Shown here: piece after piece, positions 1-64,000 of the stretch | Layout: each line of letters begins with the position of its first letter | Position numbering within the stretch: position 1 is the stretch's first letter | NCBI RefSeq assembly: GCF_013122565.1 | Contig: NZ_CP053258.1 | Source of the DNA: Escherichia coli | GTDB taxonomy: Bacteria > Pseudomonadota > Gammaproteobacteria > Enterobacterales > Enterobacteriaceae | DNA length: 64,000 bases | Direction: 5' to 3' (one strand) | Made by a program: the position numbers and the translations under genes | The notes under the pieces: model-generated | Databases searched by the model: none | What the model was told of the DNA's origin: nothing | Seen by the model: the letters and a program-made list of their open reading frames with translations, nothing else

Positions 1-188
1 TGGTAAGGAATATTACTTCTGGTTCTCAGTAAAATCCTTTCGTAATACTATGTAATCAAGAAGTTTATGGCTGGTAAAAATAACGTCTTGCATTCACCAA
101 TAATATGTAAATAAACCCATCTATAGATGGTAAAAATAGGTTGTGGCAATTATCATTGCATCATTCCCTTTTCGAATGAGTTTCTATT

Positions 189-1727
189 ATGCAACAACCT
201 GTAGTTCGCGTTGGCGAATGGCTTGTTACTCCGTCCATAAACCAAATTAGCCGCAATGGGCGTCAACTTACCCTTGAGCCGAGATTAATCGATCTTCTGG
301 TTTTCTTTGCTCAACACAGTGGCGAAGTACTTAGCAGGGATGAACTTATCGATAATGTCTGGAAGAGAAGTATTGTCACCAATCACGTTGTGACGCAGAG
401 TATCTCAGAACTACGTAAGTCATTAAAAGATAATGATGAAGATAGTCCTGTCTATATCGCTACTGTACCAAAGCGCGGCTATAAATTAATGGTGCCGGTT
501 ATCTGGTACAGCGAAGAAGAGGGAGAGGAAATAATGCTATCTTCGCCTCCCCCTATACCAGAGGCGGTTCCTGCCACAGATTCTCCCTCCCACAGTCTTA
601 ACATTCAAAACACCGCAACACCACCTGAACAATCCCCAGTTAGAAGCAAACGATTCACTACATTTTGGGTATGGTTTTTTTTCCTGTTGTCGTTAGGTAT
701 CTGTGTAGCACTGGTAGCGTTTTCAAGTCTTGATACACGTCTTCCGATGAGCAAATCGCGTATTTTGCTCAATCCACGCGATATTGACATTAATATGGTA
801 AATAAAAGTTGTAACAGCTGGAGTTCCCCGTATCAGCTCTCTTACGCGATAGGCGTGGGTGATTTGGTGGCAACATCACTTAACACCTTCTCCACCTTTA
901 TGGTGCATGACAAAATCAACTACAACATTGATGAACCGAGCAGTTCCGGTAAAACATTATCTATTGCGTTTGTTAATCAGCGCCAATACCGTGCTCAACA
1001 ATGCTTTATGTCGGTAAAATTGGTAGACAATGCAGATGGTTCAACCATGCTGGATAAACGTTATGTCATCACTAACGGCAATCAGCTGGCGATTCAAAAT
1101 GATTTACTGGATAGTTTATCAAAAGCGTTAAACCAACCGTGGCCACAACGAATGCAGGAGATGCTCCAGCAAATTTTGCCTCATCGTGGTGCGTTATTAA
1201 CTAATTTTTATCAGGCACATGATTATTTACTGCATGGCGATGATAAATCATTGAACCGTGCCAGTGAATTATTAGGTGAGATTGTTCAATCATCCCCAGA
1301 ATTTACCTACGCGAGAGCAGAAAAAGCATTAGTTGATATCGTGCGCCATTCTCAACATCCTTTAGATGAAAAACAATTAGCAGCACTGAACACAGAAATA
1401 GATAACATTGTTACACTACCGGAATTGAATAACCTGTCCATTATATATCAAATAAAAGCGGTCAGTGCTCTGGTAAAAGGTAAAACAGATGAGTCTTACC
1501 AGGCGATAAATACTGGCATTGATCTTGAAATGTCCTGGCTAAATTATGTATTGCTTGGCAAGGTTTATGAAATGAAGGGGATGAACCGGGAAGCAGCTGA
1601 TGCATATCTCACCGCCTTTAATTTACGCCCAGGGGCAAACACCCTTTACTGGATTGAAAATGGTATATTCCAGACTTCTGTTCCTTATGTTGTACCTTAT
1701 CTCGACAAATTTCTCGCTTCAGAATAA
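189..1727 (+). CDS. cadC: CadC, membrane-bound ToxR-like transcriptional activator of cadBA
   Basis: 512 aa ORF; N-terminal winged-helix DNA-binding domain, single TM segment (FTTFWVWFFFLLSLGICVALVAF), periplasmic sensor domain; sits upstream of cadB-cadA in the same orientation. Confidence 0.9.
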   Translation: MQQPVVRVGEWLVTPSINQISRNGRQLTLEPRLIDLLVFFAQHSGEVLSRDELIDNVWKRSIVTNHVVTQSISELRKSLKDNDEDSPVYIATVPKRGYKLMVPVIWYSEEEGEEIMLSSPPPIPEAVPATDSPSHSLNIQNTATPPEQSPVRSKRFTTFWVWFFFLLSLGICVALVAFSSLDTRLPMSKSRILLNPRDIDINMVNKSCNSWSSPYQLSYAIGVGDLVATSLNTFSTFMVHDKINYNIDEPSSSGKTLSIAFVNQRQYRAQQCFMSVKLVDNADGSTMLDKRYVITNGNQLAIQNDLLDSLSKALNQPWPQRMQEMLQQILPHRGALLTNFYQAHDYLLHGDDKSLNRASELLGEIVQSSPEFTYARAEKALVDIVRHSQHPLDEKQLAALNTEIDNIVTLPELNNLSIIYQIKAVSALVKGKTDESYQAINTGIDLEMSWLNYVLLGKVYEMKGMNREAADAYLTAFNLRPGANTLYWIENGIFQTSVPYVVPYLDKFLASE

Positions 1728-2092
1728 GTAACCCCCGGGTTGATTCATGCTCGGGAATATTTGTTGTTGAGTTTTTGTATGTTCCTGTTGGTATAATATG
1801 TTGCGGCAATTTATTTGCCGCATAATTTTTATTACATAAATTTAACCAGAAGACGTCACGCAATCTATTGTAAACATTGAATGTTTATCTTTTCATGATA
1901 TCAACTTGCGATCCTGATGTGTTAATAAAAAACCTCAAGTTCTCACTTACAGAAACTTTTGTGTTATTTCACCTAATCTTTAGGATTAATCCTTTTTTCG
2001 TGAGTAATCTTAGCGCCAGTTTGGTCTGGTCAGGAAATAGTTATACATCATGACCCGGACTCCAAATTCAAAAATGAAATTAGGAGAAGAGC
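1728..2092 (+). promoter_or_regulatory. cadC-cadB intergenic region, expected to hold the Pcad promoter and CadC binding sites
   Basis: 365 bp AT-rich non-coding gap directly upstream of cadB; individual binding sites not mapped by eye. Confidence 0.45.
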
Positions 2093-3427
2093 ATGAGTTC
2101 TGCCAAGAAGATCGGGCTATTTGCCTGTACCGGTGTTGTTGCCGGTAATATGATGGGGAGCGGTATTGCATTATTACCTGCGAACCTAGCAAGTATCGGT
2201 GGTATTGCTATCTGGGGTTGGATTATCTCTATTATTGGTGCAATGTCGCTGGCGTATGTATATGCCCGACTGGCAACAAAAAACCCGCAACAAGGTGGCC
2301 CAATTGCTTATGCCGGAGAAATTTCTCCTGCATTTGGTTTTCAGACAGGTGTTCTTTATTACCATGCTAACTGGATTGGTAACCTGGCGATTGGTATTAC
2401 CGCTGTATCTTATCTTTCCACCTTCTTCCCAGTATTAAATGATCCTGTTCCGGCGGGTATAGCCTGTATTGCTATCGTCTGGGTATTTACCTTTGTAAAT
2501 ATGCTCGGCGGTACCTGGGTAAGCCGTTTAACCACTATTGGTCTGGTGCTGGTTCTTATTCCTGTGGTGATGACTGCTATTGTTGGCTGGCATTGGTTTG
2601 ATGCGGCAACTTATGCAGCAAACTGGAATACTGCGGATACCACTGATGGTCATGCGATCATTAAAAGTATTCTGCTCTGCCTGTGGGCCTTCGTGGGTGT
2701 TGAATCCGCAGCTGTAAGTACTGGTATGGTTAAAAACCCGAAACGTACCGTTCCGCTGGCAACCATGCTGGGTACTGGTTTAGCAGGTATTGTTTACATC
2801 GCTGCGACTCAGGTGCTTTCCGGTATGTATCCGTCTTCTGTAATGGCGGCTTCCGGTGCTCCGTTTGCAATCAGTGCTTCAACTATCCTCGGTAACTGGG
2901 CTGCGCCGCTGGTTTCTGCATTCACCGCCTTTGCGTGCCTGACTTCTCTGGGCTCCTGGATGATGTTGGTAGGCCAGGCAGGTGTACGTGCCGCTAACGA
3001 CGGTAACTTCCCGAAAGTTTATGGTGAAGTCGACAGCAACGGTATTCCGAAAAAAGGTCTGCTGCTGGCTGCAGTGAAAATGACTGCCCTGATGATCCTC
3101 ATCACTCTGATGAACTCTGCCGGTGGTAAAGCATCTGACCTGTTCGGTGAACTGACCGGTATCGCAGTACTGCTGACTATGCTGCCGTACTTCTACTCTT
3201 GCGTTGACCTGATTCGTTTTGAAGGCGTTAACATCCGCAACTTTGTCAGCCTGATCTGCTCTGTACTGGGTTGCGTGTTCTGCTTCATCGCGCTGATGGG
3301 CGCAAGCTCCTTCGAGCTGGCAGGTACCTTCATCGTCAGCCTGATTATCCTGATGTTCTACGCTCGCAAAATGCACGAGCGCCAGAGCCACTCAATGGAT
3401 AACCACACCGCGTCTAACGCACATTAA
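2093..3427 (+). CDS. cadB: Lysine/cadaverine antiporter (APC family)
   Basis: 444 aa polytopic membrane protein with amino-acid antiporter signature; immediately upstream of cadA. Confidence 0.9.
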   Translation: MSSAKKIGLFACTGVVAGNMMGSGIALLPANLASIGGIAIWGWIISIIGAMSLAYVYARLATKNPQQGGPIAYAGEISPAFGFQTGVLYYHANWIGNLAIGITAVSYLSTFFPVLNDPVPAGIACIAIVWVFTFVNMLGGTWVSRLTTIGLVLVLIPVVMTAIVGWHWFDAATYAANWNTADTTDGHAIIKSILLCLWAFVGVESAAVSTGMVKNPKRTVPLATMLGTGLAGIVYIAATQVLSGMYPSSVMAASGAPFAISASTILGNWAAPLVSAFTAFACLTSLGSWMMLVGQAGVRAANDGNFPKVYGEVDSNGIPKKGLLLAAVKMTALMILITLMNSAGGKASDLFGELTGIAVLLTMLPYFYSCVDLIRFEGVNIRNFVSLICSVLGCVFCFIALMGASSFELAGTFIVSLIILMFYARKMHERQSHSMDNHTASNAH

Positions 3428-3506
3428 TTAAAAGTATTTTCCGAGGCTCCTCCTTTCATTTTGTCCCATGTGTTGGGAGGGGCCTTTTTTACCTGGAGAT
3501 ATGACT

Positions 3507-5654
3507 ATGAACGTTATTGCAATATTGAATCACATGGGGGTTTATTTTAAAGAAGAACCCATCCGTGAACTTCATCGCGCGCTTGAACGTCTGAACTTCC
3601 AGATTGTTTACCCGAACGACCGTGACGACTTATTAAAACTGATCGAAAACAATGCGCGTCTGTGCGGCGTTATTTTTGACTGGGATAAATATAATCTCGA
3701 GCTGTGCGAAGAAATTAGCAAAATGAACGAGAACCTGCCGTTGTACGCGTTCGCTAATACGTATTCCACTCTCGATGTAAGCCTGAATGACCTGCGTTTA
3801 CAGATTAGCTTCTTTGAATATGCGCTGGGTGCTGCTGAAGATATTGCTAATAAGATCAAGCAGACCACTGACGAATATATCAACACTATTCTGCCTCCGC
3901 TGACCAAAGCGCTGTTTAAATATGTTCGTGAAGGTAAATATACTTTCTGTACTCCTGGTCACATGGGCGGTACTGCATTCCAGAAAAGCCCGGTAGGTAG
4001 CCTGTTCTATGATTTCTTTGGTCCGAATACCATGAAATCTGATATTTCCATTTCAGTATCTGAACTGGGTTCTCTGCTGGATCACAGTGGTCCACACAAA
4101 GAAGCAGAACAGTATATCGCTCGCGTCTTTAACGCAGACCGCAGCTACATGGTGACCAACGGTACTTCCACTGCGAACAAAATTGTTGGTATGTACTCTG
4201 CTCCGGCAGGCAGCACCATTCTGATTGACCGTAACTGCCACAAATCGCTGACCCACCTGATGATGATGAGCGATGTTACGCCAATCTATTTCCGCCCGAC
4301 CCGTAACGCTTACGGTATTCTTGGTGGTATCCCACAGAGTGAATTCCAGCACGCTACCATTGCTAAGCGCGTGAAAGAAACACCAAACGCAACCTGGCCG
4401 GTACATGCTGTAATTACTAACTCTACCTATGATGGTCTGCTGTACAACACCGACTTCATCAAGAAAACACTGGATGTGAAATCCATCCACTTTGACTCCG
4501 CGTGGGTACCTTACACCAACTTCTCACCGATTTACGAAGGTAAATGCGGTATGAGCGGTGGCCGTGTAGAAGGGAAAGTGATTTACGAAACCCAGTCTAC
4601 TCACAAACTGCTGGCGGCGTTCTCTCAGGCTTCCATGATCCACGTTAAAGGTGACGTAAACGAAGAAACCTTTAACGAAGCCTACATGATGCACACCACC
4701 ACTTCTCCGCACTACGGTATCGTGGCGTCCACTGAAACCGCTGCGGCGATGATGAAAGGCAATGCAGGTAAGCGTCTGATCAACGGTTCCATTGAACGTG
4801 CGATCAAATTCCGTAAAGAGATCAAACGTCTGAGAACGGAATCTGATGGCTGGTTCTTTGATGTATGGCAACCGGATCATATCGATACGACTGAATGCTG
4901 GCCGCTGCGTTCTGACAGCACCTGGCACGGCTTCAAAAACATCGATAACGAGCACATGTATCTTGACCCGATCAAAGTCACCCTGCTGACTCCGGGGATG
5001 GAAAAAGACGGCACCATGAGCGACTTTGGTATTCCGGCCAGCATCGTGGCGAAATACCTCGACGAACATGGCATCGTTGTTGAGAAAACCGGTCCGTATA
5101 ACCTGCTGTTCCTGTTCAGCATCGGTATCGATAAGACCAAAGCACTGAGCCTGCTGCGTGCTCTGACTGACTTCAAACGTGCGTTCGACCTGAACCTGCG
5201 TGTGAAAAACATGCTGCCGTCTCTGTATCGTGAAGATCCTGAATTCTATGAAAACATGCGTATTCAGGAACTGGCTCAGAATATCCACAAACTGATTGTT
5301 CACCACAATCTGCCGGATCTGATGTATCGCGCATTTGAAGTGCTGCCGACAATGGTAATGACTCCGTATGCTGCGTTCCAGAAAGAGCTGCACGGTATGA
5401 CCGAAGAAGTTTACCTCGACGAAATGGTAGGTCGTATTAACGCCAATATGATCCTTCCATATCCGCCGGGAGTTCCTCTGGTAATGCCGGGTGAAATGAT
5501 CACCGAAGAAAGCCGTCCGGTTCTGGAGTTCCTGCAGATGCTGTGTGAAATCGGCGCTCACTATCCGGGCTTTGAAACCGATATTCACGGTGCATACCGT
5601 CAGGCTGATGGCCGCTATACCGTTAAGGTATTGAAAGAAGAAAGCAAAAAATAA
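3507..5654 (+). CDS. cadA: Inducible lysine decarboxylase (PLP-dependent)
   Basis: ORF 3468..5654; start placed at the in-frame ATG (MNVIAILNHMG...) giving 715 aa; Orn/Lys/Arg decarboxylase fold with SxHK PLP motif. Confidence 0.9.
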   Translation: MNVIAILNHMGVYFKEEPIRELHRALERLNFQIVYPNDRDDLLKLIENNARLCGVIFDWDKYNLELCEEISKMNENLPLYAFANTYSTLDVSLNDLRLQISFFEYALGAAEDIANKIKQTTDEYINTILPPLTKALFKYVREGKYTFCTPGHMGGTAFQKSPVGSLFYDFFGPNTMKSDISISVSELGSLLDHSGPHKEAEQYIARVFNADRSYMVTNGTSTANKIVGMYSAPAGSTILIDRNCHKSLTHLMMMSDVTPIYFRPTRNAYGILGGIPQSEFQHATIAKRVKETPNATWPVHAVITNSTYDGLLYNTDFIKKTLDVKSIHFDSAWVPYTNFSPIYEGKCGMSGGRVEGKVIYETQSTHKLLAAFSQASMIHVKGDVNEETFNEAYMMHTTTSPHYGIVASTETAAAMMKGNAGKRLINGSIERAIKFRKEIKRLRTESDGWFFDVWQPDHIDTTECWPLRSDSTWHGFKNIDNEHMYLDPIKVTLLTPGMEKDGTMSDFGIPASIVAKYLDEHGIVVEKTGPYNLLFLFSIGIDKTKALSLLRALTDFKRAFDLNLRVKNMLPSLYREDPEFYENMRIQELAQNIHKLIVHHNLPDLMYRAFEVLPTMVMTPYAAFQKELHGMTEEVYLDEMVGRINANMILPYPPGVPLVMPGEMITEESRPVLEFLQMLCEIGAHYPGFETDIHGAYRQADGRYTVKVLKEESKK

Positions 5655-5667
5655 TTAGCTCGTACAA

Positions 5668-5696
5668 GGGAAGTGGCTTGCCACTTCCCTTTTTTG
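5668..5696 (+). terminator. Rho-independent terminator after cadA
   Basis: GC-rich hairpin (gggaagtgg...ccacttccc) followed by a T6 run, 14 bp after the cadA stop. Confidence 0.7.
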
Positions 5697-5712
5697 CTCA
5701 TAAGGAGAACAC

Positions 5713-7170
5713 ATGAAAACACCCTCACAGCCGCGCGCGATATACTATATCGTGGCGATCCAAATCTGGGAGTACTTCAGTTTTTACGGCATGCGTGCCT
5801 TACTCATTCTCTATCTCACCCATCAGCTTGGTTTTGATGATAACCATGCCATCAGCCTGTTCAGCGCATATGCTTCTCTGGTTTACGTTACCCCTATTCT
5901 CGGCGGCTGGCTTGCCGACCGCCTGCTCGGCAACCGCACTGCAGTGATTGCCGGCGCGCTGTTAATGACCCTTGGCCATGTGGTGCTGGGCATTGATACA
6001 AATTCAACCTTTAGCCTGTATCTGGCGCTGGCAATCATTATTTGTGGCTACGGTTTATTCAAATCAAACATCAGCTGTTTGCTTGGCGAGCTCTACGACG
6101 AGAACGATCATCGACGTGATGGCGGTTTTTCGCTGCTGTATGCTGCGGGCAATATCGGTTCTATCGCCGCCCCCATCGCCTGCGGCCTAGCTGCTCAGTG
6201 GTATGGATGGCATGTTGGCTTTGCCCTTGCGGGTGGCGGCATGTTTATCGGTTTGTTGATTTTCTTAAGCGGTCATCGTCATTTCCAGTCCACGCGTAGT
6301 ATGGATAAAAAAGCGCTCACTAGCGTGAAATTTGCCTTACCAGTATGGAGCTGGTTAGTGGTGATGCTCTGTTTAGCCCCAGTATTTTTTACCCTGCTGC
6401 TGGAGAACGACTGGTCCGGATATTTGCTGGCGATCGTTTGCCTCATTGCCGCACAAATCATTGCCCGCATGATGATCAAATTCCCCGAACACCGCCGTGC
6501 TCTTTGGCAAATTGTATTGTTGATGTTTGTCGGGACATTGTTCTGGGTACTGGCACAACAGGGCGGCAGTACCATCAGCTTGTTTATCGATCGCTTTGTG
6601 AATCGTCAGGCATTCAATATTGAAGTACCTACAGCACTATTCCAGTCGGTGAATGCAATTGCGGTGATGCTCGCTGGGGTTGTTCTGGCCTGGCTGGCGT
6701 CGCCAGAAAGTCACGGCAACTCAACATTGCGCGTCTGGCTGAAGTTTGCCTTTGGCTTACTGCTGATGGCTTGTGGGTTTATGTTGCTGGCATTTGATGC
6801 CCGACATGCAGCAGCTGACGGTCAAGCGTCAATGGGCGTGATGATATCCGGGCTGGCGCTAATGGGCTTTGCCGAACTCTTTATTGACCCGGTGGCGATT
6901 GCGCAAATCACGCGTCTGAAAATGTCTGGCGTATTAACCGGTATTTATATGCTGGCAACAGGCGCGGTCGCCAACTGGCTGGCAGGCGTCGTGGCACAGC
7001 AGACGACAGAGTCGCAAATTAGCGGTATGGCAATTGCAGCTTACCAGCGATTCTTTTCTCAGATGGGAGAGTGGACGTTGGCTTGTGTCGCGATCATCGT
7101 GGTATTGGCCTTTGCTACCCGTTTTCTGTTTAGCACGCCGACGAATATGATACAGGAGAGCAACGATTAA
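5713..7170 (+). CDS. dtpC: Dipeptide/tripeptide:proton symporter (POT/PTR2 family)
   Basis: 485 aa MFS-type permease; position between cadA and lysU matches dtpC (yjdL). Confidence 0.85.
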
Positions 7171-7406
7171 CTGTCGTAAAAACAATTGGTTATGAATAAA
7201 TTAACTTTCAGCTTATAACACTAGCAAATCGAGATTAATAAGTCATTTAAACCATTTCGATGGTTATTTATTAGTGATATCAACTTGAGGTAAGCGTTAG
7301 TTTCGATAAGATAAACTGAGTTATTAATAGTCGAGGCAGATAATACAGTGTACCGATCTGTCTCTTTATCTACGCTAAATTGAAAGCTGGATTTAGAGGA
7401 ACCAAA

Positions 7407-8924
7407 ATGTCTGAACAAGAAACACGGGGAGCCAATGAGGCTATTGATTTTAACGATGAACTGAGAAATCGCCGCGAAAAACTGGCGGCACTACGTCAGC
7501 AAGGTGTGGCGTTTCCCAATGATTTTCGCCGCGACCATACCTCTGACCAGTTGCACGAAGAGTTTGATGCGAAGGATAACCAGGAACTGGAATCCTTAAA
7601 CATTGAAGTCTCGGTTGCTGGCCGAATGATGACCCGTCGTATCATGGGGAAAGCCTCCTTTGTAACGTTGCAGGATGTCGGTGGCCGTATTCAACTGTAC
7701 GTCGCACGAGATAGCCTGCCAGAAGGTGTTTATAACGATCAGTTTAAAAAATGGGATCTGGGTGACATTATCGGTGCCCGCGGTACGCTGTTTAAGACGC
7801 AAACGGGTGAGCTTTCCATTCACTGTACTGAGCTGCGCCTGCTGACTAAAGCACTACGTCCTTTACCAGATAAATTCCATGGTCTGCAGGATCAGGAAGT
7901 CCGTTATCGTCAACGTTATCTGGACCTCATCGCTAACGATAAATCCCGTCAAACGTTTGTTGTCCGTTCAAAAATTCTGGCCGCTATCCGCCAGTTCATG
8001 GTCGCGCGCGGCTTTATGGAAGTAGAAACCCCGATGATGCAGGTAATTCCAGGTGGGGCATCTGCTCGCCCGTTTATTACCCATCATAACGCTCTGGATT
8101 TAGATATGTATCTGCGTATCGCGCCGGAGCTGTATCTGAAACGTCTGGTTGTAGGCGGTTTTGAACGGGTATTCGAAATCAACCGTAACTTCCGTAATGA
8201 AGGTATTTCTGTTCGCCATAATCCTGAGTTCACAATGATGGAACTCTACATGGCGTATGCGGATTACCACGATTTGATTGAACTGACAGAGTCACTGTTC
8301 CGCACCCTGGCACAAGAGGTTCTGGGTACCACTAAAGTCACTTATGGCGAGCATGTGTTTGATTTCGGCAAACCGTTTGAAAAACTCACCATGCGCGAAG
8401 CAATCAAAAAATATCGTCCAGAAACCGATATGGCCGACCTGGATAATTTTGATGCTGCTAAAGCATTAGCTGAATCTATCGGAATTACGGTAGAGAAAAG
8501 CTGGGGGCTGGGACGTATTGTCACGGAGATCTTTGATGAAGTGGCAGAAGCACATCTGATTCAGCCAACCTTTATTACGGAATATCCGGCAGAAGTGTCA
8601 CCGCTGGCGCGCCGTAATGATGTTAACCCAGAAATCACCGACCGTTTTGAATTCTTCATCGGTGGTCGTGAAATCGGTAATGGTTTTAGCGAATTAAACG
8701 ACGCAGAAGATCAGGCTGAACGTTTCCAGGAACAGGTTAACGCTAAAGCTGCAGGTGACGACGAAGCCATGTTCTATGACGAAGATTACGTGACTGCGCT
8801 GGAATATGGTCTGCCGCCAACCGCTGGCCTGGGTATTGGCATCGACCGAATGATTATGCTGTTTACTAACAGCCATACTATTCGCGACGTTATTCTCTTC
8901 CCGGCGATGCGCCCACAGAAATAA
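7407..8924 (+). CDS. lysU: Lysyl-tRNA synthetase, inducible isoform
   Basis: ORF 7380..8924; start at MSEQETRG gives 505 aa; class II aaRS motifs and N-terminal OB anticodon-binding domain; position next to the cad locus identifies it as lysU rather than lysS. Confidence 0.9.
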
Positions 8925-8935
8925 ATTTCACTTTA

Positions 8936-8969
8936 ATGAACGAAGCAGTCAGGCGACTGCTTCGTTCAT
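8936..8969. terminator. Inverted repeat between the convergent lysU and ghoT genes, possible bidirectional terminator
   Basis: 15 bp perfect stem (atgaacgaagcagtc / gactgcttcgttcat) with a 4 nt loop; no strong T-tract on the + strand. Confidence 0.4.
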
Positions 8970-9042
8970 CGTTCCGCAAATCCAGTTTTGAGGAGAGACG
9001 CTTCGTTTCACGATAACCAGCGGGTCCACTCAACTACAGCTC

Positions 9043-9216
9043 CTAAAAGAGAGAAAAAAGTAATGCCACGGGCAGACTCATTGGCCAGGTTATTCCGACC
9101 AGGAATGCACTAAGTAAACGAATATGTGTTTTCTCATGTGAGATAAACCAGATAATGACAAAGGATATGTTCACACCAATCACATAAAAAATTAATATTT
9201 TAGAGAATAGCGCCAT
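9043..9216 (-). CDS. ghoT: GhoT, small membrane toxin of the type V toxin-antitoxin pair
   Basis: Not in the ORF track (57 aa, below cutoff); translated by hand on the minus strand: MALFSKILIFYV...LFSLF then stop; hydrophobic two-helix peptide directly downstream of ghoS on the same strand. Confidence 0.75.
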   Translation of the reverse strand: MALFSKILIFYVIGVNISFVIIWFISHEKTHIRLLSAFLVGITWPMSLPVALLFSLF

Positions 9217-9243
9217 TTTTTATGTTCTTCTTATCCTTCCTGG

Positions 9244-9540
9244 CTACTTGTAAAACTGACGGAAATAGTCATCAACTGTCATAATGTTGAGGTCAAAATC
9301 AATATCCGGTAAGTCTAAGCATTTAAGCCTGATTAAATCTTCGATTTCACTTGCGGCTAACGATGTCGTTATTGCGAAGGAATTTTCATTCAATTGTCGT
9401 GGTATCCCATATTCATCAGCCACGATAGAAGAGAAATTCATATCATACATCAATGATCTTAACCTTAAGAACACTGAGGAATAAGATGATGGATAATCAA
9501 AAGAAACAACATAAGTATTGAACTTGTTTTTACCTTCCAT
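9244..9540 (-). CDS. ghoS: GhoS, antitoxin endoribonuclease of the type V toxin-antitoxin pair
   Basis: 98 aa ORF (MEGKNKFNTYVVSFDYPSSY...); immediately upstream of ghoT on the same strand; matches YjdK/GhoS. Confidence 0.8.
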   Translation of the reverse strand: MEGKNKFNTYVVSFDYPSSYSSVFLRLRSLMYDMNFSSIVADEYGIPRQLNENSFAITTSLAASEIEDLIRLKCLDLPDIDFDLNIMTVDDYFRQFYK

Positions 9541-9766
9541 AATATGACTCCTATCAATATTAAACGCTCTGGGGACGCAAAACTTATTAACCCCGATTGA
9601 TGATTCTCATATAGGAGATATTCTTTTTTTTGCTCAGTAAAGGGGATGACTTGGGACAAAAAAACGCTCTCTCTGCCCATTCTTTGTGCATCCCCCTACC
9701 CTTCAGATGCTCTCCTGCATCACTCCGCGGAGAGCATGAAAAATATCGTGAATCTGTACTCTCCCA

Positions 9767-10039
9767 TCAACTGCGAATATCATCATACTCCCGCGTTTTA
9801 TCAAATTCGTGTTTCGCAAATGGACATAATGGGATAATTTTTCGTTTTTCCCGACGCATTTTTTCCACGACTTTCGCAACCAGCTGTTTACCAATCCCTT
9901 GCCCTTTCAGGCTTTCATCGACATCGGTATGTTCGATAATCGCTAAATTCTCTCCAGTCGGCACAAAGACAATTTCAGCGATTTGCTTGCCCTGTTCGTC
10001 ATTAATGTAAAATTTATTGTGGCCTTCGCGTATTTCCAT
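9767..10039 (-). CDS. yjdJ: Small GNAT-family acetyltransferase-like protein
   Basis: 90 aa ORF; position between ghoS and yjdI. Confidence 0.75.
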
Positions 10040-10050
10040 TTTACCCTCGC

Positions 10051-10281
10051 TTATTTATGACGGTATTTCAGCGCGCCGCTCGGGCACGTATCAATCACTT
10101 TAACCACAGTGGCGACGTCGACTTCATCCGGCATGATCCACGGCTTTCGTTTGAGATTAAATAACTTGCCGTTGCCACGTACGCAATTGCCAGAATGCTG
10201 ACATATCGCAGTGTTGAAATAGACATCGATCTTTTCGCCGGTATAACAGCGATAACCCTCGTCCAGTAGCGCCTGATCCAT
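10051..10281 (-). CDS. yjdI: Small cysteine-rich protein of unknown function
   Basis: 76 aa ORF with CxxC...C motifs; conserved position upstream of dcuS. Confidence 0.75.
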
Positions 10282-10461
10282 GACCTTCCCTCTCTCATCA
10301 GTATGGTTTTCACTATAAGCATAGCCCTGGAATCTTCATACAGCACTGGCAGTTTCCGTTGCCAGAGTCTCTTCCCCTATATAGCCAATCATTCTTACTC
10401 CCTTTGAATTACCCGCCTCATCAGAGATAATGCTTAAGAAATTTGTCACACAAGGAAGCTG

Positions 10462-22360: not shown

Positions 22361-22550
22361 GCTTTTTTTTGCCTGTTATTTACCCTGTAAAAAAATATGT
22401 ACATGAGAAATTACTATAAAAATTTGTAATATTAGTAAAACTCGTTATTTTTATGCATGTTTATATTCATCATACAATTATATAACCATTTCCCGGTATC
22501 GCTTTGCTTTAGCGAGAACTGGTCTTTTATTCGCACTCAGGAGTACATGT

Positions 22551-23312
22551 ATGAGGATTTGCAGCGACCAACCTTGTATTGTTTTATTGACTGAAAAAGA
22601 TGTCTGGATAAGGGTGAATGGGAAAGAACCTATTAGCCTTAAAGCTAACCACATGGCGTTATTAAATTGTGAAAATAATATTATCGACGTCTCCTCTCTT
22701 AACAACACTTTGGTTGCTCATATTAGTCACGACATCATCAAAGATTACCTCCGATTTCTGAATAAAGATCTCTCGCAAATACCAGTATGGCAACGTAGCG
22801 CTACGCCCATACTCACCCTGCCATGCCTGACGCCAGACGTCTTTCGCGTTGCCGCGCAACATAGCATGATGCCCGCAGAAACAGAGTCAGAAAAGGAACG
22901 AACACGCGCATTATTATTCACTGTGCTATCCCGTTTTCTCGACAGTAAAAAATTCCTTTCATTAATGATGTATATGTTACGTAATTGTGTAAGTGACAGC
23001 GTTTATCAAATTATTGAAAGCGATATCCACAAAGACTGGAATCTTAGTATGGTAGCCAGTTGTTTATGTCTTAGCCCAAGTCTGTTAAAGAAAAAGCTGA
23101 AAAGCGAAAACACCAGTTATAGCCAAATAATCACCACCTGCCGCATGCGTTATGCCGTAAATGAATTAATGATGGACGGTAAAAATATCTCTCAGGTATC
23201 ACAGTCCTGCGGCTACAACAGTACGTCGTACTTTATTTCTGTCTTTAAAGACTTCTACGGTATGACGCCGCTGCATTATGTTAGTCAGCACAGAGAACGC
23301 ACTGTCGCCTGA
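22551..23312 (+). CDS. adiY: AraC-family regulator of the adi system
   Basis: 253 aa; AraC-type HTH at the C-terminus; between adiA and adiC. Confidence 0.85.
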   Translation: MRICSDQPCIVLLTEKDVWIRVNGKEPISLKANHMALLNCENNIIDVSSLNNTLVAHISHDIIKDYLRFLNKDLSQIPVWQRSATPILTLPCLTPDVFRVAAQHSMMPAETESEKERTRALLFTVLSRFLDSKKFLSLMMYMLRNCVSDSVYQIIESDIHKDWNLSMVASCLCLSPSLLKKKLKSENTSYSQIITTCRMRYAVNELMMDGKNISQVSQSCGYNSTSYFISVFKDFYGMTPLHYVSQHRERTVA

Positions 23313-23448
23313 TTTTTAACCTTAACGAAGAGCTATATTAATAACGGCATCAGCGATAACCCGGTCGATAATAATTCAACTATCGAATGCAGGCGTATGA
23401 TATGACGTAATTTATTGTCACGAAGCTCGCCTTCGCAGGAGTTTAATT

Positions 23449-24786
23449 ATGTCTTCGGATGCTGATGCTCACAAAGTGGGCTTAATCCCCGTCACCCTGA
23501 TGGTGTCGGGGAATATTATGGGGTCAGGTGTTTTTCTGTTACCTGCAAACCTGGCCTCCACTGGCGGGATTGCCATTTATGGATGGTTGGTGACGATTAT
23601 CGGTGCGCTGGGGCTCTCGATGGTATACGCCAAAATGTCGTTCCTCGACCCAAGTCCTGGTGGTTCTTACGCTTACGCCCGCCGCTGCTTTGGCCCGTTT
23701 CTCGGTTATCAAACCAACGTCCTCTACTGGCTGGCCTGCTGGATCGGCAATATCGCCATGGTGGTCATTGGCGTAGGATATTTAAGTTACTTCTTCCCGA
23801 TTCTGAAAGATCCATTGGTATTAACCATCACCTGCGTCGTGGTGCTGTGGATCTTCGTCCTGCTGAACATTGTCGGTCCGAAAATGATCACCCGTGTGCA
23901 GGCAGTTGCCACCGTGCTGGCGCTGATCCCCATCGTCGGGATTGCCGTATTTGGCTGGTTCTGGTTCCGGGGTGAAACCTATATGGCGGCATGGAACGTC
24001 AGCGGCCTGGGCACCTTCGGTGCAATTCAAAGTACCCTTAACGTTACGCTGTGGTCGTTCATCGGTGTGGAAAGTGCCTCCGTTGCCGCAGGTGTGGTGA
24101 AAAACCCGAAACGCAATGTCCCTATCGCCACCATTGGTGGGGTATTGATTGCCGCCGTTTGCTATGTACTTTCTACCACCGCGATTATGGGGATGATCCC
24201 TAATGCCGCACTGCGCGTTTCTGCTTCGCCATTCGGTGATGCCGCACGGATGGCGTTGGGTGACACCGCTGGGGCCATTGTTTCCTTCTGCGCAGCTGCG
24301 GGTTGCTTAGGTTCACTGGGCGGCTGGACGTTGCTGGCGGGTCAAACGGCGAAAGCCGCTGCCGATGACGGACTGTTCCCACCGATTTTTGCCCGTGTAA
24401 ATAAAGCGGGTACGCCAGTGGCGGGGCTGATTATCGTCGGTATTTTGATGACCATCTTCCAGCTCAGCAGCATTTCACCAAACGCGACCAAAGAGTTCGG
24501 TCTGGTTTCTTCCGTCTCGGTCATCTTTACACTGGTGCCATATCTTTACACCTGTGCGGCGTTACTGCTGCTCGGCCACGGTCACTTTGGTAAAGCACGC
24601 CCGGCATATCTGGCTGTTACTACCATTGCCTTCCTCTACTGCATTTGGGCCGTGGTGGGGTCCGGGGCGAAAGAGGTTATGTGGTCATTTGTCACCCTGA
24701 TGGTCATCACCGCCATGTATGCGCTGAATTACAACCGGCTACATAAAAACCCGTATCCCTTAGATGCACCAATAAGCAAAGATTAA
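23449..24786 (+). CDS. adiC: Arginine/agmatine antiporter (APC family)
   Basis: 445 aa; paralogous in fold to CadB (shared N-terminal GSG motifs). Confidence 0.9.
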
Positions 24787-24810
24787 TTCCCCTTAATCCA
24801 GCAAACATAA

Positions 24811-24850
24811 AAGCCAACCTTAAGAACTTAAGGTTGGCTTAATTTTGCTT
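24811..24850 (+). terminator. Rho-independent terminator after adiC
   Basis: 14 bp stem (aagccaaccttaag / cttaaggttggctt) followed by aattttgcttt. Confidence 0.65.
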
Positions 24851-24889
24851 TGCGAGCATATGCGCACTTTGTTCGATGGAAACACCGTG

Positions 24890-26533
24890 ATGTTGAAGCG
24901 CCTACTAAAAAGACCCTCTTTGAATTTACTCGCCTGGCTATTGTTGGCCGCTTTTTATATCTCTATCTGCCTGAATATTGCCTTTTTTAAACAGGTGTTG
25001 CAGGCGCTGCCGCTGGATTCGCTGCATAACGTACTGGTTTTCTTGTCGATGCCGGTCGTCGCTTTCAGCGTGATTAATATTGTCCTGACACTAAGCTCTT
25101 TCTTATGGCTTAATCGACCGCTGGCCTGCCTGTTTATTCTGGTCGGCGCAGCTGCACAATATTTCATAATGACTTACGGCATCGTCATCGACCGCTCGAT
25201 GATTGCCAATATTATTGATACCACTCCGGCAGAAAGTTATGCGCTGATGACGCCGCAAATGTTATTAACGCTGGGATTCAGCGGCGTGCTTGCTGCGCTG
25301 ATTGCCTGCTGGATAAAAATCAAACCTGCCACCTCGCGTCTGCGCAGTGTTCTTTTCCGTGGAGCCAATATTCTGGTTTCTGTACTGCTGATTTTGCTGG
25401 TCGCCGCACTGTTTTATAAAGACTACGCCTCGTTGTTCCGCAATAACAAAGAGCTGGTGAAATCCTTAAGCCCCTCTAACAGCATTGTTGCCAGCTGGTC
25501 ATGGTACTCCCATCAGCGACTGGCAAATCTGCCGCTGGTGCGAATTGGTGAAGACGCGCACCGCAACCCGTTAATGCAGAACGAAAAACGTAAAAATTTG
25601 ACCATCCTGATTGTCGGCGAAACCTCGCGGGCGGAGAACTTCTCCCTCAACGGCTACCCGCGTGAAACTAACCCGCGGCTGGCGAAAGATAACGTGGTCT
25701 ATTTCCCTAATACCGCATCTTGCGGCACGGCAACGGCAGTTTCAGTACCGTGCATGTTCTCGGATATGCCGCGTGAGCATTACAAAGAAGAGCTGGCACA
25801 GCACCAGGAAGGCGTGCTGGATATCATTCAGCGAGCGGGCATCAACGTGCTGTGGAATGACAACGATGGCGGCTGTAAAGGTGCCTGCGACCGCGTGCCT
25901 CACCAGAACGTCACCGCGCTGAATCTGCCTGGTCAGTGCATCAACGGCGAATGCTATGACGAAGTGCTGTTCCACGGGCTGGAAGAGTACATCAATAACC
26001 TGCAGGGTGATGGCGTGATTGTCTTACACACCATCGGCAGCCACGGTCCGACCTATTACAACCGCTATCCGCCGCAGTTCAGGAAATTTACCCCAACCTG
26101 CGACACCAATGAGATCCAGACCTGTACCAAAGAGCAACTGGTGAACACTTACGACAACACGCTGGTTTACGTCGACTATATTGTTGATAAAGCGATTAAT
26201 CTGCTGAAAGAACATCAGGATAAATTTACCACCAGCCTGGTTTATCTTTCTGACCACGGTGAATCGTTAGGTGAAAATGGCATCTATCTGCACGGTCTGC
26301 CTTATGCCATCGCCCCGGATAGCCAAAAACAGGTGCCGATGCTGCTGTGGCTGTCGGAGGATTATCAAAAACGGTATCAGGTTGACCAGAACTGCCTGCA
26401 AAAACAGGCGCAAACGCAACACTATTCACAAGACAATTTATTCTCCACGCTATTGGGATTAACTGGCGTTGAGACGAAGTATTACCAGGCTGCGGATGAT
26501 ATTCTGCAAACTTGCAGGAGAGTGAGTGAATGA
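24890..26533 (+). CDS. eptA: Lipid A phosphoethanolamine transferase
   Basis: ORF 24845..26533 opens on TTG; start placed at the ATG ([11 protein letters not shown]) giving 547 aa; N-terminal TM bundle plus periplasmic sulfatase-like domain; stop overlaps basR. Confidence 0.85.
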
Positions 26534-27198
26534 AAATTCTGATTGTTGAAGACGATACGCTGTTATTGCAGGGACTGATTCTGGCGGCGCAAACCGAAGG
26601 CTACGCGTGCGATGGCGTGACAACCGCGCGGATGGCGGAACAAAGCCTTGAGGCCGGTCATTACAGCCTGGTAGTACTGGATTTAGGGTTACCCGACGAA
26701 GATGGACTGCATTTTCTCGCCCGTATCCGGCAGAAAAAATACACCCTGCCGGTACTAATCCTCACCGCTCGCGATACGCTGACCGACAAAATCGCCGGAC
26801 TGGATGTCGGTGCCGACGACTATCTGGTGAAGCCTTTTGCGCTGGAAGAGTTACACGCCCGTATCCGCGCCCTGCTACGACGCCATAATAATCAGGGCGA
26901 AAGTGAGCTGATTGTTGGCAATCTGACGCTTAATATGGGTCGCCGTCAGGTATGGATGGGCGGTGAAGAGTTGATTCTGACGCCCAAAGAATATGCTCTG
27001 CTGTCACGGTTAATGCTCAAAGCAGGCAGTCCGGTGCATCGGGAAATTCTCTACAACGACATCTATAACTGGGACAATGAACCCTCGACCAACACCCTGG
27101 AAGTGCATATCCACAATCTGCGCGACAAAGTGGGCAAAGCCCGTATCCGCACCGTGCGCGGATTTGGCTATATGCTGGTCGCGAATGAGGAAAACTAA
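26530..27198 (+). CDS. basR: OmpR-family response regulator BasR/PmrA
   Basis: 222 aa; receiver plus winged-helix domains; 4 bp overlap with eptA. Confidence 0.9.
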
Positions 27199-27207
27199 TT
27201 GAATCTG

Positions 27208-28299
27208 ATGCGTTTTCTGCGCCGACCAATATCGCTGCGCCAACGGCTGATATTGACCATCGGGGCCATTTTGTTGGTGTTTGAGCTGATCAGCGTCTTC
27301 TGGCTATGGCATGAAAGTACCGAGCAGATTCAGCTGTTTGAGCAGGCGCTACGCGACAATCGCAACAACGATCGCCACATCATGCGTGAGATCCGCGAGG
27401 CGGTCGCCAGCCTGATCGTCCCCGGCGTCTTTATGGTCAGCCTGACGCTATTTATCTGCTATCAGGCGGTACGCCGCATCACCCGCCCGCTGGCGGAGCT
27501 GCAAAAAGAGCTGGAAGCGCGCACCGCCGACAACTTAACGCCCATTGCCATTCACAGCGCCACCCTCGAAATCGAAGCGGTGGTTTCGGCGTTGAACGAT
27601 CTGGTCAGTCGCCTGACCAGCACGCTGGATAACGAAAGGTTGTTTACCGCTGACGTCGCGCACGAACTGCGAACGCCACTGGCGGGGGTGCGTTTGCATC
27701 TGGAACTGCTGGCGAAAACGCATCACATTGATGTAGCACCGTTAGTGGCACGGCTTGATCAGATGATGGAGAGCGTCTCCCAGCTGCTGCAACTGGCGCG
27801 TGCCGGACAGTCATTTTCTTCCGGTAATTATCAACATGTAAAACTGCTGGAAGATGTCATTCTCCCCTCGTATGACGAACTCAGTACCATGCTCGACCAG
27901 CGCCAGCAAACCCTGCTATTGCCAGAGAGCGCCGCCGACATCACCGTTCAGGGTGATGCAACCCTGCTGCGGATGTTATTGCGAAACCTGGTAGAAAACG
28001 CCCATCGTTACAGCCCGCAAGGCAGCAACATTATGATTAAGCTGCAAGAAGATGGCGGAGCGGTCATGGCTGTTGAAGATGAAGGTCCGGGTATTGATGA
28101 GAGTAAATGCGGGGAGTTGAGTAAAGCATTTGTACGTATGGACAGCCGTTATGGCGGGATTGGTCTGGGGTTAAGTATTGTCAGCCGCATTACACAGTTG
28201 CATCACGGGCAGTTTTTCCTGCAAAACCGGCAAGAGACTTCCGGCACGCGGGCCTGGGTACGGCTGAAGAAAGATCAAAACGTGACAAACCAGATATAA
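27208..28299 (+). CDS. basS: Sensor histidine kinase BasS/PmrB
   Basis: ORF 27199..28299 opens on TTG; ATG at 27208 (MRFLRRP) gives 363 aa; two TM segments, HAMP, H-box (AHELRTP), ATPase domain. Confidence 0.85.
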   Translation: MRFLRRPISLRQRLILTIGAILLVFELISVFWLWHESTEQIQLFEQALRDNRNNDRHIMREIREAVASLIVPGVFMVSLTLFICYQAVRRITRPLAELQKELEARTADNLTPIAIHSATLEIEAVVSALNDLVSRLTSTLDNERLFTADVAHELRTPLAGVRLHLELLAKTHHIDVAPLVARLDQMMESVSQLLQLARAGQSFSSGNYQHVKLLEDVILPSYDELSTMLDQRQQTLLLPESAADITVQGDATLLRMLLRNLVENAHRYSPQGSNIMIKLQEDGGAVMAVEDEGPGIDESKCGELSKAFVRMDSRYGGIGLGLSIVSRITQLHHGQFFLQNRQETSGTRAWVRLKKDQNVTNQI

Positions 28300-28435
28300 A
28301 GAAAGCTGCTGACCACCAGCACGCTGAACACGGTAGTTAAACTTTCATAAACACGGTTTTTCATTGCACTCTCCTCCGTTAACCTGGAGGAGAGTATGCG
28401 CGTCAGAGATTAAGTGAACCTTAAGAGTTCAATTG

Positions 28436-28462
28436 GCCTGATAAGACAGCGTCACATCAGGC
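28436..28462. repeat. REP-type palindromic element between the convergent basS and proP genes
   Basis: gcctgataagacagcgtcacatcaggc, imperfect palindrome of the REP class seen elsewhere in the window. Confidence 0.55.
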
Positions 28463-28475
28463 CATCCGTTTCAGC

Positions 28476-29978
28476 TTATTCATCAATTCGCGGATGTTGC
28501 TGCACCAGGCGGGTACGTTTCGCCTGCAAATCGGCAATCTCGTGGTCAATATTATCGATTTTCTGCTCGATATTATCGTAATGCTCGACGAGAATTTCCT
28601 TCGCTTCCTGTATATCTGACGCCGCCGGTGTCGCACCTTTCAACGGACGATTTGCCGTCTCTTTCATGGTTACGCCGGTGATTAAACCAACCATCGCCAC
28701 TACCATCAGGTAATAGGCTGGCATCATCAGATTCTGCGAGCTTTCGACCAGCCAGGCCGCCAGTGTTGGCGTCAGACCGGCAACCAGCACCGAAATATTA
28801 AATGCCGCCGCCAGCGCGCTGTAACGGATATGCGTCGGGAACATCGCTGGCAAGGTAGAAGCCATAACGCCCGTAAAGCAGTTAAGGATCACCGCCAGCA
28901 TCAGTAACCCGGCAAAAATCAGGCCGATGACGTTACTGTTAATCAGAATAAACGCCGGGATCGCCAACACAAACAGGGCAACACTACCAAGTAGCACAAA
29001 CGGACGACGGCCAAAACGGTCACTCAGCAAGCCCATCACCGGCTGGACAAACAGCATACCGATCATAATGGCGATAATAATCAGCACCCCGTGGTCTTCG
29101 GAGTAATGCAGGTTATGCGACAAATAACTCGGCATATAGGTCAGCAACATGTAGTAAGTCACGTTGGTGGCAATTACCAGACCAATACATGTCAACAGGC
29201 TGCGCCAGTATTTAGTGGCAATCTCTTTAAACGAGACTTTCGGGCCATCCTGCAAACCTTCGCGGTCGCCCTGTTCCAGTTTATCAACATGCTGCTGGAA
29301 CGCTGGAGTTTCTTCCAGCGCATGGCGCAGGTAAAGCCCGATAATCCCTAACGGCAGAGCGATAAAGAACGGAATACGCCAGCCCCAGTCGAGGAAGTTC
29401 GCTTCGCCGACAATGGTCGAAATTAACACCACCACGCCTGCACCCAGCACAAACCCGGCAATAGAACCGAAGTCCAGCCAGCTGCCCATAAAGCCACGTT
29501 TACGGTCAGGGGAGTATTCCGCAACAAATATCGACGCCCCGGTATATTCACCGCCGACCGAGAAACCTTGTGCCATCTTACAGATCAACAGCAGAATCGG
29601 TGCCCAAATACCAATCGTGTCGTAGGACGGTATTAAGCCAATACAGAACGTACTGATCGACATAATCACAATAGTGATAGCCAGGATCTTCTGGCGACCA
29701 TATTTATCGCCCAACATACCAAAGAAGAGTCCACCAAGCGGTCGAATCAGAAAGGGAACGGAGAACGTGGCAAGTGCAGCAACCATCTGCACGCTGGGGT
29801 CAGCCCCCGGGAAAAAAACTTTACCTAATGCGTAAGCAACAAAACCATAAACACCAAAATCGAACCATTCCATTGCATTACCCAGTGATGCTGCGGTAAT
29901 GGCTTTACGCAGTTTACCGTCATTAATAATGGTGACATCACGAAGGGTAATCGGTTTTACTTTTTTCCTTTTCAGCAT
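28476..29978 (-). CDS. proP: Proline/glycine betaine:proton symporter (osmosensing MFS transporter)
   Basis: ORF 28476..30011; start at MLKRKKVKPITL gives 500 aa; MFS fold with C-terminal coiled-coil tail (IEQKIDNIDHEIADLQAKRTRL). Confidence 0.9.
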   Translation of the reverse strand: MLKRKKVKPITLRDVTIINDGKLRKAITAASLGNAMEWFDFGVYGFVAYALGKVFFPGADPSVQMVAALATFSVPFLIRPLGGLFFGMLGDKYGRQKILAITIVIMSISTFCIGLIPSYDTIGIWAPILLLICKMAQGFSVGGEYTGASIFVAEYSPDRKRGFMGSWLDFGSIAGFVLGAGVVVLISTIVGEANFLDWGWRIPFFIALPLGIIGLYLRHALEETPAFQQHVDKLEQGDREGLQDGPKVSFKEIATKYWRSLLTCIGLVIATNVTYYMLLTYMPSYLSHNLHYSEDHGVLIIIAIMIGMLFVQPVMGLLSDRFGRRPFVLLGSVALFVLAIPAFILINSNVIGLIFAGLLMLAVILNCFTGVMASTLPAMFPTHIRYSALAAAFNISVLVAGLTPTLAAWLVESSQNLMMPAYYLMVVAMVGLITGVTMKETANRPLKGATPAASDIQEAKEILVEHYDNIEQKIDNIDHEIADLQAKRTRLVQQHPRIDE

Positions 29979-30241
29979 AGCTTTCCTCGCAGAGTTGGCC
30001 CATTTCCGCAAACGCCAGAAAAATCAGCGCGACGGCCGCAAAAGGGGAGCGGGAATTGCAGGATGCAATCTCTGTAACAAGCGTAGCGGGTTTGCTTACA
30101 CTCTCCGGTTAAGGAATGTCCAATCAAACCAGTTGACGCCTGAATTGGGCAGTTAATGACCTTTTTACCCTACCAGTGTTTAAATTTGTGATCAACTTCA
30201 CATATGGATTTCGTTTAGGACTCATTGATGTAACTGATTAT

Positions 30242-31120
30242 TTACGCCAAATTTACAGAGAAGATTTCCTCGACCATTGCCCCCACCAGACGCTGCGCTG
30301 AACAGAGTCGTGGCATCCCCAGCGCGACAGTTTGCCAACGTTGGGTCACTGACCAGCTAACGGGTTGTTTATCTGCCGTGGTCCACTTTCCCAGCCAACT
30401 TAAAAAATCAGCATGATCCCCGCCCGTCGGAACGGTCGAAGAGGCAAACCACTGATGGTAATAGTGACGCGTGGTCGGGGCCGCATTGATACTCTCTGCC
30501 AGATGTTGTGTCGCTTTCACGCGCAAATCACCCAGCAACAACGCCACCGCTTGCGGGCCTCCCAGACGGCAGGCATCGCCAAATGCCCCCCAACGCAACT
30601 CTTCGAGAACGATAAAACAGCGCCCAGGCAACGACCAGGCGTTATACGCCCCAGCACGCCAGCGGGTAAAAATTTGCTCGCTCTGTTCACCCGCCTGCAC
30701 CAGTAGGCCTCGTTGCGTTAACGCCTTTTCCTTCCAGCGACAACGGGCTGAAAACCACTCATACAAGGCAGCAATTTGCTGAGGGAGCTCCGGGAAAGCA
30801 GAGTGCTGGCGGTGATCCATTTTTTGCAGCAGCGCCAGATGCTGCGCGATCTGCGTCAGTGCCAGATGACCGGGATCCAGCATCGACGCCAGTTTTTCCA
30901 CCAATGTCAAACGCAGGCTAAGCGGCGCATTTAACATGCCGCCGTTCGTCCATGTCTGAAGCTGCACGCGCGCAAGAAGTTCCTGCATCAGTCGTTCACG
31001 AAACTGCTGCTGATGGGCTTGTGGAAGGCGGGCATCATCGCCCTGCGCCAGATCCACTAAAAAGCGCGGATGAACCGACTCCAGCACGCGACCGGGGCCG
31101 TCCAGTAACGTCTTGGTCAA
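30242..31120 (-). CDS. yjcZ: Conserved protein YjcZ
   Basis: 292 aa; 4 bp overlap with the upstream crfC gene, so probably co-transcribed. Confidence 0.75.
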   Translation of the reverse strand: MTKTLLDGPGRVLESVHPRFLVDLAQGDDARLPQAHQQQFRERLMQELLARVQLQTWTNGGMLNAPLSLRLTLVEKLASMLDPGHLALTQIAQHLALLQKMDHRQHSAFPELPQQIAALYEWFSARCRWKEKALTQRGLLVQAGEQSEQIFTRWRAGAYNAWSLPGRCFIVLEELRWGAFGDACRLGGPQAVALLLGDLRVKATQHLAESINAAPTTRHYYHQWFASSTVPTGGDHADFLSWLGKWTTADKQPVSWSVTQRWQTVALGMPRLCSAQRLVGAMVEEIFSVNLA

Positions 31121-33345
31121 TATCGTTCTGCCGTGAAAAGTGTTTGAATATCATCGCGTAACAACTGAGCGTCGGTGTAAATCCAGCCGTGAGTCATCAC
31201 AGTCTGCTGCAATTGCTGCTGCATCAACCTGACCACCGATTCATTTTGTTGACGCAGAGCCAGACTTTCGCGTAAACGCGTCTGTAATTCCGTCAAACAT
31301 GAAGCGAACTCAGCGAAAAAAGTATTCATGCCTGCCGTAACAGATTCATCGACCTGCTCTGCCAGAACTTTAGCCATTTGTTGGCAATAAAGATCGACTT
31401 CTGCGCTTAATGCTCGTTGCAACACACTGTAATCAACCGTTTCTGTCGGGGATTTCTCATTTCCCCGTCCCCAGTCGGGCTGATTCAACCAGCGCGAAAA
31501 AGTCTCACGCACAACGCCTAAACGCGTGCTCTGCTCGTCCGTTGCTTCCTGGCGCGAAATGACTTCACTGAACAGCTGGCGAGTGTTGAAGTGGGGAACT
31601 GCGCCGTGAAAAACAGGAAAATGAAACCCAGGACGAAACCCTGACTCGCTCAATTCCATTTTGACTTGTTGTTCAATGGGGCGAATAACATCGGTTAACA
31701 CCCGGCAAAGAGTGGATTCAAGCTCGGCAAAACGCAGCGTAAAGTCGCGACTGATGGTGTTCTGCGCCGTCTGTAACAGTGTCTCACAGCGGGTACGAAT
31801 CTCGCTTAACGGCTCCGAATCATCCTGAAACAAGGCGGCTAACTGCGCATTCAGCGCATCTTGCTGTTGACGCAGAAAGTGGTTGGCCGAGGTCAGGGCC
31901 AGCTCGATTTCATGTTTAATCTCGCCGCTCACCTGCGCCTGATTGAGTTGCAATAGCTGCAAACTTTCTTCGACCTGATGGATATTTTGCCGCAATTGTT
32001 CGCAAGCGACGTTTAACCCGTGCGCACGAAAATCCAGGTATTCCCGCGCCTGCTGCGCGTAATTCAACAGTTTATGCGCGGCAGATCGCAGAGCACACAA
32101 CGAGGCGTTAGCGTAAGCGGCATGAAGCAACGCCTGAATTGGCTTGGCGAACAGCGAATCTTCCCACAACTGATCGGCAGCATGATGAATATGTTCGAGG
32201 TCCGCCAGATCGGCATGACGCCAGCGCCTGCCGAGCGCGGCATGGGCAAAATCTTCCACCCAGCGTTGTTGCTCTGGCGGTGGTAACTTACCGTTGTTGG
32301 CTAACTCATGGCGCGCCCGATTCGCCAGGTAGCCCCACATCGACGACACCGGAAATATCTGCTGTGGCGTAATACAGCCTTTCATCAGCGTCCCGGAAAT
32401 CAGTGCCCGCACCTGGTCGGCGTCGTCACTGTTACGATCCTGTTGATCGAACTTATTGACCAGCACATACAGCGGCACCGATTGCCCCACCGCCAAAATC
32501 GCCTCACGGACCTCTTCATCGGAGATCGATTTCAGTTGCGTATAATCCAGCACCGCCAGTACCGCCGAGGCGCGTGCCAGCTGCTGGTTAAGCATTTTTT
32601 GCAGATGCGGTTGCCCGGCTTCATTTGGCCCGGGGGTATCCAGTAACGTCAATTGACCGGGATAACTCTCCAGCCCCGCCAGATGGACAAACTCCACTTC
32701 AATCACGGGAATATGCTCAATGGCGGCGTAAGCAGAAAAAGGAAAATCGACGTCCAGCGCCTTCGCCAGTCGCACCAAATCATTCAAACTTTTCAGACAA
32801 TGAAAAATAGGCTGGGCACCCAGATAATATTTTTCGAAAGCGACGCCATTTTCGATCCGCTGCATAAGCGCACGCATATCTTTATCTATTTCCAGCACAT
32901 CGGTCAGATGCTTAATATCGCAATCACGCAGACGCTGTTGTAATTTTTGAATTAAACAATCGATTGGCGCGACATGTGAAAAATGCAGTACCGGTTCCTT
33001 TTGCCCGGGCGTATGGCGAATAAGCGTCGGCAGCGCAGTCATTGGGCGATTGCGATTAGGCAGAACCTCCGTACCAACAATGGCATTAATGGTGGTTGAT
33101 TTCCCTGCTTTCATGGTACCGACAATTGCCAGCACCATTTCCAGTCGGGAAATTTTACGCAACTCATTATTCAGCATCGCGTGACGCTCGGCGATATTAG
33201 GCTGACTCCAGGGTAAAGCCAGTTGTGGCGCATCGTCTCCGGGTACAGAGAGAGGCATTTTTTCCAGTAACTGCAACTGTTGGCGAGAAAGCTGTAACAG
33301 CCGTTCAGCCTCCTGACTTAACTCATACAGGGTCTGTGTGTACAT
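31117..33345 (-). CDS. crfC: Dynamin-like GTPase CrfC (YjdA)
   Basis: 742 aa; N-terminal P-loop GTPase (GTMKAGKST) followed by long coiled-coil regions. Confidence 0.8.
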   Translation of the reverse strand: MYTQTLYELSQEAERLLQLSRQQLQLLEKMPLSVPGDDAPQLALPWSQPNIAERHAMLNNELRKISRLEMVLAIVGTMKAGKSTTINAIVGTEVLPNRNRPMTALPTLIRHTPGQKEPVLHFSHVAPIDCLIQKLQQRLRDCDIKHLTDVLEIDKDMRALMQRIENGVAFEKYYLGAQPIFHCLKSLNDLVRLAKALDVDFPFSAYAAIEHIPVIEVEFVHLAGLESYPGQLTLLDTPGPNEAGQPHLQKMLNQQLARASAVLAVLDYTQLKSISDEEVREAILAVGQSVPLYVLVNKFDQQDRNSDDADQVRALISGTLMKGCITPQQIFPVSSMWGYLANRARHELANNGKLPPPEQQRWVEDFAHAALGRRWRHADLADLEHIHHAADQLWEDSLFAKPIQALLHAAYANASLCALRSAAHKLLNYAQQAREYLDFRAHGLNVACEQLRQNIHQVEESLQLLQLNQAQVSGEIKHEIELALTSANHFLRQQQDALNAQLAALFQDDSEPLSEIRTRCETLLQTAQNTISRDFTLRFAELESTLCRVLTDVIRPIEQQVKMELSESGFRPGFHFPVFHGAVPHFNTRQLFSEVISRQEATDEQSTRLGVVRETFSRWLNQPDWGRGNEKSPTETVDYSVLQRALSAEVDLYCQQMAKVLAEQVDESVTAGMNTFFAEFASCLTELQTRLRESLALRQQNESVVRLMQQQLQQTVMTHGWIYTDAQLLRDDIQTLFTAERY

Positions 33346-33651
33346 AGAAAATTCTTCCTTAAAGCAAATTTTGTTACTTTTATTTAGCCAGATTGTTTTT
33401 GAGTTCTGTTTTCGGCTTTTATAATTACTGCAAGAAATAATTTTATATTTAGCGTATTGTTTTTTATTAGAATAAATAACGTCTTCCGATACGTTTAAAA
33501 CGTCAGAAAGATAAAAATATCACGTGAATTAAAAAAAGAACAAGTAGAGCATTAACCTTATCTTAAATAATAAATAGAGGCAAAAAGATTATTTTCTTTT
33601 TGCGTTTTCTTTCAAATGAAAACGATCGTCGTCTAAAATCAGCAGTACCCC

Positions 33652-33679
33652 CGACAAACTCAGGGATTTTGTGTATAAT
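33652..33679 (+). promoter_or_regulatory. Candidate sigma70 promoter for phnA with an extended -10
   Basis: tgtgTATAAT extended -10 at about 33670..33679, with a weak -35-like cgacaa 16 bp upstream; about 70 bp before the phnA ATG. Confidence 0.4.
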
Positions 33680-33746
33680 TGCGGCCTTTTTCGGCAATCT
33701 GCCGTTTTTTGGCGCTTTTGCCCTGCTGACTTTTGAGGAAATCCAC

Positions 33747-34082
33747 ATGTCATTACCACACTGCCCAAAATGCAACTCCGAATACACCTACGAAGATAAC
33801 GGCATGTACATCTGCCCGGAATGTGCCTACGAATGGAACGACGCAGAACCTGCACAGGAAAGCGACAAGCTGATCGTTAAAGATGCTAACGGCAATCTGC
33901 TGGCTGACGGCGACAGCGTTACCATCATTAAAGATCTGAAGGTGAAGGGTAGCTCTTCGATGCTGAAAATTGGCACCAAAGTGAAAAACATCCGCCTGGT
34001 TGAAGGCGACCATAACATCGATTGCAAAATCGACGGTTTTGGTCCGATGAAACTAAAATCTGAGTTTGTGAAAAAGAACTGA
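33747..34082 (+). CDS. phnA: PhnA-family zinc-ribbon protein
   Basis: ORF 33600..34082; start at [13 protein letters not shown] gives 111 aa; CPKC...CPEC zinc-ribbon. Confidence 0.8.
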
Positions 34083-34097
34083 TTGTATTGTGATCGG

Positions 34098-34279
<182 letters not shown>

Positions 34280-34347
34280 CCCTCCAATCTCAACTGTTCA
34301 AATTTCGAACTACACTTAACTGGCTTCTCTTAACTGAGGTCATCATC

Positions 34348-34782
34348 ATGCCGTTAAGTCCCTACCTCTCTTTTGCCGGTAACTGTTCCGACGCGATTGC
34401 CTATTATCAACGTACGTTGGGCGCGGAACTGCTCTATAAAATCAGCTTCGGCGAAATGCCAAAATCAGCGCAGGACAGCGCCGAGAACTGCCCTTCCGGA
34501 ATGCAATTTCCCGATACCGCCATCGCTCATGCCAACGTGCGCATTGCCGGAAGCGACATCATGATGAGCGATGCTATACCGTCAGGAAAAGCTAGCTACT
34601 CCGGCTTTACGCTGGTGCTCGATTCGCAACAGGTCGAAGAAGGAAAACGCTGGTTTGATAACCTTGCCGCTAACGGAAAAATCGAAATGGCCTGGCAGGA
34701 AACTTTCTGGGCGCATGGCTTCGGCAAAGTCACCGATAAATTTGGCGTACCGTGGATGATTAATGTCGTTAAACAACAATAA
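34348..34782 (+). CDS. phnB: PhnB-like glyoxalase/bleomycin-resistance fold protein
   Basis: ORF 34249..34782 runs through the BIME; start placed at MPLSPYLSF (GAGG ribosome-binding site upstream), about 144 aa. Confidence 0.75.
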   Translation: MPLSPYLSFAGNCSDAIAYYQRTLGAELLYKISFGEMPKSAQDSAENCPSGMQFPDTAIAHANVRIAGSDIMMSDAIPSGKASYSGFTLVLDSQQVEEGKRWFDNLAANGKIEMAWQETFWAHGFGKVTDKFGVPWMINVVKQQ

Positions 34783-34832
34783 TAGCTACCTGCTGCGCCC
34801 ACTGGCGTTAATTCCCAAAAAGGAGAAATACC

Positions 34833-35267
34833 ATGCCTGCTTGTGAGCTTCGACCGGCCACGCAGTACGACACCGACGCGGTTTACGCACTGATTTGTGA
34901 GCTAAAACAGGCGGAGTTTGACCACCACGCGTTTCGCGTGGGCTTTAACGCCAACCTGCGCGACCCAAACATGCGCTACCATCTGGCGCTGCTGGATGGC
35001 GAAGTTGTCGGCATGATCGGCCTGCATTTGCAGTTTCATCTGCATCATGTCAACTGGATCGGCGAAATTCAGGAACTGGTGGTGATGCCGCAGGCACGCG
35101 GTTTGAACGTTGGTAGCAAGTTGCTGGCGTGGGCGGAAGAGGAAGCCCGTCAGGCCGGGGCCGAAATGACCGAGCTTTCTACCAACGTGAAGCGCCACGA
35201 CGCGCACCGTTTTTATCTGCGCGAAGGCTATGAGCAGAGCCATTTCCGTTTCACTAAGGCGCTGTAA
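34833..35267 (+). CDS. phnO: GNAT-family N-acetyltransferase, PhnO-like
   Basis: 144 aa; acetyl-CoA binding motif (Q/R-x-x-G-x-G/A pattern: [11 protein letters not shown]); recognised as PhnO-like from sequence and from its position after phnB and before yjdP. Confidence 0.55.
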
Positions 35268-35279
35268 GATGAGCCTACC

Positions 35280-35609
35280 TCATCGCCCATACTCATCTTC
35301 CATTCTCCGCTCTTCATCTTCTAGCTGCCGACGCTCCTGATCAAGCTGGCGCTGGCGATCGTCCAGTTGCCTGCGGCGATCTTCAAACTGGCGGCGGCGA
35401 TCGTCATATTGTCTGCGACGATCGTCGCTCACTTCACGCTGCCAGCTGTCGTCGCGCGAATCTTCATAGTCTCGCCCACGGTCAGGGTTATAAGCGTCGT
35501 TAATCGCCTGCTGAATATTGCCAATGGTGTCGTCGATAATATCGGCCTGGGCCGGAACGGTGGACAGCGTGAGCAGGGTGAAAAGAAAGAGCGTGGAGTG
35601 GTGTTTCAT
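35280..35609 (-). CDS. yjdP: Small secreted low-complexity protein YjdP
   Basis: 109 aa; N-terminal signal peptide, then an Arg/Asp/Gln/Glu-rich repetitive tail. Confidence 0.7.
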   Translation of the reverse strand: MKHHSTLFLFTLLTLSTVPAQADIIDDTIGNIQQAINDAYNPDRGRDYEDSRDDSWQREVSDDRRRQYDDRRRQFEDRRRQLDDRQRQLDQERRQLEDEERRMEDEYGR

Positions 35610-35677
35610 AAACTCAGCCTCGCAACAAAGTTAATACAAGGTAGGCAAAGGTACCTGTCGCGAGTAGCGGAGGATTC

Positions 35678-37939
35678 TCAATTCTCTTGCCCCAGAACCT
35701 GCGCCAGCTGCGCGCGGGTAAAAGGTTTGCGCAACAGCGCTACGTCTGGCAGCGCGGGGTTATGGCTGGGGCGTAAATCCTGGCCGCTGATGAGTAGCAG
35801 CGTCAGATGCGGGTAAAGTTCGCGGGCCGCATTGACCACTTCTGCGCCGCTCATGCCGCCTGGGAGCATTAAATCGCTGATAAAAATATCGATTTCCGCT
35901 GATGCCGCCAGCAGGTCCAGCGCCTGTTCGCCGCTGCTCGCTTCCAGCGTCAAATAGCCCAGCAGGTGTAACTGCTCGCAGATGGTCTGGCGCACCGCGG
36001 CTTCATCTTCCAGCACGAGCACCAGTTTATCGCCGCTGACGGCTGTCTGTTCTACCGCCGCTGGCGATAGGTTTTTCGCCGCCGTCAGCGCGCGGGGAAG
36101 CTGTAATCTGACCGTTGTCCCCTGCCCCGGCGCGCTTTCAATTTCTACACGCCCACCGGACTGGCGCACAAAACCATAGACCATCGACAAGCCCAGCCCG
36201 CTGCCACTCCCCGTCTGTTTGGTGGTAAAGAACGGCTCAAAGACCTGGCTTTTCACCGCCTGCGACATACCGCTGCCATGATCGATGACCTCCAGCGCCA
36301 CCATGTCCTGACGCTGCCCACTGCTGCGGGTAACGCGCTGATTCCAGGTACGAATTTTGATAATTCCCGTCAGCCCTTCCATCGCATCGCGGGCGTTCAT
36401 CACCAGATTGATGATGGCATTTTCCAGCTGGCTGACATCAATCCACGCGGGCCATGCCGGAGACTGCGCTTCAATCTCAATCGTCAGCGTCGCCGGTAAG
36501 GAGTGGCGCATTAATTCGCTTAACTCTTCCAGCAGTGTTTTTAGCTCAACGGCTTGCGGATGTAAGGACTGCTTGCGGGAAAACGCCAGTAGTCGCTGGG
36601 TCAGTAGCGCGCCACGTTCGGCAGCTTGCTGCGCCCGCTGTATTCGCGGCGCGTCGGGTGAGTCCGTGTTCACCAGTTCCAGGCTGCCAATAATTACCGC
36701 CAACAGATTATTAAAATCATGGGCCAGCCCACCCGTCAATTGCCCAACCGCTTTCAGTTTCTGGCTGTGTAATAGCGCCTCTTCCAGCCCCTGCCTCTCG
36801 GTTTGGGCAATCTCCATCTGCGTGGTTTTCTCTTTCAACAGCCTTGACGTTCGTTCGAGTGACGCGGTATTGCGGGCAAAAACGTTAAAGGCGCGCGCCA
36901 GTTCACCCAACTCATCGCGCCGCTGTAACGCCGGAAAAGTGACGTCCGCTTCGCCGTGCGCCAGGCGGCTCATAGCGCGGGAAATCGCCGTCAGGTTAGA
37001 GCCGAGATTGCGATAGATATACCAACCTGCAAATGCGGTGATCACCACCGCTAACAGAGCGAAAATCATGATCACCCTCTCGCCGGAGCGCAAATCCTGG
37101 TAACTTTGCGCCACCCGCTGACCGGAGAGCATCGCCACCTGTTCGGCGTAACGGTTGATGTCGCCATTAAGGATCGCCACCAGCGCTTTGATGTGAAACA
37201 TATACCAGCTGATTGCCAGATCGCTTTGCTCCAGAGCGGCAGAAAGCGGCGCGAGTTTACGCAGTTCATCATTGAAATCATTGAGTAGCGTATTAACCAA
37301 TGGCGTATCGCTGTGGGTCGGCAACGCAGACATTACCCCGACCAGTTGATGAATAATCGCCTGCGGCGCGGGGGTGGCAATAGCGGCAACAATCAGTCGG
37401 TTCATCTCGTTAAGCAAAATATCATCTTGCGCATTAGTGACTTTTTGCAGATGCCGCAGATAACTTAAGTTTTGATACAGCGAACTTAACAGCGCGTTGC
37501 GCTCCAGATGTCGCCTTTGCCCGCGCTCCAACATTCCGCCGACGCTGGTTTGCAGTTCGTTGCTACGCGTGATGATGCGCGCCACCAGCCCGGCCTCCTG
37601 CTGCGCTAACGGCGCGTTCGCCAGTTGTGCAAGCGAGCTTTTTAATGCCCGCTGTGTCTCCTGCAATCGCTCGGCTTCGCCTTTATATTCCAGCGCTCCC
37701 ACCACTTGTGACAATCGCACCGCCGCCGTCGCCACATTTGCCGTGTCGCGCGCCAGATTCAGGCTGCCGGTCATATCATCCACCGTTTGCTGCTGTACCA
37801 GCTCCTGCATCTGGCTGGCATGACGAAAGCCCATTACCGCCACGCCGCTGACCATCAGCGTCACCGCTACCACCAGCAAATTCAAAAGCAGCAATCGCCC
37901 GCGCGCGCTGGCAAAAAAGTGACGTCCGGGGTGCGCCAT
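35678..37939 (-). CDS. Hybrid sensor histidine kinase with periplasmic domain and C-terminal receiver
   Basis: ORF 35678..38035; start placed at the in-frame ATG (MAHPGRHFF) with a GGAG ribosome-binding site, about 753 aa; TM1, ~280 aa periplasmic domain, TM2, HAMP, H-box (GGLAHDFNNLL), ATPase domain, receiver domain (LVLVLEDE...ISDLMLPGGMSG); no HPt domain seen. Confidence 0.8.
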   Translation of the reverse strand: MAHPGRHFFASARGRLLLLNLLVVAVTLMVSGVAVMGFRHASQMQELVQQQTVDDMTGSLNLARDTANVATAAVRLSQVVGALEYKGEAERLQETQRALKSSLAQLANAPLAQQEAGLVARIITRSNELQTSVGGMLERGQRRHLERNALLSSLYQNLSYLRHLQKVTNAQDDILLNEMNRLIVAAIATPAPQAIIHQLVGVMSALPTHSDTPLVNTLLNDFNDELRKLAPLSAALEQSDLAISWYMFHIKALVAILNGDINRYAEQVAMLSGQRVAQSYQDLRSGERVIMIFALLAVVITAFAGWYIYRNLGSNLTAISRAMSRLAHGEADVTFPALQRRDELGELARAFNVFARNTASLERTSRLLKEKTTQMEIAQTERQGLEEALLHSQKLKAVGQLTGGLAHDFNNLLAVIIGSLELVNTDSPDAPRIQRAQQAAERGALLTQRLLAFSRKQSLHPQAVELKTLLEELSELMRHSLPATLTIEIEAQSPAWPAWIDVSQLENAIINLVMNARDAMEGLTGIIKIRTWNQRVTRSSGQRQDMVALEVIDHGSGMSQAVKSQVFEPFFTTKQTGSGSGLGLSMVYGFVRQSGGRVEIESAPGQGTTVRLQLPRALTAAKNLSPAAVEQTAVSGDKLVLVLEDEAAVRQTICEQLHLLGYLTLEASSGEQALDLLAASAEIDIFISDLMLPGGMSGAEVVNAARELYPHLTLLLISGQDLRPSHNPALPDVALLRKPFTRAQLAQVLGQEN

Positions 37940-38052
37940 ATCACGCTCCGTGAAGAAAAATCGCAATATGACAAATATGAACGGCTTCTGACATTTTGCA
38001 TTTACTTTCCTGTGATGGAGTGCTGATATCGACAACCTCGCAGGAGTCCACC

Positions 38053-39573
38053 ATGAACAGCACGCCGGTTCTGGAGATGCGCAATATTGCCAAAGCTTTT
38101 GGCAAATTTTATGCGCTCAAAGGGGTGGATTTGACGGTCTACCCAGGAGAGATCCACGCCCTGATGGGGGAAAACGGCGCCGGAAAAAGCACGCTGATGA
38201 AGGTGCTGGCGGGGGCGTATACCGCCACCAGCGGCGAGATCCTGATAGACGGCAAGCCCTTTCACATTCGCACGCCGAAAGATGCCTTAAGCGCCGGTAT
38301 TACCCTGATTTATCAGGAGATGCAGCTGGCACCCAATTTGACGGTGGCAGAAAATATTTTTCTCGGCAGCGAGCTTTCCCACGGCGGGCTGGTGCAGCGT
38401 AAAGAGATGCTGGTGCAGGCGCAAAAAGTGATCGACCGCCTCGGCGCGCAGTTTAACGCCAGCGATAAGGTCATGACGCTGACCATTGCCGAGCAACAAC
38501 AGGTCGAAATCGCCCGGGCGCTGCATCGCAACAGCCGCATTCTGGTGATGGACGAACCCACCGCAGCCCTCTCCTCGCGTGAAACTCACCGCCTGTTTGA
38601 ATTAATCATGCGGCTGCGCGATGAAGGGATGGCGATTATCTACATTAGCCACCGCATGGCGGAAGTGTATGAGCTTTCCGATCGCGTCAGCGTGCTGCGC
38701 GACGGGCAATACGTTGGCAGCCTGACCCGCGACAACCTCAACGCCGGGGAGCTGGTGCGGATGATGGTCGGCAGGCCACTGAGCGATCTGTTCAATAAAG
38801 AGCGCGATATCCCGCTCGGTAAAGCCCGCCTGAACGTTCACCACCTGACCGACGGCGGCAAAGTCCAGCCGAGTAGCCTGCTGGTGCGTTCCGGCGAAAT
38901 TGTTGGCCTCGCCGGACTGGTGGGTGCCGGACGTTCCGAACTGGCGCAGTTGATCTTCGGCGTGCGCAAAGCGACAGGCGGAATGATTGAAGTCGATGGC
39001 GAACCGGTGGTGATCCACTCCCCGCGCGAAGCCATCGATCTTGGCATTGGCTTTCTCACCGAAAACCGCAAAGAACAAGGCTTATTCCTTGAAATGGCGG
39101 CAGCCGAAAACATCACCATGGCAACCCTGGAGCGCGACGCCCGCTGGGGAATGCTCAATCGCAAAAAAGCGCAAACCATTTCCGATGACGCCATTAAGTT
39201 GCTCAACATTCGCGTGCCTCATGCCCAGGTGCGCGCGGGCGGGCTTTCCGGCGGCAATCAGCAAAAACTGTTGATCTCCCGCTGGGTGGCGATTGGCCCG
39301 CGCATTTTACTGCTCGATGAACCCACCCGCGGCGTGGACGTTGGCGCAAAAAGCGAGATCTACCGGATCATGAACGAGATGGCACGCAAGGGCGTGGCGA
39401 TCCTGATGATCTCCAGCGAACTGCCGGAGATAGTGGGAATGAGCGATCGCGTCTATGTGATGCGTGAAGGCAGCATTGCCGGTGAGTTAAACGGCAAAAA
39501 CATCACCCAGGAAAACATTATGACCTTAGCGACCGGAGTTAACGACGCCCATTCCCAGGCGGTGACCTCATGA
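38053..39573 (+). CDS. Sugar ABC transporter ATP-binding protein with two nucleotide-binding domains
   Basis: ORF 37996..39573; start at MNSTPVLEM (AGGAG ribosome-binding site), about 506 aa; two Walker A motifs (GENGAGKST and GLVGAGRSE) and two signature motifs (LSGGNQQK), as in the RbsA/AlsA/MglA family. Confidence 0.85.
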
Positions 39574-40544
39574 CGACCTCTGCAAAAACCTCTGCCAAAA
39601 AAATGCTGATGAGCGATCTGATGCAAACGGTCGGCATCTTGCCCATTTTGATTCTGATCGTGGCGGTATTTGGCTTTATCGCGCCAAACTTTTTTAACGA
39701 AAGCAACCTGCTAAATATTACCCGCCAGGCGTCGATCAACATTGTGCTGGCGGCGGGAATGACCTTCATCATTTTGACTGGCGGGATCGATCTTTCTGTA
39801 GGTTCAATTCTCGGCACCACGGCGGTGGCGGCGATGGTCGTCTCCCTTAGCCCTGAGTTCGCCATGCTGTCGATCCCGGCGGCGCTGATGCTCGGTCTGC
39901 TGCTGGGGCTGTTCAACGGCGCGCTGGTGGCCTTTGCCGGATTGCCGCCGTTTATCGTCACGCTTGGCACCTATACGGCGCTGCGCGGGGCGGCGTATCT
40001 GCTGGCGGACGGCACCACGGTTATCAACTCCAACATTAATTTCGAGTGGATAGGCAATAACTATCTCGGGCCGGTCCCGTGGCTGGTGGTGATTGCGCTG
40101 GCGGTGATCGTGGTGTGCTGGTTTATTCTGCGCCGCACCACGCTTGGTGTTCATATCTACGCCGTCGGCGGCAATATGCAGGCGGCGCGTCTTACCGGCA
40201 TTAAGGTCTGGCTGGTGCTGCTGTTTGTTTATGGCATGAGCGGCCTGCTTTCAGGGCTTGGCGGGATTATGAGCGCCTCGCGGCTGTACAGCGCCAACGG
40301 CAACTTAGGCATGGGTTACGAACTGGACGCCATTGCGGCGGTGATCCTCGGCGGCACCAGTTTTGTCGGCGGCATCGGCACCATCACCGGCACGCTGGTC
40401 GGGGCGCTAATTATCGCCACGCTCAACAATGGCATGACCTTAATGGGCGTCTCTTACTTCTGGCAACTGGTGATCAAAGGGGCGGTGATCATCATTGCGG
40501 TGCTGATCGACAAATACCGTACCCGACACCATCAAAGTGCATAA
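39570..40544 (+). CDS. Sugar ABC transporter permease
   Basis: 324 aa, about 10 TM segments; start overlaps the ATPase stop. Confidence 0.85.
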
Positions 40545-40562
40545 ACACATGAGGAATACAGC

Positions 40563-41504
40563 ATGAGATTGAAGCCCTTAGTGACCGCGCTCTGTGCAGG
40601 CGCGCTGCTGGCCGCAGCACCGTTCGCCCAAGCGAAAGAACTGAAATCGATAGGCGTAACGGTGGGCGATCTGGCGAACCCGTTCTTCGTGCAGATCACC
40701 AAAGGCGCGGAGCTGGAAGCACGCAAACTGGCAGGCGATAACGTCAAAGTGACGCTGGTTTCCAGCGGCTACGATCTGGGCCAGCAGGTGTCGCAGATAG
40801 ACAACTTTATCGCCGCTAACGTCGATATGATTATCCTCAACGCTGCCGATTCAAAAGGGATCGGCCCGGCGGTGAAACGGGCGAAAGATGCCGGGATCGT
40901 GGTCGTCGCGGTTGACGTGGCGGCAGAAGGTGCCGATGCCACTATCACTTCCGATAACACCCAGGCAGGCGAAATGGCCTGTAAATACATCACCGATCGC
41001 CTGAAAGGCAAAGGCAATGTGGTGATCATCAACGGCCCGCCGGTGTCCGCCGTGCAAAACCGCGTTGAAGGATGCCAGACTGAATTTAAACGCCATCCTG
41101 ACATCAAGGTACTCTCTGACAACCAGAACGCGAAAGGCAGTCGTGAAGGCGGGCTGGAGGTAATGACCGGACTGCTGGCGGCAAATCCGAAGATCGACGG
41201 TGTATTTGCGATTAACGATCCGACAGCGATCGGTGCCGATCTGGCAGCAAAACAGGCGCAACGTAACGAGTTCTTTATTGTCGGCGTAGACGGAAGCCCG
41301 GACGCCGAAGAGGCGCTAAAACGTGAGAACTCGTTGTTTGTCGCCACTCCAGCACAAGATCCCCAGGTGATGGCAGCAAAAGCGGTTGAGATCGGTTATG
41401 ACATTTTGCAGGGCAAACCCGCGCCGAAAGAGCCGGTGCTGATCCCGGTGACGATGATCGATAAAAACAACGTCGGCAATTACAAAGGCTGGACGGTGAA
41501 ATAA
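40563..41504 (+). CDS. Periplasmic sugar-binding protein (RbsB/AlsB-like)
   Basis: 313 aa; signal peptide (MRLKPLVTALCAGALLAAAPFAQA), type I periplasmic binding fold. Confidence 0.85.
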   Translation: MRLKPLVTALCAGALLAAAPFAQAKELKSIGVTVGDLANPFFVQITKGAELEARKLAGDNVKVTLVSSGYDLGQQVSQIDNFIAANVDMIILNAADSKGIGPAVKRAKDAGIVVVAVDVAAEGADATITSDNTQAGEMACKYITDRLKGKGNVVIINGPPVSAVQNRVEGCQTEFKRHPDIKVLSDNQNAKGSREGGLEVMTGLLAANPKIDGVFAINDPTAIGADLAAKQAQRNEFFIVGVDGSPDAEEALKRENSLFVATPAQDPQVMAAKAVEIGYDILQGKPAPKEPVLIPVTMIDKNNVGNYKGWTVK

Positions 41505-41558
41505 GCCCACACGCCGGGCGGCGCAGCTGCCCGGTCACCGCTAAGGAGAACGCTTTCG

Positions 41559-42242
41559 ATGAAACGCTCCGCTATAAACGACATTCTCGGCCATACACGG
41601 CAATTCTTTTCGCAACATGACGTACATCTGCCGCCCTTTGCCAGTTTCTCGCCTGCTCAATGGCAGCAGCTCGACACCGCCGCGTGGGAGGAGGTTTTTG
41701 ATCTCAAACTCGGCTGGGATGTTACCGCTTTTGGTGGCAACAACTTTGCAGCACAGGGGCTGACGCTGTTTACCCTACGTAACGGCTCAGCAAAAGGAAT
41801 GCCGTATGTGAAATGTTACGCCGAGAAGATCATGCATGTGCGCGATGCGCAGGTCACGCCAATGCATTTTCACTGGCGTAAGCGTGAGGACATTATCAAT
41901 CGCGGCGGCGGTAATTTAATTGTTGAACTGTGGAATACCGATAGTAACGAGCAAACGGCTGATAGTGACGTTACGGTGGTGATAGACGGCTGCCGCCAGA
42001 AACATACTGCAGGCACTCAGTTGCGCCTGTCTCCCGGCGAAAGTATCTGCCTGCCGCCCGGCCTGTATCACAGCTTTTGGGCGGAAACCGGTTTTGGCGA
42101 TGTACTGGTTGGCGAAGTCTCTTCTGTCAATGACGACGACCACGATAACCACTTTTTACAGCCACTGGACCGCTACAACCTGATTGACGAAGACGAACCT
42201 GCACAGTTGGTGTTGTGTAACGAATACCGCCAGTTCCGCTGA
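41559..42242 (+). CDS. Cupin-fold sugar isomerase, D-lyxose/D-mannose isomerase-like
   Basis: 227 aa; cupin metal-binding pattern (HxH...E...H: HFHWRKREDIINRGGG...LYHSF); operon context with transporter, kinase and aldolase. Confidence 0.65.
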   Translation: MKRSAINDILGHTRQFFSQHDVHLPPFASFSPAQWQQLDTAAWEEVFDLKLGWDVTAFGGNNFAAQGLTLFTLRNGSAKGMPYVKCYAEKIMHVRDAQVTPMHFHWRKREDIINRGGGNLIVELWNTDSNEQTADSDVTVVIDGCRQKHTAGTQLRLSPGESICLPPGLYHSFWAETGFGDVLVGEVSSVNDDDHDNHFLQPLDRYNLIDEDEPAQLVLCNEYRQFR

Positions 42243-42256
42243 ATAAGGAGAACGTT

Positions 42257-43117
42257 ATGTCATTGATTTCTCTCGCTGAAGGGCTGGCTCATGCCCGCGA
42301 ACATCGCTATGCGTTAGGTGCGTTTAATGTACTGGACTCGCACTTTTTACGCGCCTTGTTTGCTGCTGCCAGACAAGAACGTTCGCCCTTTATTATCAAC
42401 ATTGCCGAAGTACATTATAAATATATCTCGCTGGAATCCCTGGTCGAGACAGTGAAATTTGAAGCGGCGCGCCATGCCATTCCGGTGGTATTAAATCTCG
42501 ATCACGGGCTGCATTTTGAGTCGGTGGTGCAAGCGTTGCGGCTGGGATTCAGCTCGGTAATGTTTGATGGCTCCACGCTGGGGTATGAAGAAAATGTCCG
42601 CCAAACGCGGGAAGTGGTGAAAATGTGCCATGCCGTTGGCGTATCGGTAGAAGCTGAACTGGGCGCGGTGGGTGGCGACGAAGGCGGTGCGCTCTATGGT
42701 CATGCCGATGAATCCCTGTTTACCGATCCGCAACTGGCGCGTGATTTTGTCGACCGTACCGGCATTGACGCGCTGGCCGTGGCGATTGGCAATGCACACG
42801 GCAAATATCGCGGCGAACCGAAACTCGATTTCCTACGCCTCGACGCTATCCGCCAGCAGGCTGCTATCCCGCTGGTATTACACGGCGGCTCAGGGATTAG
42901 CGATGCCGATTTCCGCCGCGCCATCGAACGGGGTATCCACAAAATCAATTTCTACACTGGCATGTCGCAAGCGGCGCTGGCTGCCGTTGAGGCCCGAATG
43001 GCGCACCGTCAGCCGATGTATGATGAGTTTGCCGAGTTACTACTAGCAGTGGAAGCCGCCATCAGCGATACGGTTGCACAACAGATGCGTATTTTCGGCA
43101 GTGCGGGGCAGGCATGA
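42257..43117 (+). CDS. Class II ketose-bisphosphate aldolase family protein
   Basis: 286 aa; FBA class II / tagatose-bisphosphate aldolase family (LDHG, HGGSG motifs). Confidence 0.75.
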   Translation: MSLISLAEGLAHAREHRYALGAFNVLDSHFLRALFAAARQERSPFIINIAEVHYKYISLESLVETVKFEAARHAIPVVLNLDHGLHFESVVQALRLGFSSVMFDGSTLGYEENVRQTREVVKMCHAVGVSVEAELGAVGGDEGGALYGHADESLFTDPQLARDFVDRTGIDALAVAIGNAHGKYRGEPKLDFLRLDAIRQQAAIPLVLHGGSGISDADFRRAIERGIHKINFYTGMSQAALAAVEARMAHRQPMYDEFAELLLAVEAAISDTVAQQMRIFGSAGQA

Positions 43118-44115
43118 TGGAACGTAGAGGGATTATCGCCGCAGGCAATATGTTGGTTGACCACGTCCATCAGATTATCCAGTGGCCAGAGCGCGGCTGG
43201 CTGGCGGAGATTACCCACAGCGAACGCTCCACCGGCGGCGCGCCGCTTAATGTCCTGCTGACACTGGCGAAAATGCGCACCGGGTTGCCGTTACAGGCGG
43301 TTGGGCTAATCGGTCAGGACAGCGACGGCGATTACATCATGGCGATGCTTGAGCAATATCACGTCAATCGTCAGCATGTGCAGCGCACTACCTTTGCCCC
43401 GACGTCGATGTCACAGGTGATGACCGACCCAAGCGGGCAGCGGACGTTTTTCCATTCGCCGGGTGCAAACAGACTTTTGGATCTTCCGGCGTTCGATCAG
43501 CTCGATAACACCATGAAGATTTTCCATCTCGGCTATTTACTGTTGCTCGACAGCCTGGATATGCCGGACGATGTTTACGGCACCCGTAGCGCACGACTGC
43601 TGGCGCAAATGCGTGATACTGGCTTTGAAACCTCACTCGACCTGGTCTCCCGCAAGGGCGATCCGCGTTATCAGCCGCTGGTGCTGCCCGCGTTGCGCCA
43701 TCTGGATTATCTGGTAATTAACGAACTGGAGGCCGGGGAGTTTAGTGGGCTGGAAATTCGGTTACCCAACGGCGAACCGCATATCGCGCATATTGCTGCC
43801 GCCGCGCGTGAACTGTTAGATGCGGGCGTGCGCCAGCGTGTGGTGATCCACTGCCCGGAAGGGGCCTGGGGAGAAACCCCGGAACAGGGCGGCGTGTGGA
43901 TCCCTTCGCAAAAGTTAGAACAACGGGAAATTATCGGCAGCGTCGGTGCGGGCGATGCATTTTGTGCCGGATTTTTATATGGCTGCCATGAGTGCTGGGC
44001 GCTAACTGAGAGCATAAAACTGGCACATGCCTGCGCGCGGGCAAGCCTGTTATGCGCTAATGCCATCGACGGGGCAAAAACGCTGGAAGAGTTGCAAACA
44101 GAAATGTCAGATTAA
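43114..44115 (+). CDS. PfkB-family carbohydrate kinase
   Basis: 333 aa; C-terminal GAGDAF motif of the ribokinase/PfkB family; start overlaps the aldolase stop. Confidence 0.75.
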   Translation: MMERRGIIAAGNMLVDHVHQIIQWPERGWLAEITHSERSTGGAPLNVLLTLAKMRTGLPLQAVGLIGQDSDGDYIMAMLEQYHVNRQHVQRTTFAPTSMSQVMTDPSGQRTFFHSPGANRLLDLPAFDQLDNTMKIFHLGYLLLLDSLDMPDDVYGTRSARLLAQMRDTGFETSLDLVSRKGDPRYQPLVLPALRHLDYLVINELEAGEFSGLEIRLPNGEPHIAHIAAAARELLDAGVRQRVVIHCPEGAWGETPEQGGVWIPSQKLEQREIIGSVGAGDAFCAGFLYGCHECWALTESIKLAHACARASLLCANAIDGAKTLEELQTEMSD

Positions 44116-44819
44116 TGCACGTCGGCAGCGAAGACATACCCCAGGCCGCGCAGAGTTTTAATCAACATCGGCTGATGCGGATTGAGTTCGATTTTGCGTC
44201 GTAAGCGCATGATTAAGACGTCGATGGTGCGATCAAACACTTCCACGCTATCGCTATGAGTGAACGCCAGCAGCTGCTCGCGGCTTAATACCCGACGGGC
44301 ATTTTGTGCCAGGGCCAGTAACAAGCCATATTCGCCCTGAGTCAGCTCGACATGTTGTTGTAGCGGACTATGCAGTTGACAGCGAATGGTATCGAGATAC
44401 CAGCCATTGAATGACAGCCCGGCGTTTTTCTCCTCGTTAACCGCCAGCGCGCCAACCCGTCGCAACACCGCTTTCAGTCGTGCGACCACCACCCGCGGGG
44501 TGAACGGTTTGCAGATGTAATCATCCGCGCCCATTTCCAGCCCGACCACCACATCAGACTCACTGCCCATGCCGGTCAACATCACCACCGGCAATGTCGG
44601 ACGCAGTTTCTGGATTTGCTGCAATATCCTCAGGCCGTTGGTATCGGGTAGCATCATATCCAGCACCACCAGCGCAATGTCAGGATCGCCCTCAATACGC
44701 AATATGGCCTCCTGTCCGGTATGGCAGACTGAAACCGTAAAGACATGTTCACTTAACACGTCCTGCAGCAGTGCGCAGATAGCCGTGTCATCATCCACCA
44801 CCAGCACGACGGGTTTCAT
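44112..44819 (-). CDS. OmpR-family response regulator
   Basis: ORF 44112..44837; start placed at MKPVVLVVDDD (GGAG ribosome-binding site), 235 aa; receiver domain plus winged-helix output (TLRGLGYVF); 3' end overlaps the convergent kinase gene by 4 bp. Confidence 0.8.
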   Translation of the reverse strand: MKPVVLVVDDDTAICALLQDVLSEHVFTVSVCHTGQEAILRIEGDPDIALVVLDMMLPDTNGLRILQQIQKLRPTLPVVMLTGMGSESDVVVGLEMGADDYICKPFTPRVVVARLKAVLRRVGALAVNEEKNAGLSFNGWYLDTIRCQLHSPLQQHVELTQGEYGLLLALAQNARRVLSREQLLAFTHSDSVEVFDRTIDVLIMRLRRKIELNPHQPMLIKTLRGLGYVFAADVH

Positions 44820-45109
44820 GGTTACACTCCGCATCATTCATCTGATTAATCATTGTGCGTACTTCTTGTCGAAGTGAAAGCTGAAAGTAATATAAATAAT
44901 AAAAATATAAGTCAGGTCACATTATTGATGATAGTAATAAATATGCCGTACTTTTCCCTCTTCAGCACAAATGCCTAATAAAATGGCGCGTTCCGCTCAC
45001 ACTTCCGCTTATTAAAGTCGCAAATTCCCAATTATGATAACCCCAGCTTTAAATGACGTATTTTGCATGGATTACATATTTACGACATAAATGATAAATG
45101 GAGATTTAT

Positions 45110-47095
45110 ATGAATAACTCTCGGTTATTCCGTTTGAGCAGAATTGTTATTGCGTTAACTGCCGCCAGCGGCATGATGGTAAATACCGCTTACGCGAAAG
45201 AGGAAGCGAAAGCCGCCACTCAATATACCCAACAGGTTAACCAGAATTACGCCAAATCATTACCGTTTAGCGATCGTCAGGATTTTGACGATGCCCAGCG
45301 TGGATTTATCGCCCCGCTGCTGGATGAAGGTATTCTGCGTGATGCGAACGGTAAAGTTTACTACCGCGCGGACGATTACAAATTTGATATTAATGCCGCA
45401 GCGCCGGAAACCGTAAACCCCAGCCTGTGGCGTCAGTCGCAGATCAACGGCATTTCTGGCCTGTTCAAAGTCACCGATAAAATGTATCAGGTGCGCGGCC
45501 AGGATATCTCTAACATTACGTTCATTGAGGGCGAGAAAGGCATTATTGTTATTGACCCGCTGGTGACGCCGCCTGCCGCAAAAGCCGCACTTGACCTTTA
45601 CTTCCAGCATCGTCCGCAAAAACCGATTGTTGCCGTTATCTACACTCACAGCCACACCGACCACTATGGTGGCGTGAAAGGCATTATCTCTGAAGCCGAT
45701 GTTAAATCCGGCAAAGTTCAGGTGATTGCCCCTGCTGGCTTTATGGACGAAGCCATCAGCGAAAACGTGCTGGCGGGTAACATCATGAGCCGCCGTGCGC
45801 TCTACTCTTACGGTCTGTTACTGCCGCACAACGCACAAGGCAACGTGGGTAATGGTCTTGGCGTGACGCTGGCAACGGGTGACCCGAGCATTATTGCACC
45901 GACTAAAACTATCGTCAGAACTGGCGAGAAGATGATTATCGACGGCCTGGAGTTTGACTTCCTGATGACCCCAGGTAGCGAAGCGCCAGCCGAAATGCAC
46001 TTCTATATTCCGGCCCTGAAAGCCCTGTGTACCGCCGAGAACGCCACGCATACCCTGCACAACTTCTACACTCTGCGCGGCGCGAAAACCCGCGACACCA
46101 GCAAGTGGACCGAGTATCTGAACGAAACGCTGGATATGTGGGGTAACGACGCGGAAGTATTGTTTATGCCGCACACCTGGCCGGTCTGGGGCAATAAGCA
46201 TATCAATGATTATATTGGTAAATATCGCGATACTATCAAGTACATTCACGACCAGACCCTGCACCTGGCGAACCAGGGCTACACAATGAATGAAATCGGC
46301 GACATGATTAAGCTGCCGCCTGCGCTTGCCAATAACTGGGCCAGCCGCGGCTATTACGGCTCTGTCAGCCACAACGCCCGCGCGGTGTATAACTTCTATC
46401 TTGGCTATTACGACGGTAACCCGGCTAACCTGCATCCGTATGGTCAGGTGGAGATGGGTAAACGTTACGTGCAGGCGCTGGGCGGTTCTGCCCGCGTCAT
46501 CAACCTGGCGCAAGAAGCGAACAAGCAAGGTGATTACCGCTGGTCGGCAGAACTGCTGAAACAGGTGATTGCCGCCAACCCGGGTGACCAGGTCGCGAAG
46601 AATCTGCAAGCGAATAACTTTGAACAGCTGGGCTATCAGGCCGAGTCCGCCACCTGGCGCGGTTTCTACCTGACCGGCGCGAAAGAGCTGCGCGAAGGGG
46701 TGCATAAGTTCAGCCACGGCACCACCGGTTCCCCGGACACCATTCGCGGAATGTCGGTCGAAATGCTGTTCGACTTTATGTCCGTTCGCCTCGATAGCGC
46801 GAAAGCCGCGGGTAAAAATATCAGCCTGAACTTCAATATGAGCAACGGCGATAACCTCAACCTGACGCTGAACGATAGCGTGCTTAACTACCGTAAAACG
46901 CTGCAATCCCAAGCTGACGCCTCTTTCTACATCAGCCGTGAAGATCTGCACGCCGTGCTGACCGGACAAGCCAAAATGGCGGATCTGGTAAAAGCGAAGA
47001 AAGCCAAAATTATTGGCAATGGCGCGAAACTGGAAGAAATTATTGCTTGTCTGGATAATTTCGATTTGTGGGTGAATATCGTAACCCCAAATTAA
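45110..47095 (+). CDS. yjcS: Metallo-beta-lactamase-fold alkyl sulfatase
   Basis: ORF 45098..47095; start at MNNSRLF gives 661 aa; signal peptide, HxHxDH motif ([10 protein letters not shown]). Confidence 0.8.
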
Positions 47096-47303
47096 TGTCA
47101 CTCACTTTTGGGGGCGCTTAAGCCCCCAAAAGCATTTATTATAAAAATACATACAACCAATTAATACATAAAATATATAAGTTATGAATGCGGTGGCTGA
47201 ATAAAGCTATTTTTATTCATCAAGAAAATAGCCATACTGACGCCTTCAATGGATATTGATATTCACTACAGATATTGTTCGCAGCAGACAGGATGTATTT
47301 AAT

Positions 47304-47579
47304 ATGCCAACAGTTCTCTCTCGCATGGCGATGCAACTCAAAAAAACAGCCTGGATAATTCCCGTCTTCATGGTTTCGGGATGCTCATTATCTCCGGCAA
47401 TCCCGGTGATCGGCGCTTATTATCCCAGCTGGTTTTTCTGCGCCATTGCCAGCCTTATTTTGACGCTCATCACGAGGCGAATTATTCAGCGGGCAAATAT
47501 CAATCTGGCATTTGTCGGAATTATTTATACCGCTCTTTTTGCTCTCTACGCCATGCTGTTCTGGCTGGCATTTTTCTAA
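47304..47579 (+). CDS. ytcA: Small lipoprotein YtcA
   Basis: ORF 47256..47579; start at MPTVLSRM gives 91 aa; lipobox (MVSGC) and two hydrophobic segments; directly upstream of mdtN. Confidence 0.6.
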   Translation: MPTVLSRMAMQLKKTAWIIPVFMVSGCSLSPAIPVIGAYYPSWFFCAIASLILTLITRRIIQRANINLAFVGIIYTALFALYAMLFWLAFF

Positions 47580-47597
47580 TCTATTTGAGACGCGCTC

Positions 47598-48629
47598 ATG
47601 GAAAGTACGCCGAAAAAAGCTCCTCGCAGTAAATTCCCTGCTCTGTTAGTGGTTGCGTTGGCGCTGGTTGCCCTTGTTTTCGTTATCTGGCGCGTAGACA
47701 GTGCGCCGTCAACTAATGACGCTTACGCGTCAGCAGATACCATTGATGTGGTGCCGGAAGTCAGCGGTCGCATTGTAGAACTGGCGGTCACCGACAACCA
47801 GGCGGTGAAACAGGGCGATTTGCTGTTCCGCATCGACCCGCGCCCGTATGAAGCCAATCTGGCGAAAGCTGAAGCCTCCCTCGCGGCGCTGGATAAACAA
47901 ATTATGCTCACCCAGCGTAGCGTTGACGCGCAACAGTTTGGTGCCGACTCGGTTAATGCCACGGTAGAAAAAGCCCGTGCCGCCGCGAAACAGGCCACAG
48001 ATACATTACGCCGCACCGAGCCATTACTGAAAGAAGGTTTTGTCTCAGCGGAAGATGTTGACCGTGCAAGAACGGCGCAGCGCGCCGCAGAAGCGGATCT
48101 TAATGCCGTATTGTTACAGGCGCAGTCAGCCGCCAGCGCCGTCAGCGGCGTCGATGCGCTGGTGGCGCAACGTGCGGCGGTCGAAGCGGATATTGCCCTG
48201 ACCAAACTGCATCTGGAAATGGCGACCGTTCGCGCGCCGTTTGATGGCCGGGTCATTTCCCTCAAAACCTCCGTCGGGCAATTTGCTTCTGCCATGCGCC
48301 CTATTTTTACCCTAATCGACACTCGTCACTGGTACGTGATCGCCAACTTCCGCGAAACCGATCTGAAAAATATTCGCTCAGGTACACCCGCAACGATTCG
48401 CCTGATGAGTGACAGCGGCAAAACCTTCGAGGGTAAAGTGGATTCGATTGGCTACGGCGTGCTACCAGATGACGGCGGCCTGGTGCTGGGCGGCCTGCCA
48501 AAAGTGACTCGCTCTATTAACTGGGTCCGCGTTGCCCAGCGTTTTCCGGTCAAAATCATGGTCGATAAACCTGACCCGGAAATGTTCCGCATCGGCGCTT
48601 CGGCAGTCGCTAATCTTGAGCCGCAATAA
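47598..48629 (+). CDS. mdtN: Membrane fusion protein of the MdtNOP efflux system
   Basis: 343 aa; HlyD/EmrA-like: N-terminal TM anchor, coiled coil, beta-barrel domain. Confidence 0.85.
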   Translation: MESTPKKAPRSKFPALLVVALALVALVFVIWRVDSAPSTNDAYASADTIDVVPEVSGRIVELAVTDNQAVKQGDLLFRIDPRPYEANLAKAEASLAALDKQIMLTQRSVDAQQFGADSVNATVEKARAAAKQATDTLRRTEPLLKEGFVSAEDVDRARTAQRAAEADLNAVLLQAQSAASAVSGVDALVAQRAAVEADIALTKLHLEMATVRAPFDGRVISLKTSVGQFASAMRPIFTLIDTRHWYVIANFRETDLKNIRSGTPATIRLMSDSGKTFEGKVDSIGYGVLPDDGGLVLGGLPKVTRSINWVRVAQRFPVKIMVDKPDPEMFRIGASAVANLEPQ

Positions 48630-50680
48630 TGAGCGCGCTCAACTCCCTGCCATTACCGGTGGTCAGGCTGCTGGCGTTCTTTCATGAAGAGTTAAGCGAG
48701 CGGCGACCAGGCCGCGTGCCGCAGACCGTGCAACTCTGGGTAGGCTGCCTGCTGGTGATTCTGATCTCGATGACTTTTGAGATCCCTTTTGTGGCGTTAT
48801 CGCTGGCAGTGCTGTTTTACGGTGTTCAGTCGAACGCGTTTTACACCAAATTTGTGGCGATCTTGTTTGTGGTTGCCACGGTGCTGGAGATCGGCAGCCT
48901 GTTTTTGATCTACAAATGGTCATACGGCGAACCGTTGATCCGATTGATCATCGCCGGACCGATCCTGATGGGCTGCATGTTTTTGATGCGCACCCATCGG
49001 CTGGGACTGGTCTTTTTCGCCGTCGCCATTGTCGCCATTTACGGGCAAACCTTCCCCTCCATGCTCGACTATCCGGAAGTGGTCGTGCGCTTAACGCTGT
49101 GGTGTATCGTTGTTGGCCTCTACCCGACGTTATTGATGACGTTAATCGGGGTGCTGTGGTTTCCCAGTCGTGCCATTTCGCAAATGCATCAGGCGCTTAA
49201 TGATCGGCTTGATGATGCCATTAGCCACCTGACGGACAGCCTCGCACCGCTACCCGAAACGCGGATTGAAAGAGAGGCGCTGGCGCTGCAAAAACTCAAT
49301 GTCTTTTGCCTCGCGGACGATGCCAACTGGCGAACTCAAAGCGCATGGTGGCAAAGCTGTGTGGCAACGGTAACCTACATTTACTCGACGCTGAATCGCT
49401 ACGATCCCACCTCTTTTGCTGATTCTCAGGCAATTATTGAATTCCGACAAAAATTAGCTTCAGAAATCAACAAGCTGCAGCATGCCATTGCCGAAGGTCA
49501 GTGCTGGCAAAGCGACTGGCGGATCAGTGAAAGTGAAGCGATGGCAGCACGGGAATGTAACCTGGAGAATATCTGCCAGACGTTGTTACAACTGGGTCAG
49601 ATGGACCCGAATACGCCGCCAACGCCCGCAGCCAAACCGCCATCAATGGCCGCCGATGCTTTTACCAATCCAGACTATATGCGCTACGCGGTAAAAACAC
49701 TGCTCGCCTGTTTGATCTGTTACACCGTCTACAGCGGCGTGGACTGGGAAGGCATTCACACCTGTATGCTGACCTGCGTGATCGTCGCTAATCCAAATGT
49801 CGGTTCGTCGTACCAGAAGATGGTGCTGCGTTTTGGCGGGGCCTTTTGCGGCGCGATTCTGGCGCTGTTATTCACGTTATTGATCATGCCCTGGCTGGAC
49901 AATATTTTCGAATTGCTGTTTGTGCTGGCACCGATTTTCCTGTTGGGCGCATGGATTGCCACCAGCTCTGAACGCTCTTCTTATATCGGCACACAGATGG
50001 TGGTTACCTTCGCGCTCGCCACGCTCGAAAACGTTTTTGGCCCGGTGTACGACCTGGTGGAAATTCGCGATCGCGCCCTGGGTATCATCATTGGTACCGT
50101 GGTGTCCGCGGTGATTTACACCTTTGTTTGGCCTGAAAGTGAAGCGCGCACACTGCCGCAAAAACTGGCTGGCGCGCTGGGTATGTTAAGTAAAGTAATG
50201 CGGATCCCACGCCAGCAGGAAGTCACGGCTCTGCGCACTTATCTGCAAATTCGTATAGGTCTGCATGCGGCGTTTAATGCCTGTGAAGAGATGTGCCAAC
50301 GCGTGGCGCTGGAGCGTCAACTGGACAGCGAAGAACGCGCCTTACTGATTGAACGTTCGCAAACGGTTATTCGTCAGGGCCGCGATATTCTTCACGCCTG
50401 GGATGCCACCTGGAATTCGGCGCAGGCGCTGGATAACGCACTACAGCCGGACAGAGCAGGTCAGTTTGCCGATGCCCTGGAGAAATACGCTGCCGGTCTG
50501 GCAACCGCACTCAGCCGTTCTCCTCAAATAACGCTCGAAGAAACACCCGCTTCGCAGGCCATCCTGCCCACCTTATTAAAACAGGAGCAACACGTCTGCC
50601 AGCTTTTCGCCCGCTTGCCAGACTGGACAGCCCCGGCATTAACGCCCGCCACGGAACAGGCACAAGGAGCCACGCAATGA
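48629..50680 (+). CDS. mdtO: Inner-membrane component of the MdtNOP efflux system
   Basis: 683 aa; FUSC/AaeB-like membrane protein; start overlaps the mdtN stop. Confidence 0.8.
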   Translation: MSALNSLPLPVVRLLAFFHEELSERRPGRVPQTVQLWVGCLLVILISMTFEIPFVALSLAVLFYGVQSNAFYTKFVAILFVVATVLEIGSLFLIYKWSYGEPLIRLIIAGPILMGCMFLMRTHRLGLVFFAVAIVAIYGQTFPSMLDYPEVVVRLTLWCIVVGLYPTLLMTLIGVLWFPSRAISQMHQALNDRLDDAISHLTDSLAPLPETRIEREALALQKLNVFCLADDANWRTQSAWWQSCVATVTYIYSTLNRYDPTSFADSQAIIEFRQKLASEINKLQHAIAEGQCWQSDWRISESEAMAARECNLENICQTLLQLGQMDPNTPPTPAAKPPSMAADAFTNPDYMRYAVKTLLACLICYTVYSGVDWEGIHTCMLTCVIVANPNVGSSYQKMVLRFGGAFCGAILALLFTLLIMPWLDNIFELLFVLAPIFLLGAWIATSSERSSYIGTQMVVTFALATLENVFGPVYDLVEIRDRALGIIIGTVVSAVIYTFVWPESEARTLPQKLAGALGMLSKVMRIPRQQEVTALRTYLQIRIGLHAAFNACEEMCQRVALERQLDSEERALLIERSQTVIRQGRDILHAWDATWNSAQALDNALQPDRAGQFADALEKYAAGLATALSRSPQITLEETPASQAILPTLLKQEQHVCQLFARLPDWTAPALTPATEQAQGATQ

Positions 50681-52143
50681 TCAATCGTCAACTTTCACGT
50701 CTGCTGTTGTGCATCATTCTCGGCAGCACGACGCTGATTTCCGGCTGTGCCCTGGTACGTAAGGATTCTGCGCCTCATCAACAGCTCAAACCGGAACAAA
50801 TCAAACTGGCCGATGATATTCATCTTGCCAGCTCCGGCTGGCCGCAGGCGCAGTGGTGGAAACAACTCAATGACCCGCAGTTGGATGCCCTGATCCAACG
50901 GACGCTAAGTGGTTCACACACCCTCGCCGAAGCGAAACTGCGGGAAGAAAAAGCGCAGTCCCAGGCCGATTTGTTAGATGCTGGTTCACAGTTGCAGGTG
51001 GCAGCGTTAGGGATGCTTAACCGCCAACGTGTCTCGGCGAACGGCTTTTTAAGCCCTTATGCGATGGATGCGCCCGCACTGGGGATGGACGGGCCGTACT
51101 ATACGGAAGCCACAGTAGGTTTGTTTGCCGGATTGGATCTCGATTTGTGGGGTGTGCATCGCTCAGCGGTTGCCGCCGCCATTGGCGCGCATAATGCCGC
51201 GCTGGCAGAAACCGCAGCAGTAGAGCTATCGCTGACCACGGGCGTAGCGCAGCTTTATTACAGTATGCAGGCCAGCTATCAGATGCTCGATCTGTTAGAA
51301 CAAACTCGCGATGTGATTGATTACGCGGTAAAAGCGCACCAGAGTAAAGTGGCGCACGGTCTGGAAGCGCAAGTGCCTTTCCACGGCGCGCGGGCACAGA
51401 TTCTGGCGGTCGATAAACAAATTGCTGCCGTTAAAGGGCAAATCACCGAAACGCGAGAATCTCTGCGCGCATTGATTGGCGCGGGAGCCAGCGATATGCC
51501 GGAGATCAAACCGGTGGCATTACCACGAGTCCAGACCGGCATTCCGGCGACACTCTCTTATGAGTTGCTCGCCAGACGCCCGGATCTGCAAGCGATGCGC
51601 TGGTATGTTCAGGCGTCATTAGATCAGGTGGATTCCGCGCGGGCGTTGTTCTACCCGAGCTTTGATATCAAAGCGTTTTTCGGCCTTGATGCCATCCACC
51701 TGGATACCTTATTCAAAAAAACCAGTCGCCAGTTCAACTTCATCCCGGGTCTGAAATTGCCGCTGTTTGACGGTGGACGGTTGAATGCCAATCTCGAAGG
51801 CACTCGCGCCGCCAGCAACATGATGATTGAACGTTACAACCAGTCAGTACTGAACGCGGTGCGTGACGTTGCCGTCAACGGCACGCGTCTGCAAACGCTC
51901 AACGACGAGCGAGAAATGCAGGCTGAACGCGTGGAAGCCACGCGCTTCACCCAGCGCGCAGCCGAGGCCGCCTATCAACGCGGCTTAACCAGCCGCTTAC
52001 AGGCTACCGAAGCCCGGTTGCCAGTGCTTGCCGAAGAGATGTCATTACTGATGCTGGACAGCCGCCGGGTGATCCAAAGCATTCAGTTGATGAAATCGCT
52101 GGGCGGCGGGTATCAGGCAGGTCCCGTCGTCGAGAAAAAATAA
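50677..52143 (+). CDS. mdtP: Outer-membrane factor lipoprotein of the MdtNOP efflux system
   Basis: 488 aa; lipobox (LISGC) and TolC-like outer-membrane factor family. Confidence 0.85.
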   Translation: MINRQLSRLLLCIILGSTTLISGCALVRKDSAPHQQLKPEQIKLADDIHLASSGWPQAQWWKQLNDPQLDALIQRTLSGSHTLAEAKLREEKAQSQADLLDAGSQLQVAALGMLNRQRVSANGFLSPYAMDAPALGMDGPYYTEATVGLFAGLDLDLWGVHRSAVAAAIGAHNAALAETAAVELSLTTGVAQLYYSMQASYQMLDLLEQTRDVIDYAVKAHQSKVAHGLEAQVPFHGARAQILAVDKQIAAVKGQITETRESLRALIGAGASDMPEIKPVALPRVQTGIPATLSYELLARRPDLQAMRWYVQASLDQVDSARALFYPSFDIKAFFGLDAIHLDTLFKKTSRQFNFIPGLKLPLFDGGRLNANLEGTRAASNMMIERYNQSVLNAVRDVAVNGTRLQTLNDEREMQAERVEATRFTQRAAEAAYQRGLTSRLQATEARLPVLAEEMSLLMLDSRRVIQSIQLMKSLGGGYQAGPVVEKK

Positions 52144-52151
52144 AATGTCTG

Positions 52152-52185
52152 CCGCGTGATGGCTGTCACGCGGTATTTCGTTTCG
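52152..52185 (+). terminator. Candidate terminator after mdtP
   Basis: ccgcgtga / tcacgcgg stem followed by tatttcgtttcg. Confidence 0.5.
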
Positions 52186-52272
52186 TCACGTCAAAACTGA
52201 CGACAGCCTGTTTTTCGTCAGAGTTTTGAATAAATAGTGCCCGTAATATCAGGGAATGACCCCAAATAAAAT

Positions 52273-52291
52273 GTGGCATAAAAGATGCATA
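52273..52291 (+). promoter_or_regulatory. Sigma54 (-24/-12) promoter of fdhF
   Basis: TGGCAT-aaaaga-TGCAT gives the GG-N10-GC spacing of the sigma54 consensus, about 50 bp upstream of the fdhF ATG. Confidence 0.7.
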
Positions 52292-52340
52292 CTGTAGTCG
52301 AGAGCGCGTATGCGTGATTTGATTAACTGGAGCGAGACCG

Positions 52341-54488
52341 ATGAAAAAAGTCGTCACGGTTTGCCCCTATTGCGCATCAGGTTGCAAAATCAACCTGGTC
52401 GTCGATAACGGCAAAATCGTCCGGGCGGAGGCAGCGCAGGGGAAAACCAACCAGGGTACCCTGTGTCTGAAGGGTTATTATGGCTGGGATTTCATTAACG
52501 ATACCCAGATCCTGACCCCGCGCCTGAAAACCCCCATGATCCGTCGCCAGCGTGGCGGCAAACTCGAACCTGTTTCCTGGGATGAGGCACTGAATTACGT
52601 TGCCGAGCGCCTGAGCGCCATCAAAGAGAAGTACGGTCCGGATGCCATCCAGACGACCGGCTCCTCGCGTGGTACGGGTAACGAAACCAACTATGTAATG
52701 CAAAAATTTGCGCGCGCCGTTATTGGTACCAATAACGTTGACTGCTGCGCTCGTGTCTGACACGGCCCATCGGTTGCAGGTCTGCACCAATCGGTCGGTA
52801 ATGGCGCAATGAGCAATGCTATTAACGAAATTGATAATACCGATTTAGTGTTCGTTTTCGGGTACAACCCGGCGGATTCCCACCCAATCGTAGCGAATCA
52901 CGTAATTAACGCTAAACGTAACGGGGCGAAAATTATCGTCTGCGATCCGCGCAAAATTGAAACCGCGCGCATTGCTGACATGCACATTGCACTGAAAAAC
53001 GGCTCGAACATCGCGCTGTTGAATGCGATGGGCCATGTCATTATTGAAGAAAATTTGTACGACAAAGCGTTCGTCGCTTCCCGTACAGAAGGCTTTGAAG
53101 AGTATCGTAAAATCGTTGAAGGCTACACGCCGGAGTCGGTTGAAGATATCACCGGCGTCAGCGCCAGTGAGATTCGTCAGGCGGCACGGATGTATGCCCA
53201 GGCGAAAAGCGCCGCCATCCTGTGGGGCATGGGTGTAACCCAGTTCTACCAGGGCGTGGAAACCGTGCGTTCTCTGACCAGCCTCGCGATGCTGACCGGT
53301 AACCTCGGTAAGCCGCATGCGGGTGTAAACCCGGTTCGTGGTCAGAACAACGTGCAGGGTGCCTGCGATATGGGCGCGCTGCCGGATACGTATCCGGGAT
53401 ACCAGTACGTGAAAGATCCGGCTAACCGCGAGAAATTCGCCAAAGCCTGGGGCGTGGAAAGCCTGCCTGCTCATACCGGTTATCGCATCAGCGAGCTGCC
53501 GCACCGCGCAGCGCATGGCGAAGTGCGTGCCGCGTACATTATGGGCGAAGATCCGCTACAAACTGACGCGGAGCTGTCGGCAGTACGTAAAGCCTTTGAA
53601 GATCTGGAACTGGTCATCGTTCAGGACATCTTTATGACCAAAACCGCGTCGGCGGCGGATGTTATTTTACCGTCAACGTCGTGGGGCGAGCATGAAGGCG
53701 TGTTTACTGCGGCTGACCGTGGCTTCCAGCGTTTCTTCAAAGCAGTTGAACCGAAATGGGATCTGAAAACGGACTGGCAAATCATCAGTGAAATCGCTAC
53801 CCGAATGGGTTATCCGATGCACTACAACAACACCCAGGAGATCTGGGATGAGTTGCGTCATCTGTGCCCGGATTTCTACGGTGCGACTTACGAGAAAATG
53901 GGCGAACTGGGCTTCATTCAGTGGCCTTGCCGCGATACTTCAGATGCCGATCAGGGGACTTCTTATCTGTTTAAAGAGAAGTTTGATACCCCGAACGGTC
54001 TGGCGCAGTTCTTCACCTGCGACTGGGTAGCGCCAATCGACAAACTCACCGACGAGTACCCGATGGTACTGTCAACGGTGCGTGAAGTTGGTCACTACTC
54101 TTGCCGTTCGATGACCGGTAACTGTGCGGCACTGGCGGCGCTGGCTGATGAACCTGGCTACGCACAAATCAATACCGAAGACGCCAAACGTCTGGGTATT
54201 GAAGATGAGGCATTGGTTTGGGTGCACTCGCGTAAAGGCAAAATTATCACCCGTGCGCAGGTCAGCGATCGTCCGAACAAAGGGGCGATTTACATGACCT
54301 ACCAGTGGTGGATTGGTGCCTGTAACGAGCTGGTTACCGAAAACTTAAGCCCGATTACGAAAACGCCGGAGTACAAATACTGTGCCGTGCGCGTCGAGCC
54401 GATCGCCGATCAGCGCGCCGCCGAGCAGTACGTGATTGACGAGTACAACAAGTTGAAAACTCGCCTGCGCGAAGCGGCACTGGCGTAA
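52341..54488 (+). CDS. fdhF: Formate dehydrogenase H, selenocysteine-containing molybdoenzyme
   Basis: Two in-frame ORFs (52341..52760 and 52809..54488) joined by a single TGA at 52758..52760; read through as selenocysteine this gives a 715 aa protein with an N-terminal Fe-S cysteine motif (CPYCASGC) and a molybdopterin oxidoreductase fold. Confidence 0.85.
52758..52805 (+). other. SECIS element: in-frame UGA plus downstream stem-loop for selenocysteine insertion
   Basis: tga cacggcccatcggttgcaggtctgcaccaatcggtcggtaatgg forms the hairpin immediately 3' of the recoded UGA. Confidence 0.75.
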
Positions 54489-54504
54489 TACAGTCCTTTC
54501 TACA

Positions 54505-54531
54505 GCCTCCTTCCGGAGGCTGTTTTTTTAT
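54505..54531 (+). terminator. Rho-independent terminator after fdhF
   Basis: cagcctcc / ggaggctg stem with ttcc loop and a T7 run. Confidence 0.8.
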
Positions 54532-54581
54532 CCATTCGAACTCTTTATACTGGTTACTCCCTACCCAATCGTATTATCAAA

Positions 54582-55271
54582 ATGAAAAAAATTATCGCAT
54601 TGATGTTGTTTTTGACATTCTTTGCCCACGCGAACGACTCCGAGCCTGGCAGCCAGTATTTAAAGGCAGCAGAAGCCGGGGACCGACGCGCACAATATTT
54701 TCTTGCCGACAGCTGGTTTAGCTCCGGCGATTTGAGCAAAGCCGAATATTGGGCACAGAAAGCCGCCGACAGCGGTGATGCTGATGCCTGCGCGCTGCTG
54801 GCGCAGATCAAAATCACCAATCCGGTCAGTCTGGACTATCCACAAGCAAAAGTTCTTGCAGAGAAAGCGGCGCAAGCGGGCAGTAAAGAAGGTGAGGTGA
54901 CGCTGGCGCATATTCTGGTAAATACTCAAGCGGGTAAACCGGATTATCCAAAGGCGATTTCGCTGTTAGAAAACGCCTCGGAAGATCTGGAGAATGACTC
55001 CGCCGTCGATGCCCAAATGCTGCTTGGTTTGATTTACGCCAACGGCGTGGGCATTAAGGCCGACGATGACAAGGCAACCTGGTATTTCAAACGCAGCTCT
55101 GCGATTTCCCGAACCGGTTATTCCGAGTACTGGGCGGGAATGATGTTCTTAAACGGTGAAGAAGGTTTTATCGAGAAGAACAAACAAAAGGCGCTGCACT
55201 GGTTGAACCTGAGCTGTATGGAAGGGTTTGATACCGGCTGTGAAGAGTTTGAAAAATTAACCAACGGTTAA
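54582..55271 (+). CDS. yjcO: Sel1-repeat (TPR-like) exported protein
   Basis: 229 aa; signal peptide and repeated Sel1-like motifs. Confidence 0.75.
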   Translation: MKKIIALMLFLTFFAHANDSEPGSQYLKAAEAGDRRAQYFLADSWFSSGDLSKAEYWAQKAADSGDADACALLAQIKITNPVSLDYPQAKVLAEKAAQAGSKEGEVTLAHILVNTQAGKPDYPKAISLLENASEDLENDSAVDAQMLLGLIYANGVGIKADDDKATWYFKRSSAISRTGYSEYWAGMMFLNGEEGFIEKNKQKALHWLNLSCMEGFDTGCEEFEKLTNG

Positions 55272-56539
<1,268 letters not shown>

Positions 56540-56568
56540 CAACAGCGCCTGACGGCGCTGTATCTGGC

Positions 56569-56815
<247 letters not shown>

Positions 56816-56852
56816 CCACACATTGCCGGGGGATAACCCCGGCAATCTTCAA

Positions 56853-58166
56853 TTACTGATCCGCAGTTTTATCAAATTTGCCCAGCACTTCACGCTCATA
56901 AGCCAGCGCTTTCTTACGGTCAAATTTGTGTTCCCACTTGGCAATCACCAGCACCGCCAGCGCATTACCCACCACGTTCAGCGCAGTACGCGCCATATCG
57001 AGGATACGGTCAACACCGGCAATAAACGCCAGACCTTCCAGCGGAATACCTACGCTACCCAGCGTTGCCAGCAACACCACAAACGACACGCCCGGCACGC
57101 CAGCAATCCCTTTCGAGGTCACCATCAGCGTCAGCACCAGAATGATTTCCTGCCAGATGGACAGGTCAATGCCATACAGCTGAGCGATGAAAATAGCGGC
57201 AATACTTTGATACAGCGTCGAACCATCAAGGTTAAAAGAGTAACCGGTCGGCACCACGAAACTGGTGATCGACGCCGGTGCTCCGTAGGCTTCCATCTTC
57301 TCAATAATTCGCGGCAGTACGCTTTCAGAGCTGGCAGTGGAGTACGCCAGAATCAGCTCATCTTTCAGAATACGAATCAGGATCCAGACGCTTAACCCGC
57401 ACAGGCGCGCCACAATTCCCAGCACTACCAGCGCGAAGAACAGAATGGCGAAATGCACCAGCAGCACCAGTTTCGCCAGTGGCCACAGAGAAGAGAAACC
57501 AAAGTTAGCCACCGTCACCGCAATCAGCGCAAACACACCCACCGGCGCATAACGCATCACCATGTGCGTCACTTTAAACATGGTTTCAGAGATGGAGCGG
57601 AACACGGTCACCAGCGGTTCACGATGCGTCGCGGGCAGGGAGGAAAGCCCCAGACCAAACAGCACCGAGAAGAAGATGATCGGCAGCATTTCGCCTTTCG
57701 CCATCGACGCCACAATGTTCGTCGGCACCAGCGACAAAATCGTGCCCATAATGCCGTGGGAACTGCTTTGTACCGCTTCCGTAGTGCTCTGATATTTCGA
57801 GATATCGACGGTCGCCAGCTGCGACATATCCACCCCGGCACCGGGCTGGAAGACGTTCGCCAGAGTGATCCCCAAAATGATGGCGACGGTGGTGATCACC
57901 TCGAAGTAGATAATGGTTTTCGCGCCAATACGCCCGAGCTGTTTGGCATCACCAACACCCGCGATACCCACCACCAGCGTGGAGATCACAATCGGCACAA
58001 CAATCATTTTGATCAGATGGATGAAGATATCACCCGCCGGAGAGAGCAAATTGACGACCAGCCAGTCGCGGCTGTCGCTATGGTAGTGCAGGTAGCTTCC
58101 CAGGAGAATGCCCAGCACCATAGCAAACAGAATCTGCCAGGCCAGGCTGAATTTTATATTTTTCAT
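56853..58166 (-). CDS. gltP: Glutamate/aspartate:proton symporter
   Basis: 437 aa; dicarboxylate/amino-acid:cation symporter family. Confidence 0.9.
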   Translation of the reverse strand: MKNIKFSLAWQILFAMVLGILLGSYLHYHSDSRDWLVVNLLSPAGDIFIHLIKMIVVPIVISTLVVGIAGVGDAKQLGRIGAKTIIYFEVITTVAIILGITLANVFQPGAGVDMSQLATVDISKYQSTTEAVQSSSHGIMGTILSLVPTNIVASMAKGEMLPIIFFSVLFGLGLSSLPATHREPLVTVFRSISETMFKVTHMVMRYAPVGVFALIAVTVANFGFSSLWPLAKLVLLVHFAILFFALVVLGIVARLCGLSVWILIRILKDELILAYSTASSESVLPRIIEKMEAYGAPASITSFVVPTGYSFNLDGSTLYQSIAAIFIAQLYGIDLSIWQEIILVLTLMVTSKGIAGVPGVSFVVLLATLGSVGIPLEGLAFIAGVDRILDMARTALNVVGNALAVLVIAKWEHKFDRKKALAYEREVLGKFDKTADQ

Positions 58167-58507
58167 CAGAATAACTTCCTCAATGGAGCGCCGTTCCCCG
58201 TTCAGAAACGCGAGAACGTGACATACTGCCAGGGCATGAATTGTGTTGCGTTGGTTTGTAGATTTTTTTAACGCTTATGATCAGTATCATTTGCGCGGTA
58301 TGTTGCGCAACCCTTTAACAACAGAGCTTTTCGCTGCATTAATGCATAATAACGCGAGTTTATGGCAGGATTAATGAATAACCATTTGTTATGGAAAGAT
58401 TTTTATTTGTTTAATCTGCAATAATACTGATTGGTGATTATTTTTGGCATATGTTCATTCGATTATTTTTTATGCAGCCCAATAACATAATCTTCATCAC
58501 CAGATGA

Positions 58508-59104
58508 TTAATCCGATCTCCGCTGCAACAATTTCGCCATATTAATCGACTCGACCAGCTGTGTCCGGTTGATCCGGGGTGAGTTGAGATCCATCACTTT
58601 TTGCCATAGTTCGATGGCTTGCGCGTAATTCGCCTGCATAAACGCATCGGAAGCCAGCAGCATCAGAGCGGTGATTTCGTTAGAGTCCAGCGCGAGGGCT
58701 TTGTCGATCATTGCGCGAGTCTGGGCGGTCATATGCTGGCTGGCCTGGTAATAAAGCACCGTCGCCAGCGCCGCATACAGTTCAGCGTTCTCACCACGTA
58801 GTTGCAACGCCTGACGGTACGCCAGCAGCGAATTGCTGTAATCGTTTTGCCACAGATAGTACTCGCCCAGTAACGCCCACTGTTCGCTGTTTTGTGGATT
58901 CGCGCGGATTTTATCCTGCAATGCCTGAAGCTGCGCTTCCGGGGTTTGCTGGCTGGCAAACTGATGTAGCGGATCGCGCTGGCGCTGATACTCCGCACGT
59001 ACCGCCTGCCATTTTGGGCTTAACAGATAACTGCCGACACAGAGGAATACCATCAATATCGTGAGTGTTGTCAGCATTTTCACCGGTATTTGAGGCTGTT
59101 TCAT
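58508..59104 (-). CDS. nrfG: Cytochrome c nitrite reductase biogenesis protein (TPR protein)
   Basis: ORF 58508..59170 opens on GTG; in-frame ATG at 59104 ([11 protein letters not shown]) gives 198 aa; TM anchor plus TPR repeats. Confidence 0.8.
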
Positions 59105-59484
59105 CGCTTCGCCCTCACTCGCCAGAGGATCAGTGCCATCAGCAGTAACAACACCACTGGCAGCGCCCACAACACCAGCGTCTGACCCGTTAACGGTGGG
59201 TTATAGCGAACAAAATCTCCGTAGCGTTCGGTCATCCAGCCAATGATTTCGACTTCACTTTTCCCCTCCGCCACCATGCTGTAAACCTGATGGCGCATAC
59301 TGACTGCCACCGGCGCGTTGGATTCCAGTAAGTTTTGATTCTGGCACTGCGGACAACGTAACTGGCTGGCAATATTTAACGCCTGTTGCTGTTGTTGCGG
59401 ATTGGCGAATTGCCAGGTGTCTACAACCTGAGCGCGCGCAAAACAGGTAAATAACAGCAGTAGCGTGAGAAGCCCTTTATACAT
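59101..59484 (-). CDS. nrfF: Heme lyase subunit NrfF (CcmH-like)
   Basis: 127 aa; signal peptide and CPQC thiol-redox motif. Confidence 0.8.
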
Positions 59485-61159
59485 CGCGCTTCTTCCCCCG
59501 CCATCCGCTTAACAATGCGCCCGCAATCATCAACAATCCTCCCCCCCAGATCCAGCGCACACCGCTTTGTACATACAAACGAAAAGCGTAACGATCCGCT
59601 CCGGTTTTTTCACCCATGACCGCATACCAGTCATGGATGCCGTTCCAGCGAATTGACGGTTCCATCATTTGCTGACGACGTGCTTCGTAAAAACGCCGCT
59701 CCGGCGTTAATTCACCAATGCGTTGCTGATGGTCAAACAGCGCCACTATCGCTTTTTCGCTGGTGTAATTGCCTTTGGCTTGTAGATCGAGGCGCTCAAA
59801 ACGGAAGGTGTATCCTGCCAGCATCACCTGCTGGCCCGGCTGTAAATTCAGGCTGATCTCCTGACGGCTGACGCTGGAGACCACGATCCCCGCGGCAAAT
59901 AACAGCATGCCCGCATGCGCCAGCAGCGCCGGAAGCTGCGCGCGTTTGCCAGAGACAAACGTCGCCAGCACAATCACCACCAACATCAACAGACCAAACG
60001 GTAACGTCGCGCGGTTAAAATACGGTGCGCCAACGGAGAGGCGTCCCCAGCCCAGCAGGCCGTAAATCATCGGATAAAGCGTTCCCACCAGCACGATCAG
60101 TAGCACTGCGCAAAACAGCAACAGCGTAGCGAGGATTAACATTTCCCGCGATAACCCCGAAAAACGCACCGCCGGGCCACCGTCCCGCGCTCGCCAGCCA
60201 TACAGAGCCAGAGACGCAAGGCTAATCAGTACAAACAGACTGAACAACGGCACGGCGCGGACGTTATCCAGCGCGAACGCATGAACCGAAACCAGAATGC
60301 CAGAACGGACAATTAAGGTGCCCAGCAGCGACAGCATCAGAGTAACTATCGCCAGTAACAGCGACCAGTGGCGAAAAATCCCCCGCTGGCGTGTCAGGGA
60401 TAAACTGTGCAGCAACGCAGTGGCAGAAAGCCAGGGTAGTAAAGAGGCGTTTTCCACCGGATCCCAGAACCACCAGCCGCCCCAGCCCAGTTCGCAATAG
60501 GCCCACCAGGAACCGAGGATGATCCCCGCAGTTAATGCACTCCAGCCAGGTAACGCCCAGCGCCAGCAAATTCGGGCGCAGGCACCATCAAACTCGCCGC
60601 GCAGTAGACTCGCCAGCGCCACGCTCGCCGCTACCATCAAACCGCCATAGCCAAGGTAAAGCAGCGGTGGATGAAAGATAAGACCGGGATGTTGCAGCAT
60701 CGGATTGAGATCGCGGCCTTCGATTGCTGGTGGAAATATCCGCACGAAGGGATCGGACCACAGCACCACAAACAGTAGCAGTGCGGCGAGCATGAGAGAT
60801 AAAACGGCTAGCGTCAGCGGAAATAGCGGATCGGTTTGCTGCCGATAATGCCAGGCAAACAGCGCGCTCCAGGCGGAAAGCAGCAGCACCCAAAGCAGCA
60901 GCGAACCTTCATGACCGCCCCACACCGCCGCCAGTTTGAGTTCCCACGACAGCAGGCTGTAGCTATGTTGGGCGACATAAATGACCGAGAAATCGCTGAT
61001 GAGAAAACAATACGTCAGTACGCCAAAGGCGAGCAGCTGGAGCGCGAACTGCGCCAGAATGCCGATGCAAGTGAGTCGCATCATGGCAGGCCAGCGCAAC
61101 CGCACTCCCGCAAAGGCCGTCAACGGGGTCAACACGTTGACCCCGAGACTTAACAACAA
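59477..61159 (-). CDS. nrfE: Heme lyase NrfE (CcmF-like)
   Basis: ORF extent, about 552-560 aa; polytopic membrane protein with Trp-rich motif; exact start uncertain. Confidence 0.8.
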   Translation of the reverse strand: MLLSLGVNVLTPLTAFAGVRLRWPAMMRLTCIGILAQFALQLLAFGVLTYCFLISDFSVIYVAQHSYSLLSWELKLAAVWGGHEGSLLLWVLLLSAWSALFAWHYRQQTDPLFPLTLAVLSLMLAALLLFVVLWSDPFVRIFPPAIEGRDLNPMLQHPGLIFHPPLLYLGYGGLMVAASVALASLLRGEFDGACARICWRWALPGWSALTAGIILGSWWAYCELGWGGWWFWDPVENASLLPWLSATALLHSLSLTRQRGIFRHWSLLLAIVTLMLSLLGTLIVRSGILVSVHAFALDNVRAVPLFSLFVLISLASLALYGWRARDGGPAVRFSGLSREMLILATLLLFCAVLLIVLVGTLYPMIYGLLGWGRLSVGAPYFNRATLPFGLLMLVVIVLATFVSGKRAQLPALLAHAGMLLFAAGIVVSSVSRQEISLNLQPGQQVMLAGYTFRFERLDLQAKGNYTSEKAIVALFDHQQRIGELTPERRFYEARRQQMMEPSIRWNGIHDWYAVMGEKTGADRYAFRLYVQSGVRWIWGGGLLMIAGALLSGWRGKKRDV

Positions 61160-61214
61160 CGCCAGAAAACCGACTTCAGGAAGGAATACGTCCAGAAACC
61201 ACCTCTGTTCTGGC

Positions 61215-62171
61215 TTACGCCACCGTTAACTGCCCGGCGTAGAGAATGAAAAAGCGCAGCATCAACACGCCGACCAGGCTGGCCCCACACGCCGCCAGCA
61301 CGGCAGGAATGCCGGAACTGCGATTGACCCACGGTTTGAGCAACATTGGCACAATCAGCCCCAGCCCGGCGACACCAAGCCAGAACCACCACGTCCAGAA
61401 ACCGCCGCCCAATGCCGCCACCAGCGCACGCACTTTACCGTCATCGCCCAGGGCCAGACCGACGAAAAACGCCACCAGCAGGAAGATTTCACCCCATACC
61501 ACGGGGATTTCCATACGGTGTACAAAGTGCGCTTCCGTGGAATGCGGGTTACTGCGTTGGCGTATCGCCATGGCGATCAGCGCCACCGCCGCACCGGACG
61601 AGATGCCGGAGAAGAGGAACAGCACCGGCAGGATCGGGTTATTGAGGAACGGATACGATTTCAGCGCCGACAGCAGAAAGCCGGTATAAGCCCCCAACAA
61701 CACCGCCAGCACCAGCATCAATGTTTCCAGTCCGCGATGAACGGGCGTCAGCAGGCTCAGAACCTTTTGCAAGATCCCCAGCTTCGGCAACCAGCGTTGT
61801 TGCAGGGCAAGCAAATCATGTTCAAAGATTTTCGCCAGCCACAGCACCAGCACCACCATGTAAAGCTGAAACAGCATCACCCCCATCGACATCACAGAGG
61901 TAAAACTGTAGTGGAACATCAGCTTCCAGAAGGTCCACGGTCTTGTCAGGTGGAAGACGAGGATCAACAGACCGAGGATCACCGCGCCAGGCCCGACAAT
62001 CAGCGTGGTGCGCAGCAACGTACTGTCTGCACCGCCCGTCTGCGGATAGAAGCGACGTAACAGCACGGCCAGCGTCACCAGACCGGCAGAAATACCAATC
62101 AAAAACAGGTAGATGGCAATCGGCCAGTCCCACACCAGCGATTCAAAATGAAATGCGGAAGTCTGCGTCAT
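61215..62171 (-). CDS. nrfD: Membrane quinol-oxidising subunit NrfD
   Basis: 318 aa; NrfD/PsrC-type integral membrane protein. Confidence 0.8.
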   Translation of the reverse strand: MTQTSAFHFESLVWDWPIAIYLFLIGISAGLVTLAVLLRRFYPQTGGADSTLLRTTLIVGPGAVILGLLILVFHLTRPWTFWKLMFHYSFTSVMSMGVMLFQLYMVVLVLWLAKIFEHDLLALQQRWLPKLGILQKVLSLLTPVHRGLETLMLVLAVLLGAYTGFLLSALKSYPFLNNPILPVLFLFSGISSGAAVALIAMAIRQRSNPHSTEAHFVHRMEIPVVWGEIFLLVAFFVGLALGDDGKVRALVAALGGGFWTWWFWLGVAGLGLIVPMLLKPWVNRSSGIPAVLAACGASLVGVLMLRFFILYAGQLTVA

Positions 62172-62839
62172 TGGCTCACCTCCCCGTATTTAAACGGTAC
62201 GCGGTACAGCTTCGGTTTGGTTCCCAGCGCCAGCTTGTAGCGGTAAGTGGGCTTCTGGCGCAGCAGTTGCGAAATCTCACTGTTGGGATCGTCCAGATTG
62301 CCAAACGTCAGCGCCTTCGTCGGGCAAGCCTCAACGCACGCGGGAAGCTTACCGGCCTGCAAATTGGTCTTACGGCAGAAATCGCATTTGTCCGCTGTCT
62401 TCGTGACCGGATGGATAAAGCGCACGCGGTACGGACAGGCGGCGATGCAGTACTGACAACCGACGCAGAGATCCGGATTAACATCGACAATCCCGCTAGC
62501 GGCATCACGAAAAGACGCACCGGTCGGGCAGACGTCAACGCACGGCGCATGATCGCAGTGCTGGCAAGACTTACGGAAGAAGCGATATTTCACATCAGGA
62601 AATTCACCCTGCGGCTCGCTACGAATAATCGTCAGGCGCGAGACGCCTTCCGGCACCTTGTTCACTTCCCGACAAGCATCCATACAGGCGGTACAGCCGA
62701 TGCATAACGACTCGTCATGCACCATGCCGTAACGCACCCCATTGATATTCAACGTTTTCGCCACCACGCGCCCTGCAGTGCCGCTGACGGCTGCCAGCAC
62801 GCCGACGCCGGTGAGAAACTGGCGACGAGACCAGGTCAT
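62168..62839 (-). CDS. nrfC: 4Fe-4S ferredoxin-type subunit NrfC
   Basis: 223 aa; Tat signal (RRQFL) and four CxxCxxCxxxCP clusters. Confidence 0.85.
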
Positions 62840-63408
62840 GGCTGCTCCTTAAGCAACGGAACAGACGCCGGGTTAAAGTTCGGATTGGTGCGCTGATCGC
62901 TGTGGCAATCGACGCAAATCTTAATCCGTCCTTTGTCACTTAACGTCTGCATCGTATCTTGCTGTGGATGCAGGGAATGGCAGCTGGCGCACGCCACTTT
63001 GGTTACGTGGACATCGTGCGGCCAGAACGCTTTTTGCAACTGTTCCGGCAGATGACAGGACATACAGACGCTGTTCTGCTCTCCAACCTTGTACATCGGC
63101 TCGTTAAAGCGCATCACATCTTTCACCCCTTCGCGGTGTTGCGGTGATGGCTGGCCGTGACAGTTGGTGCAGGTGACCGGCAGTTTGTTATTCGGGTTGA
63201 TAACGGAAGCATGTTTGCCATGCATACCTTCGGTATCTGGTTTATGACAGTCCAGACAGGCGGCATCCGGGTTACGCTGCTGGGTAACTTCGTAGCGATC
63301 ATCAGATACCTGCGCCGCAGGGGTAGCGGTAATTCCGTTCAGGCTCCACAACAGGCCCGACGCCAGCACCCCGGCAGTTAATAACGAACGTAATACGCTC
63401 ATATTCAC
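62836..63408 (-). CDS. nrfB: Pentaheme cytochrome c NrfB
   Basis: about 188-190 aa; signal peptide and five CxxCH heme-binding motifs. Confidence 0.85.
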
Positions 63409-63446
63409 TCCATTGTGTTTTCCGCCCCTTGCGAGGTGGAACGGGG

Positions 63447-64000
<554 letters not shown>

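Follow-up and report, generated by a model that had tools for sequence, protein, structure and literature searches.

The Cad system is among the best-studied acid-stress modules, and the closest described version is the cadC–cadBA locus of Escherichia coli K-12 MG1655 (b4133, b4132 and b4131). According to the K-12 literature, CadC is a low-copy, membrane-anchored one-component regulator that is kept inactive at neutral pH by the lysine permease LysP together with a C208–C272 disulfide. [quoted passage not shown] Laboratories disagree on whether cleavage at R184 by DegP/DegQ is an activation requirement.

Two further systems are close relatives. The arginine-dependent Adi system (adiA–adiY–adiC) shares the logic of Cad, namely a fold-type I PLP decarboxylase, an APC-family substrate/product antiporter and a dedicated activator, but differs in its arginine/agmatine substrate, in its gene order and in its regulator, which is the cytoplasmic AraC-type protein AdiY rather than a membrane ToxR-like CadC. 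LdcC, the constitutive lysine decarboxylase, has the same fold and chemistry as CadA. Here we describe the cad locus in a 64,000-nucleotide stretch of E. coli DNA (contig NZ_CP053258.1), which we refer to as the window.

The cad locus of the window

Three plus-strand open reading frames, cadC, cadB and cadA, occupy positions 189–5654, and together with their flanking elements they are laid out as follows.

1–188, plus strand: region upstream of cadC, identical to K-12 at 188 of 188 positions and presumably holding the cadC promoter
189–1727, plus strand: cadC, a 512 aa membrane-integrated ToxR-like transcriptional activator (NF007540)
1734–1755 and 1802–1822, plus strand: two terminator-like hairpins 3' of cadC with T-rich tails, from a terminator scan
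1868–1908, plus strand: Cad1, predicted upstream CadC-binding site, by pattern match to the K-12 41-mer
1909–2092, plus strand: remaining cadBA promoter and cadB 5' leader, with the Cad2 region, the core promoter and a transcription start site (TSS) at about 2015–2021
2093–3427, plus strand: cadB, a 444 aa lysine:cadaverine antiporter of the APC superfamily (NF007754)
3443–3490, plus strand: GC-rich stem-loop with a U6 tail, within the 79-nt cadB–cadA spacer
3507–5654, plus strand: cadA, the 715 aa inducible PLP-dependent lysine decarboxylase LdcI (NF011929)
5666–5697, plus strand: intrinsic-terminator-like hairpin 3' of cadA, with an 11-bp perfect stem, a GCTT loop and T6

The sequence-only reading had described this region as a complete, intact and co-oriented cadC–cadBA module of ordinary core content, and each part of that description holds. 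All three proteins score far above the curated cut-offs of their NCBIfam models (equivalog models for CadC and CadB, a subfamily model for CadA), all three genes lie on the plus strand, and a search for internal stops or frameshifts in cadC, cadB and cadA found none; in length, start codon and stop codon each gene agrees with its K-12 counterpart. The layout is that of the cadBA operon, with cadC upstream, a spacer containing CadC sites, cadB followed by cadA, and a terminator-like hairpin at the end. A search of 5426 complete E. coli genomes recovered an 8-kb region spanning the locus in 5292 (about 97%), 5190 of them with coverage of at least 80%, and the region is colinear with annotated cadC, cadB, cadA, dtpC and lysS in RefSeq genomes at 99.4–99.5% identity. 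Since the cad set is so widespread, the observation is correct but not news: the locus is already known, there is nothing new in it, and its discovery value is small.

Gene order, orientation and lengths are those of K-12 MG1655, as are the Cad1/Cad2 promoter architecture, the cadB–cadA spacer, the terminator and the flanking dtpC–lysU. The three genes differ from K-12 at 34 nucleotides (synonymous or non-synonymous), and the 365-nt cadC–cadB spacer has about 10 differences, including a 1-nt insertion at 1732. The O157:H7 strain PA20 has the same gene coordinates and identical spacers (0 differences at 1728–2092, 3428–3506 and 5655–5712); its cadC differs by 11 nt (4 aa), its cadB by 2 nt and its cadA by 12 nt, those in cadB and cadA all synonymous. 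From sequence comparison we consider it very probable that this is the canonical E. coli Cad system, which confers lysine-dependent acid resistance, with all its parts in place and most likely in working order. The module is probably expressed and active in the source strain, and a lysine-decarboxylase-positive phenotype is predicted. Shigella and enteroinvasive E. coli (EIEC) have undergone pathoadaptive loss of cadA, and the intact locus argues against a loss of that type here.

CadC and its sensor domain

CadC (QJU25873.1) matches NF007540 with 754.3 bits (cut-off 400), its residues 1–509 aligning to profile positions 1–515. It combines an OmpR-type winged helix, a polyproline linker, one transmembrane helix and a periplasmic sensor. 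The N-terminal winged helix corresponds to the Pfam domain Trans_reg_C (residues 24–100) and to the structure 5JU7, which matches residues 2–107; the linker is disordered and carries the polyproline motif PPP at 120–122; and the single hydrophobic segment, at about 159–181, begins at residue 159 with the stretch FWVWFFFLLSLGICVALVAF. The sensor domain, residues 188–512, is matched by 3LY7 over its whole length, contains the Pfam domain CadC_C1 (191–324) and is built of two subdomains.

CadC shares 507 of 512 residues (99.0%) with its K-12 counterpart, the differences being K152R, I276V, E308D, T325M and K328Q. Published work names as functional the DNA-contact residues R32, R50, W58, H66, T69, Q70, R76, T92, K95 and Y98 (PMC5430869), the segment R184-LPMSKS with C208 and C272 (PMC11484849), an acidic patch made up of D198, D200, E461, E468 and D471 along with polyproline motifs (PMC5936718), and R265 and R268 (PMC6320335). 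Every one of these residues is retained in the CadC of the window, and the five substitutions fall outside all four lists. The exact CadC allele is rare: in a set of about 15 billion proteins it was seen on a single contig, and no identical cadC was found among the complete RefSeq E. coli genomes, where the best match reaches 99.5%. The gene of the co-sensor, lysP, and the accessory genes dsbC, degP/Q, efp and hns are located outside the window.

The cadBA promoter

Downstream of cadC, the segment 1728–1835 that contains the two post-cadC hairpins folds with a dG of -28.8 kcal/mol (z -2.8). The Cad1 site that follows was defined in K-12 as the 41-mer from -153 to -113 of the cadBA promoter (PMC5430869), and the predicted site in the window holds the quasi-palindrome TAAACATT-G-AATGTTTA. 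It differs from the K-12 41-mer by a single A>G at 1879, in the palindrome centre. From 1880 to 2012 the sequence is again identical to K-12, up to a single T>G at 2013 in the core promoter. The position of the cadBA TSS was taken from the numbering of PMC5430869, and it is approximate only, because the numbers given there for the 41-mer and for a 17-mer disagree by 6 nt. The cadB leader has the Shine–Dalgarno sequence AGGAG. At both the Cad1 centre and the core promoter the K-12 alleles are the minority, which calls for caution in generalising from K-12 promoter data.

CadB, CadA and the hairpins of the operon

CadB is identical in amino-acid sequence to that of K-12 (0 differences) and scores 920.4 bits against NF007754 (cut-off 585); against the models of its paralogues it reaches 414.7 bits for AdiC (E 4e-124), below the cut-off of 574, and 267.9 bits for PotE. 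Its Pfam domain is AA_permease_2, and among solved structures AdiC is the nearest to it (E 3e-99).

The mechanically defined cadA frame, 3468–5654, would encode 728 aa. We rejected the longer start at ATG 3468 in favour of ATG 3507, because the CadA model alignment begins at frame residue 14, RefSeq genomes annotate the start at 3507, and a GGAG Shine–Dalgarno sequence precedes 3507 and none precedes 3468. CadA scores 1628.4 bits on NF011929 (cut-off 1056), has the Pfam domains OKR_DC_1_N, OKR_DC_1 and OKR_DC_1_C, and carries the PLP-binding lysine K367 in the motif STHKLL. On the AdiA model it stays below the cut-off (E 3e-171). On the LdcC model it reaches 1350 bits, but it differs from LdcC in its higher score on the CadA/LdcI model, in its cadBA context, and in its amino-acid identity with K-12 CadA (0 differences) and the LdcI structure 3N75, to which it aligns over its full length. 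Lysine decarboxylase activity is predicted for it.

A strong terminator after cadA had been proposed, and the expected structure is present: in the stem-loop 5666–5691 the 11-bp stem, of which 6 pairs are GC, closes a 4-nt loop and is followed by TTTTTT, with a centroid dG of -18.2 kcal/mol (z = -3.45 against shuffles). An identical hairpin lies 3' of cadA in Klebsiella pneumoniae and K. aerogenes. The stem-loop at 3443–3490 folds with a dG of -27 kcal/mol (z -3.2); with its U6 tail in E. coli it resembles an intrinsic terminator inside the operon, and in Klebsiella the stem is kept through GU/GC changes and the U-run is lost.

Alternative readings of the locus

One alternative reading is that the module is intact but differently regulated, with an altered pH or lysine threshold, or with constitutive or silent expression, owing to CadC itself or to the promoter polymorphisms. 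CadC does carry five amino-acid changes from K-12, against none in CadB or CadA. Two of the five, K152R next to the membrane helix and E308D in the periplasmic N-subdomain, occur in none of the three genomes used for comparison, and all 14 other CadC sequences in the alignment have K at position 152. These two private substitutions are nevertheless conservative (Lys/Arg and Glu/Asp) and lie away from the residues named in the literature. Similarly, the base at 1879 falls within the TTA of the proposed CadC consensus 5'-TTAxxxxT-3' (PMC5430869), yet the 41-mer with G is the majority allele, identical in 3645 of 5171 genomes, and we rejected this change as the mark of a defective Cad1. The T>G at 2013 was likewise rejected as an unusual break of the -10 element, the 44-mer at 2002–2045 being common (1839 of 5177 genomes, O157:H7 among them), and the full spacer is an exact match to that of O157:H7 PA20. 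O157:H7 is typically lysine-decarboxylase positive. Altered regulation is highly improbable in our view. Two further ideas draw their support from the conservation of sequence and structure and are distinctly unlikely: that the element at 3443–3490 would act as a regulated attenuator or RNA-stability element setting the CadB:CadA ratio, or that K152R and E308D would shift the set-point of CadC.

A different proposal places the canonical module within a larger unit, a conserved lysine-centred cluster cadC–cadBA–dtpC–lysU in which dtpC and lysU would be co-regulated with cadBA or read through from it, DtpC importing lysine-containing dipeptides and LysU serving as the inducible lysyl-tRNA synthetase. 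DtpC (YjdL) prefers dipeptides with a C-terminal lysine, which fits this proposal, as does the arrangement of the genes: dtpC begins 58 nt past cadA with lysU next in the same orientation, K. pneumoniae and K. aerogenes keep the order cadC–cadB–cadA–dtpC–lysU, and Salmonella has cadC–cadB–cadA–lysU, with dtpC missing. This shared gene order speaks for the canonical Cad system as well. Against it, the strong hairpin with T6 separates cadA from dtpC, and its perfect conservation in Klebsiella argues for termination there; Salmonella, moreover, has no dtpC at the corresponding position, so that dtpC appears dispensable to the cluster. We regard the larger unit as unlikely, and the canonical Cad system as the preferred reading.

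Genomic context

The window had also been described as enriched in acid-stress and anaerobic functions, and the genes concerned were all recovered: dcuS/R/B, fumB, adiA/Y/C (the Adi system, at 19959–24786), fdhF, with its SECIS element at 52753–52807, and nrfG–D are present and intact. They occur in the same order in NZ_CP091839, the best-matching genome, and this arrangement is what we take to be the conserved 93–94 min region of K-12. The enrichment is this conserved K-12 arrangement and no peculiarity of the window.

A scan of positions 1–9000 for hidden RNA genes gave no Rfam match at gathering score. Four minus-strand antisense frames (4524–5588, 2879–3391, 4053–4490 and 1618–1863) had no Pfam match at E<=0.01, and they were for that reason treated as chance open reading frames. 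Other features of the window are more unusual than cad, namely the absence of melB, the rarely seen loss of the phn operon, of which phnO alone is left, and an IS621-family bridge-recombinase element, elsewhere in the window, that sits in a REP site.

The cadC–cadBA module

The locus at 189-5654 had been described from sequence alone as a complete lysine-dependent acid resistance module and as ordinary core content, and both this observation and its interpretation are correct. The cad locus here is already known and ordinary, and the noteworthy features of the window lie outside it. In the ORF list the three large ORFs share the + strand and one orientation, and two further ORFs follow.

Gene calls in the cad region
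189-1727, + strand, cadC, 512 aa
2093-3427, + strand, cadB, 444 aa
3468-5654, + strand, cadA as a mechanical ORF, 728 aa
5713-7170, DtpC-like ORF, downstream of cadA
7380-8924, lysyl-tRNA synthetase ORF, downstream of the DtpC-like ORF

The identities proposed for the three cad genes hold in comparison with K-12 and by NCBIfam models, whose curated cut-offs are far exceeded.

NCBIfam assignments (score, cut-off)
CadC: NF007540, equivalog (754 bits, 400)
CadB, cadaverine/lysine antiporter: NF007754, equivalog (920 bits, 585)
CadA, lysine decarboxylase: NF011929, subfamily (1628 bits, 1056)

Within the mechanical ORF 3468-5654 the match to the decarboxylase model begins at residue 14, the RefSeq annotation of colinear genomes starts cadA at the equivalent of 3507, and a GGAG Shine–Dalgarno sequence lies upstream of the ATG at 3507 only and not of that at 3468; cadA is therefore assigned to 3507-5654 (715 aa). 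The Pfam architectures of all three proteins are as expected, and a PDB sequence search matches CadC to its solved DNA-binding (5JU7) and periplasmic (3LY7) domains and CadA over its full length to LdcI (3N75), while the nearest solved relative of CadB is AdiC. Antisense ORFs within the cad genes have no Pfam match, and an Rfam scan of window 1-9000 returned no family at gathering score.

Comparison with K-12 and other E. coli

A megablast search with window 1-8000 found the cad region in 5,292 of 5,426 complete E. coli genomes (at least 80% covered in 5,190), as core content should be, with a best identity of 99.5% and matches annotated as cadC, cadB, cadA, dtpC and lysS. The 8-kb region has no match in 134 of these genomes, and 3 of 5,310 matches are on plasmid-typed records.

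Compared directly with K-12 MG1655, all five genes have the same lengths, ATG starts and TAA stops and contain no internal stops, so that the module is intact as claimed. CadB and CadA are identical in amino-acid sequence to their K-12 counterparts, CadC differs at five positions (K152R, I276V, E308D, T325M and K328Q), and the 188 nt 5′ of cadC are the same. Amino-acid changes relative to O157:H7 are likewise concentrated in CadC, where 11 nucleotide differences give four changes, with none in CadB and CadA, where 14 nucleotide differences are all silent. The cadC–cadB, cadB–cadA and cadA–dtpC spacers are each identical to those of E. coli O157:H7 PA20.

The CadC allele and its regulatory context

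In K-12, LysP and the C208–C272 disulfide keep CadC inactive at neutral pH, a block lifted by low pH and lysine, after which CadC dimers on the Cad1 and Cad2 sites activate cadBA; CadA converts lysine to cadaverine with the use of one proton, CadB acts as a cadaverine/lysine exchanger, and CadC is subject to feedback by cadaverine (PMC5936718, PMC11484849, PMC5430869). Every functional CadC residue named in the cited literature is present in the window's protein. These comprise the DNA-contact and DNA-binding residues R32, R50, W58, H66, T69, Q70, R76, T92, K95 and Y98 (PMC5430869), the DegP/DegQ cleavage site R184-LPMSKS and the disulfide pair C208/C272 (PMC11484849), the acidic pH-sensing patch D198, D200, E461, E468 and D471 together with the polyproline stalling motifs of the linker (PMC5936718), and R265, R268 and D471 (PMC6320335). 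Proteolytic cleavage of CadC is not required according to one review (PMC5936718), whereas a contrary account reports cleavage at R184 to be necessary (PMC11484849); the window's CadC sequence fits both views.

V276, M325 and Q328 are shared with other E. coli genomes, that of strain 7/2 being one example; K152R and E308D were not found in the three genomes compared, and position 152 is Lys in all 14 other CadC sequences aligned. The exact 512-aa protein occurs in public data as QJU25873.1/WP_171459959.1, from one 4.82-Mb contig only, and no identical cadC was found among complete RefSeq E. coli genomes (best 99.5%). As both private changes are conservative, we infer that they would be without functional consequence.

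The Cad1 41-mer of Schlundt et al., corresponding to −153 to −113 of PcadBA (PMC5430869), is located at 1868-1908 with one change from K-12, A>G at 1879, the central N of the quasi-palindrome TAAACATT-N-AATGTTTA. Because this base lies inside the proposed TTAxxxxT consensus its allele frequency was checked; exactly the window's 41-mer is carried by 3,645 of 5,171 genomes, and the K-12 allele is therefore the minority one. Near the cadBA core promoter the window departs from K-12 at just one other base, 2013 (T>G), and the 44-mer around it is identical in 1,839 of 5,177 genomes, O157:H7 among them.

Hairpins and spacers

The strong terminator reported 3′ of cadA is borne out by a perfect 11-bp stem followed by T6 at 5666-5697 (centroid ΔG −18.2 kcal/mol, z −3.45). 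Its hairpin AAGGGAAGTGGCTTGCCACTTCCCTT (5666-5691) is the same base for base in K. pneumoniae and K. aerogenes (at about 7160-7190 of both comparison contigs, L008 and L009), although the sequence immediately 5′ of it has diverged. Two terminator-like hairpins lie 3′ of cadC, at 1734-1755 and 1802-1822. Within the cadBA operon itself, a strong GC stem-loop with a U6 tail (3443-3490, ΔG −27 kcal/mol) lies in the cadB–cadA spacer and looks like an intrinsic terminator; in Klebsiella GU/GC changes preserve the stem, and the U-run is lost.

Neighbourhood and gene order

The surrounding acid-stress and anaerobic genes, in which the window had been called strikingly rich, were located by transfer of the annotation of NZ_CP091839, the best-matching E. 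coli genome, and all are present and intact.

Acid and anaerobic neighbours
10462-14720, dcuS, dcuR and dcuB, intact
14798-16444, fumB, intact
19959-24786, adiA, adiY and adiC, intact
52341-54488, fdhF, intact
58508-62171, nrfG to nrfD, intact

The one in-frame TGA of fdhF is accompanied by a SECIS element at 52753-52807. Gene order is the same in NZ_CP091839, and the arrangement is the conserved 93-94 min region of E. coli K-12 rather than a special property of this window. Klebsiella shares the order cadC–cadB–cadA–dtpC–lysU with the window, whereas Salmonella lacks dtpC between cadA and lysU. In the Salmonella contig (L007, 1792-3313) cadC is called as two genes of 272 and 227 aa and is therefore apparently disrupted, and the 2.2-kb gap 5′ of cadB in the K. 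pneumoniae contig (L008, 1356-3584) has no cadC call.

Other features of the window

Relative to NZ_CP091839 there is a 1.28-kb insertion at 55348-56623, between yjcO and gltP, bordered by REP/naRNA4 elements (55276-55346 and 56667-56737) and encoding a 326-aa IS110-family transposase at 55539-56519 (Pfam DEDD_Tnp_IS110 and Transposase_20). The matching element in RefSeq genomes is annotated as an IS621-family transposase, IS621 being a bridge-RNA-guided recombinase. Even the closest copies in complete genomes are only about 97-98% identical, and in strains C9 and MB53 the match extends over the entire query, flanks included.

The phn (phosphonate) operon is almost wholly missing at 34780-35280, where phnO (34833-35267) begins about 50 nt after the yjdN stop and is followed directly by yjdP. 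Searches for phnC, phnM, phnN and phnP gave no match, and block alignment shows the entire phnC–phnN stretch to be missing; of 5,426 complete genomes only 11 align across the junction, with an identity no higher than about 96%. The segment 34820-45000 has 94-97% identity to the best-matching genome, far below the figure of about 99% for the rest of the window. It holds phnO and yjdP, a gene for a hybrid sensor kinase, and a cluster encoding a sugar ABC transporter, lyxose isomerase, aldolase and kinase; the aldolase gene is intact here but a pseudogene in NZ_CP091839.

At 17194-17213 melB is missing, with melA and melR intact, so that the yjdF stop adjoins the end of melA, and its absence predicts no melibiose transport via MelB. 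This arrangement is a common structural variant, shared by 1,264 of 5,426 genomes, that of E. coli 042 among them. An Rfam match to the sRNA STnc630 (28268-28433, − strand, 177.7 bits) overlaps the pmrB/pmrR/proP junction.

What the first reader, a model, noticed from the sequence alone, without database searches (positions are those of the whole stretch)
9043..9540. Type V toxin-antitoxin pair ghoS-ghoT; the toxin gene is missing from the ORF track
Hand translation of the minus strand downstream of ghoS gives a 57 aa hydrophobic peptide (MALFSKILIFYV...LFSLF) matching the GhoT membrane toxin. Its partner upstream is the GhoS antitoxin, which acts as an RNase on the toxin mRNA rather than binding the toxin protein. 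Size-thresholded ORF callers miss the toxin. A long inverted repeat sits just downstream, between ghoT and the convergent lysU.
Basis: partly seen in the sequence, partly recalled or inferred. Interest (0 to 1): 0.4.

Follow-up and report, generated by a model that had tools for sequence, protein, structure and literature searches.

The report
Known ghoS-ghoT toxin-antitoxin gene pair
This is the well-studied E. coli ghoS-ghoT pair, a small membrane-damaging toxin and an RNA-cutting antitoxin; it is intact, ordinary and already annotated in public genomes, and its only oddity here is a rare silent base change in the toxin gene.

Summary
Window 9043..9216 (-) is a 57-aa ORF and 9244..9540 (-) a 98-aa ORF. 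Their proteins are 100% identical to E. coli K-12 GhoT and GhoS. They match Pfam PF10753 (E 9e-26) and PF11080 (E 6e-41). GhoS equals the solved structure 2LLZ, and its nearest other folds are Cas2 and VapD.

The locus is in 5344 of 5426 complete E. coli genomes and is annotated there as the type V system. The toxin is "missing" only because the ORF lister defaults to 60 aa. The inverted repeat is real: 15-bp perfect arms at 8936-8969, -24.8 kcal/mol, z -5.4. It has no U-tract, so it is not a canonical terminator.

Verdict: already known, low interest.

Small additions:
- A silent A-to-G change at 9211 creates a GCU in ghoT, which the literature calls GCU-free. This allele is absent from every collection searched.
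- The GhoS family is tiny (37 clusters).
- Gene order is flipped, or GhoT is degraded or absent, in diverged relatives.
- The reported key residue R28 is not conserved.

The parts
9244..9540 (-). ghoS (yjdK) CDS, 98 aa plus a TAG stop. It encodes the type V antitoxin, a Cas2-like endoribonuclease. R28, L25 and M31 are present with the published numbering.
9043..9216 (-). ghoT (yjdO) CDS, 57 aa plus a TAG stop. It encodes a small hydrophobic two-helix inner-membrane toxin. F38 and I21 are present.
   Evidence: ORF. Pfam PF10753 E 8.9e-26. Identical to K-12 WP_001173343.1. GRAVY is 1.5, with two hydrophobic segments (about residues 4-26 and 34-57) around the polar loop SHEKTHIR. There are no amino-acid changes across 9 comparator loci despite 2-6 nt differences.
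9217..9243 (-). 27-nt ghoS-ghoT spacer (CCAGGAAGGATAAGAAGAACATAAAAA). Its purine-rich stretches are GGAAGGA (9240..9234, 17 nt before the ATG) and AAGAAG (9232..9227, 10 nt before the ATG). This makes a weak or poorly spaced ribosome-binding site for the toxin.
   Evidence: Sequence read directly. The weak-RBS reading is inference.
9548..9552 (-). AGGAG Shine-Dalgarno sequence 7 nt upstream of the ghoS ATG, a strong ribosome-binding site for the antitoxin.
   Evidence: Sequence read directly. Function is inferred.
9541..9766 (-). 226-nt region between the yjdJ stop and the ghoS start. It presumably holds the ghoST promoter and 5' leader, neither of which was located. It contains a 9-bp hairpin (9707-9715 / 9729-9737).
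   Evidence: Folds better than shuffles, -65.9 kcal/mol, z -2.49. Hairpin I11. The only minus-strand promoter-like match is 9804..9776, inside the 3' end of yjdJ, and the total number of matches is not above shuffles. No Rfam family matches.
8936..8969 (.). Perfect 15-bp inverted repeat with a 4-nt loop between the convergent lysU and ghoT. It is the probable shared 3'-end hairpin (bidirectional terminator or 3' stabiliser).
   Evidence: I2. RNA fold -24.8 kcal/mol, z -5.40, 0 of 200 shuffles as good. No U-tract, so it is not called by the terminator scan. At least 13-14 bp of stem is kept in all 7 aligned E. coli-like sequences; the only variant is A-to-G at the penultimate base of the 3' arm.
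9209..9211 (-). A GCU trinucleotide at nt 6-8 of ghoT, created by a synonymous Ala2 GCA-to-GCG change (window 9211 is C on the + strand; K-12 has T). GCU is the preferred cleavage motif of the toxin MqsR.
   Evidence: The K-12 allele has no GCU in ghoT. A 55-mer centred on the site gives 0 of 5426 E. coli genomes for the window allele and 5283 for the K-12 allele. The allele is absent from GTDB species representatives, JGI metagenomes and 6 related loci.
9318..9420 (-). Three GCU sites inside ghoS (G at 9420, 9328 and 9320; nt 121, 213 and 221 of the CDS). These are the published MqsR targets in the 5' half of the ghoST transcript.
   Evidence: The count of three matches the literature (PMC4803016).
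7407..8924 (+). lysU (annotated lysS by PGAP), the convergent neighbour. It is context, not part of the system.

Best explanation
This is the chromosomal ghoST locus of an E. coli-type genome, the founding type V toxin-antitoxin system, intact and under purifying selection. Shown here: the two genes are present, adjacent, co-oriented (ghoS then ghoT, 27 nt apart) and encode proteins identical to the characterised K-12 proteins. GhoS has the Cas2/VapD-like ferredoxin fold. GhoT is a 57-aa peptide with two hydrophobic helices. Taken from the literature on identical proteins: one ghoS-ghoT transcript is made. GhoS is a stable sequence-specific endoribonuclease that cleaves the ghoT part of the mRNA (and about 20 other mRNAs), so little GhoT is made. 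GhoS does not bind GhoT. When the toxin MqsR is freed under stress, it cuts at GCU sites in the ghoS half, and the ghoT half is enriched and translated. GhoT then inserts in the inner membrane, lowers ATP and proton-motive force, and gives slow growth, persistence or 'ghost' cells. Inferred from sequence: the strong AGGAG site before ghoS and the poorly spaced purine stretch before ghoT bias translation toward the antitoxin. The 15-bp hairpin at 8936-8969 forms the 3' end of both convergent transcripts. In this genome a rare silent change places one GCU at codons 2-3 of ghoT, which could let MqsR cut the toxin message as well.
For: Identity. Near-universal presence and annotation in E. coli: 5344 of 5426 genomes. 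Fold. Hydropathy. Purifying selection: all ghoT differences are synonymous in 9 comparisons. Functional coupling of the two families: an intact GhoT-family ORF lies next to a diverged GhoS homolog (54%, 31% and 29% identity) in three independent loci. Mechanism from the literature: PMC4344625, PMC4010927, PMC4905990, PMC3905216, PMC4803016, PMC11783221. Three GCU sites in ghoS, as published. Hairpin.
Against: None against identity. Caveats on mechanism follow. A delta-ghoS Keio strain exists and is used routinely (strain table in PMC4010927), so native GhoT is not lethal without GhoS. Four diverged GhoS loci have no GhoT-like ORF, and one has a frameshifted ghoT. R28, reported as the key catalytic residue, is R or K in only 7 of 15 family members; it is T or S in two homologs that still sit beside an intact GhoT. 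GCU-free ghoT is not conserved: homologs carry 1-4 GCU sites, a 174-nt ORF of this composition lacks GCU by chance about 8% of the time, and this window has one. No promoter or canonical terminator was found by scanning. The primary papers (Wang 2012, 2013) were not held, so their details come second-hand.
Confidence: 0.93

Rival explanations
1. GhoS is primarily a general small RNase or regulator resident in the cad-lysU neighbourhood of Enterobacterales. Silencing of ghoT is a secondary, lineage-specific role, so the 'toxin-antitoxin' label overstates what the locus does in its native context.
For: Orphan GhoS homologs without GhoT (L010, L011, L013, L014) and a decayed ghoT beside an intact ghoS (L005/L006). 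GhoS homologs sit beside lysine decarboxylase and/or lysyl-tRNA synthetase genes in L007, L012 and L014, as in E. coli. GhoS is reported to degrade about 20 other mRNAs of purine and pyrimidine metabolism (PMC4010927). The delta-ghoS strain is viable. R28 is not conserved.
Against: Three diverged loci keep the GhoT-GhoS pair intact. GhoT is perfectly conserved in protein across E. coli. Published experiments show GhoS neutralises GhoT but not the 63%-identical paralog OrtT (PMC4344625).
Confidence: 0.12
2. In this particular genome the MqsR-to-GhoT cascade is weakened or uncoupled. The silent change at 9211 creates a GCU at nt 6-8 of ghoT, so MqsR would cut the toxin mRNA right after its start codon as well as cutting the ghoS part.
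For: Searches show the new GCU. The K-12 allele is nearly fixed (5283 of 5426 genomes), and the window allele is absent from all collections searched. The cascade model rests on ghoT lacking GCU (PMC4905990, PMC4803016).
Against: It is a single site close to the ribosome-binding region and may be protected by initiating ribosomes. The ghoT 3' UTR already carries GCU at 9040, 9021 and 8946 in all strains. GCU-freeness may be a chance property of a short AT-rich ORF (P about 0.08). The change could be a neutral private polymorphism or a sequencing error. Whether this genome has mqsRA is unknown, as it lies outside the window.
Confidence: 0.1
3. The inverted repeat at 8936-8969 is not a transcription terminator. 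It would instead be a protein-binding palindrome, an RNA-stability or processing element for only one of the two genes, or a chance feature.
For: No U-tract follows the stem on either strand, and the terminator scan finds nothing in 8800-10500. No compensatory substitutions were seen.
Against: It is a perfect 15-bp GC-containing stem with z -5.4, placed exactly between two convergent stop codons, and it is conserved in all aligned relatives. This is the typical position of a bidirectional 3'-end hairpin.
Confidence: 0.2
4. The 57-aa ORF is a chance open frame in AT-rich DNA and is not a gene.
For: It is short, has 36% G+C in a 51% G+C window and falls below the default ORF threshold.
Against: Pfam E 8.9e-26. 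Identity to a characterised protein. All substitutions are synonymous. Homologs sit next to GhoS in other genera.
Confidence: 0.01

Closest known systems
GhoT/GhoS (YjdO/YjdK) type V toxin-antitoxin system of E. coli K-12 (Wang et al. 2012, Nat Chem Biol 8:855)
   Same: Both proteins are 100% identical. Gene order, the 27-nt spacer, the neighbours (lysU, yjdJ, yjdI, dcuS) and the three GCU sites in ghoS are all the same.
   Different: There are 6 silent nucleotide differences in the two genes. One of them (9211) creates a GCU in ghoT that K-12 and 5283 other E. coli genomes lack.
OrtT (YdcX), the orphan paralog of GhoT in E. coli
   Same: Same Pfam family (PF10753 Toxin_GhoT_OrtT), same length (57 aa), two transmembrane helices and a conserved F38 (PMC4344625).
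   Different: OrtT has no adjacent antitoxin and is not neutralised by GhoS. The ORF here sits directly downstream of ghoS and is identical to GhoT, not OrtT.
Cas2 (CRISPR adaptation) and VapD endoribonucleases
Type I membrane toxins (Hok, TisB, and others)
   Same: These are small hydrophobic inner-membrane peptides whose synthesis is blocked at the mRNA level, giving loss of PMF/ATP and ghost cells.
   Different: In type I systems the antitoxin is an antisense RNA. Here it is a protein RNase. No antisense promoter signal above background was found and no Rfam family matched.

Membership tests
GhoT/OrtT toxin family (Pfam PF10753) | Sequence match above the curated Pfam threshold | tested here: met
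   90.4 bits against a cut-off of 22.1, E 8.9e-26, covering profile positions 1-55 of 55. Identical to WP_001173343.1.
GhoT/OrtT toxin family (Pfam PF10753) | About 57 aa with two hydrophobic transmembrane segments, and with F38, which is needed for toxicity | tested here: met
   57 aa, GRAVY 1.5, hydrophobic windows at residues 4-26 and 34-57. F38 and I21 are present in the sequence. The F38R loss of toxicity is reported in PMC4344625.
GhoT/OrtT toxin family (Pfam PF10753) | Growth inhibition and membrane damage when expressed | not testable with these tools
   Known only from the literature on the identical K-12 protein.
GhoS antitoxin family (Pfam PF11080) | Sequence match above the curated Pfam threshold, and identity to the solved structure | tested here: met
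   138.8 bits against a cut-off of 21, E 6.1e-41. Residues 1-98 are identical to 2LLZ_A residues 3-100.
GhoS antitoxin family (Pfam PF11080) | Cas2-like ferredoxin fold | tested here: met
GhoS antitoxin family (Pfam PF11080) | Catalytic residue R28 reported as most important for RNase activity | tested here: met
   R28 is present in the window protein (importance stated in PMC4010927). Across the family, however, this position is R or K in only 7 of 15 sequences.
GhoS antitoxin family (Pfam PF11080) | Endoribonuclease activity on ghoT mRNA | not testable with these tools
   Literature only.
Type V toxin-antitoxin system | Toxin and protein antitoxin genes adjacent and co-oriented, compatible with one transcript | tested here: met
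   ghoS 9540..9244 and ghoT 9216..9043 are on the same strand with a 27-nt gap and no hairpin or terminator between them. Co-transcription itself was not tested; the literature describes a single ghoST transcript.
Type V toxin-antitoxin system | The antitoxin acts by cleaving the toxin mRNA, not by binding the toxin or acting as an antisense RNA | not testable with these tools
   Literature only.
MqsR-controlled GhoST cascade (Wang et al. 2013) | ghoS coding region carries GCU sites | tested here: met
   Three GCU sites at nt 121, 213 and 221, the number stated in PMC4803016.
MqsR-controlled GhoST cascade (Wang et al. 2013) | ghoT coding region lacks GCU | tested here: not met
   One GCU at nt 6-8 in the window; none in K-12. 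The allele is not found elsewhere.

The most novel reading that the evidence does not exclude
The GhoS family may be an old, very small RNase family tied to the lysine-decarboxylase / lysyl-tRNA-synthetase neighbourhood of Enterobacterales. Its pairing with GhoT would be fluid (order flipped, toxin decayed or absent), and its chemistry would not depend on the reported key residue R28. On this reading, the textbook picture of a type V antitoxin controlled by MqsR through a GCU-free toxin mRNA is an E. coli-specific and partly accidental arrangement. The lineage in this window would already have broken it with a silent GCU-creating change in ghoT.
Probability: 0.12. Interest if true: 0.35.

Novelty: already known. 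Interest (0 to 1): 0.08.

Why it matters
It matters little as a discovery. The locus is the textbook type V toxin-antitoxin system, characterised since 2012 and annotated by NCBI's pipeline in nearly all E. coli genomes. There are two practical points. First, a 60-aa ORF threshold hides real small membrane-toxin genes such as ghoT, so the scan's ORF track needs a lower cut-off or a homology pass. Second, the comparative side-observations are cheap leads for anyone re-examining how general the published GhoS/GhoT/MqsR model is. These are the flipped gene order, the orphan GhoS genes, the non-conserved R28 and the non-conserved GCU-free status of ghoT.

Tried and rejected
- NCBIfam HMMs gave no hit for either protein, although PGAP names both, presumably by another rule type. 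PADLOC gave no hit, so the pair is not catalogued as phage defence.
- Rfam found nothing significant in 8500-10500. The only match was a chance 21-nt viral pseudoknot at E 0.47.
- GhoT has no solved relative in the PDB.
- An 11-bp perfect A/U inverted repeat (9182-9192 / 9215-9225) could sequester the ghoT start codon. I considered it as a translational switch and rejected it: it is absent from the minimum-free-energy fold, and the region folds no better than shuffles (z -0.43 and -0.77).
- Antisense (type I-like) control was considered. Plus-strand promoter-like matches exist at 9170 and 9256, but the total count (5) is within the shuffle expectation of 3.8 +/- 2.1.
- The mechanical ORFs overlapping ghoS (66 aa on + at 9284..9484; 71 aa on - at 9465..9680) have no support and were not pursued.
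- The primary papers (Wang 2012, Wang 2013) are not held. The literature search for critiques returned only unrelated uses of the word 'ghost'.
- The search for related loci with the GhoS alignment failed because no stretch was conserved enough, so organism names for the diverged loci were not obtained.
- The database 'fusion' protein P0003 is a frameshift artefact. The spacer contains an in-frame TAA, so simple read-through of the ghoS stop cannot fuse the two proteins.

Full report
**Observation.**
On the minus strand, a 98-aa ORF (9540..9244) is followed after 27 nt by a 57-aa ORF (9216..9043). Upstream on the same strand are yjdJ (a GNAT acetyltransferase) and yjdI (a 4Fe-4S protein). Downstream, and convergent, is lysU at 7407..8924. 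At the ORF tool's default 60-aa threshold the 57-aa ORF is not listed. That explains why it was "missing from the ORF track".

**Identity.**
- The 57-aa protein matches Pfam Toxin_GhoT_OrtT (PF10753) at 90.4 bits, E 8.9e-26.
- The 98-aa protein matches GhoS (PF11080) at 138.8 bits, E 6.1e-41.
- Both are identical, residue for residue, to the K-12 MG1655 proteins annotated as "type V toxin-antitoxin system toxin GhoT" and "endoribonuclease antitoxin GhoS".
- GhoS is identical to the NMR structure 2LLZ.
- A 921-nt query across the locus matches 5344 of 5426 complete E. coli genomes, always with this annotation.
- GhoT has a GRAVY of 1.5 and two hydrophobic segments around a short polar loop. It also keeps F38, the residue whose change abolishes toxicity (PMC4344625).
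- Against nine other E. coli-type loci, ghoT carries 2-6 nucleotide differences and no amino-acid change. That is clear purifying selection.

**Mechanism.**
The sequence alone cannot show RNase activity, toxicity or co-transcription. These come from the literature on identical proteins.
- GhoS is a stable endoribonuclease that cleaves ghoT mRNA, and about 20 other mRNAs, rather than binding the toxin.
- GhoT damages the inner membrane, lowers ATP and produces ghost or persister cells.
- MqsR degrades the ghoS-encoding 5' part of the ghoST transcript at GCU sites and so enriches the ghoT part.

The sequence agrees with this in several ways. The genes are adjacent and co-oriented with no hairpin between them. 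ghoS has a well-placed AGGAG, while ghoT has only poorly spaced purine runs. ghoS carries exactly the three GCU sites reported.

**The inverted repeat.**
A perfect 15-bp stem with a 4-nt loop lies at 8936-8969, 12 nt after the lysU stop and 73 nt after the ghoT stop. It folds at -24.8 kcal/mol, z -5.4 against shuffles. It is kept in all aligned relatives, with one A/G variant near the base of the stem. It has no U-tract on either strand, so the terminator scan does not call it. I read it as the shared 3'-end hairpin of the two convergent transcripts. That is an inference.

**A small twist in this genome.**
The window differs from K-12 by six silent changes in the two genes. One of them, at 9211, turns Ala2 GCA into GCG and creates a GCU at nt 6-8 of ghoT. 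The literature stresses that ghoT is one of only 14 K-12 mRNAs without GCU, and that this is why MqsR spares it.

I tested how common the allele is with a 55-mer centred on the site, so that every 28-nt seed must include it.
- The window allele matches 0 of 5426 complete E. coli genomes.
- The K-12 allele matches 5283.
- The window allele is also absent from GTDB species representatives, from JGI metagenomes, and from six related loci that share this window's melB deletion.

The allele is therefore rare or private. It could blunt the MqsR-GhoT link, be neutral, or be a sequencing error. Against reading much into it, a 174-nt ORF of this composition lacks GCU by chance about 8% of the time. GhoT homologs elsewhere carry 1-4 GCU sites, and the ghoT 3' UTR has GCU sites in all strains.

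**Relatives elsewhere.**
An exhaustive HMMER search of 1.84 billion representatives finds only 37 GhoS clusters at E of 1e-3 or better, many of them fragments. I looked up diverged full-length homologs.

| Loci | GhoS identity to window | Arrangement |
|---|---|---|
| L007/L008, L009, L012 | 54%, 31%, 29% | Intact GhoT-family ORF immediately upstream of ghoS on the same strand (toxin first, the reverse of E. coli) |
| L005/L006 | 59% | E. coli order, but ghoT is frameshifted |
| L023 | 65% | E. coli order, but the ghoS stop is lost, so the ORF runs into ghoT |
| L010, L011, L013, L014 | 27-33% | No GhoT-like ORF |

Several of these loci lie next to lysine decarboxylase-like and lysyl-tRNA synthetase genes, the same neighbourhood as E. 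coli's cadBA-lysU. The repeated pairing supports a functional link between the two families. The orphan GhoS genes and the decayed toxin show that the link is not obligatory.

In an alignment of 15 family members the invariant residues are F36, D42, G45 and L50, within the motif FS-IVAD--GIPR-L. R28, reported as the most important residue for GhoS RNase activity, is R or K in only 7 of 15. It is T or S in two homologs that still have an intact GhoT neighbour.

**Comparison and verdict.**
The locus is a member of the GhoT/GhoS type V system by every feature that can be tested from sequence. The one exception is the "GCU-free ghoT" feature of the MqsR cascade model, which is not met here. Nothing about the locus is new. 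Novelty: already known. Interest: low.

Noticed in passing
window 9211 (and 9070): Two silent ghoT changes are specific to this window. The one at 9211 creates a GCU (the MqsR motif) at codons 2-3 of ghoT. This allele is absent from 5426 E. coli genomes, GTDB species representatives, JGI metagenomes and six related loci.
   Followed up: yes
L007 1289-1791, L009 1305-1803, L012 1271-1797: In diverged GhoS homologs (54%, 31% and 29% identity) an intact GhoT-family ORF lies upstream of ghoS on the same strand. This toxin-first order is the reverse of E. coli.
   Followed up: partly
L005 1501-1957, L006, L010, L011, L013, L014: Some GhoS homologs are orphans with no GhoT-like ORF nearby. In L005/L006 the ghoT next to an intact ghoS is frameshifted between its two helices.
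   Followed up: partly
alignment A1 (GhoS family), window GhoS residue 28 = codon at 9459..9457: R28, reported as the key RNase residue, is R or K in only 7 of 15 family members. F36, D42, G45 and L50 are invariant, within the motif FS-IVAD--GIPR-L at residues 36-50.
   Followed up: partly
L007, L012, L014 versus window 189-9540: GhoS homologs in other genera sit beside lysine-decarboxylase-like and/or lysyl-tRNA-synthetase genes, the same neighbourhood as cadCBA-dtpC-lysU-ghoTS here. The L007 synthetase gene is 79% identical in DNA to its best E. coli match, annotated lysS.
   Followed up: partly
L023 1050-1457: A lineage with 65%-identical GhoS has lost the ghoS stop codon, so one ORF runs from ghoS into an intact ghoT. 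This was seen as the 135-aa protein P0042, which has 91 member sequences.
   Followed up: partly
window 17191-17213: melB is deleted. About 1.67 kb present in E. coli references (a REP-like sequence plus melB) is replaced by 23 nt, which extends yjdF to 216 aa and abuts melA (17214..18569, -). The same 216-aa YjdF occurs on 68 public contigs.
   Followed up: partly
window 9541-9766: The 226-nt region upstream of ghoS is more structured than shuffles (z -2.49) and has a 9-bp hairpin at 9707-9737. Neither a promoter nor a known RNA family was found there. Several of the SNPs against K-12 fall in it.
   Followed up: partly
window 1-20000: The best match among 5426 complete E. coli genomes is only 99.2% identical, although the proteins checked are exact copies of common variants. 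The source lineage appears poorly sampled and was not identified.
   Followed up: partly
L003 (NZ_CM132257.1), L017, L020: Some E. coli strains lack ghoST. An IS1A element abuts yjdJ where lysU-ghoTS should be (L003). A fimbrial usher gene replaces the region in L020. In L017 a transposase gene is inserted between yjdI and dcuS, and the locus ends inside ghoS, where the gene call is a truncated 73-aa GhoS.
   Followed up: no

Follow-up and report, generated by a model that had tools for sequence, protein, structure and literature searches.

The eptA-basR-basS locus of an Escherichia coli chromosome carries natural alleles and no confirmed activating pmrAB mutation

Introduction

The closest annotated counterpart of the locus studied here is eptA-basR-basS-pmrR of E. 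coli K-12 MG1655 (b4114, b4113, b4112 and b4703). According to established knowledge of the PmrAB system, BasS would sense signals such as Fe3+, Al3+ or mild acid and phosphorylate BasR at D51, and phosphorylated BasR would in turn bind PmrA boxes upstream of eptA and pmrR. EptA would then place phosphoethanolamine on a lipid A phosphate while PmrR, by inhibiting LpxT, would favor this modification; the expected outcome is a less negative outer surface to which polymyxin binds more weakly. EptA has the same enzyme fold and chemistry as MCR-1 to MCR-13.

We analyzed this locus within a stretch of 64,000 nucleotides of E. coli DNA (contig NZ_CP053258.1), hereafter the window. The locus is identical to that of K-12 MG1655 in gene order, in gene lengths, in the overlaps of eptA with basR and of pmrR with basS, in both PmrA boxes and in its promoter regions. 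K-12 differs from the window, however, by six residues in the three operon proteins and by two in PmrR.

Results

Organization of the locus

The initial annotation had described an intact eptA-basR-basS (pmrCAB) polymyxin-resistance locus, and the open reading frames, annotated relatives and matches to Pfam and NCBIfam models all uphold that description. A fourth gene of the locus, pmrR, was absent from the earlier account. The features are as follows.

24811..24840, + strand: hairpin with a 13-bp stem between adiC and eptA, a terminator-like site on both strands
24827..24843, + strand: predicted PmrA (BasR) box CTTAAGGTTGGCTTAAT, a motif match 47 nt upstream of the eptA ATG
24890..26533, + strand: eptA (pmrC), lipid A phosphoethanolamine transferase, 547 aa, intact in the open reading frame list
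26530..27198, + strand: basR (pmrA), OmpR-family response regulator, 222 aa, from open reading frame, Pfam and NCBIfam evidence
27199 or 27208..28299, + strand: basS (pmrB), sensor histidine kinase, from open reading frame, Pfam and NCBIfam evidence
28275..28364, − strand: pmrR, membrane peptide of 29 aa with the annotation LpxT activity modulator, MKNRVYESLTTVFSVLVVSSFLYIWFVTF, NF033224
28409..28425, − strand: second predicted PmrA box CTTAAGGTTCACTTAAT, a motif match 44 nt upstream of the pmrR ATG

The 4-bp overlap that had been proposed between eptA and basR is present, as an ATGA common to the stop codon of the former and the start codon of the latter. The companion claim, that basS starts 1 bp past basR, holds for the TTG at 27199, which comes immediately after the basR stop codon (TAA, ending at 27198) and is the RefSeq/PGAP start of pmrB, giving 366 aa; it does not hold for the ATG at 27208, the annotated K-12 start, which gives the 363-aa form used for residue numbering in the literature. 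The sequence GAGG lies at 27187-27190, 8 nt ahead of the TTG, and in the alignment an N-terminus of the form M-[NKS]-L-x-R/Q-F/Y is common to BasS orthologues. The 4-bp and 0-bp junctions suggest that translational coupling of the three genes is plausible.

EptA, BasR and BasS are full length, with no indels relative to K-12 and with 1, 1 and 4 residues changed, respectively. The locus belongs to the core genome: at least 80% of it is held by 5,411 of 5,426 complete E. coli genomes. A tblastn search of the window for another eptA or mcr-like gene found none. Upstream of the locus, the cadCBA genes are collinear with E. coli at 99.3% identity over window positions 1-17190, and the adi genes are full-length open reading frames, features that weigh against Shigella as the source.

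The small gene pmrR runs toward basS from the opposite strand and shares 25 nt with the 3′ end of that gene. Its product scores 68.5 bits with the NF033224 equivalog model (cut-off 30) and had no match in the Pfam copy scanned; K-12, C11 and NCTC9699 have the gene annotated at the corresponding position.

Both PmrA boxes were located with the direct repeat YTTAAK-N5-YTTAAK, which we take to be the consensus that the Salmonella and E. coli literature gives for PmrA boxes; the 64 kb of the window contain this repeat twice, whereas chance alone would give 0.10 occurrences. The sequence from 24667 to 25119 is identical to K-12, as is the region of the second box. The upstream box is overlapped by the hairpin at 24811..24840, which is probably the adiC terminator. 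A scan of the locus for sigma-70 promoters returned 3 sites, compared with 3.6 expected, and is therefore uninformative.

Assignment of the proteins to families

EptA is assigned to the NF008619 equivalog with 1086 bits (cut-off 660) and matches both the N-terminal membrane domain EptA_B_N (PF08019) and the C-terminal sulfatase-fold domain Sulfatase (PF00884). Its motifs GET (E244), CGT (T280), HTIGSH, DH (455-456) and YLH (H468) align with identical motifs in Neisseria EptA (5FGN), and on that structure E244, T280, D455, H456 and H468 presumably serve as the catalytic threonine nucleophile and zinc ligands. By its domains, equivalog score and catalytic and zinc-binding motifs, the protein therefore classifies as a predicted lipid A phosphoethanolamine transferase. 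It also matches the NF028537 domain model and aligns with the MCR-1 and MCR-2 structures, but it reaches none of the MCR family cut-offs: the highest-scoring MCR-type model gives 514 bits where 1,075 are required, and no other exceeds 483, with cut-offs of at least 1,100 (for MCR-3, 474 against 1,225). Unlike the MCR genes, eptA here is chromosomal and syntenic, and predicted to be under PmrA control.

BasR is assigned to the NF007928 equivalog (390 bits, cut-off 330) and matches the receiver (PF00072) and winged-helix Trans_reg_C (PF00486) domains, with the phospho-acceptor D51 in place. Translations of basR from C11, NCTC9699 and E203449 (annotated as WP_000697915.1) give the identical protein. 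BasS is assigned to NF008025 (644 bits, cut-off 314) and has the Pfam domains HAMP, HisKA and HATPase_c, of which HAMP, at 24.3 bits, is slightly below its 25-bit cut-off; the H-box histidine, H152, lies within HELRTPL. Public proteins that match exactly are all labelled E. coli.

Nearest sequences

The nearest sequence found was the draft assembly GCA_018578885.1 (DAEGCK010000020.1, locus L005), with 99.88% identity over 9.1 kb. Its basS has no nucleotide differences from that of the window and its BasR, BasS and PmrR are identical, whereas its eptA has a 9-bp in-frame deletion (window 24999-25007) that the eptA of the window lacks. The best match among the 5,426 complete E. coli genomes has 99.2% identity over the locus and positions 1-24889, and 98.2% over 28300-53000.

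Variants relative to K-12

The initial annotation had flagged the locus for a comparison with the K-12 proteins. Across the 3.4 kb of eptA, basR and basS, 33 nucleotides differ from K-12 MG1655 (about 99% identity), corresponding to 27 synonymous and 6 non-synonymous differences: D348G in EptA, S29G in BasR, and H2R, D283G, Y358N and A360T in BasS. PmrR differs from its K-12 counterpart by A27V and Y29F. Identity of BasR and BasS to the wild type had been named as the finding that would refute the observation, and both proteins differ; such identity is nevertheless a poor standard, because K-12 has the minority allele at several sites.

Allele frequencies were estimated in the 5,426 complete genomes by megablast with 55-mers, each seed word covering the variant base, so that the counts are lower bounds. 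BasR S29G was found in at least 5,038 genomes (at least 93%), which leaves the K-12 state, S29, at most about 7%; BasS D283G occurs in at least 3,674 (at least 68%) and H2R in at least 2,442 (at least 45%). For Y358N we relied on the published frequency of about 53% of E. coli (PMC11451601), since the window has a neighboring synonymous difference at 28278 that would upset the logic of the 55-mer seeds. Position 2 is R in most of the BasS orthologues aligned, and position 283 varies freely among them (D, N, Q, K, E or P). At S29, H2 and D283, then, it is the K-12 residue that departs from the commoner state in E. coli or in orthologues.

A360T is rare. The base that encodes it is present in 2 of the 5,426 complete genomes, NCTC9699 and E203449, the only complete RefSeq E. 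coli genomes that have it. Their PmrB (WP_162535313.1) has N at residue 235, where the window has T (363-aa numbering), and their basS is 12 nucleotides apart from that of the window; the PmrR variant is the same. Among public contigs, at least 36 encode the exact BasS protein of the window. The same single base change produces A360T in BasS and A27V in PmrR together.

Comparison with published colistin-resistance mutations

The E. coli table of PMC8829026 lists 15 substitutions in BasR and 30 in BasS, and we checked each of them. Only S29G, D283G and Y358N occur here, and that table lists all three as 'not confirmed'. The hot spots, among them G53, R81, L10, P94, T156, V161 and G206, are wild type throughout, and the N-terminal BasS regions in which deletions have been reported (6-12 and 27-45) are both intact. 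The confirmed activating changes are G53A and L105P in PmrA and, in PmrB, Δ6-11, L10P/R, G19E, Δ27-45, G206D and an extra HAMP domain. None of these is found in the pmrAB genes of the window: no listed position departs from wild type, neither deletion region is missing and BasS has its length of 363 aa.

Discussion

The six substitutions are standing natural polymorphisms, and none has been experimentally confirmed as a resistance mutation. Because the alleles are natural and no activating mutation is present, we read the locus, with a probability of about 0.9, as the conserved chromosomal eptA-basR-basS operon with convergent pmrR; on this reading, regulation should be normal and inducible, and chromosomal colistin resistance is not expected. 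This colistin phenotype is one that we infer for the locus itself; other determinants of colistin resistance, among them mcr plasmids, phoPQ, mgrB and arn, lie outside the window.

Could S29G, D283G and Y358N be true resistance determinants, and the locus thus be rated colistin resistant? All three stand in the PMC8829026 tables, some of them from isolates with an MIC of 8 to over 32, and many genome surveys report pmrB_Y358N as a colistin-resistance determinant; indeed, it is flagged by 'a common bioinformatic tool' (PMC11451601). This reading, the least credible of those weighed here, is extremely unlikely. Beyond their unconfirmed status, the three substitutions, together with H2R, are found in colistin-susceptible isolates with an MIC of 0.25 µg/mL (PMC8844364), and in more than 16,000 genomes Y358N follows phylogroup as a marker, without association to a higher MIC (PMC11451601). 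Furthermore, S29G and D283G are at frequencies far exceeding any plausible prevalence of colistin resistance. For A360T the published susceptibility data leave room for an effect, as the substitution is rare and no searchable paper mentions it, in a pmrB or a colistin context; alone or with H2R, D283G and Y358N, it might shift the kinase/phosphatase balance of BasS toward constitutive BasRS activity and chromosomal colistin resistance. We regard this as extremely unlikely. Residue 360 lies beyond HATPase_c, which ends at 356, in a six-residue C-terminal tail (358-363) that is missing from the aligned PmrB proteins of Citrobacter, Salmonella and Intestinirhabdus, whereas the activating changes in PMC8829026 fall mostly in the N-terminus, the TM, HAMP and HisKA regions and G206. 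A360T is also carried on at least 4 basS nucleotide haplotypes, 7-12 nt apart, which argues for an old polymorphism and against recent selection. A different change at the same residue, A360V, was found in a susceptible isolate with an MIC of 0.25 (PMC8844364), and strains with A360V do not over-express eptA or arnB (bioRxiv 10.1101/2020.08.06.240812). A360T is probably neutral.

The overlap of the two genes raises the further idea that it is PmrR A27V and Y29F that matter, by altering the inhibition of LpxT and so tuning lipid A phosphorylation against phosphoethanolamine modification. Residues 358 and 360 of BasS and residues 29 and 27 of PmrR are encoded by shared bases, and while other genera do not conserve the BasS tail, PmrR forms an equivalog family that the variant matches over its full length. 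However, A to V and Y to F are conservative changes at the extreme C-terminus of the peptide, and Y29F, which goes with Y358N, is accordingly carried by roughly half of E. coli; we therefore consider an effect of this kind very improbable. It is very improbable, too, that in the few lineages carrying BasS A360T with PmrR A27V this pair of changes shifts the basal level of lipid A modification and the tolerance to polymyxin; such an effect, if real, would act through BasS output or through PmrR inhibition of LpxT.

The reading as a conserved operon with natural alleles makes the locus an already known, textbook core-genome system, in which nothing points to resistance or to new biology. Its significance lies in the interpretation of genomes. 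Anyone comparing this locus naively with K-12, or consulting a published list or a tool, would score S29G, D283G and Y358N as mutations for colistin resistance; allele frequencies and the literature identify them as lineage markers, and they call for caution when such variants are read from E. coli genomes.

An intact eptA-basR-basS-pmrR locus

The initial annotation reported an eptA-basR-basS polymyxin-resistance locus that is present and intact, and this is borne out by the open reading frames, the Pfam domains, the NCBIfam equivalog scores and the absence of any indel in EptA, BasR or BasS relative to K-12 MG1655. The three genes are co-directional on the plus strand (ORF list); pmrR, which overlaps the 3′ end of basS, was overlooked in that annotation.

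Features of the locus (gene lengths of eptA and basR from the ORF list; bits are NCBIfam equivalog scores)
24827-24843, plus: predicted PmrA box, consensus match, 47 nt 5′ of the eptA ATG
24890-26533, plus: eptA (pmrC), 547 aa; Pfam EptA_B_N, Sulfatase; 1086 bits (cut-off 660)
26530-27198, plus: basR (pmrA), 222 aa; Pfam Response_reg, Trans_reg_C; 390 bits (cut-off 330)
27199 (TTG) or 27208 (ATG) to 28299, plus: basS (pmrB), 366 or 363 aa; Pfam HAMP, HisKA, HATPase_c; 644 bits (cut-off 314)
28275-28364, minus: pmrR, 29 aa, convergent with basS and overlapping its last 25 nt; PmrR equivalog, 68.5 bits (cut-off 30)
28409-28425, minus: predicted PmrA box, consensus match, 44 nt 5′ of the pmrR ATG

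The gene order, adiA-adiY-adiC-eptA-basR-basS-pmrR-proP-rdcB-crfC, is that of K-12 in the opposite orientation. The locus is part of the core genome: 5,411 of the 5,426 complete E. coli genomes have 80% or more of it, and its location is almost always chromosomal. The E244, T280, D455/H456 and H468 motifs of EptA align with their counterparts in Neisseria EptA (5FGN), and none of the NCBIfam MCR family models scored this protein near its own cut-off. BasR retains D51, and BasS retains H152 within HELRTPL.

The 4-bp overlap of eptA and basR was read correctly: a single ATGA carries the stop of the first gene and the start of the second. The claim that basS begins immediately after basR depends on the start codon: it holds for the TTG at 27199, which directly adjoins the basR stop (TAA, ending at 27198) and is the RefSeq/PGAP start (366 aa, as in strain C11), and fails for the ATG at 27208 annotated in K-12 (363 aa). 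A GAGG at 27187-27190, 8 nt 5′ of the TTG, and the N-terminus M-[NKS]-L-x-R/Q-F/Y common to aligned PmrB orthologues favour TTG as the probable start. BasS residues are nevertheless numbered here on the 363-aa form, as in the literature.

For the PmrA box we took the consensus to be YTTAAK-N5-YTTAAK (Salmonella/E. coli). Exactly two matches occur in the 64-kb window, against 0.10 expected by chance, and because they sit 5′ of eptA and pmrR the locus can be viewed as a pair of converging units, both with a predicted box in front. Both promoter regions are identical to those of K-12. The eptA box lies in the 3′ arm of a 13-bp-stem hairpin (24811-24840) that resembles the adiC terminator; across 24811-24843 the K-12 sequence is identical.

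Comparison with K-12 and published resistance mutations

BasR and BasS had been flagged for comparison with K-12 and with published mutation lists; when this was run, the differences proved to be natural polymorphisms only. These are D348G in EptA, S29G in BasR, and H2R, D283G, Y358N and A360T in BasS. The codon differences (27 synonymous, 6 non-synonymous) are as would be expected of natural divergence under purifying selection. The full set in the E. coli PmrA/PmrB tables of a FEMS review (PMC8829026), 15 substitutions in BasR and 30 in BasS, was tested by script, and only S29G, D283G and Y358N were present, each graded there as 'not confirmed'. All hot spots were wild type, both in BasR (G15, S39, G53, A80, R81, L105 and G144) and in BasS (L10, L14, G19, C84, T92, R93, P94, A118, E121, E123, T147, T156, A159, G160, V161, E166, G206, Y315 and V351), and BasS segments 6-12 and 27-45, which are published deletion regions, were retained.

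Allele frequencies were estimated by megablast with 55-nt queries carrying the variant base centrally and 28-nt seed words; since each seed word must include that base, the counts are lower bounds. Among the 5,426 complete genomes, the variant base was found in at least 5,038 for S29G (93%), 2,442 for H2R (45%) and 3,674 for D283G (68%). BasR and EptA sequences identical to those of the window are each present on 1,000 or more public contigs. When PmrB was aligned with its orthologues in E. fergusonii, Citrobacter, Salmonella and Intestinirhabdus, most orthologues had R at position 2, so that H2 of K-12 is the unusual state, and position 283 proved freely variable, taking D, N, Q, K, E or P. 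At EptA 348, K-12 has D, the window G and E. coli strain NCTC9699 S; the residue aligned there in Neisseria EptA is E. In pig isolates, S29G, H2R, D283G and Y358N were found both in mcr-positive resistant strains and in susceptible ones with a colistin MIC of 0.25 µg/mL, and were concluded to be without impact (PMC8844364). A survey of more than 16,000 genomes found Y358N in 95% or more of the isolates from phylogroups B1 and C, 83.7% of phylogroup E (NCBI) and 7,795 of 14,700 random assemblies, with no link to higher MIC; an earlier association was termed possibly spurious (PMC11451601). This evidence says that the four substitutions are not meaningful for resistance.

The BasS tail and its overlap with pmrR

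A360T is the sole uncommon change in the locus: its base was found in 2 of the 5,426 complete genomes (0.04%), NCTC9699 and E203449 (Mali), and the searchable literature held no mention of it with pmrB or colistin. The exact BasS protein is on at least 36 public contigs. Its ACA codon occurs on at least four basS haplotypes 7-12 nt apart (among loci carrying the codon, window/L005, L003/L006, L004 and L007/L008), a pattern that fits a long-standing polymorphism moved among backgrounds and not recent selection by colistin. The residue lies past HATPase_c, which ends at residue 356 (Pfam), and activating PmrB mutations map mostly to the N-terminus, TM, HAMP and HisKA, and to G206 (PMC8829026 table). 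A360V, at the same residue, was reported in an isolate with an MIC of 0.25 (PMC8844364) and in strains without up-regulation of eptA or arnB (bioRxiv 10.1101/2020.08.06.240812). Together, the tail position, haplotype spread, A360V data and mutation map argue that A360T is probably neutral for kinase signalling.

The six-residue tail around position 360 differs in sequence in E. fergusonii and has no counterpart in the PmrB proteins aligned from Citrobacter, Salmonella and Intestinirhabdus. Read on opposite strands, the single base change of Y358N is also PmrR Y29F and that of A360T is also PmrR A27V, both conservative. Because BasS 358-363 is missing in the other genera, pmrR rather than basS may constrain these bases.

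Relatives and neighbouring regions

The best complete E. coli genome reaches at most 99.2% identity over the locus and likewise over 25 kb upstream, which makes this a poorly sampled lineage; downstream the best match is 98.2%. The closest sequence found, draft assembly GCA_018578885.1 (L005), is 99.88% identical over 9.1 kb with an identical basS, whereas its eptA has a 9-bp in-frame deletion (window 24999-25007; three codons near residue 37) that the window lacks.

Upstream, melB is missing and yjdF (16567-17217) runs up to melA (17214-18569, minus), meeting it at its 3′ end; as 1,264 of the 5,426 complete genomes cover this junction (17190-17214), the absence is a common structural polymorphism. 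The interval from phnO/yjdP to yjcS, occupied in K-12 by als/rpiB/phn genes, here contains an accessory block (35300-45000) with a sugar ABC transporter, D-lyxose/D-mannose isomerase, aldolase, kinase, response regulator and a hybrid sensor kinase (35678-38035, minus) that is one long ORF here and frameshifted in strain VE-T9. Coverage of 28300-53000 reaches 80% or more in just 155 of the 5,426 complete genomes. At 52809-54488 (plus), where fdhF aligns, the ORF finder gives only a 559-aa ORF; fdhF encodes ~715 aa and contains an in-frame UGA read as selenocysteine, and this would account for the short ORF without a defect.

Implications for polymyxin resistance

By the established mechanism of the PmrAB system, BasS would phosphorylate BasR, and BasR~P, acting at the PmrA boxes, would switch on both eptA-basRS and pmrR. 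EptA would then add phosphoethanolamine to lipid A while PmrR restrains LpxT, and both effects would lessen polymyxin binding. With its natural alleles the system should be inducible, not constitutive. A residual uncertainty of a few per cent attaches to a possible effect of the A360T/PmrR A27V variant and to resistance determinants beyond the window. The comparison yields natural polymorphisms only in an ordinary eptA-basRS locus, a known system that the initial annotation identified correctly.

Follow-up and report, generated by a model that had tools for sequence, protein, structure and literature searches.

The gene yjdP of Escherichia coli encodes a short, repetitive protein and lies between a remnant of the phn operon and an accessory island, which raises the question of whether its repeats have shaped the locus. 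In the original prediction, the repeats were considered prone to slippage and the gene a plausible recombination hotspot. The locus was followed up here in a stretch of 64,000 nucleotides (contig NZ_CP053258.1 of assembly GCF_013122565.1), referred to as the window. The identity of the gene, the layout and conservation of its repeats, the rarity of copy-number change and the positions of the junctions are matters of direct observation. The hotspot view is already largely refuted, and the repeats are not the breakpoints. It is probable that yjdP encodes a Sec-exported periplasmic protein with a rod-like helix of constrained repeats, that it is transcribed from a predicted RcsB promoter and that it forms a stable landmark between variable flanks.

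The coding sequence occupies positions 35280..35609 on the minus strand (109 codons and a TGA stop), as established from the list of open reading frames, the match to family NF041443 and the yjdP annotation in matching E. coli genomes. The 109-aa translation is exactly the sequence quoted in the original prediction. A profile search with the NCBIfam equivalog NF041443 gave 148.5 bits (cutoff 90, E=5.5e-44), with residues 1-103 of YjdP aligned to positions 1-101 of 101, the full length of the profile. This score, together with the annotation of the matching genomes, bears out the earlier naming of the gene as yjdP. The NCBI name for the family is "DDRRRQL repeat protein YjdP", and homologues carry PF28054:YjdP in precomputed annotation. 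An older Pfam set, which contains no YjdP model, gave no match above threshold for the open reading frame (best E=0.03). Weak NCBIfam matches to FlbB, HlyD, ESAT-6 and others were rejected as artefacts of charged-helix composition, as were the source names ‘Skp chaperone’ and ‘colicin uptake’ found on homologues.

The YjdP family is small and restricted to the Enterobacteriaceae (52 clusters at E up to 0.001). The window protein has the arrangement of the family, a signal peptide with cleavage between AQA and D followed by seven DDRRRQL-type heptad units, and its gene lies beside the phn/yjdM locus in the order yjdM-yjdN-phnO-yjdP. This neighbourhood is seen in six genera. YjdP of E. coli K-12 (b4487) is the same gene with an identical repeat array, and the mature proteins differ at one residue, S55 in the window against G55 in K-12. 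In contrast, signal-peptide residues 3-7 and the sequence between the promoter elements are those of the haplotype linked to the OI167 island, not those of the K-12 (rpiB) haplotype. Searches of the literature on b4487, and on yjdP in connection with Rcs, found no functional study and no published phenotype.

The first 22 codons (35544..35609, minus strand) encode a signal peptide, MKHHSTLFLFTLLTLSTVPAQA, which is followed by D; the cleavage between AQA and D is predicted from the sequence and the -3/-1 rule. The peptide has a basic n-region, a 14-residue hydrophobic core and A-x-A at -3/-1, with no lipobox Cys, and by the von Heijne rule it is predicted to be a Sec/signal peptidase I signal peptide. 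Residues A22 D23 I24 I25 D26 are invariant in the protein alignment. YjdP would be a small Sec-exported protein of the periplasm, with 87 residues left after cleavage. The earlier description of the product as secreted is upheld for predicted export to the periplasm, but not beyond that.

Codons 23-61 (35427..35543, minus strand) form a non-repetitive mature N-terminal region, delimited by alignments, hydrophobic moment and AlphaFold2. These first 39 mature residues consist of an amphipathic helix, DIIDDTIGNIQQAINDAY, and an acidic linker, and they are conserved in all genera compared. The hydrophobic moment of the amphipathic helix is 1.91, compared to 0.74 +/- 0.37 in shuffled sequences. In the AlphaFold2 model, a low-confidence helix spans residues 18-40 and is followed by coil at residues 41-53.

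The heptad array follows in codons 62-109 (35283..35426, minus strand) and comprises seven 21-bp units, recognised by the unit layout, periodicity statistics, Tandem Repeats Finder and AlphaFold2. In order and in frame, the units read DDRRRQY, DDRRRQF, EDRRRQL, DDRQRQL, DQERRQL, EDEERRM and EDEYGR, the last ending at the stop codon. Protein identity at lag 7 is 0.63, against 0.19 +/- 0.06 in shuffles, and DNA identity at lag 21 is likewise 0.63, against 0.34 +/- 0.04 in codon shuffles; in both tests, none of 20,000 shuffles reached the observed value. DNA identity is also 0.63 at lag 42, and only 0.46 at lag 24. Tandem Repeats Finder reported a period of 21 (3.5 copies, 76% matches, 35354-35426) and one of 42. 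A general repeat search over 35200-35700 did not detect the degenerate heptad array and yielded nothing but short families of two copies. The mature protein contains 20 R, 19 D, 10 Q and 9 E among its 87 residues. Both the layout and this composition agree with the earlier account of a signal peptide followed by repeats rich in Arg, Asp, Gln and Glu. The same account requires correction on two points: the period is 21 bp (7 codons) and not about 24 bp, and the product is not almost entirely repetitive, as the array takes up just 48 of the 87 mature residues, those at the C-terminal end.

The number of units was found to be stable. Standard units 1-3 are present in 5380 of 5426 complete E. coli genomes (63-nt probe, coverage at least 80%) and standard units 4-7 in 5403 (84-nt probe). 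About 23 genomes carry yjdP but differ in units 1-3. The junction of the commonest 102-aa allele occurs in about 16 complete E. coli genomes; there were 173 apparent matches, of which 157 were rejected as a 109-aa allele with an RKQYN signature. In a length survey of the best 120 protein clusters, 65 are of 109 aa, 24 of 102 aa, and two each of 116 aa and 123 aa. Seven different events, at different positions, were distinguished in the variant sequences, each adding or removing 7 or 14 residues in frame, namely four kinds of single-unit deletion, two single-unit duplications and one two-unit duplication, the latter in E. albertii. Six of the seven events lie within units 1-4, the part of the array with the most similar DNA copies. 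The claim that the repeats are prone to slippage and copy-number variation is thus right in that such variants exist, but they are rare. Across genera, six full heptads and an acidic tail are found in Escherichia, Citrobacter, Buttiauxella, Entomohabitans and one Klebsiella metagenome-assembled genome, while Cronobacter has seven full heptads.

The repeats of the window and of K-12 differ at six synonymous and no non-synonymous sites. In the comparison with Citrobacter, the repeats have a dN of 0.049 and saturated synonymous sites; the corresponding dN values are 0.139 for the N-terminal domain and 0.29 for the signal peptide. By these comparisons, the repeats are the most constrained part of YjdP, and the array is ancient and selectively maintained, not a dynamic tract. 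Slippage would be rare because synonymous changes have made the DNA copies diverge from one another. Selection would keep both the sequence and the number of the heptad units, and the conserved number suggests that the length of the helix is under selection.

Simple-sequence contingency loci of bacterial pathogens are tandem coding repeats which gain or lose units. The yjdP array shares with them tandem in-frame coding repeats and an occasional gain or loss of a unit. It differs in that its units are degenerate (unit-to-unit identity 0.63) and individually conserved and their number is stable, with no frequent copy-number change among close relatives (5380 and 5403 of 5426 genomes standard).

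The gene order in the window is yjdM, yjdN, phnO, yjdP (convergent with phnO), a histidine kinase gene and an OI167-type sugar-utilisation island which extends to yjcS. The only phn operon gene kept is phnO (34833..35267, plus strand), encoding a GNAT acetyltransferase (Pfam Acetyltransf_1, E=4.6e-19; annotated in strains VE-T9 and C9). The 12-bp spacer between the convergent stop codons of phnO and yjdP (35268..35279) is the phn-side junction by strain alignments, and no terminator was found between these two genes. On the other side, the first gene of the island (35678..37948, minus strand) encodes a hybrid histidine kinase/response regulator (Pfam HAMP, HisKA, HATPase_c and Response_reg). 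The 5′ end of this gene was placed by means of the 756-aa O157 homologue, and the encoded kinase is collinear with the O157 kinase beside yjdP. The location of OI167 between yjcS and yjdP has been reported (PMC10128022). As in the OI167 of EHEC (lmvK/lmvR and lmu genes), the island of the window adjoins yjdP and has the same gene order; in contrast to the EHEC context, the window additionally lacks phnC-N and phnP. The junction of kinase and yjdP is common to 385 complete genomes, whereas only 10 of the 5426 also lack phnC-N and phnP. The placement of yjdP between a phn remnant (yjdM-yjdN-phnO, without phnC-N and phnP) and an OI167-type island was thus correctly described. Over the segment from adiC to proP, the window is 99.2% identical to many genomes, and it is collinear with strain VE-T9 save for one insertion. 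Databases and the literature already document the gene, the name of its repeat and its place next to OI167, and in this respect the finding is already known.

The junctions themselves are found outside the repeats. On the phn side, the strains cease to be homologous some 9 nt beyond the yjdP stop codon. Here 55 bp of strain C9 are missing from the window, with AGGCT at either end of the missing piece. Also absent from the window is a G-rich hairpin repeat, of which O157 has one copy and K-12 two. On the island side, a conserved motif some 65 bp ahead of the yjdP start codon marks the junction. The K-12 and OI167 types differ through the intergenic region and codons 2-9 (MKRFPLFLLF against MKHHSTLFLF) and are nearly identical from about codon 10 on. 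Between K-12 and the window, the synonymous divergence falls from 0.33 in the signal peptide to 0.045 over the 39 codons that follow. The 5′ haplotype tracks the upstream neighbour across species, with the rpiB type in K-12 and E. fergusonii and the non-rpiB type in O157, the window, Citrobacter and E. albertii. This linkage fits an exchange of the upstream region by homologous recombination that ended within the conserved body of yjdP; one endpoint of the exchange would lie within the first 10 codons or so. The annotation of the collinear strain VE-T9 contains no integrase in the segment from yjdP to yjcS, and the haplotype linkage points to replacement by homologous recombination and not to integrase-mediated insertion.

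The neighbours of yjdP change from one genus to the next. The order is yjcS, yjdP and yjdN in E. albertii, with an apparent phnP 3′ remnant; rpiB, yjdP and yjdN in E. fergusonii; and kinase, yjdP and higBA-phnP in Citrobacter. Yet other genes stand beside yjdP in Cronobacter, Buttiauxella and Entomohabitans. Both flanks of yjdP are rearrangement-prone, and the common junctions are all outside the repeats. The gene and its short promoter would be a fixed anchor, beside which the flanks (phn on one side, als/rpiB or OI167 on the other) have repeatedly been lost, inserted or replaced.

The region upstream of yjdP was aligned for eight loci from six genera which have differing upstream genes or none. 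Besides isolated columns and the ATG, the only conserved blocks are TTG(A/G)GAnTnnTCCnCT and, 23 nt on, TAnnnT. The stop codon of the upstream gene, be it the kinase gene or rpiB, lies inside the conserved upstream block. Conservation and a match to the consensus identify within it an RcsB-box-like motif, TGAGAATCCTCCGC (35667..35680, minus strand), which overlaps the stop codon of the kinase gene in the window. The consensus of the RcsB box is TN(G/A)GAN4TC(T/C)NA (PMC7913699). The yjdP motif matches it at 13 of 14 positions, the last base being C and not A. All specified positions but the last are invariant in the six genera, the sole substitution being an A/G change which the consensus allows. 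The pattern match in the window is at 35669-35680; the bare core pattern is of low information and not enriched, with seven matches in the window against 18.5 expected by chance. A putative -10 hexamer, TACCTT (35638..35643, minus strand), follows 23 nt after the box, and its T, A and final T are invariant across genera. The alternative of TTGAGA as a -35 hexamer was rejected, as nothing is conserved 17 nt downstream of it. A sigma-70 consensus scan found no promoter at yjdP, which is expected for a promoter dependent on an activator but lends no positive support to one.

The layout resembles that of rprA, an RcsB-activated promoter. In rprA, the RcsB box TGAGACGAATCTGA is followed after 23 nt by the -10 sequence TACTAT, the same spacing as at yjdP, and the centre of the box lies 42.5 nt upstream of the annotated RNA start. 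Like RcsB-activated promoters of this kind, yjdP has a putative 14-nt box starting TGAGA, a putative TAnnnT -10 element after 23 nt and a box centre about 43 nt upstream of the predicted start, and it is induced together with Rcs genes; it differs in the C at the final position of the box. It has been reported from RNA-seq that an inhibitor of LolCDE raises yjdP 9.5- and 10.6-fold, along with rcsA, wca genes, ivy and osmB (PMC5105897). An RcsB-dependent promoter is predicted because of the conserved box, the rprA-like spacing and the induction by the LolCDE inhibitor. Transcription of yjdP would most likely begin about 22 nt upstream of the ATG, near position 35631, from an RcsB-activated promoter. 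The predicted RcsB-box-like motif fits the published induction of about 10-fold under envelope stress; YjdP may be a putative member of the Rcs regulon, and control by RcsB would make yjdP an envelope-stress gene. The phylogenetic footprint predicts RcsB control of an uncharacterised, predicted periplasmic protein, which provides a testable lead.

The conformation of the array was predicted with AlphaFold2 from 24 homologues. One uninterrupted helix spans residues 54-108 (pLDDT 90-97), with low confidence elsewhere in YjdP. Opposite charges in the helix form 17 pairs at i+3 and 19 at i+4, against 10.6 +/- 2.5 in shuffles, while like charges form two pairs at i+3/i+4 against about 10. This enrichment within a long predicted helix is that expected of a charged single alpha-helix. 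One hydrophobic residue is found in each unit, at every seventh position (Y, F, L, L, L, M, Y), and at 3.5 residues per turn the hydrophobic moment is 0.81 compared to 0.31 +/- 0.15 in shuffles. YjdP would have a helix of about 55 residues, the last 48 being the seven units with their hydrophobic residues on one face. As Asp/Glu and Arg are spaced from i to i+3/i+4, the helix could be held by its own salt bridges. YjdP would thus be a charged rod stabilised by salt bridges, with a single hydrophobic stripe.

Charged single alpha-helices of the ER/K type occur, for example, in myosin 10 and caldesmon. YjdP shares with them the dense opposite charges at i+3/i+4, the depletion of like pairs and the long predicted helix. 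In contrast to them, its charged and polar residues are Arg, Asp and Gln and not Glu and Lys, a hydrophobic residue recurs regularly at every seventh position, and the protein is bacterial and predicted to be periplasmic. A sequence search of the PDB found no relative of YjdP.

Four other explanations bear on this account, two of them on the gene as a whole. According to the hotspot view, the 21-bp repeats are slippage-prone and copy-variable and yjdP is a recombination hotspot which created the island and phn junctions; this is very improbable. The seven unit gains and losses, which are independent and in frame, are consistent with it, as are the structurally variable flanks in several genera and a few single-contig variants (P0012, P0026 and P0055) in which deletions by way of short direct repeats (for example GAAGATGA) have fused the 3′ portion of the array to sequence downstream. 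However, only such rare single-contig deletions enter the array. The common junctions map to a point some 9 nt beyond the stop codon, to the upstream motif and to codons 2-10, and none of them, whether of the island or of phn, falls inside codons 62-109. Neighbouring units are only 63% identical in DNA, the standard array is kept in more than 99% of complete E. coli genomes, and the unit number is the same across genera apart from the additional heptad of Cronobacter. The original prediction would have been abandoned if strains differing in island content had the same repeat number and flanking structure, and this is largely what was found: a product of 109 aa occurs with four different flank structures, those of K-12 (als/rpiB with phnP), O157 (OI167 with phnP), O104:H4 (als deleted), and C9, VE-T9 and the window (OI167, phn deleted), and the 102-aa allele occurs in an ordinary K-12-like context. 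That the open reading frame is a low-complexity artefact, or encodes a functionless disordered peptide, deserves almost no credence. The lack of a Pfam match at threshold, of a structural relative and of a published phenotype would agree with it, whereas strong purifying selection, synteny and architecture conserved in six genera, a curated NCBIfam equivalog model, a regulated transcript and a confident helix prediction all speak for a real gene. As far as evidence from sequence goes, this explanation may be taken as already refuted.

The other two explanations concern the helix and its regulation within the preferred reading of yjdP as a gene for an exported rod-like protein. The repeat helix may be a coiled-coil oligomerisation domain, a dimer or trimer like a leucine zipper or Lpp, instead of a free-standing single helix; this is rather unlikely, if the more credible of the two. 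Leucine zippers and Lpp are heptad coiled coils, and YjdP shares their strict seven-residue hydrophobic spacing, kept over six to seven turns as Y/F/L/L/L/M/Y, with a helix of about 55 residues similar in length to that of Lpp. The high hydrophobic moment also favours a coiled coil, and a tandem-dimer AlphaFold2 model, which reproduces both YjdP helices, has a pTM of 0.48, above the 0.35 of the monomer. A canonical coiled coil, however, has hydrophobic residues at both a and d. In YjdP only position 7 of the heptad is hydrophobic, and the place of the second core position, four residues later, is taken by Arg, an arrangement that would cause a clash in a parallel homodimer. The charges follow the intrahelical i+3/i+4 salt-bridge pattern, and a Foldseek search with the tandem-dimer model gave no match. 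It is also unlikely, slightly more so, that the upstream motif binds a regulator other than the RcsB homodimer, such as RcsB with a heterodimer partner, another LuxR/FixJ-type protein or CsiR, the induction under envelope stress then being indirect. The 3′ half-site of the yjdP box is imperfect (TCCGC), and the conserved block runs past the box (CTAC). A ChIP peak of CsiR at yjdP, with 3.5-fold repression, has been reported (PMC5217608), and several stress regulons respond to LolCDE inhibition (PMC5105897). Set against these points are the invariance of the box in six genera save for its last position, with only the allowed A to G change, the geometry identical to that of rprA, and the induction of yjdP together with classic Rcs genes.

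A more specific proposal would join these elements. YjdP would be a directly RcsB-activated protein of envelope stress, and its rigid charged helix, held at six to seven heptads or about 7-8 nm, would serve in the periplasm as a rod or spacer whose length is under selection. The RcsB box would in addition mark the constant border to which als/rpiB, OI167 or nothing is attached, and would supply the upstream gene with its stop codon. Taken jointly, these statements are quite unlikely all to hold. The finding as originally put matters little, since the gene, the repeat and the position beside OI167 were known and the repeats do not drive the local variation. The new elements are the predicted RcsB promoter, the conserved heptad number and a signal-peptide repeat of ST131-type strains, all of them modest.

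This last repeat, (CTGTTCACG)n, is perfect with a period of 9 bp, and it lies in the part of yjdP that encodes the signal peptide; it is carried by ST131-type strains, SE15 among them. It encodes (TLF)n and gives gene lengths of 339, 348, 357 and 366 bp, with the heptad array unchanged. The expanded form was matched in 448 of the 5426 complete E. coli genomes, and the window carries only a degenerate precursor of the tract. It is in the 9-bp (TLF)n tract and not in the heptad array that yjdP truly varies in repeat number, and the near-perfect copies of the tract are closer in kind to contingency loci than the array is. This polymorphic repeat could serve as a strain marker or affect export.

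In SE15/ST131-type E. coli, the signal-peptide region of yjdP carries an exact tandem repeat of 9 bp, (CTGTTCACG)n, which is translated as (TLF)n. This tract is found in the loci L006 (3452-3808), L021, L022 and L023. Four length classes of the ST131-type gene were recorded, of 339, 348, 357 and 366 bp, and the heptad array downstream of the signal peptide is constant throughout. The expanded (TLF)n form was matched in 448 of 5426 complete genomes. The yjdP of the window holds only the unexpanded form, FTLLTLST, encoded by a degenerate precursor of the 9-bp repeat at 35556-35582.

A possible variant of the heptad array itself was noted in one complete genome, NZ_CP178694.1, in which the 84-nt probe covering units 4-7 aligns over only 76 nt (4918900-4918975). 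The alignment suggests that 8 nt have been deleted towards the 3′ end of the array, which would therefore cause a frameshift.

Upstream of yjdP, the RcsB-box-like block of the promoter (35667-35680) contains the stop codon of the neighbouring gene. In the window this is the stop of the hybrid histidine kinase, at 35678-35680. The same arrangement is seen with the hybrid kinase in O157 and Citrobacter, and with rpiB in K-12 and E. fergusonii. The upstream cassettes of both the kinase and rpiB types share an ending in AATTGA. As the stop codons of the two genes both lie inside the conserved block, different cassettes terminate at the same base. The frame of the OI167-type kinase is unbroken across at least 756 codons in the window; the copy in strain VE-T9 (L001 22125-24384) carries a frameshift in its annotation.

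The neighbours of yjdP in other genera include a higB/higA toxin-antitoxin pair, located between yjdP and phnP in Citrobacter (L016 5486-6156). In Cronobacter dublinensis (L018 1-2894), two genes are located upstream of yjdP, one for an HSP90-like ATPase and the other of 771 aa with no Pfam match, and a phnH remnant lies downstream.

In the window, phnO and yjdP are convergent, with their stop codons 12 bp apart (35265-35285). No terminator-like hairpin was detected between the two stops, and the window lacks the G-rich hairpin repeat found between yjdP and phnP in K-12 and O157. Antisense read-through transcription between phnO and yjdP seems possible. The yjdN-phnO segment (34193-35276) has 94.0% identity to VE-T9, compared with 98.8% and 98.3% in its flanks; this local divergence would fit an import of its own by recombination. 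The ORF translations of the yjdM-yjdN interval (34100-34320), which include RLIRPT, resemble those of repetitive extragenic palindrome (REP) elements, which may be present here.

A segment of ~1.4 kb at 55312-56778 is missing in VE-T9, which is elsewhere collinear with the window. It lies between yjcO and gltP, adjoining REP-like sequence, and encodes a 326-aa IS110-family transposase (ORF 55539-56519; Pfam DEDD_Tnp_IS110 and Transposase_20).

Follow-up and report, generated by a model that had tools for sequence, protein, structure and literature searches.

The closest described systems to the locus studied here come from genomic island OI-167 of E. coli O157:H7, where the RbfS/RbfR pair was characterised in connection with riboflavin (Liu et al., PNAS 2022, PMC9860305) and the LmvK/LmvR pair, together with lmuKAIZYX, in connection with mannose and lyxose (Yang et al., mBio 2023, PMC10128022). 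For the O157:H7 orthologue, a response to riboflavin (PMC9860305) and induction by mannose or lyxose (PMC10128022) have thus both been reported, and in that organism the locus governs both type III secretion and colonisation (PMC9860305, PMC10128022). The two papers disagree, however, on the signal (riboflavin or mannose), on the role of the kinase in LEE expression and on the route of phosphate to the regulator. Two further precedents frame the question of how such a kinase works. VirA, too, has a fused receiver, lacks HPt and acts on a separate regulator of the OmpR family, and its receiver recruits VirG and controls the transfer (PMC4705274). Moreover, binding proteins with a dual role in transport and signalling form a known class, which includes ChvE, GltB, BctC and CBP (PMC8050422).

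We are almost certain that the locus in the 64-kb stretch of Escherichia DNA analysed here (the window) is this published system, i.e., the LmvK/LmvR (= RbfS/RbfR) two-component system with the lmuXYZ-lmuI-lmuA-lmuK operon for D-lyxose/D-mannose uptake and catabolism under its control, and this judgement covers jointly the identity and the first two steps of the mechanism proposed below. At the nucleotide level, the locus is 95-98% identical to E. coli loci including that of O157:H7, with identical gene order; the flanking genes place it at the yjdP/yjcS insertion site, as in OI-167; and the ORFs, their families and the RefSeq annotation of a matching genome reveal the OI-167-type order of eight genes (histidine kinase; ATPase, permease, binding protein, isomerase, aldolase and sugar kinase; response regulator). 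The two loci are the same, with the eight genes, their order, the yjdP-yjcS site and the LmvR operator common to both. Full-length matches to the kinase gene, at 93-98% identity, occur in 410 complete E. coli genomes, O157:H7 strains included. The window itself comes from a non-O157 Escherichia, with flanks 90-95% identical to most E. coli and Escherichia sp. E1V33 as the best match. Its kinase is three codons shorter than the O157 kinase, so that H407 and D689 in the window correspond to H410 and D692 in O157. The system is already known, and its prior publication had escaped the sequence-only reading of this DNA.

What is new here is that the kinase, the ABC transporter with its binding protein and the regulator keep their linkage almost throughout the loci with enough flank, down to 22% sensor identity. 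Of 5,426 complete E. coli genomes, 410 carry the cluster, which occurs in no fewer than 145 species; this spread corrects the view of it as an EHEC-specific virulence acquisition. Nearly all loci with enough flank link these components, down to 22-27% sensor identity, and the same is true of each distant family member with a contig that extends to the adjacent genes, while catabolic genes come and go. The genome scan was built on nine closer sequences and yielded 80 loci, which are all Enterobacteriaceae for that reason; distant members were retrieved singly. Across more than 80 related loci, the same eight genes make up the conserved set, with no additional conserved gene. In 70 of 79 sensor/binding-protein pairs, the mature binding protein is 93-98% identical across Enterobacteriaceae, and the permease is conserved to the same degree. 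The sensor, in contrast, diverges fast, retaining 22-37% identity in distant loci where the binding protein keeps 76-84%.

The hybrid sensor histidine kinase, the LmvK/RbfS orthologue (35678..37939, minus strand; RefSeq, Pfam), is 753 aa long, with the phospho-histidine H407 in an HDFNN box and D689 in the receiver. The listed ORF (35678..38035, minus strand) starts at a TTG and corresponds to 785 aa, but we favour the ATG at 37939, in agreement with the RefSeq annotation of the same gene and the alignment of homologues; the TTG-started extension would cross the operator and promoter of the divergent operon. Hydropathy analysis found exactly two hydrophobic segments (residues ~16-38 and ~287-309), which leaves a periplasmic domain of ~248 aa. 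The earlier description of a large periplasmic domain between two transmembrane helices thus holds for the helices, whereas the proposed size of ~280 aa must be reduced, given the hydropathy profile. Pfam assigns HAMP (residues 309-357), HisKA (399-458), HATPase_c (501-616) and Response_reg (640-748) domains. The HAMP linker (36869..37015, minus strand) runs into the DHp helix without an intervening PAS domain; most family members carry ~100 extra residues (PAS_7) after residue 376, which are missing in the E. coli-type protein of the window. The transmitter, formed by HisKA and HATPase_c (residues 399-616; 36092..36745, minus strand), is of a CckA/VirA-like subtype according to Pfam and its best NCBIfam matches (PRK13557, CckA and VirA-like), each of which scores below its cut-off. 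The fused receiver (residues 640-748; 35696..36022, minus strand; Pfam) has a complete phospho-acceptor site, and its catalytic residues are invariant across the family. Since the protein stops five residues past the receiver, there is no room for an HPt domain, and a Pfam search of the protein found none. These results agree with the initial view of a receiver-fused kinase that lacks HPt, and the ORFs and families confirm that it is encoded divergently from the binding-protein operon.

The periplasmic sensor domain (residues ~39-286; 37082..37825, minus strand) is all-helical and of the TorS/HBM type, in that it contains the two stacked four-helix bundles characteristic of TorS-type sensors. 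Its best structural matches include McpS, of the HBM type, and LytS-N of the XylFII-LytS complex is also a strong match. Pfam, including its HBM and TorS-sensor models, returned nothing in residues 39-286, and sequence and profile searches against PDB sequences gave only chance coiled-coil matches; the likeness to HBM and TorS domains is purely structural, with no detectable similarity at the sequence level. We also considered a Venus flytrap sensor resembling a binding protein, as in BvgS or the Bacteroides hybrid systems, which is ruled out because the domain is wholly helical. The sensor family is narrow, with 86 representatives among 1.84 billion proteins, and in its alignment a set of polar periplasmic residues shows complete or near-complete invariance (T66, R75, Q78, E84, Y85, R143, H144 and Q156). 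The comparison with TorS/TorT made in the sequence-only reading is supported in part by the TorS-type fold of the sensor and by the binding protein, which belongs to the same RbsB/TorT superfamily.

On the opposite strand, the operon begins with lmuX (38053..39573, plus strand), which encodes a sugar ABC transporter ATPase of the CUT2 type with two ABC domains (AraG/XylG/RbsA-like in NCBIfam; RefSeq), followed by the permease gene lmuY (39570..40544, plus strand; RbsC-like in NCBIfam) and lmuZ (40563..41504, plus strand), whose product, a periplasmic RbsB-like protein that binds sugar and carries a signal peptide, is our candidate co-sensor. LmuZ matches PDB 4RWE with an E value of 3.7e-167, the match beginning at residue 26, and its NCBIfam assignments are RbsB-like with a weaker match to TorT. 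As previously noted, the 64-kb window contains no other RbsB-like binding protein, and LmuZ is encoded within the ABC operon. A dedicated, transporter-free binding protein such as TorT, LuxP or XylFII is lacking here: the only binding protein is the product of the third gene of the ABC operon, in the window as well as in every related locus with enough flank. The catabolic genes are lmuI (41559..42242, plus strand), for a D-lyxose/D-mannose isomerase (NCBIfam NF051472, 439 bits with a cut-off of 350); lmuA (42257..43117, plus strand), for a ketose 1,6-bisphosphate aldolase (NF005284, 573 bits, above cut-off); and lmuK (43114..44115, plus strand), for a carbohydrate kinase of the PfkB family (PfkB-type NCBIfam matches) with reported fructokinase activity (PMC10128022). 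At the far end of the island, ~6.2 kb from the kinase start and as the earlier reading had it, lies lmvR/rbfR (44112..44837, minus strand), for a response regulator of the OmpR/PhoB family (NCBIfam, RefSeq and literature). Among NCBIfam models, it scores best with OmpR (192 bits) and VirG (183 bits), and its acceptor aspartate is D60 in ORF numbering, or D54 when counting begins at M7, the annotated start.

The 113-bp divergent intergenic region harbors the LmvR operator, identified in the sequence as the direct repeat ATATGA-CAA-ATATGA (37966..37980, plus strand), 73 bp upstream of the lmuX ATG. This is the sole exact match to ATATGA-N3-ATATGA in the window, it agrees with the published DNase I footprint of LmvR (PMC10128022), and many genera keep it in this intergenic region. 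A search for a sigma-70 consensus promoter of the divergent operon found none, which fits an activator-dependent promoter.

In the mechanism that we propose, mannose or lyxose first induces the operon via the kinase and the regulator, with phosphorylated LmvR binding to ATATGA-N3-ATATGA in the divergent promoter (here 37966-37980) and activating lmuX onwards, all of which the literature has shown for the O157:H7 orthologue. In a second step, which published in vitro work has shown, the kinase autophosphorylates at H407 and transfers the phosphate directly to the regulator aspartate, with no HPt step. Direct RbfS-to-RbfR phosphotransfer was obtained in vitro with the purified proteins alone (PMC9860305), and H410 and D54 are required for growth on lyxose (PMC10128022); in the window, this step is also supported because the transmitter is of the VirA/CckA type and the regulator is VirG-like. 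How a kinase without HPt passes phosphate to a separate regulator had been regarded as an open mechanistic question in the sequence-only reading, but it is largely answered by this in vitro transfer (PMC9860305) and the precedent of VirA (PMC4705274).

The published alternative is a multi-step phosphorelay, following the model of Yang et al., who proposed an unknown Hpt (PMC10128022). Phosphate would then travel from H407 to D689, on to an unlinked HPt (e.g., that of ArcB, BarA, EvgS, TorS or RcsD) and finally to LmvR. The acceptor site of the receiver is fully conserved across the family, from which it follows that the fused receiver is very probably phosphorylated. The CckA-like subtype of the transmitter points in the same direction, and CckA-ChpT-CtrA uses a separate phosphotransferase. 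Yet the direct transfer was seen between two purified proteins alone (PMC9860305), and VirA, with the same architecture, works without HPt (PMC4705274). Moreover, Pfam and NCBIfam gave an HPt-like assignment to none of the eight genes in the island, the same eight that the more than 80 related loci conserve, and the system is reported to be functional once moved to C. rodentium and other serotypes. We therefore consider a relay unlikely. The fused receiver (D689) would, as a third step, act as an intramolecular modulator, a phosphate sink or a recruiting surface, a role that the analogy with VirA makes fairly probable.

As to how the sugar signal enters the kinase, the fourth step would have mannose- or lyxose-loaded LmuZ dock on the dimeric TorS-type periplasmic domain and shift the TM2/HAMP helices, while LmuZ would also deliver the sugar to LmuXY, in a dual role like those in the ChvE/VirA and GltB/GtrS pairs. 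A riboflavin effect, if any, would be a separate input independent of the binding protein. By analogy with these pairs, we put LmuZ forward as a credible but tentative sugar input to LmvK, and the chain of steps one to four as a whole is just as tentative. Docking is plausible because the linkage of kinase, transporter and regulator is conserved, and the operon is induced by the very sugars that the transporter is predicted to carry. The TorS-type fold of the sensor and its match to LytS-N of the XylFII complex also speak for this route. Binding proteins stimulate both TorS and CtpL, a receptor of the HBM type, and for every sugar-responsive kinase in the table of a review (VirA, LytS, GtrS and ChiS) the signal arrives via a binding protein (PMC8050422).

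Other observations argue against docking or for direct sensing, in which the periplasmic bundle itself would bind mannose/lyxose and/or riboflavin, LmuZ would serve transport only, and the linkage would reflect ordinary adjacency of regulator and target. In mice, deletion of lmuKAIZYX in O157:H7 caused no colonisation defect, in contrast to deletion of lmvK or lmvR (PMC10128022), and the autophosphorylation of the purified kinase rose with riboflavin although the binding protein had not been supplied (PMC9860305). Furthermore, HBM-type domains can bind ligands directly, McpS (malate, succinate) being among the best structural matches, and the near-invariant polar set of the sensor (T66 to Q156) could form a ligand pocket. 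We found no matched change between sensor and binding protein in the distant loci (22-37% compared to 76-84% identity), and since the permease is as conserved as LmuZ, transport alone can explain the conservation of the latter. Because regulators usually adjoin their target operon, synteny by itself is no proof of docking. An AF2 model of a single-chain fusion of the binding protein and the sensor via (G4S)8, with 16 paired rows, had both parts folded at a pTM of 0.49; at this value, a low-power 1:1 fusion with a shallow alignment and no PAE gives no confident LmuZ-sensor interface. On the other hand, we know of no report in which a neutral monosaccharide attaches directly to an HBM or four-helix-bundle sensor. 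TorS, the closest kinase of this fold, uses a binding protein, as do all the tabulated sugar-responsive kinases (PMC8050422), and ligand binding to the sensor domain is shown in neither PMC9860305 nor PMC10128022. Direct sensing is, in our view, possible but somewhat doubtful.

In a further alternative, the kinase would read transporter activity or an intracellular product (fructose or xylulose derivatives), leaving the periplasmic domain for another input, e.g., riboflavin, or for none. An ancestral intracellular input is suggested by the PAS_7 domain between HAMP and DHp in most family members. However, flux-sensing kinases typically have minimal periplasmic loops, and the periplasmic domain, 248 aa in length and with polar residues that are invariant throughout the family, favours periplasmic input. 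The oxygen dependence of the function and the reduced growth on lyxose upon deletion of lmuZYX are compatible with such sensing, the latter if import must come first (PMC10128022), but the PAS domain is lost in the E. coli-type protein and the response to mannose/lyxose nevertheless persists in O157:H7 (PMC10128022). This makes cytoplasmic or transport-dependent sensing improbable.

Returning to docking, the two published signals would be reconciled if LmuZ were bifunctional, delivering sugar to LmuXY and docking on LmvK (perhaps at R75/Q78/E84/Y85/R143/H144), and LmvK had two inputs, with host-glycan sugar read via LmuZ and microbiota riboflavin read directly. We offer this as a speculation that may well be wrong; if true, it would be a first instance of an ABC transporter lending its binding protein to a kinase with the TorS fold. 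Deletion of lmvK was without effect on LEE expression in mannose medium (Yang et al., PMC10128022). The TorS fold of the sensor and the kept linkage make the claim that LmvK senses mannose genetically testable. Should LmuZ be the sugar input, the system would join a class that is already known and would have some bearing on niche sensing by EHEC; otherwise, the kinase would carry a sensor of a rare kind, a helical bundle to which a neutral sugar or a flavin binds directly.

Compared to TorS/TorT/TorR, the locus shares the sensor fold but differs in most other respects. LmuZ belongs to an ABC operon, unlike TorT, which is a dedicated sensor without a transporter; signalling through TorS follows a four-step relay and involves an HPt domain, which the window kinase lacks; the transmitter is of the CckA/VirA-like and not of the TorS-like subtype; the two sensors have no detectable sequence similarity; and the window kinase scores far below the NCBIfam TorS models (135 bits for a cut-off of 676 and 76 bits for a cut-off of 982), outside that family. 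McpS, the HBM match, is a chemoreceptor that binds organic acids directly, and the HBM group also includes PilJ-type receptors. VirA/VirG is closer in architecture, with a hybrid kinase, a C-terminal receiver, no HPt and a separate OmpR-family regulator; the alignment of transmitter plus receiver to the VirA-like model runs from end to end, and the regulator can be aligned to the VirG model, although neither belongs to the VirA/VirG family, given 217 bits for a cut-off of 647 and 183 bits for a cut-off of 344. VirA receives its sugar signal via ChvE, which is also the binding protein for a monosaccharide ABC transporter, and we propose exactly this dual role for LmuZ (PMC8050422, PMC4705274). 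However, the VirA periplasmic domain is listed as dCache-like and not helical (PMC8050422), VirA also has a cytoplasmic linker that senses phenolics, and chvE is not adjacent to virA. In gene organization, the best parallels are GtrS/GltR with GltB (glucose uptake in Pseudomonas aeruginosa), BctE/BctC and ChiS/CBP, where the binding-protein gene lies beside transporter and signalling genes; in GtrS/GltR-type systems, the two-component system controls its own transporter operon and the binding protein is needed to stimulate the kinase (PMC8050422). The protein families and sensor folds of the GtrS, BctE and ChiS systems differ from those of LmvK/LmuZ, but lmuZ has the same type of linkage as the genes for GltB, BctC and CBP, lying, by gene order, with the transporter and kinase genes in an operon that, according to the literature, is under the control of LmvK/LmvR.

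In this analysis, we identified the island as the already published LmvK/LmvR (RbfS/RbfR) system, an identity that, like its regulatory output, we regard as secure. The kinase gene (minus strand, from an ATG at 37939 to its end at 35678) is divergent, across a 113-bp intergenic region, from a plus-strand operon that encodes a two-domain ABC ATPase (lmuX, 38053-39573), a permease (39570-40544), an RbsB-like binding protein with a signal peptide (lmuZ, 40563-41504), a D-lyxose/D-mannose isomerase (41559-42242), a ketose-bisphosphate aldolase (42257-43117), and a PfkB kinase (43114-44115), followed by a convergent gene for an OmpR-family regulator (44112-44837). The binding protein has a near-identical counterpart in PDB 4RWE, and the claim that it is the only one of its kind held, with no second RbsB-like protein across the 64-kb window. 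Yang et al. 2023 named these genes LmvK/LmvR and lmuKAIZYX, and reported that growth on lyxose and, upon overexpression, on mannose needs the LmvK/LmvR system, that induction of the operon by both sugars runs through both LmvK and LmvR, and that H410 (H407 here) and D54 are important for function (PMC10128022). In the same work, LmvR protected 22 nt including ATATGA-N3-ATATGA, at -41 to -62 of the lmuX promoter (PMC10128022). The window holds a single exact match to this repeat (37966-37980), which lies 73 bp upstream of the lmuX ATG; the repeat is also present in the matching intergenic region of Citrobacter, Kosakonia, Raoultella, Buttiauxella, and others. No sigma-70 consensus promoter was found in the kinase-lmuX intergenic region, which fits activator dependence of lmuX. 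At the ler promoter, the reported regulator sites differ, being TCTCACATAATTTATATCATT in one study (PMC9860305) and ATTTTA-N3-ATTAGA in the other (PMC10128022); the perfect direct repeat occurs only in the lmuX operator and in neither ler site. The two studies also conflict on whether loss of the kinase alters LEE expression, which in mannose medium was unchanged by lmvK deletion and changed by lmvR deletion (PMC10128022).

Compared with complete E. coli genomes, the 10-kb region reaches up to 98.4% identity, and the kinase gene is carried by 410 of 5,426 of them, O157:H7 included. Although rbfSR was stated to occur only in EHEC and O55:H7 (PMC9860305), the E. coli that carry the kinase gene include isolates from pig, pigeon, horse, deer, frog, and river water, and the whole cluster occurs in at least 145 species, among them Citrobacter, Enterobacter, Klebsiella, Raoultella, Kosakonia, Buttiauxella, and Cedecea. 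This distribution points to a sugar locus widespread among enterobacteria and not to an island specific to EHEC. It is inserted between yjdP and yjcS, in the place that the als/rpiB genes occupy in E. coli K-12. Adjacent to it, yjdM (phnA), yjdN (phnB), phnO, and yjdP follow one another (33600-35609); the C-P lyase genes phnC-phnN and phnP, which separate yjdM/yjdN, phnO, and yjdP in K-12, appear to be absent from the window, leaving phnO alone. Elsewhere in the window, two-component genes occur at 10438-12806 (a kinase and, after it, a regulator-like ORF) and at 26530-27195 (another OmpR-family regulator); these have their own neighbors and are not linked to the island.

Among 80 loci from genomes and 8 more from metagenomes or MAGs, all those with a long enough contig encode the kinase divergently from the ATPase-permease-binding protein genes, and the regulator gene is present in nearly all loci with sufficient flank; in a few, such as two Citrobacter loci (L008 and L017), none was detected within the fetched stretch. 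In members whose sensor domain is only 22 to 27% identical, the regulator directly follows the binding-protein gene. The catabolic genes vary: Raoultella and Pantoea have none, and Cedecea keeps the isomerase alone; by locus, isomerase, aldolase, and kinase are all missing from L002, L047, L048, L051, L062, and L072, and L082, L083, and L085 have only the isomerase. One locus (L087, 213-1658) carries an FGGY (xylulokinase-like) kinase, and distant members have an extra ROK kinase. Since linkage is kept while the catabolic genes vary, the conserved core consists of the kinase, the ABC transporter with its binding protein, and the regulator. The catabolic part is modular, and the added ROK and FGGY kinases suggest that different downstream lyxose/mannose routes are in use. 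In one distant member (L004, 8708-9862), a flavohemoglobin-type gene (Globin, FAD_binding_6, and NAD_binding_1) lies between the kinase and the ABC operon. This is notable because the E. coli system reportedly responds to riboflavin and needs oxygen, but it may be a coincidence.

The kinase has 753 amino acids when read from the ATG at 37939, the start that RefSeq gives this gene in E. coli strain C9 and that homologue alignment supports. The TTG at 38035 in the ORF listing (785 amino acids) is an overextension, whose extra stretch (37940-38035) extends over the LmvR operator and into the start region of lmuX, and a 219-amino-acid plus-strand ORF within the kinase gene (36357-37016), with a Ser/Ala/Arg-rich translation, is an antisense artifact. 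Hydropathy gives only two hydrophobic segments, at residues of about 16-38 and 287-309, and therefore a periplasmic domain of about 248 amino acids. The sequence-only reading was thus right about the fused receiver, the two transmembrane helices, and the lack of an HPt domain, whereas its start codon and its periplasmic size of ~280 amino acids had to be revised. Pfam places HAMP at residues 309-357, HisKA at 399-458, HATPase_c at 501-616, and the receiver at 640-748, with no Hpt in the whole kinase and no domain match in its periplasmic part. In most family members (about 870 amino acids), a PAS_7 domain of some 100 residues separates HAMP from the DHp helix. From this part of the window kinase (36745-36870, residues of about 357-399) the domain is missing, with a clean in-frame gap after residue 376 relative to L091, L087, L004, and L090; it is likewise missing from the E. 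coli, Citrobacter, Enterobacter, and Leclercia versions and, independently, from a distant 728-amino-acid member (P0143).

The periplasmic sensor domain belongs to a narrow family, with 86 representatives among 1.84 billion cluster representatives (E ≤ 0.001) and 145 positive species when 100,044 species genomes were scanned. Sequence and profile searches of the PDB found no solved structure similar to it. Six polar residues of the domain (R75, Q78, E84, Y85, R143, and H144) make up an invariant or nearly invariant patch, a candidate docking site. The AF2 model, based on 17 homologues (21 to 78% identity to the query), is entirely helical (pLDDT 86), its long first and last helices running on into the transmembrane segments, and its top Foldseek match is the sensor domain of V. 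parahaemolyticus TorS (target TM-score 0.71), followed by the TorS chain of the TorS-TorT complex and then by PilJ and McpS. The domain therefore consists of two stacked four-helix bundles, an architecture of the TorS/HBM type, which gives the TorS/TorT analogy of the sequence-only reading a structural basis. This fold does not discriminate between docking and direct sensing, because McpS binds its own ligands directly; direct binding of the sugar to the sensor domain, which the McpS match favors, is a credible if doubtful alternative. Structure prediction, confident for the sensor alone, was not so for its pairing with the binding protein: in an AF2 model of 16 paired rows (mature binding protein, (G4S)8 linker, and sensor domain, each from one locus), both parts folded (mean pLDDT 81) and the linker was disordered, with a pTM of 0.49, the value expected of two well-folded domains lacking a confident mutual orientation. 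We take this as a weak negative for docking from a single-chain, 1:1 model with a shallow alignment, a nearly invariant binding protein, and neither PAE nor coordinates. The TorS-TorT complex itself has a 2:2 stoichiometry.

Rates of evolution differ greatly within the cluster. Binding protein and permease evolve most slowly in the cluster and about equally (76 to 98%), the sensor domain fastest (22 to 80%), and the regulator, isomerase, aldolase, and kinase at intermediate rates (loci L001-L091). The mature binding protein is 93 to 98% identical across Enterobacteriaceae and 76 to 84% in distant loci, compared with 58 to 80% and 22 to 37% for the sensor domain. Because the permease is conserved to about the same degree, transport by itself can account for the slow evolution of the binding protein, and we read the rates as neutral for docking. 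Deletion of lmuZYX reduced growth on lyxose, and deletion of the whole operon left mouse colonization unaffected, even in a manA background, while deletion of lmvK or lmvR affected it (PMC10128022); the kinase can therefore signal in vivo without the binding protein, although what it senses there may not be the sugar. Purified kinase alone was stimulated by riboflavin (PMC9860305). Overall, sugar input through docking of LmuZ on the TorS-type domain is a tentative reading, to which we give somewhat less than even chances; cytoplasmic or flux sensing seems unlikely as the sugar input.

For the output, direct phosphotransfer from kinase to regulator is likely. No HPt-like family was assigned to any of the island's eight genes, and the same eight form the conserved set of the related loci. 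Both this and the transfer observed with kinase and regulator as the only two proteins (PMC9860305) speak against a relay via an unknown Hpt, as drawn by Yang et al. (PMC10128022), which we consider improbable. The transmitter and receiver best match CckA and VirA-like models, the latter with 217 bits (residues 376-750 aligned with positions 428-809 of the 828-position model), and the regulator scores best with OmpR (192 bits), ahead of VirG (183 bits); none of these scores reaches its curated cutoff, so they indicate resemblance of type, not membership. VirA itself is a hybrid kinase that has no HPt, and its receiver, to which VirG binds, controls the transfer (PMC4705274); this precedent, together with the two-protein transfer, favors a direct His-to-Asp step. 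The H-box (AHDFNN) and the receiver's acidic pair, D689, Ser/Thr position, and Lys-Pro are invariant in the family down to 22% sensor identity, suggesting that the receiver is a working phospho-acceptor under selection; beside direct transfer, it would act as a modulator or a sink.

Sensor kinases stimulated by binding proteins form a known class, in which TorS/TorT is classed as HBM-like and several binding proteins also serve a transporter, namely ChvE for VirA, GltB for GtrS (which controls a glucose ABC operon), BctC for BctE, and CBP for ChiS (PMC8050422). In its proposed double role in transport and signaling, LmuZ would resemble these four proteins, and since both the class and the system itself are known, it would be another member rather than a new mechanism.

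Follow-up and report, generated by a model that had tools for sequence, protein, structure and literature searches.

The fdhF locus and its product

The E. coli DNA analysed here comprises 64,000 nucleotides (the window) and harbors the gene fdhF, which encodes formate dehydrogenase H (FDH-H), together with the regulatory and recoding signals compiled in Table 1. A mechanical search for open reading frames lists two pieces at this locus, namely one of 139 aa starting with ATG (52341..52760) and one of 559 aa (52809..54488), both located on the plus strand and in the same frame. This is the split that had been described in the initial annotation, where it was attributed to a single TGA. Translation of 52341..54488 in one frame gave 716 codons with stops at codons 140 and 716 only; the TGA at codon 140 is the sole internal stop, and a second one is absent from the entire region. 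Reading through this codon yields a product of 715 aa.

Table 1. Features of the fdhF locus; positions are counted from the first letter of the window.
Feature	Position	Strand	Remarks
Terminator-like hairpin downstream of mdtP	52150..52175	+	11-pair stem with 6 G-C pairs, T-rich tail TTTCGTTTCG
Upstream block TTCGTCACGTCAAAACTGACGACAGCCTGTTTTTCGTCAGA, putative FhlA upstream activating sequence	52182..52222	+	roughly -118 to -78 relative to the predicted start
Sigma-54 promoter GTGGCATAAAAGATGCA	52273..52289	+	GG at 52275-76, GC at 52287-88; start predicted at about 52300
Shine-Dalgarno-like GGAG	52329..52332	+	8 nt before ATG; read from the sequence
fdhF coding sequence	52341..54488	+	715 codons plus stop; formate dehydrogenase H
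SECIS	52753..52807	+	extent according to Rfam RF01988
In-frame TGA, codon 140 (Sec140)	52758..52760	+	translation, X at position 140 in PDB, conservation of TGA
Classical 40-nt SECIS	52758..52797	+	published definition
Apical 17-nt hairpin GGUUGCAGGUCUGCACC, presumed SelB-binding site	52772..52788	+	bulged U at 52774/52775; loop GGUC at 52779..52782
Intrinsic terminator ACAGCCTCCTTCCGGAGGCTGT followed by T7	54502..54530	+	9-pair stem with 6 G-C pairs, tail TTTTTTATCC

For protein comparisons, codon 140 was entered as Cys. The product aligned over residues 1-715 with the PDB sequence 1AA6_A; all 714 other residues were identical, and the X at position 140 of the PDB chain was the sole mismatch. 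The same sequence is deposited under 1FDI, 1FDO, 2IV2, and 7Z0T, all of them named 'formate dehydrogenase H'. The claim of a fused, full-length FDH-H of 715 aa was thereby borne out, and the alignment places a non-standard residue exactly where selenocysteine (Sec) had been proposed. Furthermore, the NCBIfam equivalog TIGR01591 (Fdh-alpha) matched residues 6-685 with 1095.7 bits, far above other families and above the curated equivalog cut-off of 666.25 bits. The order of Pfam domains is PF04879 (Molybdop_Fe4S4, residues 1-54), PF00384 (Molybdopterin, 61-487), and PF01568 (Molydop_binding, 576-682). In the published structure of FDH-H, Cys8, Cys11, Cys15, and Cys42 are the ligands of a [4Fe-4S] cluster, and Sec140, His141, and Arg333 form the active site. 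The product contains C8, C11, C15, C42, H141, and R333, and UGA is found at position 140. Judged by this identity, the product is FDH-H, a Mo-bis(MGD)/[4Fe-4S] selenoprotein that belongs to the formate hydrogenlyase complex, and would be expected to oxidise formate within that complex.

At the DNA level, the region 52100..54600 is 99.6% identical to E. coli fdhF regions. Among 5426 complete E. coli genomes, 5419 contain the fdhF region, flanked by mdtP and yjcO. In RefSeq, K-12 (b4079) and the best-matching strain alike have fdhF annotated as a single full-length coding sequence of 2148 nt. Comparison of 52100..54600 with K-12 revealed 19 nucleotide differences and not a single amino-acid change. 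Since the coding differences on both sides of the TGA are exclusively silent, the gene appears to be under purifying selection, unlike a pseudogene.

Promoter, putative enhancer and terminators

A -24/-12 promoter of the sigma-54 type had been proposed upstream of fdhF. The string TGGCATAAAAGATGCAT (TGGCAT-AAAAGA-TGCAT) is indeed present at 52274..52290, and its GG and GC elements show the canonical -24/-12 spacing of one helical turn. When TGGCAT-AAAAG-ATGCA was compared with the class TGGCAC-N5-TTGCW, one departure was counted, an A for T at position -14 (ATGCA instead of TTGCA), which also occurs in K-12 fdhF. The overlapping 17-mer at 52273..52289 is letter-identical to site OS41, a sigma-54 site determined by ChIP-seq (Bonocora et al. 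2015; PMC4591121). OS41 is listed with an occupancy (FAT) of 41, a PSSM score of 10.976, the EcoCyc status 'confirmed', and a predicted start 41 nt before fdhF (PMC4591121). By identity to the K-12 site, sigma-54 would be expected to occupy this promoter here as well.

The positional conservation of the promoter was analyzed in those fdhF-type loci of other Enterobacterales that came with 200 nt or more of sequence upstream (79 loci). Of these, 59 have the pattern TGGCA-N7-TGCA, which is expected by chance about 0.005 times per 300 nt, at a distance of 51-87 nt upstream of the ATG; the two blocks are invariant, and the spacer varies. This conservation argues for promoter function. The 20 loci without the pattern mostly have divergent N-termini, and some originate from species with two loci, which suggests that the promoter-less loci are second fdhF copies in other contexts.

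The flanks of the transcription unit are marked by two hairpins. The upstream one is an inverted repeat (CCGCGTGA/TCACGCGG) situated just past the end of mdtP (stop at 52143). It lies outside the fdhF gene, probably serves as the mdtP terminator, and delimits the control region of fdhF on the upstream side. The downstream one, the fdhF terminator, is located 14 nt past the stop codon; its hairpin occupies 54502..54523 and is followed by a run of T. Terminator-like hairpins after both mdtP and fdhF are consistent with a monocistronic unit.

The bare sigma-54 pattern is no rarer than chance, with 1 occurrence found as compared to 1.15 expected in the 64-kb window. Hence, the significance of the promoter derives from its position, its conservation, and the published ChIP-seq data rather than from the pattern alone. 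A degenerate pattern expected about once per 64 kb might match fortuitously, and fdhF would then depend on a sigma-70 promoter or on transcription reading through from mdtP, which ends just 197 nt upstream on the same strand. However, the exact 17-mer is a high-occupancy ChIP-seq site of sigma-54 with confirmed EcoCyc status (PMC4591121), TGGCA and TGCA remained invariant around a variable spacer in loci from many genera, a terminator-like hairpin follows mdtP, and a sigma-70-like promoter was not found on the plus strand upstream of fdhF. A chance match was therefore rejected as very improbable, and the -24/-12 element is regarded as the fdhF promoter.

Further upstream, a conserved block is located 52-92 nt before the -24 element, with the palindrome CGTCA-N4-TGACG as well as TTTCGTCA in two direct copies. 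Alignment of 60 upstream regions on the -24 element gave the consensus ttcg.c.cgtca....tgacga....ctg.ttttcgtcag, which can be written as TTCGaCACGTCA-N4-TGACGA-N4-CTGnTTTTCGTCAG. Of the 59 loci with the promoter, 55 also have the palindrome in the form CGTCA-N4-TGWCG. Both the position and the character of the block are those expected of an upstream activating sequence for FhlA (PMC11291172, PMC7658346). We infer that the block is the FhlA enhancer, with the assignment to FhlA taken from the literature and the coordinates from conservation and secondary citations.

Additionally, an imperfect inverted repeat of 13 nt (52280-92 and 52308-20, 77% complementary) was observed, covering the -12 element and the beginning of the 5' untranslated region. 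Upstream regions of Escherichia, Salmonella, Citrobacter, and Kluyvera retain this repeat, and those of the Enterobacter type lack it.

Recoding of UGA140 and the SECIS element

The region following the TGA had been described as a characteristic SECIS stem-loop. The Rfam model SECIS_2 (RF01988) matched with 87.1 bits (E = 2e-18) over model positions 1-55 of 55, well above its gathering score of 70 bits. Every pair of the RF01988 consensus is formed here, the first pair being G-U/G-C compatible. As the SECIS_2 model was presumably built from enterobacterial fdhF sequences, this match mostly repeats what identity with the known element already shows. With the U of UGA taken as position 1, the apical hairpin comprises nucleotides 15-31 and is separated from the UGA by a gap of 11 nt (52761-71). 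Of the nucleotides contacted by SelB, namely the bulged U17 as well as G23 and U24, the first belongs to U17/U18 at 52774/75, and the other two are located at 52780 (G23) and 52781 (U24) within the loop GGUC. This geometry, with the apical hairpin 11 nt 3' of the UGA, matches the published definition of the fdhF SECIS (PMC8659212, PMC4513850). Based on the literature, the apical hairpin would be bound by SelB.

RNA folding had been proposed as a check along with the stem-loop. Folding of 52753..52812 resulted in a minimum free energy structure of -21.4 kcal/mol which shares the SECIS architecture; it bulges U18 instead of U17, an energetically equivalent register. The stability of the hairpin is not significant as compared to shuffled sequences (z = -1.52; 18 of 200 shuffled sequences were as stable or more so) and was given no weight as evidence.

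Conservation of the element was examined by searching a single genome of each species with the apical 17-mer, which yielded 120 loci. The context CCARV-TGA-HGPSVAGLH identified 89 of these as fdhF-type, and all 89 carry TGA exactly 14 nt before the 17-mer. The remaining 31 are chance matches in unrelated contexts, none of which has TGA at that position. The fdhF-type loci, either orthologous or paralogous, were found in genera including Citrobacter, Enterobacter, Klebsiella, Salmonella, Serratia, Cedecea, and Budvicia. Because the orthologue set was retrieved by the apical 17-mer itself, the tip is invariant by construction and its conservation is circular. Across 48 distinct 60-nt sequences, 94% of the structure cells pair canonically, as compared to 26-49% when the partners were slid. 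No compensatory double changes were detected among these 48 closely related SECIS sequences; five pairs vary on one side only and remain wobble-compatible (C-G to U-G, U-A to U-G), and the predicted pairs 8-47 and 17-39 are not maintained.

A test of four-fold-degenerate sites, which is independent of the way the set was retrieved, was carried out with 70 distinct orthologues. The 129 four-fold sites of codons 1-330 outside codons 138-157 showed a mean entropy of 1.15 bits, and 3.9% of them were nearly invariant. The sites of codons 142, 151, 152, and 155, which are paired in the lower stem outside the 17-mer, are invariant. Those of codons 138 and 139, which pair with G, contain C or T only, both compatible with G. 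All four bases were found at the sites of codons 143, 153, and 156, which are unpaired or belong to a predicted pair that is not kept. This pattern of synonymous sites supports selection on RNA structure on top of the coding constraint. Synonymous sites of the lower stem, outside the 17-nt tip, seem to be subject to strong purifying selection across the Enterobacterales: four of nine four-fold sites are invariant and two more are restricted to C or T. It is conceivable, if unlikely, that the lower helix acts in its own right, for instance by pacing the ribosome or excluding RF2, beyond what experiments with a minimal SECIS suggest; the pattern could alternatively arise from effects of codon context or of neighbouring amino acids.

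The mechanical call of a 139-aa and a 559-aa piece would also result if fdhF were a pseudogene in which a nonsense mutation leaves only a 139-aa N-terminal fragment or nothing at all; moreover, translation would stop at the UGA in the absence of selenium or of sel genes (PMC4513850). However, TGA occupies the same codon in K-12 and the best-matching strain as well as in 89 of 89 fdhF-type loci of other genera, the protein past the TGA is identical to the crystallised enzyme, the coding differences from K-12 are all synonymous, and a SECIS passing its threshold directly follows the TGA. Conserved TGA, intact downstream protein, and SECIS together effectively refute the pseudogene, to which we assign next to no probability. 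The warning in the initial annotation that a pseudogene might be called here by mistake was justified; in RefSeq the gene is annotated as one coding sequence.

Sec at residue 140 of the K-12 protein has reportedly been identified by mass spectrometry already. The UGA could in principle be bypassed without SelB, either by near-cognate read-through with Trp or Cys or by a programmed frameshift, and low-level misreading of UGA in E. coli is general knowledge, although nothing specific to this locus points to it. A frameshift is unnecessary, given that the reading frame continues unaltered past the TGA, and a non-standard residue (X) is seen at position 140 of the solved structures. Moreover, the SECIS has the geometry that SelB requires and is under selection, and reporters carrying this very segment showed recoding that depends on SECIS and selenium (PMC4513850). 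This explanation was rejected as having hardly any chance of being correct. SelB-dependent insertion of Sec is retained as the reading of codon 140.

Taken together, expression of fdhF may be envisaged as follows. Transcription would start about 41 nt before the ATG from the sigma-54 (-24/-12) promoter, with the formate-sensing AAA+ activator FhlA, bound at an enhancer about 80-120 nt upstream, remodeling the sigma-54 holoenzyme. When the ribosome arrives at UGA140, the mRNA just downstream would fold into the SECIS hairpin, and the C-terminal domain of SelB would bind the apical 17-nt stem-loop. SelB-GTP would then bring Sec-tRNA(Sec) to the A site, and Sec would be inserted in competition with termination by RF2. 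In the protein, Sec140 would ligate molybdenum beside His141 and Arg333, and Cys8, Cys11, Cys15, and Cys42 would hold the [4Fe-4S] cluster. The sequences themselves establish which gene this is, the single in-frame TGA, the match and geometry of the SECIS, the promoter sequence with its conservation between genera, and the RNA-level constraint on synonymous sites; for binding of SelB, FhlA, and sigma-54 as well as for the catalytic roles of the residues, this scheme draws on the literature. A search for tRNA genes in the 64-kb window, directed at tRNA-Sec (selC), gave none; the window is syntenic with K-12 from dtpC/lysU to nrf, and the sel loci selA, selB, selC, and selD lie outside it. The competence of this genome for Sec insertion is assumed.

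Comparison with known systems

The locus is almost certainly the textbook E. coli fdhF selenoprotein gene, which is already known, and it offers nothing new. It is the founding example both of selenocysteine recoding in bacteria and of the control of formate hydrogenlyase by FhlA and sigma-54. Its value here is one of annotation: a naive gene caller produces two fragments or a pseudogene, and the correct annotation is one selenoprotein coding sequence with a translation exception at codon 140. With fdhF intact, the strain is expected to make FDH-H, provided that sel genes and selenium are present.

In K-12, fdhF (b4079) encodes the identical protein of 715 aa with Sec codon 140 and has the same neighbours, mdtP upstream and yjcO downstream; the SECIS, the sigma-54 17-mer, and the position of the terminator match as well. 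The differences from K-12 consist of 16 synonymous ones in the coding sequence and three non-coding ones, one before the promoter (52265) and two in the terminator region (54492, 54513). The SECIS and the -24/-12 element are free of differences, and so is the conserved upstream block.

The locus also shares the features of the formate regulon controlled by FhlA and sigma-54 (fdhF, hyc, hyp, hyf), namely a GG-N10-GC core and a putative palindromic enhancer about 100 nt upstream, and the predicted start 41 nt before the gene is the one tabulated for fdhF.

The genes fdnG and fdoG belong to the same Mo-bisPGD superfamily and likewise contain a UGA followed by a downstream SECIS. Their products are of the FDH-N type and comprise 1009 aa; the fdhF product reached only 249 bits with the corresponding model TIGR01553, as compared to a cut-off of 814. 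The FDH-N type enzymes are periplasmic, Tat-exported respiratory enzymes, and their genes have different SECIS sequences and are regulated by sigma-70, Fnr, and NarL.

fdhF and its upstream region

The 2.5-kb stretch carrying fdhF (52100-54600) was compared with 5426 complete E. coli genomes, the highest identity found among them being 99.6%; seven of these genomes gave no match to it. In the same collection, four fdhF matches lie on plasmid-typed records. Long collinear segments of the window are 98.1-98.8% identical to K-12. These identities place the source strain outside the collection.

An imperfect inverted repeat at the fdhF promoter connects its -12 element to the early part of the gene's 5' untranslated region (see table). 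Comparison of upstream regions revealed that the GCGCGTATGC arm of this repeat is present in Escherichia, Salmonella, Citrobacter, and Kluyvera and absent from upstream regions of the Enterobacter type.

Several species harbor two fdhF-type selenoprotein genes with the same SECIS tip, the apical 17-nt SelB-binding hairpin, in both. Such pairs of loci (L026/L027, L055/L056, L067/L068, and L074/L075 in our scan of one genome per species) were found in Pluralibacter, Cedecea, Silvania, and Klebsiella oxytoca; in each pair, an upstream region of the sigma-54/FhlA type precedes one copy only.

Features of the window outside the fdhF coding sequence
Feature	Position	Strand	Description
melB gap	17193-17214		K-12 positions 4344932 and 4343266 joined, about 20 nt between
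STnc630, enterobacterial sRNA	28268-28433	-	Rfam, 177.7 bits (threshold 55)
REP-type elements, two in tandem	34100-34276	+	Rfam naRNA4, 88.2 and 102 bits; yjdM-yjdN region
phn remnants	34779-35289		all that remains of the region; match K-12 4315081-4315551, 93.6% identity
9.4-kb segment without K-12 counterpart	35590-44948		takes the place of rpiB and the als (D-allose) operon
Imperfect inverted repeat, 13 nt	52280-52292 / 52308-52320		77% complementary
REP-type elements flanking the insertion	55276-55346 and 56667-56737		Rfam naRNA4
Insertion relative to K-12, about 1.28 kb	55347-56624		between yjcO and gltP
Transposase ORF, 326 aa	55539..56519	+	IS110-family, RNA-guided

Gene content compared with K-12

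Missing from the window are melB, encoding melibiose permease (about 1.67 kb in K-12), and, in the C-P lyase (phosphonate) operon, the stretch running from phnC through most of phnO/phnP, which spans about 9.7 kb in K-12. The segment replacing rpiB and als is annotated in other E. coli genomes with a sugar ABC transporter, a carbohydrate kinase, and a hybrid sensor kinase/response regulator. Among the 5426 complete genomes, only 410 contain 80% or more of this segment, with a top identity of 98.5%. By synteny, the STnc630 match is located close to the proP 3' end and pmrR/basS.

Insertion between yjcO and gltP

The transposase encoded by the insertion matched NF033542 with 252.7 bits as well as the Pfam domains DEDD_Tnp_IS110 and Transposase_20, and it is annotated in E. 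coli genomes as 'IS110-like element IS621 family transposase'. IS621 is a bridge-RNA recombinase element. The insertion is flanked by REP-type elements, a site which we take to be consistent with the targeting of REP elements by IS621.
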